Below, piece by piece: positions 1 through 64,000 of a DNA stretch of 64,000 nucleotides. The stretch is from Strigamia acuminata (taxonomy: Eukaryota), in assembly GCA_949358305.1 (NCBI GenBank), contig OX442314.1:31868001-31932000 (forward strand). Reading direction: 5' to 3'. Made by a program: the position numbers and the translations under genes. The notes below the pieces were generated by a model that saw only the letters and a program-made list of their open reading frames with translations, did no database searches and was not told where the DNA came from. Each line of letters opens with the position of its first letter. Within the stretch, counting starts at the first letter, position 1.

Positions 1-571
1 CAATACTACTTGATTTTTCACACTTTTGCAATAGGTCTAGTGTCCGTACTTCGTGTACGATAAACTCATTCGATTCATAAATTTTAATGATTTAGAGTGT
101 CATTTTATTTTCATGGGACTTGGAACACAGCAAGGAACATGGGTTCATGCACATGTTACCAGAAAAGACATTACTTTGAACTAACTCTTGTATACTTGTA
201 AATGCATAATTGCTGTTTTCCTTTTTCTCGATATTTTGATCTGCCAGTTGCATTGGTTGATCCGCTAGAATCTCTCCATTTGGAATGTTGATTGCTGTTT
301 CATTTACAATCAATCTATCTCTACTTTTGCCCTCCTAAGTATCGAAACAACGTGATTCGATTCTGGCAAAAAAAAAAATCACATCAAAATAATTGTAAAA
401 AATACGAAATTTTAAATTACCGTAATGTAAACGTGTACGGTACGGACTTGTGGAACAAACTGTAGGGTTCGACAGAGGTTCACGTTTCACGTTTGAATAA
501 CGTTCGCATCAAAGCGACTATATATGTGGCACATATAACTTATCCCAATCATCTAAACTTTGATTTTCGAC

Positions 572-2605
572 ATGTCTGTCTCAAATTTGAACTCGCTCTT
601 GGAAACGATTCATATCGAAACTGTCCGCATTCTTCAGAACAAACCAGTTTCTAATGCCGAATGGAAAGCATTCGTTGCCACGGCGCATGCAGTTCATTCC
701 CACGAAGACGGAGAAATAAAAATGTACGCAACCTTCAAAGAAGATGTTTCGACCGCGATTCGGCACGCAAAACGACGACTGTCGCGTCGAAAGACCCAAG
801 AACTCGTCAAAGCATACATCCATGAATGGAAGAATTTTAACGAAGCCAGCAACCTTTTGGCACAAGTAATTCGCCCCGTGCCGACGAAAATTCGGTCGAA
901 ATACGACCAAAATCGCGACAAAGTTGGCAGGATCATGCTAAATGGTTGGAATAATTGCGTGTTATCAAAATTTAAGCAGGATTTACAACGAGTCGTTACT
1001 CAATTAATTGAAAAGGAGAGAAACGGGGAAGTGTGCGAATCGCAATTGGTAATTGCAGTACGCAAATCCTACGTGGATTTAAACGCCGCTCAACTTCTGA
1101 CAGTAGCGGAAGACGAAATTTCCCCCGACCTTCAGCGACTGTTAGGATTGGACGAACCGAACGTCAACTTAAGCAATTTTGGCAACCACAAGTTATCCGT
1201 TTATCGAGAACTCTTCGAGAAAGATTACGTAGCGAACACAAATGCTTTTTACCTCGTTAAAGCGTCCGAGTACTTGGCGACGAACGGAGTCGAGGAATAT
1301 ATGAAATACGCGGATTTGAAGATCAGAGAAGAAGCTGAGAGAGGACAAAAGAATTTGGAATCGGACGACGCCTCGCAACAAGCGCTGACGAGTATTTGGG
1401 GCGATCTATTCGTGGTTCCGTTTAAAGAAACCATCTTAGCGCAATTTGCCGGGATGGTGAAGCAAAACGACGCCGAAAACCTGCAAATTATGTATCGATT
1501 GATGAGTCTAATGCCCGATGACTGCACCGCAATGCTCGCGAAATTAGAGGAGCCCATAGTGGACGTGTGCTTGGCGGAGATGTCCGGAAGTGTTCTTGAG
1601 GATAGCGCGAAATACGTGCAACGACTGCTGGATCTCTTCCACAGGTTCAACCGATTGGTCGACGTGGCGTATTTAAATGACCCGACGGCTCTTTCGTCTC
1701 GAGACAAAGCGTTCAAGACAATCACCAACGATTGCAGCCAATGTGCGGAGTTTTTGGCCAATTTTTGTGACATGTTGTTGCGGAGGACGCAACTGCGCAA
1801 GAAACTCACTTCCGGAGACATCGACGGCAAGTTGAAAGACGTGATTTCGTTGATAAAATATTTAGGCAACAAAATCGTCTTCATGAAATTCTACAAGTCG
1901 CATTTGACGAGGCGTTTGGTCTTGGAGACGTCGGCGGACATCGAGATGGAGGCGGAAGTGGTCGAAAACATGAAGGACATTGGAATGTCGTCCGATTACC
2001 TGTTCAGGTTTAAGCAGATGTTGCGTGACGTTAAAAGCAGCCGCGATTTAAATCACGACTTCCGGCGAGACCGCTGCAATCTTTATTTTTCGACTAAGGT
2101 TTTCAGCGCTTCCGCGTGGGATCGGAATAATGAAGTGGTTCCGGTTTCGTTGCCGGCCGAGCTCGGGAGATATTGTTCCGACATGGAGGTTTTCTATAAG
2201 AAGCAGCACCAGGAGTCAAGGAGGAAACTTATTTGGCAGCATCAGTTGTCGACTGGGACGATTTCGTTCGCCAATTCGGTGGGCAAGTTTGATTTGGAGG
2301 TGACGTGTTTTCAAGTGACGGTGCTGTTCGCTTGGAACGAGCGTCCGCACGAGCTGATTTCGTTCGGAGAACTTGGGTTGGCAACCGAGCTGTGCGAGGC
2401 GGAGTTGAGGAGAACGATGTGGTCGTTGGTTGCGGTGGGTGTTGTTGTGTGTCGTCCGAAAGTTAAGTCGGCGTCGGAGTTGGAAAAGGACACGCGGTTT
2501 TGGATAAACGACGAGTTTGGTTTGGTTAGGAATGGAAAAGTTGAGAAACGAGGAAAGATCAATTTGATCGGACGATTGCAACTGTCAAGTTGTAGATCGA
2601 ATTGA
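572..2605 (+). CDS. cul5-like: Cullin-5-like protein, intronless, lacking the C-terminal neddylation (WH-B) domain
   Basis: Single 677-aa ORF from ATG 572. Cullin-5 motifs: KAYIHEWKNF, ERNGE...SQLVIAVRKSYV, ELFEKDY...FY, AEFLANFCDMLLRRT, VFMKFYKSHLTRRL, GKFDLEVTCFQVTVLFAWNERP, KRGKINLIGRLQL. It stops immediately after the last motif. TATATAT at 519-525, AATAAA at 2672-2677. Confidence 0.88.
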   Translation: MSVSNLNSLLETIHIETVRILQNKPVSNAEWKAFVATAHAVHSHEDGEIKMYATFKEDVSTAIRHAKRRLSRRKTQELVKAYIHEWKNFNEASNLLAQVIRPVPTKIRSKYDQNRDKVGRIMLNGWNNCVLSKFKQDLQRVVTQLIEKERNGEVCESQLVIAVRKSYVDLNAAQLLTVAEDEISPDLQRLLGLDEPNVNLSNFGNHKLSVYRELFEKDYVANTNAFYLVKASEYLATNGVEEYMKYADLKIREEAERGQKNLESDDASQQALTSIWGDLFVVPFKETILAQFAGMVKQNDAENLQIMYRLMSLMPDDCTAMLAKLEEPIVDVCLAEMSGSVLEDSAKYVQRLLDLFHRFNRLVDVAYLNDPTALSSRDKAFKTITNDCSQCAEFLANFCDMLLRRTQLRKKLTSGDIDGKLKDVISLIKYLGNKIVFMKFYKSHLTRRLVLETSADIEMEAEVVENMKDIGMSSDYLFRFKQMLRDVKSSRDLNHDFRRDRCNLYFSTKVFSASAWDRNNEVVPVSLPAELGRYCSDMEVFYKKQHQESRRKLIWQHQLSTGTISFANSVGKFDLEVTCFQVTVLFAWNERPHELISFGELGLATELCEAELRRTMWSLVAVGVVVCRPKVKSASELEKDTRFWINDEFGLVRNGKVEKRGKINLIGRLQLSSCRSN

Positions 2606-3199
2606 TGGGGATTCGCAAAAATATTCCCTAAATTTTATTTGTCTTAAGCTTTATGAATTTTAATTAAACATAATAAACACATTAATTCTTTTTCGAATCA
2701 TTTTTCACACATTCGATTTGAAAGTTTACATATTTTTATACTATCTTCTACTTGTTCATATGGTTAATTTCGTAATTTAAACATATTTTATTCCAAACCA
2801 TCAACAGTTGGAGTTTAGACAACTACTGTGGAAACGGCAGAAACTTTGATGCCAAATTAGTAGACATTGCATGCAGTTTATTTACTTCTGCTGTAAAAAT
2901 GGCGTCGTTTATGCATTTAAGAGCGACCCGCAGATGGGACAAAATCTCATTTTAAAATCTAGATTTTATTCACCATTGTTGCGTATTTTCTTGCCGCATG
3001 TCATGCTTTTTCTGCAGTTTTTGCTCCAATGTTGTCGGGAAAACATTCTCATTCGCTTCGACGTGTGGGGAATAAGCTATTGAAGAGACAAAAAAAAAAT
3101 GTATTTCATCCTCATTTTTGACTAATTTTCCCCCTAAATTGAGATTTCCCCCCCCCCCCCAAGTAAACAAAATAACTCCCCTAACTGTACTTTTCCCTA

Positions 3200-4069
3200 A
3201 TAATGTATTTCCCCCCAACCAAATAACCCCCACTTTCAATAACACCTCCTACGTATCCCAAACGTTACCCATTGTTAAAAGTTTGTTCCTTAGAAAGTGG
3301 CGCGAAGATAGATTACTGGATTCTAGATTACTTTGAAGCTGAATACCTGGAACAATTCGTCGGCTGGTACACGGGGCACTTCAGAGACGCGCCATGCACC
3401 AACAACGGCTTGGAAGCGACTAACAACAGCATAAAAACACACGAGACACTGCGGGAGAGACTGGCAATTGACGTCTTCATTGGTAAACTGAAAGAGATGG
3501 TGAAATGTTGGTCTTTGGAAAGGAACATGGAATCCGTCTGGATGTTTGCTATTACGGCAACGGTTACCTTGCAGCACTACACAGACAGTTATAATTGGAA
3601 AAGAACAAAAGTTAGCGTGATTGTCCGTGATCATCTGAAGTCGTACTATGTCACCCCTGGTGGACAACCGAATTTAACCGACACCAGTTTTAATTTAACA
3701 TATACCTGCGTCAAGAGGAGCGGAAAAGTTGGTGCCGGTTCGACACATACCTGCACTCGAGAAATAGTTTGTGGCAGGTTCGCATTGCAAATGATGAATG
3801 GAGTACGGGAACTTGTACATGCCCTGTGTTCGCAAAGATTTACATTTGCAAGCACATTGTGGGAATACCAATTATTGAGAACTTGCTTGTTGTGCCACCA
3901 GAGGCTAAAAATATTCCCACTGGCCAAAAAAGAAAGCGCGGACGACCAGCAAAAGCGAAGAGGCCCTTGTGTACACAGTGAGACGACAACCTTCTGACAT
4001 TGGAATTACGTGGGGGGTACCTTCGAAATTTTTGGCGGTGAAATGGGTTGGGGAGGGGGAAATACATTA
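3200..4069 (+). mobile_element. Decayed Mutator-like (MULE) DNA transposon remnant with frameshifted transposase C-terminus and SWIM zinc finger
   Basis: ORF 3272-3997 has TNNGLEATNNSIK (MULE-type catalytic-E region). Overlapping frame 3769-3981 has a SWIM finger CTCPVFAKIYICKH and a KRKRGRP tail. TAATGTATTTCCCC..AACC (~3200-3220) is mirrored as an inverted copy at ~4046-4069. Confidence 0.65.
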
Positions 4070-4294
4070 ATGCCAAATTTAATATATGCCTGTCTTCAGA
4101 CATACACAATTACACATGTCATGAAAGTCATGAAGATAATGGAATTATTATTACTAGTATTGTACGTGTTGAAATAAATTTCAAAAGTTTTATTATGGAC
4201 AGTAGATAAGCACACACAAACACACTATCACTCACGCACTCAGAAAGTTGAATCTGAGTCTAACACAAACAAAAATAAGATAAATTCAATCCTG

Positions 4295-5911
4295 CTATTC
4301 ATCAACAATAACGTCAAAATGGATGCACCCATCAAAATTAGTTGGCGTCTTGTATTCATTCACTTTGGTCATCGTGTTTAACGAATACACGTTGTACGCC
4401 ACGTCTGTTTTTGTGAATATGAGGCAGTCGTCGTCGTAAGGGACATACAAGAAAACATCACCATCGATGTTCAGCGACGAAACAACACTCCAGCAGTCAT
4501 TTTCGATGTCGTAGATTAACAAACTGCGATTTGGGATTTGTTGAACAAAAATCAACTTTTCATAATAATAACATTGAACGCGATTTTTACACGTGACGCT
4601 TTGCCAATTGCCCGGTAATTTTTCTTTTGTCTCACAGGTTTTCGAATCCAAGTTAACAATCTTTATGCGCGTCTCGTCTACATCGAAATAATACCTCCTT
4701 TCTCTATCTATCAAAGTTACCAAAAGCAAAGATTTGCAATTCGAGATGACATCATGAAAATCAATGATATTCCTCCATTGTAAGTTGTAATGAAAACGCA
4801 AATAAGTGGAATTTGTTCGTCTAAAGAAGATGTTTAAACAATCGCCGGTTTCACATGATATATCCATAGCAACTTCCTCGGGATGTTCGAAAATGCCATC
4901 CGTAGTCACGTCAATTGCTTGAAGTCCCAATCGATTTGGCCTGACAGTCACGCAAACAATCTTTCTCCCATCCAAAATCATTGGATACCAATCCGTTGCG
5001 GCGCAGCTGTGATGAGGCCGATCGACCAAAGTCTCCCACTCCTCGTGGTTTAAATAAGAAATTTTTTGGGTGAACCTTTCGCTCGTAACTTCAAAAACAG
5101 ATATTTCAACTTTTTTCGACATCGTTGTTACCCACTTTGAAGTAACGGCTTTGCTTACTGCGCTGTATATTTCTGCTGATTTGGTAACGACGTCGGATGA
5201 AATCAGTTGGTGAAGCGAATGTTTCGACAATTCCTCAATACCGTACTCGGATAGAAAATTCAACTGACGTTCGGTCTTGCACTCCGTTCCGGGTGACTTG
5301 ATAATCCAATTTAAATTGAACACAATCAAGTCACCAGCATTTTCGGATGTCTTGACTTCAGATAGACTTTGCATTTGTGCAGCCGTGATTTTGCCAAGTT
5401 GATCGGTCGCGGAGATGAGTTTCGTGTGGTGTGACACAAACAGTCGAACGGCTTTCAGCGTTTCGTCTTGGTTGAACAGTTCCGCCAACTGCCAAATGTC
5501 TACAAAGTTGTCCGCGGTCACGGAATCTGTATACTCGGTCCAGTAGTTGTCAAATAGGTCCCGCAACAGCATTTTGTTAGCTGCAAAGAATATTTCTCGC
5601 AATACAGCGTCGGATATTTCGGCGAGGATGGGAATATGTTGCGCGTACAAGAATTTGATGGTGATTCCCATGACGACGGAAGATACGTCCGGGAATGATG
5701 CTTCGTTCGTTTCGTTCTCGATGTTGTCGTGGCTGAACATTGCACCGAAATAATCACTTTCGGCGACCAATTGACATTTATCGGCAAGCACACGTCCACC
5801 GTCGTTGCACTTTAACACAACCATGCCCACTCGTCCTTCATCTCGCGAATTGTACAAACTAGTCATAAGTTCAAGATTTTTTTGTGTTTGACTCACATTA
5901 TCCGACGCCAT
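4295..5911 (-). CDS. BTB/POZ-BACK domain protein with a divergent C-terminal kelch-like/beta-rich region (538 aa, single coding exon)
   Basis: BTB motif VVLKC.DG.RV.ADK..L.AESDYF.AMF...E.....F.DVS.......IKFLY; BACK-like VTADNFVDIWQLAELFN; kelch-like IYDIENDCWSVV. ATG at 5911 (AAAATGG context) follows a likely 5'UTR acceptor TTTCCAG at ~5942. Confidence 0.82.
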   Translation of the reverse strand: MASDNVSQTQKNLELMTSLYNSRDEGRVGMVVLKCNDGGRVLADKCQLVAESDYFGAMFSHDNIENETNEASFPDVSSVVMGITIKFLYAQHIPILAEISDAVLREIFFAANKMLLRDLFDNYWTEYTDSVTADNFVDIWQLAELFNQDETLKAVRLFVSHHTKLISATDQLGKITAAQMQSLSEVKTSENAGDLIVFNLNWIIKSPGTECKTERQLNFLSEYGIEELSKHSLHQLISSDVVTKSAEIYSAVSKAVTSKWVTTMSKKVEISVFEVTSERFTQKISYLNHEEWETLVDRPHHSCAATDWYPMILDGRKIVCVTVRPNRLGLQAIDVTTDGIFEHPEEVAMDISCETGDCLNIFFRRTNSTYLRFHYNLQWRNIIDFHDVISNCKSLLLVTLIDRERRYYFDVDETRIKIVNLDSKTCETKEKLPGNWQSVTCKNRVQCYYYEKLIFVQQIPNRSLLIYDIENDCWSVVSSLNIDGDVFLYVPYDDDCLIFTKTDVAYNVYSLNTMTKVNEYKTPTNFDGCIHFDVIVDE

Positions 5912-7005
5912 TTTGATAGCTGTTAGTGGAAATGACTGGTCCTGGAAATACAAAGCTTGTATACACAGTATATACACGATTTTTGATCACGTCTACATGT
6001 CGTTATACGATAAAACGAACGGTGGTCGAAGACGATCAGTACGGCGGAATTTGTATTTGTTTTAATTAATATTATTTCTTTGAAAATATAATAATAATTA
6101 ATAATAATAATAATTTGATTATACGGTTTAGCGTCTTGCCCTAAATTTTTTTTCCAAATTAATATATGGACGTGGATATCAAATTCAAATACCAGTACTA
6201 TTTAATGTTCATATTAATAACTAATATTAAATATTCTGAAATGCAATTCCGATTTATACCATCAAATAAAATTGCGTGCCATACCTTGGACGATGTCACC
6301 TAAAATGTAACATCCACAAAACATCACGGAACTGTAAACACACGCCAAGACAACTCAGAAATGGGTGCAAGCAGATACTGCAAGTAAAAGCTGACAGTTC
6401 ATCCACTAAATGGCACCACTCGTCACGGCGTAAACCCCCAATGAAATAAGTATTGCAGTGAAGCAATTTCAGGATGTTTTGTTTGGCAACACACACCAAA
6501 AAACCAAAAATACATTCAGCAGTAATATTTTTATAGTTATTATTATTTTGATGATTTTTGTGTGTTCAATTTTGAATTGTTGGAGGAGAGGATTGAATTA
6601 TTTTGTGTGGTGCATTGTTAGCATTATTTATTAATTATTAGGATCTAATAGTAGGCTTAAAACTGCGAATGCCGATTGAAATTCGTAAATAATCTGCATA
6701 GAATGAATATTTTTATTTCATGGAATTTAATATTGTACAGATACAACTTGGGCGATGCTTGAGTGACATTTCTTTATTTTGAGGTTTTAAAATTTTATAT
6801 TTTCATGCAAACAACATCACTAAAATGCTAGTAAAATTTTATAAGAAATACTTATGTCGCTGTGCTGCAGGGAGCACAAGGGGAATGGAATGGAATGCCA
6901 TTTTTACGTCACGTGATCAAATTTATGTAGTTATTTAAATTGTTTATTCTTATTAAAATTATAAAATTGCAAACTGCAAAAATGAGATGAAATTAAAGCT
7001 TTGTC

Positions 7006-7080
7006 TTAAACAACAGTAACGTCAAAACAGATGCCCCCATCAAAATTTGTTGGCATTTTGTATTCATTCACTTTGGTCAT
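7006..7080 (-). pseudogene. 3'-terminal fragment of a second BTB-gene paralogue
   Basis: Translates MTKVNEYKMPTNFDGGICFDVTVV*, versus MTKVNEYKTPTNFDGCIHFDVIVDE* at the end of the 4295-5911 gene. Similarity ends abruptly at ~7081. Confidence 0.8.
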
Positions 7081-9839
7081 CAGTTATTTTTAGTTGGTGT
7101 TATCACCACCAGATGGGTATTGCTACAAAATCAAAAAGCAAAAACCCGATAAAATATATTGGAAATGCGAGAGCTGGAAGGATGGTTGTAAGGAATGCTG
7201 AAGTACGACTTCGGACACTGTCCAGCCGCAAATTTTGATTGAGGCTTCGGAGCATTAAGTGAAAAGCAATAAATTGGAAAATATGTTTTGAAACCATATA
7301 GGTTCTGTGAACGCATAGCAGTGAAGTCCGCCACTAAAGCGTTTTATAGTTTGTTTTCTGACCAATAGATGGCAACCTCCATGTTCTATCTCACTTGGCA
7401 GTTTGTTTACCCAAGGATATATCCTCGGTTTATCTGTTGTGTGTGAGAATGAGTTTGTTTATCCAATGATACATCCTTGGTTTATCTGTTGTATGTGTGA
7501 GACGATACCAAAAAATGACTTACAAATGTATATATATTTTTTATCATAAAAAAACAATTAGAAATCAACTAAATATATGGTTCAAAAATATATTGCATTT
7601 ATACAGTATTACAGTGCATTTGAGAATGCATTTTCTAATACTTGTTTGCATGCTATTGGTTTGCAAATGATAATACTTACATTTTCTAAAATTCTACAAA
7701 TAATATTATTTGTCATTCCTATGAATCTGTTGTCGTAATACATTTTTCTAAACATGTTCTAAAATAAATTTCAAATACTAATGTTAAAGAATTGCAAATG
7801 CATAATTTAATACACGAACAATACACGTAAATCCCACGAAGTGCTCTACATTTTAGAATGCATTAATTGGGCAAACCTAAAAATACATTGTAAAATATAT
7901 AATTGCTTCTGGGAAATCCCTTTTATTTGATACAATCCAAAGAGTCGATCCGTTTGAATCTTTGTTTCATTTCGTCACGTGCGCGCTCACTGCCCAGCAG
8001 TTCCCGCCCGAGTTTAACTCAATTTGTTGATGAGATGCGAACAGCATTTCTAAAGTGTTTGCGAGAGGGGGATTCACATCCACCAACGAACTACGATGTT
8101 TGGGTGTGCTTTTTAAGTGCACGTGCCAGTTTGTCGGCTGCCATCTGGCGAGTGGCATGAGCCCAGCGTAATTTAAACCAAGAAGGAAAAACTTACAGCA
8201 TCTGTCAGCGCAAGAAAAAGAGTTAAACACCCACCAAAACACCACCCTCATGCCCACTTAAACGACCCCACTCTATAATTCTTATCCCCCACACTTTTTA
8301 TCAACAACTCGTGAATTTTATACGCAAAAAAAAACCCAACCCCTCAAAAAAAAAAATTAAAATTAAAATTAAAAAAAATAAATAAATAAATGTTTAATTT
8401 TTGTTTGATTTCAGTTTTATTTTATTATCCGATAATTTGAATGAGATACTTGACCTTTATTCGTGGGTTCTCGAGACGTTTCCTCATCTCGACATTTTCC
8501 CACGTTTTTGTCGGGTAGGCGGGACATGGAGAACGGAAGCTCCCTGCCTCCGGCCACGCCGGAAATGGGTGCTTCGGGTGCACCCAACGCTCATTAACCC
8601 CTTCCTTCCATCGAATAGTTCACCTATCGTTCTGATTTCCTCATTTTTGCACCGCAAATGCGGAATTTCGTCACTTTTCCGCCGTTTTCGACCCGATTTT
8701 CGACGTTAATCGGCGGATTATCGCGTGCGCGCGCACAAAAGCGGGTAGTTTTTGCCCGACACGAAACCGGAAACTGCAGATAGGCAGTTAGGGTCACCGG
8801 AACTGGGTATGTAAGTATTCGCGTGGCGGCCGCGCGCCCACCTTCCGCCCTGCAGGCGCGCGCAATTATGTGGACAGGTAGCCGGAGCACAGGTGCGGCT
8901 CGGTGATGTGATGAAAAAGCAGCCCTCGCCCCGCCTACGCGTCGCCCGAGACGCACAGGTGTCTCGGATACTGGAAATGAACTCAGGTGTAATCTTTAGC
9001 TTTGTCCACTTTGACGGTGGTCAGTTCGTGTCAAATTACAGGCATTTTTTGTGTTGGTCAGGGAGGGGTGTTCGGGAGTGGACATGGGGTCTGTAATCAG
9101 GCCAAATGAAACGCGAGGGATGGACACGACGTGGTGACCGTTCATTTTGGGGGTTTTTGGAAATTGAATTAGAAGACTCGAGGTGGAGCGAATGATGTAT
9201 GGAAAGGGAAATGTCACGTGATTTTTTGATTTACCTTGAGATGTTCTAGGATGTATATAATAGACGGTGATTACGGTGGGGATGGAGTTCGTTTTGTTTC
9301 GTATGGGGGGAAAAAAGTGGAGGAAGACACAAATTGGTCAGTGGAGCGGAACTAACAGATTTCAACTCGCACGTCGTCAGAAAAATGATTCATGAAAAGT
9401 GTGTTGTTGGTGAAAACGGAAATAAAAAAAGTTATTCAATCAAGGTGGAGTTTTTTTTTATTTTTTTTTTTATTTTTGAAATTGTAGTGGGTTGTTTTTA
9501 ATTTTGTTGATAATTGGGATGTGAGGAAAGCAAATAAAGGAAAGGAAACGGATTGTTATTCGTGTTTTTCATCAATGTGGAAGGTTTTGTTGAATTATAT
9601 TTTTCGTTGTAAACGTGATGGAAGTCGGCTGGGAATTTCTAAACTGCCCAAAAATAGTCCAGAATATGTAAAAATAGCAAAAAATAAGCTACCTGAAAGG
9701 TAAATAAATGGAACAAAATATGAAGAAGGAAAAAATAACAGCTAAAATAATCCTAAAAATTTGTTACAAATTTTTTTAAAAAATAGCTAAATAATAACAA
9801 AATAAGTTTCAGATGTAAACGATAGCTAAAAATATCAAC

Positions 9840-10040
9840 AACAAAATAGCTAAAAGTATGAAACATAGCTAAAACTATCTAAAAATTTGTTTAAATTATC
9901 TAAAATTTAGCTAAAAATATCTAAAAATTTAGCTAAAAATATCTAAAATTTTGCTAAAAATATCTAAAATTTTGCTAAAAATATCTAAAATTTAGCTAAA
10001 AATATCTAAAAAAAAAAAAAATAGCTAAAAATATCAAAAA
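9840..10040. repeat. AT-rich minisatellite, ~21-bp unit (CTAAAAATATCTAAAATTTAG)
   Basis: Visible tandem units. Confidence 0.8.
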
Positions 10041-11569
10041 GTATGATTAAAACTTAAAAGCTGCAAAACCTAGCTAAAAATAGCACAGAGAAAAACTAGC
10101 AAAACTTCCTTTTTGTTTAACATTAGAAAAAATTTCCAAAAAATTTTCCTGAACCCATACCATACATTGACTCTTCTCCTGTTTCATTTTTTAAATACAC
10201 ACTACTTTTACAACTTACATTTACCTGTATCATTGACATAATCTAAAACACTCGAATAAACCTGCAAAACCTGAAAACCCAGTACACAAACCACATATTA
10301 CATTCAAAAAGATATCCAAAAAATGGCCAAAATTCGTTCCAAAATGATTAAAAACTCCAAGTTACTCCACATCCAATTGAGAAACGCTTTGAGACAAACT
10401 TGGGATGAGAATTCCCCCCCCCCCCCTCAATCAACCAACCCCCCACAACCCCAACTTTTCTCATTCCCTGGGAAATGAAAAACCTTACCCGAATCCACTT
10501 CAACCTTTACCCATCAGACCTCAATTATCAAACGCGATCCACTCCAAACATGGCCTGATACATTGACGCACGTGACCCACACGTGACCAGATCAAACCTG
10601 GAGACGCGCCAGATTAAGCAACACGCGGCTCACTATCTGCCTCCATTCGATACGGATTACAGCAGAACTCTGGGAACAAACGAGCCACCCAACATTTTCA
10701 TTTTTCTAATTACATTTTTTCTTCTTTCTCTCTCTCTCTCTCTTGTTGTGGTGAATCAAAATTGTATATTTTTCTAGAGGGGGGTATTGTGGTATGGGAT
10801 GGTTGACGAAACAATGGTGTTGGCAGCACGGGAGCTGCTCATTACCTCGCGCCAATACATCATCCACCTCCTGCCACGGTGCGCCGGCCTCGAGGCACCG
10901 CACACGGAGCCTTAATAAGGGTTGCAACTTGGGTGGACAATTAAAGAGGAGGAAAGAAAAGTTATAAAATAAAAATAGGAAAGAAAAAAAGAAAAAAAAA
11001 GTTCAATAAAGGTTGCGCGGGGGGAATGTCAATTGATTTAAATGTGTTTTCAATTGTTTGTAATTATAATTAATTTTTTGGGGTAGGTTGTCATTAATTG
11101 GAGTCGTGAGGGGCCGCCTTTGGGGATTTTTTGGGTGTAAAGTTAAACGAAGGTGGGTTAATTACTCGCTTTTCAGGTAATGCTAGAAGGTGCTGGAAGG
11201 TGACATTTTGATTGATCTTCTTTTTTTTTTTTTTTTTTTTTTTAGGGGTATAAATGGGAAAGAAGTGAGGTGAAAATATAATCAGAGAATGTTTGTGATG
11301 AATGGAATTGTGGTTTGGGTAATGGTTTGCGGTGGAAGAAAAGGTGAGATTGTTGTATTAATAGTTTTTTTTTTAAATTTCTGTTGGAATTATTCAACCA
11401 TTTCCGCCATGTGACGTTAGTGTATTTTTTGGGTGTGTAAACCACTTCGTTTGTTCAATGAAATCAGTTCTTCGGTTTTTTAAAAAGAATTAATTTTATA
11501 GCTTTTATTTTATTTTTTTTTATTTTTTTTGTTTTTATGAGTTGGGATATTGTTATTTGTTCAATTTTA

Positions 11570-11790
11570 GGTTTTGCGGATTGTTGTATTATTGTTTTGT
11601 TGTAATTTTTGGTTTTATGCATTGTTATATTATTGTTTTGTTGTAATTTTTGGTTTTTAAATTGTTGATTTGTTTTTATTTTTAGTTTTATATTGTTGAT
11701 TTGTTTTAATTTTTGGTTTTGATATTGTTGCTTTGTTTTAATTTTTGGTTTTGATATTGTTGCTTTGTTGTAACTTTTGGTTTAATGGGA
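11570..11790. repeat. T-rich degenerate tandem repeat, ~31-bp unit
   Basis: Recurring ATTGTTG..TTTGTTTTAATTTTTGGTTTT units. Confidence 0.65.
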
Positions 11791-12436
11791 TGTTACATAG
11801 TTTATTACGGCAGTATTTGTTTTACTTTTTTGTTTTCAAGAATGCTGTTTTGTTTTAATTTTTGGTTTTATGACTTGTTATACCAGATTGTCGATTTAAT
11901 ATGATTTTAATTTGTTTTAGATTGTTGATTTGTTATGATTTTTAGTTATTATATTGTTACCTTAATCGGTATTCAACAATTATTATACCTTAAGACCTTA
12001 AATTGTTATTTCTATTTCGTTGCCAAACATGAATACATTCATATACTGCATTGTTTGCTTCTCATCAACAATTACCACAGCAATAAACCCCAATAATTGA
12101 AAACACTCAACTATTTCTATTCAAATTATTTTATTAGACGCAACTGACAAAATAAATTATTATTCGCTTGTATACAAAATACAGGGTACATAAGTACCAA
12201 TTTACACACACAAACATTTGACTAAATGCATCAAGGCACTTGCAATACAATGTAAAAAAATCAAAAAAACAAAAAAAAAGATTTATACAACAAAAAAAAA
12301 AACAATAAAAAAAAACAAAAAAACTTTTGATTGACATATTTACAATTTATCATACACTGGCACTTTGAATCTTTGATAACTGGTAGTTGGCGGCTCTATA
12401 TAATTTCCCACCATCATTATCCATCCTTCGGAATCC

Positions 12437-12925
12437 CTAATCGCGGTCGAGCAGTTCTAGTAAAGCCGCGATATAACTCTGAGCCATTTGCAACGTCTCG
12501 TACTTCGACAGCTTCCGGTCATTCCCCAACGACGGAACCACATCCCGCAGCTTATCGAACGCAACATTCAAACTGTTCATCCTCCGTCTCTCCCGCGCAT
12601 TCGCCGCCAACCGCCTCTTGCGCATCACGTTCGCCGTCGGCAGCTTGTCCGGCCTCTGACTCTTTCGGCTCGCCGATCGCGACGTCCGCTCTTCGCCCGT
12701 CCGCGGCGACATCATCTGGCCGCTCTCCGACTCCCCGAGCGAAAAATCCGAATTGCCCAACTCCATCAACTCCGTCGCCTCCTCCGAATCCTCGTTAAAA
12801 CTGTTGGCAGCGTCCTCCATCGACTGGTCAAGCCCGAGCACTTGAAACGGCTCCTGGTGGTGGTGTCCCGGTGACAGGTAGTCGCTCAACACTGCAGCAA
12901 GCATTGCAGCCTCACCTCCGACCAT
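12437..12925 (-). CDS. ato/amos: Atonal/amos-family proneural bHLH transcription factor (162 aa, intronless)
   Basis: bHLH domain [57 protein letters not shown] is diagnostic of the Atonal family; the MNSLN and [11 protein letters not shown] residues are amos-like. First ATG at 12925 lies downstream of a TATA box. AATAAA (minus) at 12130-12135. Confidence 0.93.
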
Positions 12926-12949
12926 CGCTCGTCTGAGCGTCTCGGCTGC

Positions 12950-13050
12950 GTCTGATGATCGTCCTTGTCCTTCCGATTTTATACAGGGGTCCGGGGAACC
13001 CGCCCTCCACGTGCGTAATAATCTCCCTCGCGGCCACCGTCCGCCAATCA
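12950..13050 (-). promoter_or_regulatory. Core promoter of the atonal-family gene
   Basis: TATAAAA at 12983-12977 (minus); initiator-like ATCAGAC ~30 bp downstream (~12950-12956); CACGTG box at ~13008-13013; CCAAT at ~13044-13048. Confidence 0.7.
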
Positions 13051-15949
13051 GGGCCGGCAACCACAGAGCGCCGCTTTTTTTTTTTTTTTTTTTTTTTTTT
13101 TCCTTCTGTCTTTCTCTCTCTCACCACCCCCTGCACCCCCCTCTTCCCTTGAGTGGTTCGACACCCCTCTGTTTCTCTTTACCTGTGTTCCGCGAAGTCG
13201 ACAGCTTCCAATTTGCACTCGGAAAAGTGTAACGTTAAAAATGATGTTAAAAGCGTGGCTGCGGTAATTAAACTATTTCCGGTTTAATTAAAAAAGGTTT
13301 TTACCGTTGAGGACGTTTGGTGGTGGTCGTCGGTCGGAGAGAAATTCGTGGTTTGGGGGGTGGGGAGTGGGGGGGTTTTTTGAAAATGGACACGCAAGAG
13401 GAGACCGGTCGCGCGCGACATGTTTTGCCCAGGGGCGAACGGCGCGTGACCATAGGGGACGCCAAATGGCGCCAGGTAAAAAGTTAGCTGGGATGACCAC
13501 TTGATTCGTGATGATTTCAGAGTCGAAGGTCTTTCGGTTCCTTGGAAATGTTTTTTTGTTGTTTTGTTTCGTGTTTTTTTTGTTTTGTTTTTGTTTTCTT
13601 CGAAGTGCACAACAATGGGTTGGGTGCAACAAAGTGAAATGTATAAATATAAATTTCTTTCGGACGGATGATATATAGTTTAATTAATTTGGGGAGTTTT
13701 GATGGTAATTATCTCCATTCAGAGTGGATTTTTGTTGTTTTTTTTGGATTTTTTTTTGTTTTTTTATCTTTTTGTGGTTTTGTTTTGATGATATAGTACA
13801 ATAGGAACTTTTTTTGGCCACGTGGGCATTGGATTGAAAAGTGAAATGAAAAATGACAGGTAAATTGATAGCATTCGCACATCACGAATTATTGTTCAGG
13901 CCTTTGAGGAACTTATTACTTGGAGCCCCATTTGGATTTTTTTTGAATAAGTGGAAGGAAGGGTTAGGCCAATCAATCATAAGACCCCACAGAAAATGAC
14001 TTGTAAATGATCGCTGCACAGAAGGCAGGAAAACTCTTCTTGAGATCAAAATTGGTCAACTTATCTCTTTATAATGTTGGAGAAGTTGTATTGTTATGTC
14101 AGGAATAAAAAATAAATAAAAAAATCCTGTATTTTCAGAATTATTAATTATCTTTGAAAAAACTAATTTAATACGTGGGAATAGTGAAGTGTTATGTATT
14201 GTATATATTCTCAGCTGAAATCAAGTTGTATTTCATTAACTATTGTTGCCTGAATTGCTATATGCTATTTTTTGTATTGTTTTTTCTGACTGTTATATTT
14301 TTATGTGCTAAATTGTTGCTTTTTGAATGGTTGCAATTGTGTAGTAGTTGAATTTGTACAATTTGCTTTATTGTTATTACATTGAATTGTTGTTGTTTTT
14401 ATTGTTGCATTTTAAATTTTCTTGGTTTTTGAATTAAATTGTTGAGTTTTTGTTTTTTTTGAATTAAATTGTCGAGTTTTTGTTGTTTTTTTGGATTGTT
14501 AAGTTGTTGAATTTTTCTTGTTTTAGAATTGTTGCATCAAAGGCAGAAAGAGCTGGAAAATTCCTCAAAGCTGCGTACCGCAAACGGCCCGTAAGTATCA
14601 ACAATCATTTCTTTTAATGTCAAAAGAGGGCCTTTTGCATTAAACTTGTAATTCCATTGTCTCTGGGATTACACTCAAATGACAAATTGCTATATTTATT
14701 TATTAATTTAATTAAATGAAAACCTCCAAAAACACCAAACTAAACTCCGCTAACAATTTTTAAATAAAAATCTTATTGCTATATAGGAATGTGTGGCCCT
14801 ACATTTCCCAAATAAAAAAAAAATTAATAAAAAATAAAATAATTGGAGAAATATTTTTTTAAAGCGAAACCTCTTCCCATTTCGTAGCTGAATGATGGGG
14901 TTGACGACTTTAATTTGATACCTTGTGACCGTCGTGATACCACATCCAAGCACCCAGCGACATTTTTCACACCTATATAATAACCGCTCACCCATATTAG
15001 ATCTACAAGGCTTTGACTGCCAAAACCCAACACAAAAAAATCTAAAAACAATAATCAACAAAGTGTAGAAGCCATTACATTAACCTTTAAATAACACACA
15101 AGTGTCCCAACTTCCAATCTATATTTTAAAAGACGATTTTTAAAAATAAAAAAAAAAATATAATAAATAAAAAAAAAATTTAAAAAAAAAATTAATTTTT
15201 TTATTTTATTTTTATTTTTTTCTCTCCATGCTGTACAATGATGGCGATAACCTATGTGCGTGAGGGCTATGGGCGGGAATCTCATGAATATTTGAAACGA
15301 CTCCCGTGCATGGGTCAGTTCTTCTCAGTTGCAGACTTGCAGTGCCAATATACGAAGGCCCTGTTAAGATCTTTATTTTATGGGGCGGCCCCGGGGGGGA
15401 TTGGGTGTTCGGACGCACGTGCTGTCAGAATATGTAATGGTGCGTTGATTTGACCAGTCGCACCTGCACATGCGTGATTATTGGTTGGGAGATGATCCAG
15501 TTTGCAATTTACATGAAATAAGAGTGTTTGCGGACGTTTTCTGTTTCTCGGGGTGATATTAGGGATTTATAAATGGAAAGTGGACAGGGGGCCCGGGGAA
15601 TGGGGTTAATTAAAGAACGGAAGAGGGCGGGAAATGGGGGTCGGTTATTCATTACCCCTCAGTTTGCGCAAAGCAGGTAAATAATTCAACGAGCTCATCA
15701 CACCCACATTGCACTTTATTAAGACTTTAGGAGAATTTAAAATTCAACAGGGGTTGGCGCAAGAATGCAATTTCCGTAATTTTTTAAAAGTATAAGCAGA
15801 CAGATTTAGTGGCGATGTGGAAAAAGGAAAAACACAAGAAAAATCTGCTGCAAAATTGAATAACAAACAAATTTTTTTTTAAAATAAACACAAATAAAAC
15901 AAAAATAAAATTTGAAATTAAAAATGGTGATAAAAATGCTTAGAAAACA

Positions 15950-16110
15950 TGAAAAACGTGAAATTGTACGTGCAAAACACTGAAAAATCTGAAATTGTAC
16001 GTGCAAAACACTGAAAAGCGTGAAATTGTACGTGCAAAACACTGAAAAACCTGAAATTGTACGTGCAAAACACTGAAAAACGTGAATTTGTACGTGCAAA
16101 ACACTGAAAA
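15950..16110. repeat. Minisatellite, ~31-bp unit (TGAAATTGTACGTGCAAAACACTGAAAAAC) x5
   Basis: Near-identical head-to-tail units without unique spacers. Confidence 0.9.
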
Positions 16111-17519
16111 CAATGAAAAACCAACTGCATATACCATGTAATACAACTAAAAAACATTTTTTGTACTGCTCTGTTAAACCAACAAAAGCCCCGCAAAAAA
16201 ATTTAATAAAATGGATAAAACTTCAGCAAACAACAATTTTGCTCATTTTGTTGCATAACACAACTATTAGATCTCCTTCTCTGAAAGCGAACAATTCCCG
16301 AAAGCGTAAAAACATCAACTCGTGTATAATTAGCCGCCAACGTCATGACAGCGCGTGCGTGCCTAATGTAGCGCATCATAGCCAAAATTAAGCGTGTTTC
16401 CTGTGCCTATGTGACGCCATTCGAATATGACTTTTTCTCCTTTTCATTTTCCTACCTGTCACTGCAATGACCAACGGTACATCGGAACGGATGCACTTAG
16501 TTTGCCTTATGACTGCTCAACCAGGTCACTGGGTTTTCTAAAACTGCCCAAATATAAAAATAACACGGCTTAGGGCTCAGGATTATCGTTGGGATTAATA
16601 ACCCTAAAAACGAAAAGAAAACAAAAAAAATAATTCTGTGAAGAAATTAATTTTTTTTTCTTTGGAAAAAAGAGATTAAAACAAGGACAACAAGTTTGCT
16701 CAAGTTTTTCCCACACATATCTAATGTTTGACCATCAGTGACACTTGGCCAATTGTATTTGAGTGCGCACCTGTGCGCGCCCATTGCTGGCGGAACTGAT
16801 GGACACTGGCGCGTGGCGTTGCTCCACTTGAAACATCTGCCCCGAAATGTGACTCATTAAATTACCTAACAAATATATATATAACTTATGTTTGTATCTA
16901 TGTTTATTTATGAGGAATTTCTCCATCTGCAGACGAAATATTAATTTACTTGGAATTATTCGGTTCGGGTGAACATTTAATTTCGATGTCAGTTTTTCCT
17001 TGTAATTATATCGTTTTATTTTATTTTTTTGGTTGTTGTCCAAGGCGAGGTCCAAGGCCAATGAGTGGTCAGTGAATCATGTGATGCTTTAGCTTGAAAT
17101 TTTCTATTTGTAATCTTAAATTACACACCTGCTCAGGGCAAGGACGAGTTTGTGTGTAGGTGGGTTGAAAGTTGTTTGGCACGCGTATCCACGCGGCGGA
17201 TATTAGTTTTTTTTTTATTTTTTTTATTTTTTAGTTGTGAGAAATGTAAGGTGATTACTTTTGATGATTGTTTAGTGGCGCAGTGACGTAAGGGGCAAAT
17301 TTAATTTCTTTTTGGAGGAGTGATGAGTTTGTGTAATATATTTTGGAAGAAAACAATTGTTTTTGGATGTTTGTAAATTTTATTTTAGCTTTGTTTGATG
17401 ATGGTTGATTTTTTTAAAGTTTTTTTTTGTGTTTTAGCAAAAAATATCTCCATGAAGATTGTATAACGTTAATTTTTTATTTGGTTGGGTTCTGTGTTGT
17501 TATTTATGTGTTTTTGTTG

Positions 17520-17730
17520 CTGTTTTGTTTATTTGTTTGATTATTATTTTGTTTATTTGTTTGATTATTATTTTGTTTATTTGTTTGATTATTATTTTGT
17601 TTATTTTTGTTTATTTGTTTGAATATTATTTTTTTTATTTGTTTGATTATTATTTTGTTTATTTGTTAATTTGTTTGATTATTATTATGTTTTGTTTATT
17701 TCTTTGATTATTATTTTGTTTTATTTATTT
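17520..17730. repeat. T-rich ~24-bp tandem repeat (TTTATTTGTTTGATTATTATTTTG)
   Basis: Visible tandem units. Confidence 0.75.
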
Positions 17731-18232
17731 CTTCGATCATTTTCTTGTTTTTACAAATTGATTTTTTATTTATTTCCCTTTGTTTGATTTTATTGAAGGT
17801 TTTGTCAATTATATGTTTTATGCCGATTGGTTTTTTTACTTTAAAAAATCTTTCTTTTTTGTTCTGTTTTTTCTTATTTTTTTAAAAAAATTTTTTTCGT
17901 TTTCTCGGATGCGTTTAACATGTTTTGTTTTTTGTATCCGTAAATGTGACACGATTCTAACCCAATTTATGAAAATTAACTTAAATACATATCTTCCAAA
18001 AGTCAAAGCAAATTTTCCTGGTATAGTCATGACAACCATAAATCAATTAAGATTTTTCTTTCATACCAAGACCCCCCTGCATCCTACACAACTTTTCTCC
18101 AATGACCACCCTTAAACTAAACCTGTCATCAGTCGATGAATGAACATCAAAAATTTCCAGGTGATCGTATAATAATAAAAATCGAATTTTTTTCATATTA
18201 CCAAAATTTTTTTTCATCTTCTCCAATTCAAC

Positions 18233-18267
<35 letters not shown>

Positions 18268-19559
18268 GAAAGAACTTTTTGAACTTTTGCTTTAGTCCAA
18301 ACTGAATAGGGTCCCATCCATGAATATGTATGCGCAGGCGCGTGTCACCAGCTCTGTAATTGTGAGTACGTGCCCTGTAATGAGCAAAACCACGCCTGCT
18401 CGCCATCAAAAATATTTCCACCAAAAGAAATCCAAAAAACAAAATCTCCCAAAAAAAAAAAAAAATTAAATAAAACAAATTGGATAAAATGTATTAGCAA
18501 TAATAATAATAATAATGAAATTTGCATTGTGGTCAAGCAGATGGCGGGATTAACGTCCTGCAAAGTGCAAAACCATTTACAAATCATTAAATACACACAA
18601 AAAAAAATTAATAACAAAAATTTTAAAAATCTTTGTGGTGGGTCCGCCATTTTTTTTTTTTTTTCTTGTTGTGGGTGTAAAAAAGGAGTGAAAATTAGTC
18701 CTCAGAAAAACCTCCAGACATGATGTATGGCCTATATTTCCATGTCCACCATCTTGTGAGGGCCCCCTCTTGACAAAGTGATGTCTCCTCCCCTTTACTT
18801 GGCTGACATCTTTATTGGGGCCTGGGCAGAAGTGACCGCAGACTGCACAGAACTCTTTCATGGTTGATTAGGACGTATACCACCCAACTACTGGGAGGGG
18901 TTTTCTCGTTTTTTAAAGAGGGTTTTAGATCAGAACACTCCTTAGGAGGTAATGGGGAGGATATTGTTGCCTAATCAATTGTTGGTTTGGAAACAGAGAC
19001 GGAAATAGTTGTGCAATTTGCAATTGGAGACGGAATTGATAGCCTGAAAACATTACCTCGAGCTAATTACCGTTAATTGAATGTACGGGCAACTTGGTAG
19101 GTCCCATGTAATAAAATTTCTTAGTACAGGTAATCAGGGGGGAATGATAGTGTACCTGCAGTGTTTTAAGTGAGGTATGTGTGTTGTGTTGCCAAGAATG
19201 GGAGTTGATGAGGAGGCGCAAATGGGTGGTTTTTGCTATTTTTTATTTTATTAAAACAAAGTGTTGTGTGTATTCTCAGCAAAAAGATTTGGTCAATGTT
19301 TGGTTTCTAAATAATACAGGAATTTGAAATGTGTGTGGATTTTGTTATTTGAATAATCATCAAAATAGAATAAAAATGTATAATTTGTTGGCGTAATAAT
19401 GTTAATTTTTGAATTACTTAACATTGTAGAGGGCAAAAGAATGTGGTATTGTTTACAATAATCAAATAAATCACACACAAAAAAGCCGGTCAATGTTTAC
19501 TCAGAAACGCGTCGAACAATAAAAGTATTAAATTTAAAAATTGAGCGTGAATTGGACCA

Positions 19560-20115
19560 ATGAAGCACCCATTTTCCAATTAAGCACCCATTTGCCAAAT
19601 AAGCAATCAATTGCCAATTAAGCAACCAATTGCCAATTAAACAACCAATTGCCAATCAAGCAACCAATTGCCACTTAAACACCAATTCCTACCAATTAAG
19701 CAACAATTCCTACCAATTAAGCACGAATTCCTACCAATTAAGCACCAATTCCTACCAATTAAGCACCAAATCCTACCAATTAAGCATTAAATCTATCAGT
19801 TAGGCATTGAATCTATTAGTTTAGCATTACATCTATCACCTACGCATTGAATCTATTAGTTTGGCATTAAATCTAATAGTTTGGCATTAAATTTATTAGT
19901 TTGGCATTGAATCTGTCAGTTTGGCATTAAATCTATTAGTCTGGCATTAAATCTATCAGTTTGGCATTAAATCTATTAGTTTGGCATTAAATCTATTAGT
20001 TTGGCATTAAATCTATCAGTTTGGCATTAAATCTATTAGTTTGGCATTAAATCTATTAGTTTGGCATTAAATCTATCAGTTTGGCATTAAATCTATTAGT
20101 TTGGCATTAAATCTC
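19560..20115. repeat. Compound minisatellite: ~20-21-bp AATTAAGCACCAATTCCTACC units grading into 20-bp TTGGCATTAAATCTATTAGT units
   Basis: Visible tandem arrays with gradual unit drift. Confidence 0.9.
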
Positions 20116-22449
20116 TCATTTAAGAATCAGATCATTCAATCATTATTACATCTAACAATTTAAACAATAAAACTAGGGAGTTCAATGAACAACCGCAACA
20201 ATTATAATAACAAATTCAACAACAAAGAAGCTGTTGTACACTTATTTACAAAACAAATTACTCAATTTTAAAATGAAAAAACCCGTATAGCATCTTTTTA
20301 CACTTGATATTAGATAATCCAGCAGCAGATAATGATAATTGATGAATAATTGATTCAATTCAAAGTCCAAATTCTTATTTTTGGCTGTGACAGACGAATT
20401 TGGGACCTCTTTTTTTTCCCTTCCTTATCACCAACACTTACACTTCCTCTTACAAGTCCCAGTTCAATGGACACTGCACGCGCGTCATGTGCGAAGCGCG
20501 CGTGCTCGACCACAGGTGGCACTAATGAGACGCGACGCCCCCTCCCAACTTGAATTTCCAAATAGGTTTCAGACGGGAAGATGACCGCCACCCCTAAACC
20601 CAACGCAGAACGCACGTACCCAGGTGTGAAATAAAAAAATCGATGAATCGCCAAGTGGCACCATTGCATGAAATTTTATTATGAATTGAATTAATATTAT
20701 TAACCACTAGGTCCATCAGATGTAATTAGACCAAATCGTAGGTTAATTTTAGGCTCATCTGCTGGAACTCGGCCAGACAAAGGAGGAGGAATCCCCTCTT
20801 CTCCTTTCGCCTGTCTACACGTTAAGCAGCTGTTTACCGAGCGCTACGGCTAGTGCCACTAAATCGGCTTCTGTCTTCTTTTTAAGATTACAGATGAGGC
20901 ATTGAGCTGTGCACATTAGCACGTAATCTGGCTAAGTCTCAATAAGTGTTTGTTTTGCTTCAATTCTTGATTATTGTTTTTGCAATTCTTGATTAATTGT
21001 TTTTGTCAATTTTTGTGTAATTGTTTTTGTCAATTCTTGTTTTCTTGTTTTTGTCAACAAAATGGGGCCCAGGCCAGTCGAAAAATCTGAATTTATGTTT
21101 AGAATTGGGAGACTATTGTGCTTTTTGTCACATGTTGTTGATCTGTTTAAATTATAGTTTCTCACTAGATAAGCCTGGACTTTGGGGTTTTCTTAACTTC
21201 ATTTTCACTATTTGGCGCATTCAAAGTGTGTGTTTCTGTTTATGTTTTTGACATTTATAGAAATAGAATAGACACCAAAAACGACCAAAAACATTGTCAA
21301 AGAGCGCAAAAAAAACAAAAACCAAACTGGAGTTGTTTTTGAAGTGGTTTATATGCCGGGTTTTAGTTTTTGCAACCAAATTCAAAATGGCTGCCACGAA
21401 GAACAGAAGTTAAATCGAGGAATCAAACTTTCAAGTGTCAAAATACTTTCCAGCGAAGCTACTACCTTGTAAAACGTGAGTAAAGCCCCAACCTTCAGCA
21501 CAGGATTTTTAATCGCCGTCGAACCCACAAACGACTTTACCTTCATCTCGAATTATTTCTATTCCCGCACGATTAATTCATGACTATTTAGCGTGATAGA
21601 TTTGTATTGTCCACAATTTATATCCAACATTTTGATTTAGAAGCATCGCACACACGTCTTTAATTATTTATTACACATTTCTCAATATTCAGTTCGACAA
21701 ATCATTGAAATTTCAAAGAAGCAGAAGCTGAACAACACAGAAGAAACCTTTGATTAACCCCTTTCTTTCTTATTTCCTACAACACAAATAATCCCAGGTG
21801 TTGCCTAACCCACACAAACCGCACCCTGAAGACCGCGGGTGTTTTAAAGGCTCTATATTTCACATTTTGCAGGCACGTGCTCGATCGTATGATGCGTATC
21901 AATGTTCGCCATCGGCCACTGGCAGGACGGCAGCGCCCCCAATAACGACGTTAGTACACGGCAATTACGACAAATGCGATAAGACGTGGCAGGGTGCGTC
22001 TTATCGGCGCTTGGGAATCGGCCCTTGGCACACGGGCCCACTTGAGTAAATTAATAGACAAGTCGCTGCTTGTGAGGTAAACATGGCCGTCAATTATTGT
22101 CAACACAAATTGATGTTTCCATCTTGATAGTGTTTTCCACTCACTTCTTTAAATACACATTAGGTGTTTCTTTTTTTTTTGATGTTCTGAGAAGGAAGGA
22201 TTGTCAGGGTTGGATCCAAGATTTATATCTACCCTTAAGGAAACTGATGACACCCAAATGGAGATGTCAGTATAATTTAAGACTAGCCCCTAACACCTTT
22301 CCTTGGTCCCCCCTTTGAGCATGGATACATGTATACGGTGCTACTGCTGCTACTGTTTTAGTAATGTTTGTTGGACAATTTGTGGCACTGAATCTCGTTT
22401 TAAGATCGTTTTGTGGATTTTTTACAAGCACATTTTGGTTTTCGACATA

Positions 22450-22910
22450 TTTTCTGAATTTTTATTGATATTTTAATAGTAAATTTTCAAAAATTTCAAT
22501 TTTCTGAATTTTTATTGATTTTTTTTCTAATAAATTTCCAAAAATTTCAATTTTCTGAATTTTTATTGATTTTTTTCTAATAAATTTTTCAAAATTTTCA
22601 ACTTTCTGAATTTTTATTGATGTTTTTTATTTTATATAAATTTTCAATTTTCTGAATTTTTATTGATTTTTTTCTAATAAGTTTCCAAAAATTTCCATTT
22701 TCTAAACTTTTATTAATTTTTTTCTAATAAATTTTTCAAAAATTTCAATTTTCTAAAGATTTATTGATTTGTTTCTAATAAATTTCCAAAAATTTCAATT
22801 TTCTGAATTCTTATTGATTTTTTTCTAATAAATTTCCAAAATTTACAACTTACTGAATTTTTATTGATGTTTTTCATTTTATATAAATTTTCAATTTTCT
22901 GAACTTTATT
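22450..22910. repeat. AT-rich tandem repeat, ~50-bp unit (TTTCTGAATTTTTATTGATTTTTTTCTAATAAATTTCCAAAAATTTCAA)
   Basis: Visible tandem units. Confidence 0.8.
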
Positions 22911-23795
22911 AAGTTTGTTATTATTTTATTATTAATATTTTTTTCTTGTGTAGTTAATAAGCAGAAAGTGGATGAAAGATTGCTAAAAGGGGCTAGTGCA
23001 AGTTTTCTTCATTCCCAACCCCCAGACTTAAAAGGGAGTTATAAATCATGGCAGGAGGTGGCGCCTCATTGGTCATGGTTACAATACCCTTAGCTTAAGG
23101 AAATATTTTTTCAATTTCTGTCTGTGGGGAATAAGGTAAAAAGCCATTCTTACACCCTGAACTAATTGTCCCATATTGAAGAGAGGTTAAAAACAATAGA
23201 AAAGTGAGTAGCAACAAGTATAGTTACCTCCTGTGGTCCCAAGTTAGATGAATCTGATGTGTCATGCACTCTCTCAAACTGTAATTGCATCCTTGGACTA
23301 TACAATGTGGGTCAGGTAGTTAAAACTTGCAACTGAAATTCAGCCCACTAAAAGTGTTTAAAAATAAATTAATTTCAAAGGGGGGAGGGAAGGAATAAAT
23401 TGTTATTTTGATGATGGTCAAGCTCTGTGTTTTGTTTTGCTGTGACCCACTGTCAATGAACCCCTTTATTATCGCGTGACTGGCATGGAAGAGGATGACC
23501 ACAATCTATTTACCCTACCCCCATCCTTCACAAAACCCTCAAGTCTCTCTCTTTTGACAGCACCACTTTTTATTTGAACTTGAAATGTGCATCAAGGTCA
23601 GGTGGAACAAAAAGTGAAGTTGTTTTTTTAAAAAAAAAAACAATTTGATTACTTGTAATTTTGTTGCACTGCCATTGTCATTTCATTTATTATAAACATT
23701 ATAATAATAAGAAAAATTTAAAACAAAAAAAAATAATTCTGGTGAATCGATTTTGTTTTCGCTGCGATATCGGCTTTTCTCGATGCCATAAATGA

Positions 23796-24754
23796 TGCTG
23801 CGATCCGGGTTTTTATCCACTTAATTTCTAATAAATTAAGCAGAAACCGCAGGTGAATGCTATAAAAGACTTACAATCGGCGGCCTTAAATTATCTAGGG
23901 GTTAAGTTTAAGGAAAAGAAATAAAAAGACAGTTTTATTAATAAAAATCACAAATATGTATTTATTCGTTTAAATTACAATGACTAGTTAAAAATATCAC
24001 AATGGCGACAAGTCGCGAAATGAAATGAGCGGGAACAATGGAAGGGCTTGCAACGACTGTTGCAAGCTACAAAGCGCTAAAATGGCGCTTAAACAACACA
24101 CAGTTGTTAGGCGAAGGCGAATTGTCTTCGTTTGCTGAACTCACGAACGATGGTCGAAGACGATGGTTCTCGTGGGCTCCTTCTACGGCTCGTGCGACGG
24201 CTCGGCGGCGGTGGTTGACGGCTGTAGGCGTCCGGCTCTCGTACGATGGCGGTGGCTGTCGTTCGCGCGGCAGCGACGGCGATGGTTCACGATCGTCGGG
24301 AAACTTCTTCTTCTCGTTTGCTGGAATTAGCTACGGCTAATTCAAGCAGAATTGCTGGCTTTGTGCTTTGGGTGGCACAAAGATAGCAGGTGAAACTGAG
24401 TTACAACGGTCCTCTATCAATACGTATTGTCGGAGCAGATATCGCAGTGATGTTGAGGTTGTTGTTGTATTTTTCAGAGTCACGATTTGAGCCAAGACGC
24501 GAGCCCAGCACGCTTCAATATTGCGCAGAAAACCTGCGCACTTAGCTCAAATGGGTGCAACTAGTGGTTATTACACCATATTGCACCATAACGGCTAATA
24601 ACCGTTTTCACCCCGGACAACCTGGGGTGATATGTGCCTAGAGAGGATTTCTCCCCTCGGTCACATGATCTGACTTGGCGTGTGCCACAGTCAAATTAAT
24701 TAGAAGATAATTAATTTAATCTTCTAAGTTGGTGAATATTTTGAGATCACCACA
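23796..24754 (-). repeat. 3' LTR of copy 1
   Basis: Direct repeat of 35174-36132 at a constant offset of 11,378; no differences seen by eye. Confidence 0.97.
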
Positions 24755-24767
24755 CATCCCCCCATTT
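24755..24767 (-). other. Polypurine tract
   Basis: AAATGGGGGGATG (minus) abutting the 3' LTR. Confidence 0.85.
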
Positions 24768-24806
24768 AAGACGAATCTTACATGGAGAGAAAATGAACGA
24801 ACCAAT

Positions 24807-27602
24807 TTATGATTCGTCCATGGTCTGAGTTCGCTCAGGCGTCAACGGGCGCATCATATCCGTGGTGTCGTCCCTCGGGTTGGACCGCTCGTTAACCGTA
24901 CACAGGTCGCGACCTGCGTTTGGTCCGGAGACCATTCCAGGGTTGACATGAAGCCAAACCTGGATGATTCTCGCCGAGTTCGCTCGGTTGAAAAATCCTA
25001 GCGCCGCAAACTCTATGGGATCCTCTGGCGCCAATCGTGCTCTCAGGAGTCGATCGTGGAGCACTGATGGTGGGCTTAACACCCGGATGTGGTCCTCGAG
25101 CCACATAAACACCTGCCTCGACAACTTGTGGTTGTTGCTAAGCAGTGTTCGCGTATCCGGCGTCAAATAGAAGTGCGGATACAGGCGCATCAGGGTCTTG
25201 AAAGCCGACTCTTTTTTCAGCGGCTTGACCTTCGTCTCCGGCTTGGCTGGCGGCGGCGGCGGCGGACGTGAGTCTTCCGTCGTGGCATCGTCAAAATGGC
25301 ACTGCGGGCCCAAGAAAACCAACGCGGGTGCGGAGGTTGACGAGGGTGTGACGCCTCGTCCCGGTGCTCGACCCACACCGGGGAGCTGACGGGTTTCGAC
25401 TACCCGTTGAACTCCGGCTGGAGTTTGAGAACTTCCGGCGTTCTCTGGCCAAAATGAACATCCAGCGCCCTCTTGGGCCGACTGGAAAACAGCCAGTGAC
25501 GCAGCTGCTGTGGCGCTTGTAACTGGAAGCGGTGGTCTTCCGGTCATTCGCGCCGTGGCCTTCGCAAAGGACCACTCGGTTCGCAACCGAACGGCGGCCT
25601 CTTCTTCGGTCTCACCGTTTGCTACGACTTGCTTTATTAGCTCGGCTAAGATCGTAGGCGGGTCGAGCCTGAGGTGGTACCACAGCTCGACTTTCTTCTC
25701 CGACAGGCCCATCGGCGCGGTCCAAAGGTACGTAATGGCCGCTAACGCCTGTCCTGGCGAAGGAAGAACACCAGGGTACAACACCCTAGTCATCCCCGGA
25801 ATTAGCTGACGCTGAAAATCCATCAGACGGGGATCATCAATGGTATTGATGTCGGAGACTTCTAGCCTTTCAGCTAGTCTCTGCCAGTCCTTCTGCGACT
25901 CGGCGATCTGGGCGCTTTGGTATGCGTCCAGCTTCTGGAGCACTTCCTGCTGCGCTCTAATGGGTTGCTGCTCGTAGCAGGTCCATTGTGGGCCGAACGA
26001 CTCACTGAAAAATGGCCGGAGTTGCAGGTTGCTAACTCCAGCCGGCAAGCGGGAAACATAACCTTGTTCGGGCAAGCGGCTAGCGTGTCCAGGTACAGGC
26101 ACGCTACAGTCGGGAGAAATATCACCGACGACACGTCTCATGGCGTATGGAGTAGCCGGGTTGTCCACTTTGAACGTGGAGGCGGTTCGGCTACTTCGGG
26201 CGGACTTAATTGTGGAGTCCGATTCGAAACTCAGCGAAGACGACGAGCCAAACGACTCTGGTGTCCGTCCTCGTCGCGACTGCGGGCGTGATGGCTGCGC
26301 GTCAGTCGAATATGGGCGTGATCGCCTCTGACGTTCCTCTCGATCGCGGCTTGATTCGCGGAACATCGGTCGGACTGGAACCGGCGGAGGGAGTTGCCCC
26401 ACCCTCAAATCCTCGTCTTGCGGCGGAGGATTGATGGCCGCTGGGGCCGGAATTCCATCTTCTTGATAAAAAGGGAGAGCGCAACGCGCTTGCTCCTCTG
26501 CCTCGTGTTCTCGAGCCAGTTGTCGATTTTCGTCGACGCGAAGCTGCACCGCGGCAGCTCGGAGTGCTTTGGACGGGAAAAATCCCGGAAAATCGTTAAA
26601 ACACCCGGCGAGCGCCAACTGGTGGAGCTCGGTTTGTGTGACGGGAAGTTGTGGGTTCCCGTCACGAACGGATTTGCGATACCGTTTAACGACTTCGCGT
26701 TGTGTCGTCTTGAGGTTCTTCCTCAATTGGGTTAGAGCACCGTAATTAATTCCGGTACTCTTTAGCGCTCTTCTGCGCTCGTGACGCTCTCGTGGCGTCA
26801 CTGGCCACTGGTTGTGCAGCAACTCTGCTGCAAGCGGTCCTGGGGGGCTCTCGTCGAGCGTCCACTCGATTTCGTCGACACCGTCCACGTGAAGGCGCTC
26901 GATGAATCTTCCTTTTGCACCAAATCCTTGCAGCGCTGATCTGCTGAAGTCGTGGCGCAACTTCCACCAGGTATTGTTTGCCGTCTTCAGTCTTCTGATT
27001 TTTTCGGGCAATGCCGCTCGAAAAATCAGCGGGTGCTGAGTCGGCACGTGATCGGGAAGCGCGAATGGTGTTTCTCGATCCCTCTCGATCTATATTCGAA
27101 GAAAAATAAATAAATTAGTTTATTTAAAAATAAACAAATAATTTCTTATTTGAAATATTTTTTAAGCTTAGCGCTTGTGGCTGTGAGTCACTAAGGGATG
27201 TTGGTTGTCATGGCAACTCCCTTCGCACATGCTTGAAGCACGTGACTTTTATAGCCGCCATTTTTATTTTTTAGCGGCTTGTGTTTGAAGTCAGGAAAAG
27301 TGAAATTACTCAATTTTTCTGACTTAAACACTTGGTAAAAATTTATTCTAATAATTTACCCGTTGTTGAAGCGTCAATTGAACGTCTTCATTTGCCCCTT
27401 CCATGGGCATTTCTCCGTCCGCCTGGAGTTGGATCGCTTCCTCGTCCATTCTCTTTCGTTTTCCGGTAATTTCGGAAATTCTTTCGTCTTGAAAGAGAAA
27501 TAATACATAAATCTTATGTTTTATCAAATTTTTCATACAGAAAAATTACTTACGATCAGGTTGTCGAACTATTCGGGTCGTAACGTAGGCGATGCGATGC
27601 AT
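24807..27602 (-). CDS. Third gene (ORF3) of the LTR element, unknown function, not Env-like; predicted exons 27602-27554, 27487-27360, 27089-24807 (819 aa)
   Basis: The long ORF has no ATG near its 5' end but is open from an acceptor TTTTTCTTCGAATATAG|ATC at 27090/27089. Introns 27553-27488 (GTAAGT...TTTCAAG, 66 nt) and 27359-27090 (GTAAAT...ATAG, 270 nt) join an ATG at 27602 in frame. A homologous frame is open in copy 2. The CDS is secure; the exon model is inferred. Confidence 0.75.
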
Positions 27603-27791
27603 ACACTCTCGAAACTTTTGAAAAAGTGACTAAGTTCGTTGATTGCAAACACGAACTTGGATTAGAGACGCTTTGTGACGTCACTAATTATAACGTATGA
27701 TTAACGTTGTCATTCGAGTGGGTACTACGAATGACGTCACGAGATTGCTTTCTCGGATCTTTTGGGTAAACCCAAAAGGTGAAAGACAACA

Positions 27792-30700
27792 CTATGTCTT
27801 GGCTCGCGGAACGCGAGATCTCAAGTTGTACTTTGACTTTCGCGAAGTACAATCCAACTTGTTTAGATTGTCATCAGCATCGTCTCCAATGTCAGATGAG
27901 TTATATACTTCATTGTTTGAAATTTTCTCTTTTTCTAAAAACATTTCCTTTTCTAGATTTTCATCAAGAGAAACATTTTCAAGTCGCTGGTTTATTTCAT
28001 CGACTTCGTTATTTTTGAGTTTCGATTTTTTACTCGATTCCGTGTTTTCGACAGGAATTTTGGATAATTTAGCATCATCCAAGGTATTAACAATATTCTT
28101 TGTTTTTTGACCCACTTCCTCCCCTTCCAGCCAAATTTCTTGGTTGAAAACGGGAAAGTACGGCATTAATTCAGTGCCGTGAACAGCTGGATAAATTTTA
28201 TTATCACTCAGCCGTCGAAGTTGAAAGGCGCCTCCTTGTAACCTTTTGATAATTACATAAGGCCCATTCCTTTTCGGTGAAATGCCTGCTGCTATTCCTT
28301 TAGCGGCATTTGAGAGAATATGAGACTCTCGCCAGACTAAATCATTTTGTCTGAAGTTGTCGAATTTCTTATCTGATTTTTCAGCTTCGACACGGCGTCT
28401 CAAATCTAAGACGTGAGACATCATATGCTGATACGTCTCTGCAATTATTGTTTCTAATTTCTGAACATATAAATGCGGATTTTTTGGATCAATGACTAAA
28501 ATTCCTTCCGGAATTCTTGGATCCCAAGGAATTCTTAATTCTCGGAAAAAATTTAAGAAAGCAGGAGAATAATCTCTGCCTCTTGTTACAGTTGTTCTCA
28601 AACTGAATGCAAATTCGCGTAGATACTCATCCCATTGGTCATGAATATCTAAATAAATCGAAACTAAATATTTAATATCTCGATTGGTTCTCTCCACAGG
28701 ATTGCTTTGTGGATGATAAATCGATGTCGGTGTTCGCGACATGTCGAATTTTTTGCAAAATTCTTTATAGACCTGTGATCGAAATTGTGGTCCATTATCA
28801 CTTATGATTTGTCTCGGAAATCCGAAAGTCATTGATAAGTGATAAATTGTGTTGGCAACTTTTATTGCCGTTGGATTACACATTGGAAATAATTCGGGCC
28901 AATGTGTAGCGACATCTACGATGACGCAAATGTGGGTATTGTTTTTTCTGGTTCTTGGTTTGGGACCAGACAAATCCACACTGAGGCAGTCAAATGGTCC
29001 AAATGGTCCAATTTGAGCGCCTTCAATTTCGGTCTTTGATCTCGGCTTACATGCCTGACATCCTTGACAATGTTGAATAAAACGTGTAATATCACGTTTC
29101 ATACCTTTCCAGGTATAAACTCTTCGAGTTCGGTACATTGTCCTCGCAATGCCTGGGTGGCCGGACAGTGGATGTCCGTGCATCAACCAAATGATTTTAT
29201 AAATCAATTTTCTTGGCACAACAACTTTAAGTGCCCTACCATCCTCTCCCAATTCATCGGTGGAGGTAGGATGATAATGGAGTAGCATATCTTCTTCAAT
29301 GAGATAAGTACTCGCGTGTCTTTCAAAGTTTCTTCTTTGAAGACGAGTTACTATGTAACTTGGATATTGCTTGTTTAGCAAGTAATTGCGAATATGTTGG
29401 CAAAATTCGTCTGCTTTTTGCGCTGCAATAATGTCATCTCTCGTTGGAGGATCACATTCTAATTGCTTCGCAATTTTAGCTGCAAATGCTTTAATTAAAA
29501 CATTTGTTGTTGGCAGCTCGAATTTTTTAGCCATCATAGCTCTTAATTCGACGTCAGGGGTTCCTGACGGATCATGCATGTTAATACAAAAATTAATTAA
29601 TGCTTGATCGTCGTCATTAACTATTATTGACTTGGGTAATTCGTTCAATTTTCCCATTTGCCAACTTCGGCAAGGAGATGGACAATATGATAATAAATCA
29701 TCATTATCGCCATCGTCTTCTGGTTCGTCAGGTGCGCTGACAGGTGCACGTGACAATGCGTCTGCTATTACATTCAGCGGACCTTTGACGTATTGTATTT
29801 CGAACGAATACGCCATTAGCTCCATTTGCCAACGAGCTAATCTGCCCGACGGGTCAGATAACGACATCAACCACTTAAGTGCTTGGTGATCCGTTTGTAC
29901 AGTGAATGTAGTGTACTCTAAGTATGGGCGAAATTTGCGTAATCCCCATACTACTGCGAGACATTCTAATTCTGTCACAGTATAATTCTTTTCAGCGGGT
30001 TGCAAGCTTCTGCTTGCATACACGCATGGCATTTCGACTTCTTGGCCATCCACAATTTTCTTTTGTGTAAGGGCTGCACCCAACCCTTGTTTACTGGCGT
30101 CAGTATGAACAATAAATGGCATGTACAAGTCAGGCATCTTCATTGTTTCAGCATTCGTAAGCAGGTCTTTTATTGCGTCGAATGCTGCTTGATGATGCAG
30201 TTCCCAATCGAACTCCGCATCTTTCTTCAAGAGTGGCCTTAGTGGTTCTGCCACTGTGGCCAAATTCTTGATTAGGCGGTGAAAGAAATTCACCATGCCT
30301 AGAAATCTTTGTAATTCCTTAAGATTGGTAGGAGCAGGAAATTGCGTAATTGCAGCGACTTTTTTAGGGTCTACTGCAAGTCCTTCTACTCCTACTTTGT
30401 AGCCTAGAAAAATTAATTCCTTTCTACAGAGATGCGTCTTGCCAGGGTGCGCATGTAAATTAGCTTCTGCCAATTTTTTAAACACTATATCTAAATGTTT
30501 AATGTGTTCTTCGAACGATTTGGATACAACAATTATGTCATCCAAATATGCCCATGCAAATTTTCTGTAAACGTCACCCAAAACTTTTTCCATTAATTCT
30601 TGGAAGGTAGTTGGTGCGTTTACTAATCCGAAAGGCATAACTAAAAACATTAGTCTTCCCATTGGGCTCCAGAAGGCAGTTTTTTCTCTGTCTTCAGGGC

Positions 30701-32051
30701 GCAATTCTATCTGCCAATATCCCTTGGTCAGATCTATAGTACTGACCCACTCGAATTCTCCGATTTCTCGCAGAATTTCCTCAATTGTTGGCATTTGAGG
30801 TGGGTTGTACTTAGTATGTGTATTGATGGGGCGAAAATCAATGCACAAGCGTGGGTCGTTTCCTGGTCGCATGACTAGGACTGGCCTCATTCCGTAATCG
30901 CCTTCAGCTTTGACGACTACGCCTTTGTCAATCATGTCTTGACAAAGTTGTCTGATTATTTCCCTTTTTTGAGGGTTTATGCTCTTAAAGGGGACACGGA
31001 TGGGTTTCTCCGTGTCAAGCTCAATTTTGTGCTTAACCAGGTGTGTTTTACCTGGATCTTTAGAAATAATCCTTTTATGTTTGGATAACATCTTTTCTAA
31101 TAATTTGGATTGCTCCAAATTTAAGTTAGCTTCTTTGACTAACTTTTGGATGAAATTCTCTTCATCAATTTTGCTTTGAGTTACACTTGCAGCGTAAGCT
31201 TTTGCAAAGGTCACAAATGAGGAATCGGGTTCCTCTATTTTCTCCAAATAACGATCCAGCAACGCTTGTGGAATGTAGGGTAAATCTGCATCCACAGGTT
31301 GCGTGAAATTCCAAGACATCGTCTGTGGATTAGGTTGGATTTTTAATTTATTCATAAAATCGCAACCCAATAGTACCATTGGATACTTATTTGGTATTAC
31401 GATGAACGGATGACGTAACGTGCCATGTGTCCATCGAAATGAAAGATGAATGGTTCCATCTGGAGTGACTTCTTCACTTGCCGTCGTGACTCTGACACCA
31501 GGTCCGATAGGTCGTAGATATTTTTCTAGACCTAATTGATTAATAACTGAAGTGGCTAGGAAGCTTTTATTTGCTCCTGAGTCCAACATTCCGGTTATTA
31601 CACCTTTTAACGTTTCTAACTTTAACGTCGGAAGGTCTTGGCTGTTTGGTATTCCAGCCACTTTGCACTCAAACTTGCGCAATTTATGAGGAATTGTAAT
31701 TGGAGGCTCCAAAGGCAATTCATCTAATAACTCATTGGTATCAAGAGTTGTAGTTGCAAATAACTTAATGCATTCCTCAATTCCAGGTGTCTCTGGAACT
31801 GAGCTTGGTCTATCGTCTTTAACTTCGACTTTATCTTGAATATTGGAAGTGTCTTCTTCAGTCGGGGTTTCGCCGACAATCTCCTTTTTTACATCAAGAG
31901 ATCCATTTTCTTTTAGTTCAGTTTGACGAATTAATTCATCAATAGCTTCTCCAACATCTTCCATTATCTTCAGATTTTCATTCTCTGATTCCGATTTCGG
32001 AGGTGACGCAGCGTCCACTAGACCTGATGGATCTGCGTCTACAAGTTTTTT
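27792..32051 (-). CDS. pol: Pol (protease, reverse transcriptase, RNase H, integrase), expressed by -1 frameshift from gag
   Basis: LDSGA (PR); YLDD and MPFGL.NAP (RT); TDAS...ELECLA...TDH...ADALSR (RH); H-H-C-C, D..D..E and GPY (IN). Confidence 0.96.
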   Translation of the reverse strand, partial: KKLVDADPSGLVDAASPPKSESENENLKIMEDVGEAIDELIRQTELKENGSLDVKKEIVGETPTEEDTSNIQDKVEVKDDRPSSVPETPGIEECIKLFATTTLDTNELLDELPLEPPITIPHKLRKFECKVAGIPNSQDLPTLKLETLKGVITGMLDSGANKSFLATSVINQLGLEKYLRPIGPGVRVTTASEEVTPDGTIHLSFRWTHGTLRHPFIVIPNKYPMVLLGCDFMNKLKIQPNPQTMSWNFTQPVDADLPYIPQALLDRYLEKIEEPDSSFVTFAKAYAASVTQSKIDEENFIQKLVKEANLNLEQSKLLEKMLSKHKRIISKDPGKTHLVKHKIELDTEKPIRVPFKSINPQKREIIRQLCQDMIDKGVVVKAEGDYGMRPVLVMRPGNDPRLCIDFRPINTHTKYNPPQMPTIEEILREIGEFEWVSTIDLTKGYWQIELRPEDREKTAFWSPMGRLMFLVMPFGLVNAPTTFQELMEKVLGDVYRKFAWAYLDDIIVVSKSFEEHIKHLDIVFKKLAEANLHAHPGKTHLCRKELIFLGYKVGVEGLAVDPKKVAAITQFPAPTNLKELQRFLGMVNFFHRLIKNLATVAEPLRPLLKKDAEFDWELHHQAAFDAIKDLLTNAETMKMPDLYMPFIVHTDASKQGLGAALTQKKIVDGQEVEMPCVYASRSLQPAEKNYTVTELECLAVVWGLRKFRPYLEYTTFTVQTDHQALKWLMSLSDPSGRLARWQMELMAYSFEIQYVKGPLNVIADALSRAPVSAPDEPEDDGDNDDLLSYCPSPCRSWQMGKLNELPKSIIVNDDDQALINFCINMHDPSGTPDVELRAMMAKKFELPTTNVLIKAFAAKIAKQLECDPPTRDDIIAAQKADEFCQHIRNYLLNKQYPSYIVTRLQRRNFERHASTYLIEEDMLLHYHPTSTDELGEDGRALKVVVPRKLIYKIIWLMHGHPLSGHPGIARTMYRTRRVYTWKGMKRDITRFIQHCQGCQACKPRSKTEIEGAQIGPFGPFDCLSVDLSGPKPRTRKNNTHICVIVDVATHWPELFPMCNPTAIKVANTIYHLSMTFGFPRQIISDNGPQFRSQVYKEFCKKFDMSRTPTSIYHPQSNPVERTNRDIKYLVSIYLDIHDQWDEYLREFAFSLRTTVTRGRDYSPAFLNFFRELRIPWDPRIPEGILVIDPKNPHLYVQKLETIIAETYQHMMSHVLDLRRRVEAEKSDKKFDNFRQNDLVWRESHILSNAAKGIAAGISPKRNGPYVIIKRLQGGAFQLRRLSDNKIYPAVHGTELMPYFPVFNQEIWLEGEEVGQKTKNIVNTLDDAKLSKIPVENTESSKKSKLKNNEVDEINQRLENVSLDENLEKEMFLEKEKISNNEVYNSSDIGDDADDNLNKLDCTSRKSKYNLRSRVPRAKT
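32005..32051 (-). other. -1 programmed ribosomal frameshift signal (copy 1)
   Basis: Slippery A_AAA_AAC at 32051-32045, a 5-nt spacer, then hairpin GACGCAG...CTGCGTC. Pol is in the -1 frame relative to gag. Confidence 0.85.
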
Positions 32052-35000
32052 CGAAACATGTCAGTTATGATCTTGACTGCTTTTTCAAACTCAGCTGTTG
32101 ACACTGGTTTGTCCTTTTTAGAGGAAGGGCAGTCTTTTTGCCAATGCCCTAATTTTTTGCATAAATTGCATGGATCAGTGGCAGGCGATTTCTTTTTCGT
32201 TGCTGCTGGCGAGGCAGGACGAGAACGAGCGTCAGACCGGCGCTCTGGCGACACCGCGGGTGATTTTGAATTCCTTTCGGTATTCACCTTTGATGCGTCA
32301 AATGAAACATTTTTTGGTTTCATTTTTGGCTTCCATTTGCCTGCAACGGGGTTATTTTTTGCTAACAGCGCCGCTGCTTTGGCTAATAAAGCCAACGTCT
32401 CATCTCCTGCTTCCTCCTCCTCTTCAGCTTCTTCAGCTTCAGACGACGGAGTTTCAGCTCCAGTTATATTTGCATGTAACTTAGGAACTGAATGAGGATT
32501 TTTGACGTCCTTTTTGGAAGATTCTTTTTTCGAACTCTTCTCATCCACTTCGTCTAGAAAGTCTTCGTAACTAGGTGGCTGCAACAATTTCAAACCATTA
32601 AAGGTTTCATTGTTTTGCTCAGCGAGTCTTTTCTCTCGCTTTAAGTACGCTGACCTTTCGCTTTCTGTAAGGTAAGCTTTGTACTTTTCGTCAATGCGCA
32701 ATTGATTGACTTCCATGAACTCGTTTAACTCGGAGAATTTCCCCGGGTCGGGAGCGTCCGACATCATCAGAATATTTTTACTATATTCTGTGAGGCCAGC
32801 TCTAAACTGATCATCTGCTGTTGCATCAGTAACAGCATGTGGCATTCTGCCAAGCAGATTCTCTGCTCTTAGCATGTACGAATGTAAGCTTTCGCCTTTT
32901 CGTTGCTTAAGACATCTCCAAAGCGTCTTGATGTCTTCGCTCGATTCACCAAATTTAAACATAAATTGTTTAACGAAGTCATCCCACTTCGTGAAGTCTT
33001 TCCTGCGAAACCACTCCTTGACACCGCCAACTAGTATTCTTGGTACTAGATGGGCCAATGCACCTTCACAGCTAAAACTGTGAACTTTGCCTAGTTCGAA
33101 TATTTCCAGCAAGAGGTTTGACCCTGCTTGCCAATTTCCATTATAGGCATGTGGGATAACTCGATCCCATCTAATGAACTTTTCATCTGTTGTTTGATGA
33201 GTCCATTTATCAGAAGTAAATTCACTTATTTTTTGCAAAATAATTTTATCCCTTCTGCTTTTTCGCTGTTGTTGAGCATTTTGCCTCAACAACTGGTCAA
33301 TCTCATCTTTCGTGTAAAAATCGGGTCTTTGAGTTCTACTACGTGTTCTGTGACGAGATCGCCCTCTCACACTGGGACGTGAGGAATCTGTATCTGACGC
33401 AGATTCATGATTCGGATTTGGCGGCGGATCAGGGTCCGGAGGATCGTCGCCATCTGGCGGACGACGGTCTCCATTTGGTGGTCCCCTTCCATTTCGATTG
33501 CCATTCGAATTGTGGTCACGTGAGTGGCCACCTCCATGTCCATCTGAACTGTCTCCACCTGGTGGGTCACCACCTGGCGGATTTCCACGGTATCTCGGCC
33601 CATCACGGATGTCGTTGTGACAATCTCGTTTTGGTGAGCCTTCTCGCGGATTATCGTGTGACCGTCCACGATCGTGTGGTTTCTCACGTTCTTTATTCTT
33701 TTTCGCCAGCAATCCAATTAATTGGTCACTATTGCTAAAGAATCTATCCGAATTTTGCGGAACTTTTGGGGAATGATATTCGGTCGGGTCTGGTTGTCGC
33801 TTTCTCTTTTTGCGACTGTGATGACTATTACGGCTTCCACGACTACTGCGTGAGTCATCGCTGTCAGTCCAACTTGATTGTCGACTGACTTTTGGTTTAG
33901 CTGATGTTAAATCAATCAACTCAGGTGATTTGGAAGCACCTTTTTGCAAAACTGGGGCTGGCTTTGCAAAATTATCTTCGCCACAAACGTCTTGTACTTT
34001 TTGTACGACTACTGCAAAGTTTTCTTGTACCGTCAATAGATCTGCGCGAAGAATTTCGTTTTCACGAGCTTGCGCAGCTAAGTCGGCACGTAATAACTGC
34101 TCTGCAGTGCTTAGACTTTTGGCGGCTTGACCAGCATCAATTACAGACTGCTGTCGAGCGAGAAATACTTCGTTTTCTCGTTGTGCTAATCTCTTAGCTC
34201 TTGCTGCTTGTTCTACAGCATAATTCTCGTAATTTCGAGAACATGAGGGGATTATTTCCCTCGCTCGAACTGGGGCGGTTAGTTCGGCAGTCATTAAATT
34301 TGTGTTGGCTTCTCGCAAATTTGCGTTGGCCAATCTCAAATTTTCATTAGCAATTTCTAAATCTTTTTGTGCTTGATTTAGTTGCTCGAGCCTTTGTTGT
34401 TGCTCTTCGTCAGTAATTAGCCAGGAAGCTTTTTCCTGCTCTAATTGTAACAACTTAACATGGTCATTCGCACGTTGTTGTTTTAGTTCGGCATTTTGCT
34501 GATGCATTTCTGCACGCATTCGCTCGAACTCTGCTTGCAAGCTTGTTCTGACGATTTCAACGTCTTTTTGACTTTGTTTGCGAACCATAGCTTTGTGGAT
34601 TTGTTCCACAGTCATTTCGCTAGTGACTTTTACTCCCTCGAGCCTAGCTTGCTCACGGAGTGCGTCCATCATGGTAACACGCACTGGAGAATGAGAAACT
34701 TCCATGTTGGAGTTCTCTAAATCTTGCTGTGCTGCACCTTGGACTGGTGATGAATTCAGCGAGTGCTCTGCACTTGATGATTGAATTCGTAAATTCAAAT
34801 CATCATTTTGCGACTTGGAACGGCCACTTCCAGTTGGATTATTTAAGTCCAACTGGCCGCTTGGCGGGGATGGCTGTTGTCGCTCCAACGCTTGCGTGAA
34901 TTCATTCACGATTAACTGTGCCGAGTTACAGTTAGCTGTTTGATCCATGGCTTCAAACAGTTCTTGTGACTCAGTCACTTCTTGATCCACGATTGGTAGA

Positions 35001-35062
35001 TCGATCGCCACTCGTCTCTTCGCCGGCCTTCCTCTCGGTCTCTTCTCTGAAGGAGTCGCCAT
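32039..35062 (-). CDS. gag: Gag (1007 aa) with long coiled-coil/disordered N-terminus, retrotransposon-gag core and CCHC zinc knuckle
   Basis: WF...W.DF...F...F and LKQRKGES...Y capsid-type motifs; CNLCKKLGHWQKDC knuckle. Confidence 0.93.
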   Translation of the reverse strand: MATPSEKRPRGRPAKRRVAIDLPIVDQEVTESQELFEAMDQTANCNSAQLIVNEFTQALERQQPSPPSGQLDLNNPTGSGRSKSQNDDLNLRIQSSSAEHSLNSSPVQGAAQQDLENSNMEVSHSPVRVTMMDALREQARLEGVKVTSEMTVEQIHKAMVRKQSQKDVEIVRTSLQAEFERMRAEMHQQNAELKQQRANDHVKLLQLEQEKASWLITDEEQQQRLEQLNQAQKDLEIANENLRLANANLREANTNLMTAELTAPVRAREIIPSCSRNYENYAVEQAARAKRLAQRENEVFLARQQSVIDAGQAAKSLSTAEQLLRADLAAQARENEILRADLLTVQENFAVVVQKVQDVCGEDNFAKPAPVLQKGASKSPELIDLTSAKPKVSRQSSWTDSDDSRSSRGSRNSHHSRKKRKRQPDPTEYHSPKVPQNSDRFFSNSDQLIGLLAKKNKEREKPHDRGRSHDNPREGSPKRDCHNDIRDGPRYRGNPPGGDPPGGDSSDGHGGGHSRDHNSNGNRNGRGPPNGDRRPPDGDDPPDPDPPPNPNHESASDTDSSRPSVRGRSRHRTRSRTQRPDFYTKDEIDQLLRQNAQQQRKSRRDKIILQKISEFTSDKWTHQTTDEKFIRWDRVIPHAYNGNWQAGSNLLLEIFELGKVHSFSCEGALAHLVPRILVGGVKEWFRRKDFTKWDDFVKQFMFKFGESSEDIKTLWRCLKQRKGESLHSYMLRAENLLGRMPHAVTDATADDQFRAGLTEYSKNILMMSDAPDPGKFSELNEFMEVNQLRIDEKYKAYLTESERSAYLKREKRLAEQNNETFNGLKLLQPPSYEDFLDEVDEKSSKKESSKKDVKNPHSVPKLHANITGAETPSSEAEEAEEEEEAGDETLALLAKAAALLAKNNPVAGKWKPKMKPKNVSFDASKVNTERNSKSPAVSPERRSDARSRPASPAATKKKSPATDPCNLCKKLGHWQKDCPSSKKDKPVSTAEFEKAVKIITDMFRKNL

Positions 35063-35153
35063 TTTTCAATGAGGATTTAGAAAGGATAGAGAAGAAAGAT
35101 AAGCAAGATAAAAATGGCGGGTAAATTTTAACTAACAAAGTTATACAATGACT

Positions 35154-35171
35154 ATCCCGGACGGGCCCCCA
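35154..35171 (-). other. Primer binding site complementary to tRNA-Pro
   Basis: TGGGGGCCCGTCCGGGAT, 2 nt from the LTR; 17/18 match to the classical tRNA-Pro PBS TGGGGGCTCGTCCGGGAT. Confidence 0.88.
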
Positions 35172-35173
35172 CG

Positions 35174-36132
35174 TGCTGCGATCCGGGTTTTTATCCACTT
35201 AATTTCTAATAAATTAAGCAGAAACCGCAGGTGAATGCTATAAAAGACTTACAATCGGCGGCCTTAAATTATCTAGGGGTTAAGTTTAAGGAAAAGAAAT
35301 AAAAAGACAGTTTTATTAATAAAAATCACAAATATGTATTTATTCGTTTAAATTACAATGACTAGTTAAAAATATCACAATGGCGACAAGTCGCGAAATG
35401 AAATGAGCGGGAACAATGGAAGGGCTTGCAACGACTGTTGCAAGCTACAAAGCGCTAAAATGGCGCTTAAACAACACACAGTTGTTAGGCGAAGGCGAAT
35501 TGTCTTCGTTTGCTGAACTCACGAACGATGGTCGAAGACGATGGTTCTCGTGGGCTCCTTCTACGGCTCGTGCGACGGCTCGGCGGCGGTGGTTGACGGC
35601 TGTAGGCGTCCGGCTCTCGTACGATGGCGGTGGCTGTCGTTCGCGCGGCAGCGACGGCGATGGTTCACGATCGTCGGGAAACTTCTTCTTCTCGTTTGCT
35701 GGAATTAGCTACGGCTAATTCAAGCAGAATTGCTGGCTTTGTGCTTTGGGTGGCACAAAGATAGCAGGTGAAACTGAGTTACAACGGTCCTCTATCAATA
35801 CGTATTGTCGGAGCAGATATCGCAGTGATGTTGAGGTTGTTGTTGTATTTTTCAGAGTCACGATTTGAGCCAAGACGCGAGCCCAGCACGCTTCAATATT
35901 GCGCAGAAAACCTGCGCACTTAGCTCAAATGGGTGCAACTAGTGGTTATTACACCATATTGCACCATAACGGCTAATAACCGTTTTCACCCCGGACAACC
36001 TGGGGTGATATGTGCCTAGAGAGGATTTCTCCCCTCGGTCACATGATCTGACTTGGCGTGTGCCACAGTCAAATTAATTAGAAGATAATTAATTTAATCT
36101 TCTAAGTTGGTGAATATTTTGAGATCACCACA
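35174..36132 (-). repeat. 5' LTR of copy 1
   Basis: Begins TGTGGTGATCTC and ends GCAGCA on the minus strand; followed by the PBS. Confidence 0.97.
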
Positions 36133-38479
36133 ATGATTGTTGCAGGAAAAGCATTAGTTTAATATTGTATTATAATAAAAGCAAATATTAATAAATGTTA
36201 AAGAGTTGACAATTGAATGCAGACGTTTCCCTGCATTGTCGGATTTAATTTTTCCTTAACATTGCATTTTCTAGCAATTTTACAATAGACCTTTGGAAAA
36301 TCATGATGTAATGTATTTTTGCTCTGCCCACAATAATGTGAGGTATTTTGAAATTGCATTGTGCATGGTTTTTCTCATAGAGGGGGCAACAATATTGTTT
36401 TAAAATACAGGAAAATGCAGAAAAAGTGAAATTTTCGTGCAAAAAAAATGCAATTTCATGTGAACAAATGCAATTTTTGAGTAAAAAAAATGCTACTTTT
36501 GGGTCAAAGAGTGTAATTTTTGGGTTAAAAACTCGCAATTTTTGTCAAAATGTAATGTAATTTCCATACCAAAATACAATTTTTACCTAAAATATTCAAT
36601 TCTCACTTAAAATTACAATAGTTGCTTCAAAAAATTAATTTTACAAGTCTATACTTGTAGTGTAAATTATCTGTATTTATCTAAAAAATTTCAAATTGTA
36701 AATACCAGGTTGTTATTAATATTCCATCCATATTTCCATTTGGAATGAGGAAATCAAAGTTGTTCCGTCAATATTGCAGGTAGTTTAAAGGTCCAATACA
36801 TTGCTATTTTTCTTGCAAGTTAGCCACCATGTATTCATCATTTTTTTTATAAAACAATGCACAGAAAACTAAAAAATTGGTAAATAAATAAAAATTAAAA
36901 TGCTAAAAGTTGTGATATTTGCCCCCTCACCAGTTGCAGCATTGTTACAACCACATGATCCTCTAACCTCATTTTTCCAAAAGTCTATTGGATCATTTTC
37001 CAAGACGATTTTTTTTTTCCCAGCTAATTAGATTGATTGATTAGCCTAACACAAGATCTTGTATCAAGACATACAAAACCACAATAAATCACAACAACAC
37101 TGACTGTTTGAGCAAACAAATAAATTCTAAATTTTGGTAAAAATTTTTGAAAAAATTGAACTCGAGTCCATTGCAAGTTGAAAACAGCTTCATATACTTC
37201 ATCATTCTCTCAGCAGGAGGTCTCATGTCAGGGGTCCATTTTGAGAGTGTAGAGGTGGAACCATAAGGGGGATTTTTCGGCGTCTGGAGGTGTGAAAGTT
37301 CACGCGTCCACAAAGAGAAAATGGTAAAGCAAGGTGATCATAAAGTGGCGTCTCCACAATGAACTGGACCCTCTTGATGGGAAATGGTGTGTTGTAAACA
37401 TGAAGGTGGGTGTCAGAGATGAAATTAGGGGGATGAGCAGATGGGAGACCCCCTCTGATGACTCCAAATGGAGTATCCAGGTGAGAATCAAAATACCAGC
37501 TATCAAAATGAGACTCGCGACTGACCACAATAGTTTCTTTTTCTCTCTGTGTAATTGTGTTCACTGCTAAGAAAATGGACACACACTTAAATATATAGGG
37601 AAAAGGCGAGAATCAAACGACACAGATTATCTCTTCTTCTTGGGAGGTTGACCAAGCAAACGGAAATATTTCGACCCCATATTGTTTTTGCAACTTAATA
37701 TTTTATAGGGTTATGTTACCTAATTGAATCACGCAGTGCCCTTAAGCAGAGGTGCCCAAATCATTTTTATGGATCTTTGTTGGTTGTGAGGTGTGCAGTG
37801 ATTAGAATCAATGTGTTGTTGTAATGATAGTGATGAGTTGTGAGACATTTCTTCTTGTGGTTCTTTTTGGAATGAGTTTTTGATCAATTGAAACTATGGG
37901 TTGTTGGGAATCAAATTATATTTTTGGGATTAAGGTGTATAATTTTTGATTTTGGAGGTGTAATTGAAGGGGACTGGTGGAAGTAGGTCAGGGGGTACAA
38001 ACACCCACTCATTGCAAATAAAGAATAAGTACAAGTATCATCTAAGGGGAAAAGTCAGGAGAGTATAATAATTCACTTTTGTTGTGTGGAGTTTGGAAAA
38101 TATCGTCTTTTTTGTGTTTGGCTATACTTATTTTCGAGTTTTATTGCAGGATCCAGTTTGTTTTTGTTTATGGGATCGTGTATTTGGGATTTTTGGGATT
38201 TTGTGACTTAGATATTGGATTTTTTCTTTATATTTAATGATAAAAATGTGTAATATTTAAATTGGGCATTTAAAATATTAAAATTGTCTTATTTCCCATT
38301 GAAATAACAAGGTAAAGGTCATTTAGAAATAAATTTTGTTCGATGATTTATAATCATAAGTTTTTATTTATTTAATTGTACTAACTTGTTATCGCTATAG
38401 TTTTTGTTTTCGTTGTGTGTTGCGTTGTGTTGTTTTTATATTATCATACAGTATTGACGAGATTGTTTTTTGTATTATT

Positions 38480-38640
38480 GTTGCAATAGTTAATTTTTTT
38501 TATGTTATTGTTGCACTAGTTGATTTTTTTTAATGTTATTGTTGCACTAGTTAATTTTTTTTAATGTTATTGTTGCACTAGTTAATTTTTTTAATGTTAT
38601 TGTTGTAATACCTAGTTAATTTTTTTAAATGTTATTAATT
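38480..38640. repeat. ~31-bp tandem repeat (TAATGTTATTGTTGCACTAGTTAATTTTTTT)
   Basis: Visible tandem units. Confidence 0.8.
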
Positions 38641-40319
38641 TTTTTTTTAGTGGGTTTTGCTGGTGTATATTTTAATCTGTTCTTTTAAAATATTCTAAAA
38701 TTATTGAATTTTCCTCAACAGAATAATTAAAAATGGTTTCAATTACCAAAATACTCATAAAAATCCTAAAAATACAGAAAAATAACCCTATTACTATCCA
38801 AAAATTGCATACACACTGCAAAACACATACAAATGTTGAACCATCCTTTATTCTCCACACCTCCAAAGCAATTTAACCACTTCTACCTTAAACTTCATTT
38901 ACTACCTTCCTCCATTAGCAATCATTTGCTAAAACGAAAAATCCACTGCTATTTTTACACACAACTCCAAACTCCTAACCTTTTGTTAACGCACAATTTA
39001 AAAAAAAAATTTCTCAGAAGTTACAATTATTTTTTTAATGCAATTTCTATAATATAATAACACGAATCTTCCACCGAGAATCAAGACGAGTGGCAATCTG
39101 ATTCACGTGCCACTATACCCACAGGCATGTGGCGTCATATGTGGCGCTCGAGCCTTTCAGAACATCCCTTGTTACCCCCTATCATTAGTAAGGCGGATAC
39201 AATCCTTTGCAACGGAATTTCAGGTCCCTTTTTTCTTTCTTTTCTACATTCCAAACAATTTTACATAAAATTTAACCAAAAAAAATAAAAAAAATAATAA
39301 AAAACAAAACAAAATGCCTTTTTTTTCATACTAAATAGGTGTTAAAGGAATAAACCCTCCATAAACACCACAAAGCATGGCATTTATTGCTTTCCAAATC
39401 TAATTTATTACATCATGATACTCTTTCTTTTATTAAACGAAGTTCACTAACAATTTAGCAAATAGCACTCTAAAAGCTCAATTAAGCTTCCGCCTGCCTG
39501 CAATGTGAATTTGATTGGATAATTTCCAGCCACTGGAATTTTGCAATACAATTAGATAATCAAATTGAAAAGGGAACCCAAATGAAAGAAGAAAAAAAAC
39601 AGGTTTAAGCCTCGGGAATATTGAAGAAAAAATTAAATTTCAGGTTAAGTGATTTAAAAGAGTCACCTGTGCAGCATAATTTGAATTGAATTGATTTTTA
39701 TTTTATTTTATTTTTTTTTTAATAAATAAATAAATAAATAATGTGATGGGAAATGGAAAAATGGTGGTTGGAGCAATTTCTAATGTAATTGCTGACAGGG
39801 ATAAAAGATTTTGGATGTTTAAGAGAAGGTGTGATGAAGGTAATCTAGCCGAGGTGATGATACTGTCATGATTCATTGGATGGTTATAGACGTGTGCAGT
39901 TAGCTCGGGCTATTTGATAGCCCGGCCTGAAGGCAGCATCGACTAATTGCGGTCCATTAAGGTGTTTTTCCCTTATTTTAGATCATGTTGGAAAGATGTT
40001 ATCAAACGAGAAGGTTTTTGCTAGGAAAATTGTGGCGGGAGCAGGAGGTTGAGTAAAGAGCTGATGGAGCGTAGCAGTTTCCTTCTGTTACGTGAGAACA
40101 GTGTATCAAAGTTGTTTGTATCAATTAAGTTTTTGTTGAGTTGTTTTGTAAGGCGTTTAATGGTGAGAGATTTCAATGCATGTACTGAAACTTCGGCGAC
40201 TGAAATCTAGATTGGATTGCAGTATTGTTCGAGGAATTTATTTGTATTGTATTGAGGGTCAAATTGAATTGTTATGACGTTATAACGTTTTAAATCACTT
40301 GTTTTCTTGAAAAATGTAA

Positions 40320-40980
40320 TTATTTTTCTCATAAAATCATCACTTTCTCATACAAACATCATTTTTTCTCGTAAAATCATCATTTTTTCTCGTAAAATCA
40401 TCATTTTTTCTCGTAAAATCATCTTTTTTTTCTCGTAAAATCATCATTTTTCTCATAAAATCATCATTTTTTCTCATAAAATCGTCATTTTACCAATAAA
40501 AACCATCATTTTTCCCAAACATTTTCTCATTTTACCAATAAAAATCATCATTTTACCAATAAAAATCATCATTTTTCCCAAAAATTTTCTCATTTTTCCC
40601 AAAAATTTTCTCATTTATCCCAAAAATTTCTCATTTTTCTCAAAAAATTTCTTATTTTTTCCAAAAAAATTTCTCATTTTTCCCAAGAAAATTTCTCCTT
40701 TTATCCAAAAAATTTCTCATTTTTCCCAAAAAATTTCTTATTTTTCCCAAAAAATTTCTCAGTTTTCCCAAAAAATTTCTCATTTTTCCCAAAAAATTTC
40801 TCATTTCTCCCATAAAATCATCATTTTTAACATAGAAATTATCGCTTTTCCTGTAAAAATCATCATTTTCCCCATAAAATCTGTACTTCTTTCCCATAAA
40901 ATTGTCATTTTTTATATGAAGCCCCTGTTTCTTTCCCCAAGAATCATCATTTTTTCCATAAAAGTATATTTTTCTCAAAA
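40320..40980. repeat. ~21-bp degenerate minisatellite (AAAATCATCATTTTTTCTCGT / AAAATTTCTCATTTTTCCC)
   Basis: Visible tandem units; explains ORF 40652-40978. Confidence 0.8.
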
Positions 40981-42309
40981 AATTCTCATTTGTCCAAGAA
41001 AATTATTTTTTTATTATTAAATTTCTCATGAATCCAATGGGAGAATAGGTCCCATAAAAGTTTAGGTTATGGGTTCCAATTATGGCTTTATGTAAGCTTA
41101 TCAAAATAAATTATCAAAATAAATTTCTGTACGATACAATAAATGGGAAAAAAATGAATGGAGGTTTGTGTGCACCAAGCGTTTTTTTGCATAGACATGA
41201 TTCAGTCAATACTATACACGGACTCTACATGTACACTTATTGACCAATATTTGTATTTATTCAATAAAGCCATCAAACAACGACGAATAAAGAAAAACAA
41301 AATAAAAAACAACCATTCATCAAGACCAGAACGATGAATAAGTTGTAATGACGGGTTTGTCAATGCACCCACGTCCAACCAGATGCACGTGCACCGACAA
41401 ATGTCAATCAAACGTCAAATCCCAAAGCTAAATCGACAACAAAACAACGAAAAAAAAGACAAAATTGAGAGGTTTGTTTTCTATCATACTGGCTATTTGC
41501 TTTGTAAAGTTTTTTCGTCGACAGACGAAATAACAATAGTTTTTCCTGGTAAAAAGATGCTTTTTCCTTCAAGTGAGATCAGCCGCGCTGTCTGCTTGCA
41601 CTGTGTTATTATTTCGGATCAAAGTGAGGAGAACCGACGTAATTTGATGGAATCAAGCAGAATGAAGGATACCCTGCAGGGACGTTTAATGTCACGTAAA
41701 ATTTACCAAAAAGATTTCTTTTCCAGATTGGCGCCATCTTATCACTTATTGATCGACCCCCTAATTATTTCTCATGCCAGAACCCGTTGCAGCAAGTGCA
41801 ACATGGTCCGCTATTCACTTGTCTTGTCACGACTGCGCAGTTGGTGAGGCAGAAAGTTTAAGGAGTAGGAAAAAAATGGGACAAACGTTAGCATCTGCTA
41901 ATCATCAGCAATAATCTGAAATACATCACACATGTCTGTTTACAACGTGAGGAGGGAAATATGAGAAAATAATACCTGACCTACTTGTGGGTTTCGCTGT
42001 GTGGTGGATGTCGCAACTGTTTTGTTGCGTCGGTAATCCGTGTTTTGACGCTTAAAAAAGTACATTTTGGGAGTTGGAAAGGTCTTATGCGGCGTTGGGT
42101 AATTTCAAAGGGATTACAGGCTGTGGACAAGTCTTTTTACTAGACCGAAAAATGATGTAACGTGGTTTTCTGTCAGTCGTTGGTTCGAATTCAAATTGAA
42201 TGAGTGCATCAAATGACGTAGGTTCGTATTGACTGCTTGTTGGGGCAATTATGGCATTTTTGCAGCTGAAACACGCAAATAGGCACAATTTTGACATAGT
42301 TTTCAGCAG

Positions 42310-42605
42310 GCAAAAAGGCAAAAAGGCACATTTTGCAAGAAAAAAGGCACATTTTGCATAAAAAAGATGCATTTTGCAAGAAAAAGGCACATTTTGCAGG
42401 AAAAAAAGGCACATTTTGCAAGAAAAAGGTACATTTTGCAAGGAAAAGGCACATTTTGCAAGAAAAAAATGAACATTTTGTAGAATAAGCACATCTTGTG
42501 CTTAATTCATGCATTTTGCATCTAAAAACATGCATTTCCCATCTAAAAACATGCATTTAGCATTTAAAAACATGCATTTTCCATCTAAAAACATGCATTT
42601 TGCTT
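42310..42605. repeat. ~21-bp minisatellites (AAAAAGGCACATTTTGCAAG; CATCTAAAAACATGCATTT)
   Basis: Visible tandem units; explain the repetitive ORFs at 42085-42556. Confidence 0.85.
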
Positions 42606-43859
42606 CAAAAATGTATTTTTTCTGTAACGACGTCTATTTTGTGCTTAAAAATACAATCTTCTAAGACAAAAAAAATCCTATTTTTGCGCCTACAAATTAA
42701 ATTTGTACAAAATAACATAACGGAAATGTAACAACAACAAGTCTCGAGTTAATTCTTGCGATACATCAGCAAATAGATTTATTTTTTTTCCTTTACAACT
42801 GTCAAATTAGACGTTGAGTAGGCGTGGAGGAAACACGTCCTAATTCACCCTGCTAGCAGTTGTTTAGCTCAAAAGATGGAAAAAAGAATTTAAAAAAAAA
42901 AAAATCTTCTTTTTACCTTCATTTTCCTCAATTCAGGAGCTCATTAAGGTGTTCGAGTAAGATTATAGGCTGGTTAAGCTGTTCCTTTTTCTTTGATGGA
43001 TCCCTATCACAAATATCTTCCATTAGGCCTCATTTCCCACGGTGCATAGCAACATTACCCCCTCCCACTTCTCATTGATTATAGACTCTTAGGAAAAGAT
43101 AGAGCACCCTTAAGCGACAGCCAGCTTTCAGCAGCACACGTGTACTCCTATTACTTTCTATCACTTGCAATTAATATAAATTTTTCTCTTTTTTTCGCTA
43201 TTTTTTATTCGATAATACCGTGATTTTCGGCAGGAAATGTGGTTTCTCGAACCTCCAGCGAATTTTCAATGCAAAATCAACGTTTTTATATCGTTTTATG
43301 TAATTTTTGAGTTAATTTGACAACAATTCATCAATATTTCATCAATTATAAACAGTATAGGTTAGTTGTGACGATAAAATCCATCTAATGCTGGCTCCGA
43401 GTGGGGAAAAACCAGTCGATGCCAATCATCTGTAGAATGAGACCCAGGATCACTACGGTGATCAAAATTAAAAGTATTACGGAAGCCCAGACGAGAACCA
43501 CGCGATTGTTCGCACCGGTGCTCTATAATTGATTAAATAATCACGATTGCTTGTTGGATGTTTTCAATTTCAATTGTAAATTAGTAAATTACCAATGTGC
43601 GAATGGACTGTGTTCTGTGGACAGTATCGACGGATGACGACCGAGTTGAGAGCTCAATGATGGCCTCCATGGTGGACGAATGTGGTAATATTAAGGCGAG
43701 GTAAATGATGTGATGCAAATATTGGCGGTTGGTAGATTAATCTACTAATTTGCTCACCGAGACGTGCCGTAATAAAGACATAAAGAAACATTAACAACCA
43801 CGTCAATGGCTTTTATTTGAATATTTGTTTTATTAATACTTCGGATTTTTTATTTAATT

Positions 43860-46590
43860 CTGTGAATGGCATTTAGATACTTTTAATAATTAATTTAAAA
43901 AATATAATATTCAAAACTGACCCATCACTTGGAATCGCATTTTCCATTTTTCCGATTACGAGGAAGAAGAGGAAGACGAAGAAGAAAGCAGGAGAGGATT
44001 GAAAAGAGCAAATTCAGATGACATTGTGAATCCACGGAAAAAACGGCGTGCAGATCCCGAAATAATCTGGAGTTGATGTTTAATAAGATGTACTTACTCG
44101 TGACACATTTGGAAATTGCTGACTGGCATGTAATATTTTATACTTTATTTTTGTAAATTTATTTGGAGATGATGTTTCGTAGATGTGAAAAAGGAGAAAT
44201 AGAAATAAAAGATGTTTGTATTCCTTCTGTTGTGGATTCCAAATCCACGACAGAAGAAACGTAACCAATTCGTCTGATCAACCCGAGTAACATCTGTTCT
44301 CATCTTTTCTTCTATTCCTATCACAACCCTAAAAATTTTGAATATTTTAATTTATTACTATATTTTTATTGATTTTTTGTGACAGCAGAAATAAAAATAA
44401 TTCATTTCATTTCATGTATTTTATTTTTTTTTGGGTATTATTTTATTTATTGTATTTTGAGTAAGAGAAAGTTTCTTAGTTATCTTAGTCCATCAATTAG
44501 CGCCATCTAGGGATAATAATGGTATCTGTTATCAATAAAAAGCAACAACAGGAACGAAAAAATGATTTTTTTTTTATATGCACTTGTTATTATGGTACTG
44601 TGCACGACACGACCCGGACTTCGACATCGGCTTAGTTTTTATCAGATAAGTTATCAAAAATCCTATAATATTATTCCTTAGATATTTATTAAAAACTCAA
44701 AATTCTATTTTACAGATAAACAAACGAAAACTTATGAAATTCTCCACTTTGGAATTAAGAATGATGGTGGCGGGCAGTGAATGTTTGAACTTTGAATTTA
44801 GCATCAAGTTATAGTCTGTCATCTTATGTGGTTGTTAATAATTAGAATAATAATTAATGAGAAATACATACGAAAAACTATTGAGGATACGGGCTTACGT
44901 ATAAGCAATAATAGAGTGAGATAAGATCGGTTATTTTTTCCCGGGGAGAACTTGGGGCAAATAATTCAAGCAGGAAAGGAGGGAAAATCCGAGGAAAAGT
45001 CCTACGCTGCCACCCACTTCAGACACCAAGCTGGACAGGGGATAAGCGAAATATTCGCTAACGATTTGCTTCGTATTCATTGTGTAAATAATTGCGACGG
45101 AGGTGCCAGCGCCATATTCTATTCTTGAGTTATATTCTGTCATTATGGGAAATCTGGTGACGGAACATGGCCGTCTGCAGTTGCTGTTATGTTGCGAATA
45201 CAAAAGGGAAAAAATTTTCTTTTTCAGTTTATTCACTTGGGAAATTGAGTTGCAAAGCGGTTTTGTCGAGTTCACAAAAGGCCATCTAAGGTGGATATGG
45301 AATTATTATTGAATATCTATTGATTAAGCATAAGTATTTATCTGACCTGCATTTGATGTCAGAAGTGTCTAATTGGTCACTAATCCATCGATTAATGCAC
45401 TCGATCTCTTCATCCTCAGTGACGCAGGGGTTTTGACTCGTGTTTAAATAGTCAAACTACAACAGTTGTCAATATTTAAATACGGAAATCAATGCGATTA
45501 CTGTCTGTGTTTGTTTGTTTACTTGTGTCTCTGACAGTTCCATAGTTTGGTATGTCGATTGACGAATGACTGATTTGCCAATAAACATGAGTTTGGTTGA
45601 AGTTGCTTCGTAAACATCAGCCTGTAATAGACGAATTGTAATATTCTAATATTGTAATATTCGATTGATCTTACAAGAAATGCGTTAGGATTAGAATCCG
45701 AAGTAAAATGTATACGCAACCAAAACACCCAGGTTTTTCCAACAAAATACCATTCCAGATCTAAAAGAATCAAATATTGTTTCAAGATTTTTGTGTGAAT
45801 TAAATGGAATAGTTAGTAATGACCAGATCGTATAACTCTGCATGGACCCGCGATCGTGTTGACTTTCTTCTCTTGTAGCCAGTCTCCGGTTTCACATTTG
45901 CTGGAATTGACTGCATGATGACACTGGAAAACCCGGTTGGCTTTATACAGTCAAATTGTTACTTGATGTTTGAACTTACTCTGGCTGATTTGACGATCTT
46001 GACTATTGTTGAGTTTTCCCATAAATCCAATAGTGTGACGTTGATCTTGTCGAAAGGGAAATGTTCCTTGTCGGCCCAACTCAGTGCGCTGCAAGCTGCG
46101 TCTTTTGTACAGAGTGGTTTGAATCTTTTGTAAAAACCGTACATCAAATCGGTTGTGTATGGGCAAAGTATGAGGCTAGGTGTTGTGTACTGGCTGAAGC
46201 TTTCAATTTTTACATTGGTGCCTACTGGCTTTGAAAAGTACTTGTCGATGCAAATTGACAACTGCCAAGTGCACAGTACCGTGCTTAGCAGCAGCGAAGC
46301 AATTCCCAATACTTTGGCCGTCTTATTTGCCTGCGGTTGTCGTTGTCGTTTTGGTGATGGTGAGATGCGAATATGGTGTAAGCGAGTATCTGGATAAACA
46401 ATTCTACGTCCTATGCTTCTACTATGGATATTCATTGCACCTGAAAATAACTCCCTCAACAGCATGAAAACAATATTTATGGCGTATTAATGAGTATTAA
46501 CGTTAACGTTAACGCTTGCCGACCTGACCTTTCTTTATCCGTGTGTTGTTTGTTACTGCTCGTTTCCATGTGAGTGAATTCAAATGTTGC
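43860..46590. repeat. Segmental tandem duplication, copy A (copy B is ~48750-54727)
   Basis: Collinear high similarity in UTR, intergenic, exon and intron sequence, e.g. ORF 44080-44268 versus 49255-49443. Confidence 0.9.
44931..46435 (-). CDS. DEG/ENaC (pickpocket-like) channel subunit A, 399 aa; exons 46435-45963, 45900-45824, 45760-45675, 45621-45523, 45456-45347, 45285-44931
   Basis: TM1 followed by KYF..P..T......PSLILCP; Cys-rich thumb region; C.RPC; TM2 Y.LSSLVSEVGGSVGLFLGFS with a GxS filter. Five 53-66-nt GT-AG introns all join in frame (1200 nt). Confidence 0.88.
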
Positions 46591-46819
46591 GTGCACTGCA
46601 AAAAAAGAAGGATTAATAGTGTGGAAATAAATAGTATGGAAATAAATTGGTCGTAAACGTCATGTTTACTAATTGTAAAGCAACTTTACAACTATTGATA
46701 AACATGCTGTTTACCAACAAGTTTAACGGTTATAAAAGGACCACTATCCAATTTGATAAATGTGATATTTACTTCATTTTTATTTTTGTTAATTAATTAA
46801 ATTAATTGAAATAAATTTA

Positions 46820-47600
46820 AATTTACAGATAATAAAATGCAAAATTTATAATCAGTTTATTTCTTTTTTATTTTATTTTTCAAATAAATTTAATAAATGT
46901 AAATTTGTATTTACACAAAATAAAATGCAAAATTTATAATCAGTTTATTTCTTTTTTATTTCATTTTTCAAATAAATTTAATAAATGTAAATTTGTATTT
47001 ACACAAAATAAAATGTAAAATTTATAACCAGTTTATTTCTTTTTTATTTCATTTTTCAATAGATTTAATGAATAGAAATTTAAATTTACAGATAATAAAA
47101 TGAAACATTTATATCCAATTTATCAAATAAAATAAAATCAAGTAAAATCATCTAAAATCAAGTAAAATCATCTAAAATCAAGTAAAATCATCTAAAATCA
47201 AGTAAAAATTACATAAAATAAAGTAAAATCATCTAAAATCAAGTAAAAATTACATGAAATAAAGTAAAATCTTCTAAAATAAAGTAAAATTATATAAAAT
47301 AAAGTAAAATTATATAAAATAAAGTAAAATTATATAAAATAAAGTAAAATTATATAAAATAAAGTAAAATTGTTAAAAATTCCTATAAAATCATCCTAAT
47401 TTAAACAAAATTGTCTAAAACCATTTAAAATCGTAAAAAATCACGTAAAATCAAGTAAAAATTGCATAAAATCGAGTACAAATTGCATAAAATCAAGTAA
47501 AAATTGTATAAAATAAAATAAAAATCATATAAAATCTAGTTAAAATCGTACAAAATCAAGCAAAATCGTATAAAATCAATGAAAATTATAATAACAATAA
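46820..47600. repeat. 88-bp tandem repeat (~3.5 units) followed by a ~20-bp TAAAATCAAG/TAAAATAAAG minisatellite
   Basis: TAAAATG unit starts at 46833, 46921 and 47009; short-period array from ~47133. Confidence 0.8.
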
Positions 47601-47621
47601 ACAAACGAAAAAATTAATTAA

Positions 47622-48211
47622 AGGTCAAGTGCACTCGCTTGGAATTTTTACATTTTCTGAAAGCCCATGTTAAAAAACCAATAATTATCAAGAAAAAAAT
47701 TAAATTGTTTCAGTACTTATTTCATAATAACAATCTAAAAACGTAGTTAACAAAAAGCAATGCATGATGGTCGCAGACGTCTTGCCCTGCGTCATCAGTT
47801 CGAATCAGACAGTCATGCACACACGCAGACTGACTGTCGATTCAAAATTCGATTCGTAATTTTTTAAATGATTCAAGATTGTTCATAAATGTTTTTTTTA
47901 TGTAGCATTGATAGCAACTAGGATAAAATCATATTTTTTAGAATTTAAAATCAATCCTGTCATTGGAAAACAATGGATTGATTGAGGTCAGACATCTTGG
48001 ATCTACCCAGATCCAAGAACTGGATTCAGGTCAAATGAACTTTAGAACTGACTACGTCATATTCCCATCACGCATTGCTTTTTGTTTGCTATGTTTTTGG
48101 ATTATTATTATAAAATATTTACCGCAACAATTTATTTATTTTTTGATGATTATTAGTTTTTTATTATGGGCTTTCAGAAAATGTAAAAATCCCACTCAGT
48201 GCACTTGACCT
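47622..48211. mobile_element. Non-autonomous DNA transposon (MITE) with TTAA TSD and AGG...CCT termini (Kolobok-like)
   Basis: TTAA|AGGTCAAGTGCACT..TTTTTACATTTTCTGAAAGCCCAT ... ATGGGCTTTCAGAAAATGTAAAAAT..AGTGCACTTGACCT|TTAA; imperfect TIRs ~75 bp. Confidence 0.82.
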
Positions 48212-48930
48212 TTAAATATGACTAGATAATTTCCGTGTATTAAGTGTCAAGCTAAATGAATTTTGTGGAATGGTAAGCTCCTGAAATTAAATCTGAAGCT
48301 ATAGCCAAACCCAATATCCATTGTGATAGTAAAGTCAACTCTTGGTAGTCTCCTGATTTTCATCTGAAGTCCAGCCAAACATAATATTACTAAACACTTT
48401 TAATCAGATAAGTTGATATCAAAATATTATTGATCAAGTAAAAATATTAAAAACCGGAACTTTACATTTTCAGAAAAATGCAACAACTAAAGACCAACCA
48501 AAAACTCAGAATAATTATTTTATCTGAGTAACAGACTCGATGAACCATTCTATTAACACCCGTCCTTTAATTAACTCCACTGTTGACGGCAATAAATGTT
48601 GATCATTTACATATATAATTCTATATTTTTTATATATTCTAAAAAAAATCTTACCCTGATTTCATTTGTAATATCCTTGTCAGAATCATTCAAATCCCTA
48701 GTAGAAATTTTCGGTTCTTCACGGGTTTTCATTCTTTTTTTTAATTCTCTGAATAGCATTTGAATACTTTTAATAATTAATTTTAAAAATATAATATTCA
48801 AAACTGACCCATCACTTGGAATCGCATTTTCCATTTTTCCGATTTATATCTGGTTTTTCATTTATCCGATTTATATCTGGTTTTCCATTTATCCGATTTT
48901 GCTCGGGATGTTCAGGAGCAAAGTTACGTT

Positions 48931-49251
48931 ATGACGAGAATAGTCTTTAGAAAACAGAAGGAACTTAAAAAGAGTTTAGACAGAGAGAAACGACTCGTCG
49001 CCGACATAGAATACGTGGAAGGTTTAATAGAATGCGACGAAGAGAATTCAGCACTGCACAGACACATGTTGACGGTAGATGGAATAGAGTTTGTGTCATC
49101 ACCGTCCCTGATTCTGATTACGACTTACCGAGACGAGGAGGAAGAGGAAGAAGAAGAAGAAAGCAGCAGAGGATTGAAAAGAGCAAATTCAGATGACATT
49201 GTGAATCCACGGAAAAAACGCCGTGCAGATCCCGAAATAATCTGGAGTTGA
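48931..49251 (+). CDS. Possible small basic/acidic protein with a poly-Glu tract and C-terminal NLS-like PRKKRR (may be the last exon of a larger gene)
   Basis: ATG-initiated 106-aa ORF; its 3' third is retained in frame in duplicate copy A (43958-44076). No family recognised. Confidence 0.35.
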   Translation: MTRIVFRKQKELKKSLDREKRLVADIEYVEGLIECDEENSALHRHMLTVDGIEFVSSPSLILITTYRDEEEEEEEEESSRGLKRANSDDIVNPRKKRRADPEIIWS

Positions 49252-49690
49252 TGTTTAATAAGATGTACTTACTCGTGACAAATTTGGAAATTGCTGACTG
49301 GCATGTAATATTTTATATTTTATTTTTGTAAATTTATTTGGAGATGATGTTTCGTAGATCTGAAAAAGGGGAAATAGAAATAAAAGATGTTTGTATTCCT
49401 TCTCTTGTGGATTCCAAATCCACGACAGAAGAAACGTAACCAATTCGTCTGATCAACCCGAGTAACATCTGTTCTCATCTTTTCTTCCATTCCTATCACA
49501 ACCCTAAAAATTTTAAAAATTTTAATTTATTACTACATTTTTATTGATTTTTTGTGACAGCAGAAATAAAAATGATTCATTTCATTTCATGTATTTTATT
49601 TTTATTTGGGTATTATTTTATTTATTGTATTTTGAGTAAGAGAAAGTTTATTATTTATCTTAGTCCATCATTTAGCGCCATCTAGGGATA

Positions 49691-52162
49691 CTGCTCCGAC
49701 CTGCTCCGACCTGTGTGTTTCTCTTGCTGATGCTTGCTTGGTTTCTCCCGACAATTATCATCCGCCTTTGGCGTTTCGCCTGTCTATTGTTGGTGTCCCT
49801 GCTGCGAGAGGTGACTATCTTTGCTTTAGAGCTGGGGATTATCATTCTCTATATACTTTTTTGGCGGGCTATGATTGGTCTTGTGTTCTCAGCTGCTCTG
49901 ATGTTAATGTTGGGGTTGGGATGTTGTCTGACGTTCTTGTGGAGGCGGTTCGTCGTTATATTCCGCGTAGGGTTCGAATGGATTCTAAGTTTCCCCCGTG
50001 GTTCTCCTTTGACTTAAGGGTTTTATTGAGGGACAAGCGTGTTTTTCATCGGAAATTCAAGCGTTATGGTCGTGGATGTGACTATCTTAGATTTGCGGAG
50101 TGTCGCAGGGGTGCTAAGGTTCAGATGAGGAGGGATCGTGAGGCGTACTTTGGGGTGATTGCGGATTCTGTCCGCTATAATCCTAGGAACTTTTGGCGAT
50201 TTGTAAAGCCCAGGTATCGTGCTGCCCATTCGGACATTGTCCTGGACGATGGAGGGGTTTTGACCGCTGAGTCCGCGGATTTGGGAAGACTCTTTTGTCA
50301 TCATTTTGGGTCGATTGTATCGGGCTATCACAATACTGCTGCGGTAAATGAGTATCTGGACTCTGAGATGGGGATTAAAAGCTCCAGTGATTCTTTTGTT
50401 GCCGATCGTCTGGACATTCCGGCTTTGTCTGGAATTGATGTTCGAGCGGCATCGGTGAAGCTCCGATCGCATGGTGCCTGTGGTTTGGACGGGTTTCCGC
50501 CGTTCATCCTTAAGGGATGTATTGAGGTGTTATTGGTTCCTCTGGTTTATTTGTTCAATCTGTCGCTTTCTTGCGGGGTTTTTCCGGTTGCTTGGAAGGA
50601 TGCGTTGGTGGTCCCTGTTTTCAAGAGCGGTAAGCGCACCAGCGTATCCAATTTTAGACCTATCTCTTTATTGAGTAGTTTGGCTAAGTTATTTGAACTA
50701 TCTGTGCTTGCCAGGATGAGCTCGTGGGTAGATGGATTTACTACGGATGCCCAGTTTGGTTTTACATGTGGGAAGTCTGTGGAGCTGAATCTCCTGAATT
50801 TTTATAATGAGGTATTCGACTCTTTTCATACCAGGGGCCAATTTGATGTCATCTACTTGGATTTCGCGAAGGCTTTTGATCGAATTTGCCACGATCTACT
50901 GTTGATCAAGCTGGAGTTTTACGGTTTGTCCCCGCGTTTTATTAAGTGGTTTGCTAGTTATTTAGGTCGGAGGAATAACTTTCTTAAGTGTAATGGGGTT
51001 ACTACGTCAAGTTGTTACGTGACTAATTCTGGTGTCCCACAGGGTTCTATTCTGGGTCCTGTGTTGTTCAAGCTGTTTATCAACGATTTATCCTACTTTC
51101 TTCGTGGTCTGTCCCACTCGTTCTTTGCGGATGATACCAAGTTGGGCCGCAGCATTGATACTGTTGGGGATTGCGAGGATCTGCAGCGTTATTTGAATAG
51201 AGTACAATGTTGGACTGATGCAAACTGCATGAGCCTAAATGTCAACAAGTCAGTAGTGCTTTCTTTCTCCCGTCGTGCTGTGAAGCTTTTGCATCCCTAC
51301 ACGTTGGGTGGTGTTTTGATTCCACGACGTTCGGTGATAAGGGATCTGGGTGTGACTTTCGATGATTGTTTTATCTTTAGAAATCATGTTAATCGATTGG
51401 TCGGTGAGTGTACGAGGGTTTTGGGCATTCTCTTTCGTCTCTCTTTTGTTTTTACGTCTCCGGGTCCGCTTCGCTTGTTGTTTATTTCTTTGGTTCGTTC
51501 TCGTATTTTGTTTTCGTCTTTGGTTTGGAGGGGCTGTGCTGTCTATCTGCTTAACCGTCTCGAGGGGCTGCAACGTAATTTTGCTTGGATGATTTATAGG
51601 AGATATTTTTATCACCTATTTAATTATTCTTATTCGGAGGTGCTCGTGGCTTTGGGTTTGCGTTCTGTTGGTTCCCATATGATTCTTCTTGACTGCATTT
51701 TCGTTTTTCGTTTGATCAGTGGCAAGGTCGTGGCTCCCTGTCTGTTATCTTGCTTGCACTTTAATGTTCCTTGGGTGGGGAGGGAGTTGCGCACCCCACG
51801 TGTTACTTTCTCTGTTTCTAACTCTTACTCCCCTGTTGGGCGTTTATTACGGAGCGTTAATGTCTTTTTGGGTGATATTGACATTTTTAATTGTACTCTC
51901 TCTGGTATTGAGCATGCTTTTGTTGTTGGGTCTTGATGCTGATTTAATGTAATTTTAATTTTGATTTTTTGTTTTTGCTGTTGTGTTTCTTTTGATGTTC
52001 TATTTTGAATTATGATTTTTTTTTTTTTTTTTGATCTCTTTTTGTTTTTGTAATTGACGATGGTTGTTTAGGTGGTTTGATGGGTGTCCCCCCCCTGTAG
52101 GCTTCGGCTGTTGGGGGGCACCCTTCTTTTGGAAAATAAACAATAATAATAATAATAATAAT
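49691..52162 (+). mobile_element. 5'-truncated non-LTR retrotransposon (CR1/L2-Jockey group), inserted into duplication copy B
   Basis: Absent from copy A at the same site (GGGATA^ATAAT). RT ORF, T-rich 3'UTR, GC-rich 3' stem-loop 52082-52123, AATAAA and an (AAT)n tail. Confidence 0.92.
49738..51936 (+). CDS. LINE ORF2 fragment: end of endonuclease plus complete reverse transcriptase
   Basis: D.YHPPL; VPVFKSG...NFRPIS; DVIYLDFAKAFD; GVPQGSILGPVLF..FINDL; FADD; DLGVTFD. No stops over 732 codons. Confidence 0.92.
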   Translation: MVSPDNYHPPLAFRLSIVGVPAARGDYLCFRAGDYHSLYTFLAGYDWSCVLSCSDVNVGVGMLSDVLVEAVRRYIPRRVRMDSKFPPWFSFDLRVLLRDKRVFHRKFKRYGRGCDYLRFAECRRGAKVQMRRDREAYFGVIADSVRYNPRNFWRFVKPRYRAAHSDIVLDDGGVLTAESADLGRLFCHHFGSIVSGYHNTAAVNEYLDSEMGIKSSSDSFVADRLDIPALSGIDVRAASVKLRSHGACGLDGFPPFILKGCIEVLLVPLVYLFNLSLSCGVFPVAWKDALVVPVFKSGKRTSVSNFRPISLLSSLAKLFELSVLARMSSWVDGFTTDAQFGFTCGKSVELNLLNFYNEVFDSFHTRGQFDVIYLDFAKAFDRICHDLLLIKLEFYGLSPRFIKWFASYLGRRNNFLKCNGVTTSSCYVTNSGVPQGSILGPVLFKLFINDLSYFLRGLSHSFFADDTKLGRSIDTVGDCEDLQRYLNRVQCWTDANCMSLNVNKSVVLSFSRRAVKLLHPYTLGGVLIPRRSVIRDLGVTFDDCFIFRNHVNRLVGECTRVLGILFRLSFVFTSPGPLRLLFISLVRSRILFSSLVWRGCAVYLLNRLEGLQRNFAWMIYRRYFYHLFNYSYSEVLVALGLRSVGSHMILLDCIFVFRLISGKVVAPCLLSCLHFNVPWVGRELRTPRVTFSVSNSYSPVGRLLRSVNVFLGDIDIFNCTLSGIEHAFVVGS

Positions 52163-53089
52163 TGTATCTACTGGTAATTCAGATAAACCATGAATGATTG
52201 ATGATTCCCCTTTCGGACTTCGACATCGGATTAGTTTTTATCAGATAAGTTATCTAAAATCCTACAACATTATTCCTTAGATATTTATTAAAAACTCAAA
52301 ATTCTATTTTACAGATAAACGAACGAAACTTATGAAATTCTCCGCTTCGGAACTTAGAATACGAGCGAAACTACCTCTCCATATGTTGATTTGCAACAAC
52401 ATTCCACCATGTTACGGATGGAAAAAGATACAGGAGCCGCTGCAACAATAATCAATTTCCATAACCAAACTATTCGCTTTATTTTTGCATTTTATTGTTG
52501 TAAATTGAAGGAGGAGAGGCGCATCGATTGATGTGGATACAAATCGCTTTATTCTCGTATCGCGCGATCTCCGCGCGTTACTGGTCGAACTGGAAGTCCC
52601 CAAGTCACGTTTTGGGTTACGAGATTACAGAACAACTCCCTCTGGCCGGAGAGACCCTCACACCGGATTTTCACATTGGATCAAGGTGACCAGAAACAAA
52701 ACGACATTTATTACTTTGTTTAAACGTTTATTATTAATTGTTACATTCAATAATGCGAAATAATGCTACAAGTATGTTCTTTGGTTGAATTACAAATCAA
52801 TCTATGGCTACACTGAAACCTGCTTCTTTCACTTAAGCAAGCGCTGCAAGTTGTGTGAAAGTAATAAATAAATTTGGATTGATTCCCGAACGGGCGTATT
52901 GTGATTGCGCAGCATTAAGAGTGATGGTGGCGGGCAGTGACTGTTTGAACTTTGAATTTAGCATCAAATTATAGCCTGTCATCTTATGTGGTTGTTAATA
53001 ATTAGAATAATAATAATTAATGAGAAATACATCCGAAAAACTAATAAGGATACGGGGTTATAAGCAATAATAGAGTGAGATAAGATCGG

Positions 53090-54588
53090 TTATTTTTTCC
53101 CTGGGAGAACTTGGGGCAAATAATTCAAGCAGGAAAGGAGGGAAATCCCGAGGAAAAGTCCTACGGTGCCACCCACTTCAGACACCAAGCTGGACAGGGG
53201 ATAAGCAAAATATTCGCTAACGATTTGTTTCGTATTCGTTTTGTGAATGATTGTGACTGTGGAGGCAGAGCCGTTTTGTGGATTTGAGCCATATTCTGTC
53301 ATTATGGGGAATCTGGTGACGGAACATGGGCGTCTGCAATTGCTGTTATGTTGTGAATACAAAAGGGAAAGAATTTTCTTTTTCAGTTTATTCACTTGGA
53401 CAATTGTGTTGCAAAGCGGTTTTGTCGAGTTCACAAAAGGCCATCTAAGGTGGATATGGAATTATTATCGAATATCTATTGATTAAGCATAAGTATTAAT
53501 CTGACCTGCATTTGATGTCAGAAGTGTCTAATTGGTCATTAATCCATCGATTAACGCACTCGATCTCTTCATCCTCAGTGACGCAGGGGTTTCGACTCGT
53601 GTTTAAATATTCAAACTACAACAGTTGTCAATATTTAAATACGGAAATCAATGCGATCATTGTCTGTGTTTGATTGTTTACTTTTGTTTCTGACAGTTCC
53701 ATAGCACTGTATTTCCATGGACGAATGACTGATCTGCCAATAAACATGAGTTTGGTTGAAGTTGCTTCGTAAACATCAGCCTGTAATAGACGAATTGTAA
53801 TATTATTATATTGTAATATTGGATTCATCTTACATGGAATCCTTTAGAATCTGAAGTTAACGGTAAATCCAACCAAAACAGCCAGGTTTTTCCAATAAAA
53901 TACCATTCCAGATCTAAAAGAATCAAATATTGTTTCAGGATTTTTGTGTGAATTAAACGGAATAGTTAGTAATGACCAAATTGTAGAAGTCTGCATGGAC
54001 CCGCGATCGTGTTGGCTTCCCTCTCTTGTAGCCAGTCTTCGGTTTTACATTTGCTGGAATTGACTGCATGATGACACTGGAATACCCGGTTGGCTTTATA
54101 CGGTCAAATTGTTACTTGATGTTTAAACTTACGTTGGCTGATTTGACGATTATGACTTTTGTTGAGTTTTCCCATAGATCCAATAGTGTGACCTTGATCT
54201 TGTCGAAAGGAAAATGTTCCTGGTCGGCCGGACTCAGTGCGCTGCAAGCTGCGTCTCTTACACAGAGTGGATCGAATCTTTTGGAAAAGTCGTACGTCAG
54301 ATCGGGAGTGAATGGGCAAATTACGAGGCTAGGTGTTTTGTACTGGTTGAAGCTTTCAATTTTTACATAGTTGCCTATTGGCTGTGCAAAGTACTTGTCG
54401 ATGCAAATTGACAACTGCCAAGTGCACAGTGCAGTGCTCAGCAGCAGCGAAGCAATTCCCAATGCTTTGGCCGTCTTATTTGCCTGCGGTTGTCGTTGTC
54501 GTTTTGGTGTTCGTGTGATGCGAATATGGTGTACGCGAGTATCCGGAGAAACAATTCTACGTCCCATTCTTCTACTATGGATTTTCAT
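53090..54588 (-). CDS. DEG/ENaC (pickpocket-like) channel subunit B, 397 aa; exons 54588-54116, 54053-53977, 53913-53834, 53780-53682, 53615-53506, 53444-53090
   Basis: Same intron positions and phases as copy A, all in frame (1194 nt); TM2 SEVGGTVGLFLGIS. Confidence 0.88.
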
Positions 54589-54975
54589 CGCGCCTGAAAA
54601 TGACCCCCACAACAGCAGGAAAACAATATTTAAGGTGTCTTAACGAGTATTAACGTTAACGCTCGCCTACCAAACCTGTGTGTTGTTTGTTACTGCTCGT
54701 TTCCATGTGATTGAATTCAAACGCTGCGGTTTTATTGTGTGTGTGTGTGTTTGCATTTTAATGGGTATTGATTAATGATTTAATATTAATTCTGTATCTA
54801 GGAGATGCCATTCGAAAGGCTGTTTTGTTTATGGTAGCGTCTAGCGCAAGTTACCTAGGAGATAATGATGATTGAGTTACACGTGTATGACCTGAATACA
54901 AGAGCGATATGGTCGTTATCCACCGTTGCCACCACCTCCACAAGAAAATCACTAACTTGTTAAGTTTTAAAACAT

Positions 54976-55926
54976 TGTGGTGATCTCAAATATTTCACCA
55001 ACTTAGAAGATAAATTAATTGTGTCTTCTAATTAATTTGACTGTGGCACACGCCAAGTCGAATCATGTGACGAAGGGGAGGAAACTTCCCTAGGCACATA
55101 TCACCTCAGGTTGGCTGGGGTGAAAGACGGTAATTAACCGTTATGGTGCAATATTGGGCAATAATCCTTTGTTGCACCAGTTTCAGCTAATTGCGCAGAT
55201 TATCTGCGCAATATTGAAGCGTGCCGGGCTCGCGCCCTAGCTTCAATCGAGACTCTTGACAAAAATACACAACCCACAACATCACTGCGATATTTGCTCC
55301 GACAATTCGTATTGACAGTGGACCGTGTAACCGTCAAGTTTCACCAGCTTGCTTTGTAACAACTTACAAAGCCAGCAATCTTGCTTGAATTAGCCGTCGC
55401 TAATTCCAGCTATCGTAGAAGAAGAAGTTCCTGATCCAAGTGAACCATCGCCATCGTTGCTGCGCGAACGGCAACCATCGCCATCGTACCTGGACCAGAC
55501 GCCTGTAGCCGTCAACCACCGCCATCGAGCCGTCGCACGAGCCACAGAAGGACCCACGAGAACCATCGTCGCCAGGACCATCGTTCGTGAGTCGTTGAAC
55601 GAAGACATTTTGCCTTCATAACAACTTCCAGTTGTCAAGCGCCATCGCCGCGCTTTGTAGCTTGCAACAGTCGTTGCAAGCCCTTCCATTGTTCTTTCCC
55701 GCTCATTATTTCGCGACTTGTCGCTTTTAATCTCATTTTACCACTAGTCATTGTATTTATTGTAATAAAAAGTGTTCATTTGAATTATAAAACTGTCTTT
55801 TTATTTCTCCTTATTAAAATTAACCCTAGATAATTTTCGGCCGCGATATAAGTCTTTTAAAGCATTCACCTGCGGTTTCACGCTTATTTATTAGGAATAA
55901 GTGTGATAAAAACCCGGATCGCAGCA
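54976..55926 (+). repeat. 5' LTR of copy 2 (951 bp)
   Basis: TGTGGTGATCTC...GATCGCAGCA, homologous to the copy 1 LTR; preceded by ACAT (expected TSD). Confidence 0.92.
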
Positions 55927-55928
55927 CG

Positions 55929-55946
55929 TGGGGGCCCGTCCGGGAT
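55929..55946 (+). other. tRNA-Pro primer binding site (copy 2)
   Basis: TGGGGGCCCGTCCGGGAT, identical to copy 1. Confidence 0.88.
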
Positions 55947-56043
55947 ATATTTCAATTGTATAAATTTTTGTCAGTTAAAATTTACCCGCCATTTTTATCT
56001 TGTTTGTCTTTCTTATCTTTCCTTTCTCTGTCTTCATTGAAAA

Positions 56044-59025
56044 ATGGCGACTCCAAGCGAAAAGAGACCACGAGGACGACCAGCGAAGAAACAATTGGCG
56101 ATCGAATTACAAGTCGTGGATCCTGAAGTTCCAGCGATTGAAGAACAGTTTGAAGCTATGGATCAAACTGTGAGCGTGAACGACGGCACGCCATGTTTGG
56201 AAGAACAAACGTCGCAACCGTTTAACGGCCAGTCGAATTTGAATATTCCGACTGGAAGCGGCTATTCCAAGCAACATAAAGATGATTTGAACGCGTCAAC
56301 ACAAGTTCAATCATCTAGTGCCGAACATTCAATGCACTCCTCACCTTTGCTGCTGCAAGGTAGAGAACCGCCCGACTCGGAGGTTTCTTCTTCTCCGGTG
56401 CGTGTCACAATGATAGACGCACTTCGTGAGCAAGCTAAGCTCGCCGGAGTGGAAGTCATCGATGAGATGACAGTGGAAGAACTCCACCAGGCAATGGTTG
56501 AAAAACATAGCCAAAAAGCAGTCGAAACGCTCAAGACTAGCTTACAAATTGAGTTCGAAAGGCAACATGCTGAGTTACAACAGCAAAATGCAGAACTTAA
56601 GCGACAACGCGCACACGATCATGTGCAGTTGCTAAACTTCGAGCAGGAAAAGGCTTCATGGCTAATAACTGACGAAGAGCATCAAAAGATGCAACAGCAG
56701 CTAAATCAAGCTAAAAAAGATTTAGAAACTGCTAATGAGAATTTGAGAATTGCAAATTCCAATCTCATGACTGCCGAATTAAATTCACAAGCTAAACAGA
56801 AGCAAGTTAACCCTTCTTCTCAACAGCTAGAGCAATGTTCAGTAGAACAGGCAGCCAGAGCTAAGAGATTAGCTCAGCGAGAAAATGAATTATTTCTCGC
56901 TCAACAGCGGTCAGTAATTGACGCTGGTCAAAATGCTAGAAGTCTGAGCACTGCAGAGCAATTATTGCGTGCCGACTTAGCAGCCCAAGCTCGTGAAAAT
57001 GAAATTCTTCGTGCCGATTTATTAAAAGCACAGGAAGAATTCGAGGAAGTTGTGCAACGTGTGCAAGCTACCTCAAGTGATTCGATGTTTGCAAAACCAA
57101 ACCCAGTTTTGCAAAAAGGTGCTCCAAAATCACCTTCGTTGATTAATTTGAATTCAACTGAGTCGAAGCTCAGTCGCCAGTCCAGTTGGACCGATAGTGA
57201 TGACTCGCGAAGTAGTCGTAGCAGCCGTGGCAGCCGTCATGGCCGAAAAAAGCGAAAACGACAACCGGACCCGACCGAATATCATCCGTCGAAGGCTTCG
57301 CAGAATACGGACCAGTTCTTTAGCAACAGTGACCGATTACTCGGAATGTTGGCTGACAAGAACAAACAGCGTGAGGAATCACGTGATCATGGCCGAGCAC
57401 ATGATAATCCGCGAGATGGCTCGTCCAAACGTGGATGTCCCGAAGACATTCGAGACGGACCAAGGTATCGTGAAGGTCCACCAGACGGAGATCCGCCTGG
57501 AGGGGACGACCCACATGGACATGGCGGTGGCCACTCAGGTGGCCACAATTCGAATGGCAATTATGGTAGAAGGGGACCCCCAGATGGAGATCGTGGTCCG
57601 CCCAATGATAACGATCCTCCTGACCCCGATCCACCGCCAAATTTTGCGAATCACGAGTCAGCGTCTGATACTGACTCCTCACACCCAAGTGTGAGAGGGC
57701 GCTCGCGTCACAGAACGCGTGGTAGAAGCCCGAACCAAGCTTTTTATACGAAAGCTGAGATTGACCAACTTCTGCGACAGAATGTCGGCAATCAGCAAAA
57801 GGACAGAAGAGATAAAGTCATTTTGCAAAAAATCAGCGAGTTCACATCCGATAAGTGGACTCATAGAGCGAATGATGAGAGATTTATTCGATGGGATCGA
57901 GTAGTCCCTCGTGCCTATAATGGATCCTGGCGAGCAGGGTCCAATTTCTTACTAGAAGTATTTGAATTAGGCAAAGAGCACAATTTCGGTTGTGAAAGCG
58001 CTCTAGACCATCTAGTACCAAAAATGCTAGTCGGAGACGTCAAAGAATGGTTTCGTCGTCGAAACTTCACGAAGTGGGATGACTTCGTTACTAAATTTAT
58101 GTTTAAATTTGGAGAATCGAGCGAAGACATCAAAATGCTTTGGAGAAGCTTAAAGCAACGAAAAGGCGAAAGCTTACATTCGTACATGCTTAGGGCAGAG
58201 AATCTGCTTGGCAGGGTGCCTCATGAAGTAACCGATGCAACTGCCGACGATCAGTTTCGTGCTGGTCTCAACGAATATTCAAAAAATATTCTAATGATGT
58301 CTAACGCACCAGACCCTGGGAAATTCTCAGAATTAAATGAATTTATGGAAGTAAATCAACTTCGTATTGAAGAAAAGTATAAAGCATACTTGACTGACGC
58401 TGAAAGGTCAGCTTTCCTACAGCGAGAGAAAAAGCTTGCTGAGAAAAATCATGAAACCTGCAATGGTTTGCAATTGATGCTTCCCCCTAGTTATGAAGAT
58501 ATACTAGATGAAATGGAAGAGAAGAAGTCGAAAAAAGATTCTTCTAAAAAAGAGGTAAACAATCCTCATTCCGTTCCGAAGTTACGTGCAAATGTAGCAG
58601 GAGCTGAAAGTCCAACCTCTGACGCTGAAAAAGTTGAAGAAGAGGGAGAAGGAGAAGATGAGACATTGGCTTTATTGGCCAAAACGGCTGCATTATTAGC
58701 CAAAAATAATTCAGTTGCTGGCAAATGGAAGCCAAGAATGAAGCCTAAAACAGTTTCATTCAATACTGACAAGGTGAATAAAGAAAGAAATTCAAAATCA
58801 CCTGCAGCATCACCTGAGCGTCGCTCAGACACTCGTTCTCGTTCTGCTTCACCAGCAGGTAAGAAAAAGAAGTCACCTTCTACCGATCCCTGCAACTTAT
58901 GTAAAAAGTTGGGACATTGGCAAAGAGATTGCCCCACTGCTACCAAGAAAGACAAACCAGTAACATCAGCTGAGTTTGAAAAAGCAGTAAAAGTTTTGAT
59001 GGATTTATTCGCAAAAAACTTATAG
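56044..59025 (+). CDS. gag: Gag (993 aa), copy 2
   Basis: Collinear with copy 1 Gag; CNLCKKLGHWQRDC knuckle. Confidence 0.93.
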   Translation: MATPSEKRPRGRPAKKQLAIELQVVDPEVPAIEEQFEAMDQTVSVNDGTPCLEEQTSQPFNGQSNLNIPTGSGYSKQHKDDLNASTQVQSSSAEHSMHSSPLLLQGREPPDSEVSSSPVRVTMIDALREQAKLAGVEVIDEMTVEELHQAMVEKHSQKAVETLKTSLQIEFERQHAELQQQNAELKRQRAHDHVQLLNFEQEKASWLITDEEHQKMQQQLNQAKKDLETANENLRIANSNLMTAELNSQAKQKQVNPSSQQLEQCSVEQAARAKRLAQRENELFLAQQRSVIDAGQNARSLSTAEQLLRADLAAQARENEILRADLLKAQEEFEEVVQRVQATSSDSMFAKPNPVLQKGAPKSPSLINLNSTESKLSRQSSWTDSDDSRSSRSSRGSRHGRKKRKRQPDPTEYHPSKASQNTDQFFSNSDRLLGMLADKNKQREESRDHGRAHDNPRDGSSKRGCPEDIRDGPRYREGPPDGDPPGGDDPHGHGGGHSGGHNSNGNYGRRGPPDGDRGPPNDNDPPDPDPPPNFANHESASDTDSSHPSVRGRSRHRTRGRSPNQAFYTKAEIDQLLRQNVGNQQKDRRDKVILQKISEFTSDKWTHRANDERFIRWDRVVPRAYNGSWRAGSNFLLEVFELGKEHNFGCESALDHLVPKMLVGDVKEWFRRRNFTKWDDFVTKFMFKFGESSEDIKMLWRSLKQRKGESLHSYMLRAENLLGRVPHEVTDATADDQFRAGLNEYSKNILMMSNAPDPGKFSELNEFMEVNQLRIEEKYKAYLTDAERSAFLQREKKLAEKNHETCNGLQLMLPPSYEDILDEMEEKKSKKDSSKKEVNNPHSVPKLRANVAGAESPTSDAEKVEEEGEGEDETLALLAKTAALLAKNNSVAGKWKPRMKPKTVSFNTDKVNKERNSKSPAASPERRSDTRSRSASPAGKKKKSPSTDPCNLCKKLGHWQRDCPTATKKDKPVTSAEFEKAVKVLMDLFAKNL

Positions 59026-59059
59026 ACGCAGATCCATCAGGTCTAGTGGATCCTGCGTC
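59013..59059 (+). other. -1 frameshift signal (copy 2)
   Basis: A_AAA_AAC at 59013-59019, 5-nt spacer, hairpin GACGCAG-ATCCAT-loop-GTGGAT-C-CTGCGTC at 59025-59059. Confidence 0.85.
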
Positions 59060-62000
59060 CCCTCCGAAATCGGAATCGGAAAATGAAGTTCTGAAATTAT
59101 TGGAAAAAGTTGAAATTATTCTGGATGAAGTAATTCTTCCAGAAGATGTAAAAAATAATAATTCCAATCTTCAGACAGAAGTCGATAGACCAAGCTCAGT
59201 TCCGGAAACACCTGGAATTGAGGAATGCATTAAGTTATTTGCAGCTACAACTCTTGAAACCAATGAGTTATTAGATGAGTTGCCATTGGAACCTCCAATT
59301 GCAATGCCTTCTAAATTGCGCAAGTTTGAGTGCAAAGTGGCTGGTATTCCCAACAGCCAAGATCTCCCAACGTTAAAATTAGAAACGTTGAAAGGAGTCA
59401 TAACTGGAATGTTAGACTCGGGAGCAAATAAGAGCTTCCTTGCGACTTCCGTTATCAATCAATTAGGTCTTGAAAAGTACATGCGACCTATCGGACCTGG
59501 AGTTCGAGTTACGACCGCAAGTGAAGAAGTCACTCCAGATGGGACGATCCATCTTTCATTTCGATGGACTCATGGCACATTACGTCATCCGTTCATTGTC
59601 ATACCAAACAAGTATCCAATGGTACTTTTGGGTTGTGATTTCATGAATAAATTAGGAATCCAACCTAATCCACAGACGATGTCGTGGAATTTCTTGCAAC
59701 CTGTGGATGCAAATTTATCCTACATTCCGCAAGCGTTGTTAGATCGATACATTGAGAAACTAGAGGAACCAGATTCCTCATTTGTGACTTTCGCAAAAGC
59801 TGATGCTGCAAGCGTAACTCAATCAAAAATTGATGAACAGAATTTCATCCAGAAGTTAGTGGAAGAAGCTAACTTAAATTTGGAGCAATCTAACTTATTA
59901 GAAAAAATGTTGATCAAACATAAAAAGATCATTTCTAAAGAACCAGGCAAAACTCACTTAGTTCAACACAAGATTGAGTTAGACACGGACAAACCCATCC
60001 GCGTCCCCTTCAAGAGCATAAACCCTCAAAAAAGGGAAATTATCAGACAGCTTTGTCAAGATAAGATTGACAAAGACATAGTCGTCAAAGCTGAAGGCGA
60101 TTATGGGATGCGGCCTGTCTTAGTCATGCGACCAGGCAATGACCCGCGTCTGTGTATCGATTTTCGACCAATCAATACACATACTAAGTACAACCCCCCT
60201 CAAATGCCAACTATTGAGGAAATCATGCGAGAAATCGGTGAATTCGAGTGGGTTAGTACGATAGATCTGACCAAGGGATATTGGCAGATAGAGCTTCGTG
60301 AAGAAGACAAAGTCAAAACGGCTTTTTGGAGTCCAATGGGAAGGCTTATGTTTAAAGTAATGCCTTTCGGACTTGTAAACGCGCCTACCACTTTCCAAGA
60401 GTTGATGGAAAAAGTTTTAGGTGACGTTTACCGTAAGTTCGCCTGGGCTTACCTGGACGATATAATCGTCGTGTCCAAATCGTTTGAAGAACACGTCAAA
60501 CATTTGGATATAGTTTTTGCCAAGCTGCAAGAAGCAAATTTGCATGCCCACCCTGGAAAAACTCATTTGTGTAGAAAGGAATTAATCTTCCTGGGATACA
60601 AAGTAGGAGTCAATGGACTCAGCGTTGACCCTAAAAAAGTCGCCGCCATCACTGAATTTCCCGCTCCTACAAATTTGAAGGAGCTACAGAGATTTCTAGG
60701 CATGGTAAATTTCTTCCATCGCCTAATCAAGAATTTGGCCACAGTGGCAGAACCACTACGGCCACTCTTGAAAAAGGATGCAGATTTCGAATGGGAATTG
60801 CACCATCAGGCAGCGTTCGATGCAATCAAAAACTTGCTTACGAACGCTGAAACAATGAAGATGCCGGATTTATATTCGCCCTTCATTGTTCACACTGATG
60901 CCAGCAGGCAAGGTTTGGGCGCAGCCCTCACACAAAAGAAGATTGTGGATGGCGAAGATATAGAGATGCCATGCGTGTATGCAAGCAGAAGCTTGCAGCC
61001 CGCTGAGAAGAATTATACTGTGACAGAATTAGAATGTCTCGCAGTAGTATGGGGATTACGCAAATTTCGCCCATACTTAGAGTACACAACATTTACTGTA
61101 CAAACGGATCACCAAGCCTTGAAATGGTTGATGTCGTTAGCCGACCCGTCTGGCAGATTAGCTCGTTGGCAAATGGAGCTGATGGCGTATTCATTCGAAA
61201 TTCAGTACGTGAAAGGGCCATTAAATGTTGTCGCCGAAGCATTATCTCGTGCACCAGTCAGTGCACCTGACGATCCAGAAGATGATGGCGATAACGATGA
61301 TTTATTATCGTATTGTCCATCTCCTTGTCGAAGTTGGCAAATGGGAAAACTGAACGAGTTGCCCAAATCGATCATAGTGAATGAAGAAGACAATAATATT
61401 GTCACTTTTTGCCACAAAATTCATGATCCATCAGGAACACCTGATATCGAGTTAAGAGCTATGATGGCTAAACAATTCGAGTTGCCAACAACTAATGTTT
61501 TAATCAAAGCATTTGCAGCCAAAATTGCTAAGCAATTGGACTGCGATCCTCCAACGAGGAACGACATTATAGAGGCCCAAAAACAAGATAAATTCTGCCA
61601 AATAATTCGTAATTTTATTGTAAATAAAATATACCCAGAGTATTTGTACAATGCACCAAACAAAAATCATTTCAAAAGAGTTGCTAGTACTTATCTGATT
61701 GAAGACGATATGTTACTTCATTATCATCCTACCTCTACAGATGAATTAGGAGAGGATGGTAGGGTGCTCAAAGTTGTAGTACCCAAAAAATTGATTTATA
61801 AAATCATTTGGTTGATGCACGGACATCCCTTATCTGGGCACCCAGGTATAGCACGAACTATGTACCAAACTCGAAGAGTGTACACGTGGAAAGGCATGAA
61901 ACGCGACATAACTCGCTTTATTCAGCATTGCCAAGGATGTCAAGCATGCAAGCCTAGATCGAAGACAGAAATGGAGGCTGCTCAAATGGGACCTTACGGA

Positions 62001-63206
62001 CCTTTTGACTGCCTCAGCGTTGACTTGTCTGGTCCAAAGCCGAGAACTAGAAAGAATAACACGCATATTTGTGTAATACTTGATATAGCTACACATTGGC
62101 CGGAATTATTTCCAATGTGTAATCCGACCGCAATTAAAATTGCTAATTGCATATATCACTTATCAATAACTTTTGGTTTTCCAAGACAAATTATAAGTGA
62201 TAATGGGCCACAATTTCGATCATTGGTCTATAAGGAATTTTGCAAAAAATTCGGAATGTCACCAAAAACGACATCAATATACCATCCACAGGCAAACCCT
62301 GTGGAAAGAACAAATAGGGATATTAAATACATGGTTTCAATTTATTTAGATATTCACGACCAATGGGATGAATATCTACGCGAATTCGCATTCAGTTTAA
62401 GAACGACTGTAACAAGAGGCAGAGATTATTCTCCTGCTTTCTTGAATTTTTTCCGCGAATTACGTATTCCGTGGGATCCAAGGATTCCCGACGGAATTTT
62501 GGTTATTGACCCAAAAAATCCGCACTTGTATGTGCAGAAATTAGAAGCAATTATCGCGGAGACGTATCAACATATGATGTCTCATATTTTGGATTTAAGG
62601 CGTCGAGTCGATGCCGAAAAATCAGACAAAAAATTCGATAATTTCAGACAAAACGATTTAGTCTGGAGAGAGTCACATATTCTCTCAAATGCCGCAAAAG
62701 GAATTTCTGCCGGTATTTCTCCAAAAAGAACAGGGCCATACGTAATTGTAAAAAGATTGCAAGGTGGCGCCTTTCAACTTCGTCGACTAGCTGATAATAA
62801 AAATTATCCAGCAGTCCACGGCACCGAATTACAGCCGTATTTTCCTAAGTTCAACCAAGAAATTTGGTTGGAAGGGGAAGAAGTAGGTCAAAAAACGAAA
62901 AACATCGTAAATACTTTGGATGACTCACAATTGTCCAAAATTCCTATTGACACGGAATCGAATTCGATTGGAATATCGAAACCAAAAAATGACGAAGTCG
63001 CCCAAATCGATAAACGACTTGAAAATGTTTCTCTCGATGAAAATCTAGAAAAAGAAATATTTTTAGAAGATGAAACTTCATCAAAAAATAAAGAAAACTC
63101 ATCTGACACTCAAAACGACTCAGATGACAATCTAAACAAACTGGATTGTTCTTCGAAGAAATCAAAGTACAATTTGCGACCCCGCGTTCCGCGAGTCGCG
63201 AAATAA
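59013..63206 (+). CDS. pol: Pol, copy 2
   Basis: LDSGA, YLDD, TDAS, HHCC/DDE, GPY; the RNase H ADALSR motif reads AEALSR. Confidence 0.93.
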   Translation, partial: KKLIDADPSGLVDPASPPKSESENEVLKLLEKVEIILDEVILPEDVKNNNSNLQTEVDRPSSVPETPGIEECIKLFAATTLETNELLDELPLEPPIAMPSKLRKFECKVAGIPNSQDLPTLKLETLKGVITGMLDSGANKSFLATSVINQLGLEKYMRPIGPGVRVTTASEEVTPDGTIHLSFRWTHGTLRHPFIVIPNKYPMVLLGCDFMNKLGIQPNPQTMSWNFLQPVDANLSYIPQALLDRYIEKLEEPDSSFVTFAKADAASVTQSKIDEQNFIQKLVEEANLNLEQSNLLEKMLIKHKKIISKEPGKTHLVQHKIELDTDKPIRVPFKSINPQKREIIRQLCQDKIDKDIVVKAEGDYGMRPVLVMRPGNDPRLCIDFRPINTHTKYNPPQMPTIEEIMREIGEFEWVSTIDLTKGYWQIELREEDKVKTAFWSPMGRLMFKVMPFGLVNAPTTFQELMEKVLGDVYRKFAWAYLDDIIVVSKSFEEHVKHLDIVFAKLQEANLHAHPGKTHLCRKELIFLGYKVGVNGLSVDPKKVAAITEFPAPTNLKELQRFLGMVNFFHRLIKNLATVAEPLRPLLKKDADFEWELHHQAAFDAIKNLLTNAETMKMPDLYSPFIVHTDASRQGLGAALTQKKIVDGEDIEMPCVYASRSLQPAEKNYTVTELECLAVVWGLRKFRPYLEYTTFTVQTDHQALKWLMSLADPSGRLARWQMELMAYSFEIQYVKGPLNVVAEALSRAPVSAPDDPEDDGDNDDLLSYCPSPCRSWQMGKLNELPKSIIVNEEDNNIVTFCHKIHDPSGTPDIELRAMMAKQFELPTTNVLIKAFAAKIAKQLDCDPPTRNDIIEAQKQDKFCQIIRNFIVNKIYPEYLYNAPNKNHFKRVASTYLIEDDMLLHYHPTSTDELGEDGRVLKVVVPKKLIYKIIWLMHGHPLSGHPGIARTMYQTRRVYTWKGMKRDITRFIQHCQGCQACKPRSKTEMEAAQMGPYGPFDCLSVDLSGPKPRTRKNNTHICVILDIATHWPELFPMCNPTAIKIANCIYHLSITFGFPRQIISDNGPQFRSLVYKEFCKKFGMSPKTTSIYHPQANPVERTNRDIKYMVSIYLDIHDQWDEYLREFAFSLRTTVTRGRDYSPAFLNFFRELRIPWDPRIPDGILVIDPKNPHLYVQKLEAIIAETYQHMMSHILDLRRRVDAEKSDKKFDNFRQNDLVWRESHILSNAAKGISAGISPKRTGPYVIVKRLQGGAFQLRRLADNKNYPAVHGTELQPYFPKFNQEIWLEGEEVGQKTKNIVNTLDDSQLSKIPIDTESNSIGISKPKNDEVAQIDKRLENVSLDENLEKEIFLEDETSSKNKENSSDTQNDSDDNLNKLDCSSKKSKYNLRPRVPRVAK

Positions 63207-63312
63207 CTTTTCTTTCACCTTTTGAAAGTTCCCAAAAGGTTCACGAGAGCAAACTCGTGACGTCATCAATAGTCCGCTATTCGATGACAAACGTCTATAA
63301 GTTGTTATAATT

Positions 63313-64000
63313 AATGACTTTCCGGGGTTTTTCCTGTCAAAAGCGCTCCGAGCTGCCGCCGCGCAGCTCCTAGTCGACGAAAATCGACAGCTGACTCGTC
63401 AACTCGAGGCAGATGAGAACGCGCGCTGCGCACTCCCTTTCTTCCGCGAGGACGAAATTCCGGCTCCGACGCCAATCTTTTCCGCGCCGCAAGACGAGGA
63501 TTTGAGGGTGGGACGACTCCCTCCCGCTGGATCAAGCACTGGACCACAGCGACGTGAATCCAGCCGCGACCGAGAGGAGCAACAGAGGCGATCGCGCCCC
63601 TACACCACGGACGCGCCACCGAATCGTCCACCGTCGCGAAGAGGCCGAACTCCGGAGTCTTTATTCTCCTCGTCCTCCCAGAGCGTGGAATCCGACACGA
63701 CCGTCAAATCCGCACGCAGTGGCAGAACGGCGTCCACTTACAGAGTGGACAACCCCGCCATTCCATACGCAATGCGTCGTGTTGTCGGGGATATCTCCCC
63801 CGACTTTAGCGTGCCTGTGCCAGGACACGCTAGCCGCTTGCCGGAGCATGGATATGTTGCCCGCTTGCCTGCCGGAGTTAGTAACTTACAGCTCCGGCCG
63901 TTTTTCAACGAGTCTTTCGGACCCCAGTGGACCTGCTACGAGCAGCAACCCATTAGAGCGCAGCAAGAAGTGCTCAAGAAGCTGGACGCCTACCAAAGCG
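63313..64000 (+). pseudogene. 5'-deleted ORF3 of copy 2 (frame open to the window end)
   Basis: Translates NDFPGFFLSKALRAAAAQL...MRRVVGDISPDFSVPVPGHASRLPEHGYVARLPAGVSNLQLRPFFNESFGPQWTCYEQQPIRAQQEVLKKLDAYQS, matching copy 1 ORF3. Fused directly to the post-pol spacer. Confidence 0.85.

Follow-up and report, generated by a model that had tools for sequence, protein, structure and literature searches.

A selected, probably spliced non-Env gene in the env position of a young Ty3/gypsy element

Short introns of the host type, lying on the sense strand of a retrotransposon, are expected to be stripped from its genome within one replication cycle. The locus described here, part of a 64,000-nucleotide stretch of Strigamia acuminata DNA that we refer to as the window, raises the question of what kind of gene occupies the env position of an LTR element when that gene appears to be entered by splicing, and of how its introns would persist. 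A sequence-only reading of the window had proposed a three-exon, non-Env accessory gene that would make the element resemble a complex retrovirus. The element and a relative in the same window are organized as follows.

35174..36132, minus strand: 5' LTR, 959 bp, TG...CA, identical to the 3' LTR; 4-bp target-site duplication TCAT
35154..35171, minus strand: primer-binding site, conserved in element 2
32039..35062, minus strand: gag ORF, with a CCHC knuckle at its C-terminal end
27792..32060, minus strand: pol ORF, stop to stop, domain order protease-RT-RNase H-integrase
24755..24765, minus strand: polypurine tract, adjoining the 3' LTR
23796..24754, minus strand: 3' LTR, 959 bp
54970..64000, plus strand: element 2, a relative, ~80% identical, gag and pol open, running off the end of the window

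The element (23796-36132, minus strand) is an intact Ty3/gypsy element of an invertebrate host, with the TG...CA LTRs, target-site duplication, primer-binding site, polypurine tract and order of gag followed by protease-RT-RNase H-integrase that define the Metaviridae. Because its LTRs are identical over 959 bp, a target-site duplication is present and both gag and pol are open, we regard it as intact and young. An AAAAAAC heptamer at 32051-32045, immediately upstream of the gag stop, is likely a -1 frameshift site into pol. We take the primer-binding site to be of the tRNA-Pro type, presumably with no match to the tRNA-Lys used by Osvaldo-like elements of Culex. Over RT-RNase H, identity to the closest of 124 Pol relatives retrieved is 49%. 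In the available part of their description, the Culex Osvaldo-like elements are all primed by tRNA-Lys (PMC3286476). The literature searched, mainly outside subscription papers and supplements, yielded no published description of the element or of the protein encoded by its third open reading frame (ORF3), which lies between pol and the 3' LTR in the following predicted arrangement.

27603..27791, minus strand: noncoding region after pol, with predicted hairpins (z -6.4) and a candidate internal promoter
27602..27554, minus strand: predicted exon 1, 49 nt, GC 0.51, ATG at 27602, ending in phase 1
27553..27488, minus strand: predicted intron 1, 66 nt, GC 0.20, GTAAGT, pyrimidine tract, AAG
27487..27360, minus strand: predicted exon 2, 128 nt, GC 0.48, with a KRKR motif, an acidic stretch and an in-frame ATG at 27449
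27359..27090, minus strand: predicted intron 2, 270 nt, GTAAAT..TAG, with AT-rich ends
27173..27293, minus strand: block within intron 2, GC-richer (GC 0.46 mid-intron), with predicted hairpins, fold z -6.8
27089..24807, minus strand: exon 3 / ORF3, 2283 nt, 760 codons plus stop, stop to stop, first Met at codon 242

Comparison of ORF3 with element 2 over 228 codons gives an amino acid identity of 0.81 and a dN/dS of 0.136 (~0.14), with 28, 25 and 94 differences at the first, second and third codon positions; the corresponding dN/dS values are 0.100 for pol and 0.163 for gag, while the two shifted frames of ORF3 have dN/dS >2 and contain stops. These comparisons support ORF3 as a real gene under purifying selection. 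It lacks a 5' ATG and, as had been claimed, opens at a TAG acceptor whose AG ends at 27090, preceded by an AT/T-rich tract, with GC rising from 0.12 in the 60 nt upstream to 0.60 downstream. The window holds 24 stop-to-stop ORFs of at least 150 codons, two of which open with TAG; of these two, ORF3 alone also shows a jump in GC and an AT/T-rich tract upstream. Among the family variant rows listed (40 of 51, and not independent of one another), 17 of the 18 at 26850-27089, far upstream of the first Met, are third-position and synonymous, and coding constraint runs from codon 6 of exon 3 onward; at least five non-triplet indel rows fall at 27100-27157, in intron 2 just upstream of the acceptor. 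Within exon 3, a -1 and a +1 indel compensate each other in one variant contig (26940/26945). Since synonymous variants follow the acceptor and non-triplet indels stand just before it, splicing into 27089 is well supported, and ORF3 is very probably entered there.

The proposed three-exon anatomy (49 + 128 + 2283 nt, or 820 codons encoding 819 aa) could be reproduced in full, with every feature at its expected minus-strand position. What stands most firmly in a gene beginning at 27602 is the acceptor at 27089, where coding constraint and the GC step coincide; exons 1 and 2, to which splice motifs and base composition point, are probable with moderate confidence. The GC steps agree with all four predicted exon/intron boundaries, and the GTAAGT at 27553 is the only one between the LTRs on the element's sense strand. 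Intron 1, at 66 nt, does belong to the host size class, in that the five introns of the host ENaC/DEG gene in the window, sized by eye from the sequence, are 53-66 nt long. The weak spots of the model are the acceptor of intron 1, which is the less common AAG, and the weak context of ATG 27602. Exon 1, exon 2 and ORF3 share one genomic frame, with several in-frame stops between the segments. Since both introns are multiples of 3, alternative in-frame starts are available at ATG 27536, which would retain intron 1 and also yield 819 aa, and at ATG 27449, which has the best Kozak context of the three in-frame ATGs and would yield 790 aa with KRKR left out. In one setting, upstream RNA of the genomic transcript masked donor 1, an effect that was not robust over 18 settings and that we set aside.

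All four GT/AG dinucleotides of the predicted introns are untouched among the rows listed. In a search for intron-less copies, which the sequence-only reading had called for, the 171 and 401 records aligned to 26850-27850 showed neither intron joined out; contigs drop rare variants, and the one joint listed is not GT-AG. One contig in each run skips 26934-27619, with the intervening sequence unread. The rows listed include no variant in exon 1, intron 1 or exon 2, depth over exon 2 drops to one subfamily, and diverged copies fail to align there at 80%; with no listed variants and the diverged copies unaligned, conservation of these three segments is unproven. One 486-nt contig, with a depth of 5964 compared with 73 for a flanking contig, matches the window letter for letter over exon 1, intron 1, exon 2 and the end of intron 2, depth being no measure of copy number. 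Because this contig contains introns at such depth, we consider the intron-bearing form to be the amplified form. The family contigs come from two sequencing runs of one study and cover host flank as well as introns, and the contigs of the two runs are not independent of the window because they may derive from its own source.

In element 2, ~1.09 kb is missing, equivalent to exons 1-2 with both introns plus exon 3 up to about codon 164; its deletion also removes the intron-2 block, although gag and pol stay open. It was ruled out as a spliced copy, its junction lying at a short microhomology and not at GT-AG.

The evidence on the product supports a soluble, non-Env protein. The earlier finding of no signal peptide or transmembrane (TM) segment is borne out: the best 19-residue Kyte-Doolittle mean reaches 1.01 in exon 3, compared with 1.52 for a control TM exon, and stays below 0 in exons 1-2, and the signal peptide test, based on hydropathy only, gives a mean of -0.43 for exon 1 and a best window of -0.46 for exon 2. 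A furin site with a fusion peptide is absent, the single RQRR, at residue 253, lying within an R/S/P-rich hydrophilic linker. No Pfam or PDB sequence match points to a viral fusion glycoprotein, and the fold queries used a model of mean pLDDT 41. The NLS-like motif that had been noted is present as KRKR in exon 2, followed by the acidic stretch, and the pattern K-(K/R)-X-(K/R) occurs, as a motif only, in this KRKR and in KRYR of exon 3. Helical blocks, also anticipated, are predicted at ~84-203, 370-540 and 629-730 with R/S/P-rich linkers between them, and 7 Cys are scattered through exon 3. Single-sequence AlphaFold models are mostly helical, with a mean pLDDT of 41.

Searches found no relatives of this protein. 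Exon 3 matched no Pfam family at E up to 0.1, including esterase and exonuclease domains, nothing in PHROGs, and nothing among PDB sequences beyond one match at E 1.4; phmmer against 1.84 billion representatives returned 0 matches at E up to 0.001, and a word-indexed search of proteins of near and shorter lengths gave no relative. The full-length query gave no usable match, with low recognition, in Atlas; ORF3 and integrase queries found no match among viral and metagenome contigs, and exon 3 has no similarity to Gag or to the 124 Pol relatives. Foldseek searches of PDB and BFVD with the model of mean pLDDT 41 returned nothing at E up to 0.001, and the best VIA match of this low-confidence model is a generic helical hairpin (Z 5.8, rmsd 12.8, 80 aligned).

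Sequence motifs mark a candidate internal promoter just after pol. Two TGACGTCA palindromes lie at 27739 and 27683, the first of which is kept in element 2, and an initiator-like TTAGTC is found at 27633-27628. This initiator motif alone is weak, since 8 copies of TAGTCA are spread over the sense strand of the element, and the palindromes also fall within predicted RNA hairpins. Two post-pol hairpins are predicted in element 2 as well, with the inner stem changed. Loose ends at both edges of the intron-2 block suggest that it is kept in diverged copies, and we infer that it is a candidate cis-acting RNA element. The folding of intron 2 was dropped as a unique signal, since strong folding is a property of the entire element (204 windows, mean z -2.5); the windows over exons 1-2 are among its least structured (z -0.2 to -2.1). 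Rfam gave three chance-level matches only, far below gathering scores.

We tentatively suggest that this young, intact element carries a selected orphan gene, ORF3, which would be expressed as a spliced mRNA from an internal promoter and whose product would export unspliced genomic RNA. The ORF3 mRNA would have three exons and come from a promoter just 3' of pol, with an even chance that transcription starts at the initiator near 27631. A spliced mRNA starting near 27631 would be without the 5' LTR and primer site and would not be reverse copied, so that the introns would persist. The protein may possibly enter the nucleus via KRKR and recognise a structured region, for example the intron-2 block, found only in unspliced RNA. 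In the nucleus it would spare genomic RNA from splicing and bring about the export of the unspliced form, in the manner of Rev and of the CERV protein of Cer1. Sequence and fold offer no link between the ORF3 protein and RNA export. It is unlikely that a full Rev/RRE-style circuit evolved here independently from an unrelated and novel protein family. In such a circuit the genomic RNA would contain a complete sense-strand gene with introns and a promoter of its own, and the product of that gene would bind a structured element in the gene's second intron and thereby restrict export and packaging to genomes that are unspliced and globally structured.

Under the same gene model, the protein could instead act in the nucleus as a trans-activator or anti-silencing factor, raising transcription from the LTR as well as from its own promoter, which we judge somewhat unlikely; foamy-virus Tas is a trans-activator made from an internal promoter. 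The candidate internal promoter with its two TGACGTCA palindromes, the KRKR and acidic stretch of exon 2, and several predicted helical domains with long linkers would suit such a factor. In the excerpts available, complex retroviruses use internal promoters for some accessory genes (PMC4402516) and plant aORF proteins are nuclear (PMC7264820, PMC11963269). However, the domain and fold searches found no DNA-binding or chromatin domain, predicted RNA hairpins take in the palindromes as well, and retention of two short host-type introns in genomic RNA would go unexplained.

We see a limited chance that ORF3 is spliced from the LTR transcript, either as a Gag-ORF3 fusion (32287 to 27090) or from an LTR donor (35252 to 27488), the latter giving 790 aa from ATG 27449. 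The gag donor at 32287 (AAG/GTGAAT), just upstream of the zinc knuckle, fits the consensus better than any other candidate donor of the element (8/9), is in phase 0 and is the same in element 2; its conservation says little because the site is protein-coding. The LTR route would use a GTAAGT at 35252 and the in-frame ATG of best context, and CERV exons 1-3 lie in the gag frame in the available text (PMC10309623). In contrast, the LTR donor reads ATAAGT in element 2, and splicing from afar would account neither for the GC islands that look like exons nor for the local donors at 27553 and 27359.

A protein acting in the cytoplasm or particle, with a part in particle assembly, delivery to germ cells or the targeting of integration, is improbable: its env position and large size would fit, and the accessible part of one report describes Env-independent transfer via sORF2 in insects, but sORF2/FAST proteins there are 60-210 aa with one TM (bioRxiv 10.1101/2025.03.14.642691), and ORF3 has no TM segment or signal peptide and carries KRKR. 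Translation of ORF3 from unspliced RNA, through initiation at a non-AUG codon, read-through of a stop or an IRES from the intron-2 block, would draw on the shared genomic frame of its segments and the strongly folded block upstream, but is very improbable given the in-frame stops between those segments, the non-triplet indels just upstream of 27089, and the canonical T-rich AG, with its GC step of 0.12 to 0.60, at which constraint sets in from codon 6.

The export reading has a precedent. CERV, from the C. elegans Ty3/gypsy element Cer1, is described in the available text as spliced, non-Env and nuclear, with a KRKK motif, and as required for genomic RNA export (PMC10309623). As far as that text goes, in both elements an env-position, non-Env ORF forms the C-terminal part of a multi-exon product (predicted here), usable splice sites (predicted here) are kept in genomic RNA, and the protein is lineage-restricted, with a basic NLS (KRKK in CERV, KRKR here) and structured domains joined by linkers. 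CERV, however, has 517 aa from 5 exons, three of them shared with the gag frame, whereas the predicted exons of the ~819-aa ORF3 product all follow pol; CERV is described as having a Cys-rich M domain and a G-protein-like domain, and ORF3 has 7 scattered Cys and mostly helical, low-confidence models with no matching fold listed. The databases searched gave no link between the two, which are set apart by description. Of the proposed likeness to a complex retrovirus, a selected non-Env gene without a known family stands, but the arrangement is not new in principle (PMC10309623); the principle is known from CERV, and the ORF3 protein and gene layout appear to be new.

Errantiviral and retroviral env genes, like ORF3, lie between pol and the 3' LTR on the sense strand and are entered at a splice acceptor; they use one leader-to-env splice, whereas ORF3 has two predicted local introns and no signal peptide, TM anchor or Pfam match. 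HIV Rev is a multiply spliced regulator whose target, the RRE, lies in RNA removed from its own mRNA, and foamy-virus Tas/Bet is an accessory gene that is spliced and has a 3' promoter of its own. With these systems ORF3, which is much larger, shares logic only, as an analogy with no sequence or fold link. In the portions available, the env of Oikopleura Tor3b/4b is transcribed from an internal promoter, Penv, in or after pol (PMC4402516), which makes it, like ORF3, a third ORF of an animal LTR element with such a promoter (shown for Tor, inferred here); Tor Env is a transmembrane glycoprotein and Penv transcripts are unspliced, in contrast to ORF3 with no TM and two predicted introns. The partial accounts of bdelloid rotifer LTR elements list non-Env ORF3s with GDSL, DEDDy, coiled-coil and TM features (PMC5408684), family-specific extras in the same position; no enzyme domain is found here. 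Plant aORFs (Grande gene23, Retand) are likewise extra genes particular to their families and placed between pol and the 3' LTR in the excerpts available (PMC7264820, PMC11963269), and the Grande aORF encodes a nuclear protein with its own promoter according to a reference title (PMC11963269). The nuclear plant aORFs are described there as antisense, whereas ORF3 is on the gag-pol strand; because they are antisense, their introns would not conflict with genomic RNA. The sORF2/FAST-like fusogens, in the part of the preprint available (bioRxiv 10.1101/2025.03.14.642691), are 60-210 aa with a single TM and an N-myristoylation motif, compared with 760-819 aa and no TM for ORF3.

A high-depth, recently active family that keeps two such introns must protect or select unspliced RNA, and in the literature found Cer1/CERV alone shows a mechanism of this kind in an LTR retrotransposon. 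Extra genes of LTR elements that have no start codon are easily annotated as broken env. If our explanation is true, ORF3 would be a second, apparently unrelated protein of this type, implying that complex-retrovirus regulation arises repeatedly, and it would provide both a new family of proteins and a compact system in which to study how retroelements export intron-containing RNA.

The third open reading frame, ORF3, lies between pol and the 3' LTR of an intact retrotransposon that has a relative in the same window:

23796-36132, minus strand: intact Ty3/gypsy retrotransposon with LTRs, gag and pol
54970-64000, plus strand: element 2, a related retrotransposon with ~80% identity to the first element, gag and pol open

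The first element is a member of Ty3/gypsy. Its 959-bp LTRs are identical, start with TG and end with CA, and carry a TCAT duplication on both flanks; a primer-binding site lies downstream of the 5' LTR, and a purine tract just ahead of the 3' LTR. Gag has a CCHC knuckle, an AAAAAAC heptamer stands immediately ahead of the gag stop, and the pol domains are ordered protease-RT-RNase H-integrase. Among 124 Pol relatives retrieved, the best is 49% identical over RT-RNase H, and the lineage therefore has no close relative in that set. Element 2 lacks ~1.09 kb, stretching from the post-pol region as far as ORF3 codon 164, with the joint at a microhomology, not GT-AG, and because of this loss it is uninformative on what joins ORF3. 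Its remaining 228 ORF3 codons contain no stop.

ORF3 (27089-24807, 760 aa; first Met at codon 242) opens at a TAG, with GC of 0.12 in the preceding 60 nt versus 0.60 after it. Of the window's 24 long stop-to-stop ORFs, two open with TAG, and of this pair ORF3 alone shows the GC step. The sequence-only reading had joined ORF3 to two upstream mini-exons, and its description was accurate: we recovered the TAG opening, predicted exons of 49, 128 and 2283 nt, introns of 66 and 270 nt, and an 819-aa product. GC alternates as predicted from exon 1 through exon 3 (0.51/0.20/0.48/0.30/0.57), with 0.24 and 0.12 at the ends of intron 2, and the donor at 27553 is the sole GTAAGT on the sense strand between the LTRs. 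Further in-frame ATGs stand at 27536 and 27449, giving 819 or 790 aa. The predicted 66-nt intron is, as had been claimed, in the size class of the host, where introns are short: five in an ENaC gene, read by eye, span 53-66 nt.

The host, an animal and perhaps an arthropod, has bHLH, ENaC/DEG, BTB and cullin genes in the window. Two short ENaC/DEG (ASC family) genes (44900-46486 and 53059-54639, minus strand), ~90% identical and with introns of ~53-66 nt, are part of a local duplication, and a strongly T-skewed ORF for a non-LTR-type reverse transcriptase (49636-51936, plus strand) lies between two copies of a duplicated segment. The cullin gene (557-2605, plus strand) and the nearby BTB(-BACK) gene (4295-5986, minus strand) are both intron-less and may be retrocopies or belong to expanded ubiquitin-ligase families. 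The single-exon bHLH gene (12437-13120, minus strand; Pfam HLH) is presumably atonal-like, judging by motif.

Over 228 codons aligned with element 2, ORF3 retains 81% amino-acid identity with dN/dS of 0.136, similar to pol (0.100) and gag (0.163); shifted frames give dN/dS >2 and contain stops. Family variants were taken from contigs of two sequencing runs of one study, possibly the window's own source, aligned to the whole element and to 26850-27850, where at least 40 variant rows fell (40 of 51 examined). Eighteen of these 40 lie within the opening 80 codons of exon 3, and from codon 6 on 17 of the 18 are third-position and 17 synonymous (nominal p 1e-7; rows are not independent). Five rows in the same 40 of 51 are non-triplet indels, 11-68 nt upstream of the acceptor. 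Judged from these variants, protein-level constraint acts 240 codons upstream of the first Met, and frameshifts are tolerated immediately before the constrained sequence, so that the boundary resembles an exon-intron junction. A compensating indel pair within exon 3 of one variant contig counts against the constraint reading. The two upstream exons are less certain than this boundary. Exon 1, intron 1 and exon 2 have zero variant rows among the 40 of 51, and in the contigs of the two runs no diverged copy aligns over exon 2 at 80%; the alignments of two records extend from upstream across the ATG at 27602 and end at 27595. One 486-nt contig that matches the window exactly spans 27295-27780 at a depth of 5964 versus 73 in a flanking contig, a measure not equal to copy number; it covers predicted intron 1 and part of predicted intron 2, so the intron-bearing form is the amplified one.

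The claim that the product is not Env held. The best hydropathy window is 1.01 versus 1.52 for the control, hydropathy windows reveal no hydrophobic segment, and exon 3 has seven scattered cysteines and a lone RQRR inside a hydrophilic linker; by these tests it is therefore not Env. The proposed NLS-like motif is present as KRKR in exon 2. No relative of ORF3 was found in Pfam, PHROGs, PDB sequences, two word-indexed searches, Atlas, or viral and metagenome contigs, nor by phmmer against 1.84 billion representatives. In AlphaFold models built from the single sequence (mean pLDDT 41), three helical regions seem to be separated by long linkers; the models gave no usable fold match.

Predicted folding is strong in intron 2 (z -6.8) and the post-pol region (z -6.4), where two hairpins are kept in element 2 with a changed inner stem (two sequences compared). 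Structure extends over the whole element (mean z -2.5, 204 windows) and host genes are near 0, so these scores single out no response element. A structural switch hiding the intron 1 donor in genomic RNA was rejected as not robust. In 120-nt windows, 23796-36132 (minus) and 56041-63206 (plus) are predicted to be much more stably folded than shuffles throughout, coding included (mean z -1.9 to -3.0), and the averages for the host cullin, BTB and bHLH genes and a LINE-like ORF are close to 0. The pattern is similar to the genome-scale ordered RNA structure that RNA viruses have, and the strong folding along both elements may merit study for its own sake.

Aligned contigs have loose ends at 27173 and 27293 within intron 2, which suggests that diverged copies keep its middle while the flanks drift. 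Within 27190-27264 (minus strand), this block contains AAAATGGCGG, TATAAAA, CACGTG and TGACTCA, which we take to be YY1-, TATA-, E-box- and AP-1-like, and a 16-codon ORF from the ATG at 27261; both elements have the reverse complement of AAAATGGCGG in their gag leader (near 35115 in the first). Instead of being an RNA element, the block may serve as an enhancer or promoter in the DNA.

How might such a gene be used? An initiator-like TTAGTC 30 nt upstream of the ATG at 27602 and two TGACGTCA palindromes in the post-pol region suggest a candidate internal promoter; the occurrence of eight TAGTCA in the element weakens the initiator-like motif as evidence. Without a 5' LTR or primer site, a subgenomic spliced mRNA starting after pol would be impossible to copy. 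Genomic RNA would carry the same short canonical introns and, because the family keeps them, would have to stay unspliced; an element-encoded nuclear factor exporting unspliced RNA would be the simplest known solution. We tentatively, and with rather low confidence, assign this role to the ORF3 protein, arguing from analogy and need. Rev/RRE and foamy-virus Tas are further comparison systems. A trans-activation or anti-silencing factor is a somewhat doubtful alternative. Expression from the LTR transcript is likewise rather doubtful: gag has a phase-0 donor at 32287 from which a Gag fusion with ORF3 might arise, and an LTR donor is present at 35252, but the latter is ATAAGT in element 2. A role in the particle or cytoplasm is unlikely, and production of ORF3 without splicing very unlikely.

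The closest precedent is CERV of C. elegans Cer1, a nuclear non-Env protein that carries KRKK, is made from five spliced exons and is required to export the genomic RNA (PMC10309623). In Tor3b/4b elements an internal promoter drives env (PMC4402516), rotifer elements have non-Env ORF3s (PMC5408684, PMC5718144), nuclear antisense proteins occur among plant aORFs (PMC7264820, PMC11963269), and the sORF2 fusogens of insects are small TM proteins (bioRxiv 10.1101/2025.03.14.642691); passages of PMC3286476, PMC13524379 and PMC7998251 contain no comparable gene. No description of the element or its protein turned up in the literature searched, a library with few subscription papers.

The ORF3 gene belongs to none of the Env, sORF2 and enzymatic ORF3 families, nor can it be classed as CERV. 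The accessory-gene interpretation is partly supported: the non-Env orphan gene, its constraint and its exon-intron-like boundary stand. From its sequence, ORF3 is probably a self-contained, sense-strand, intron-bearing accessory gene encoding an orphan protein. By analogy, this protein may work like CERV.
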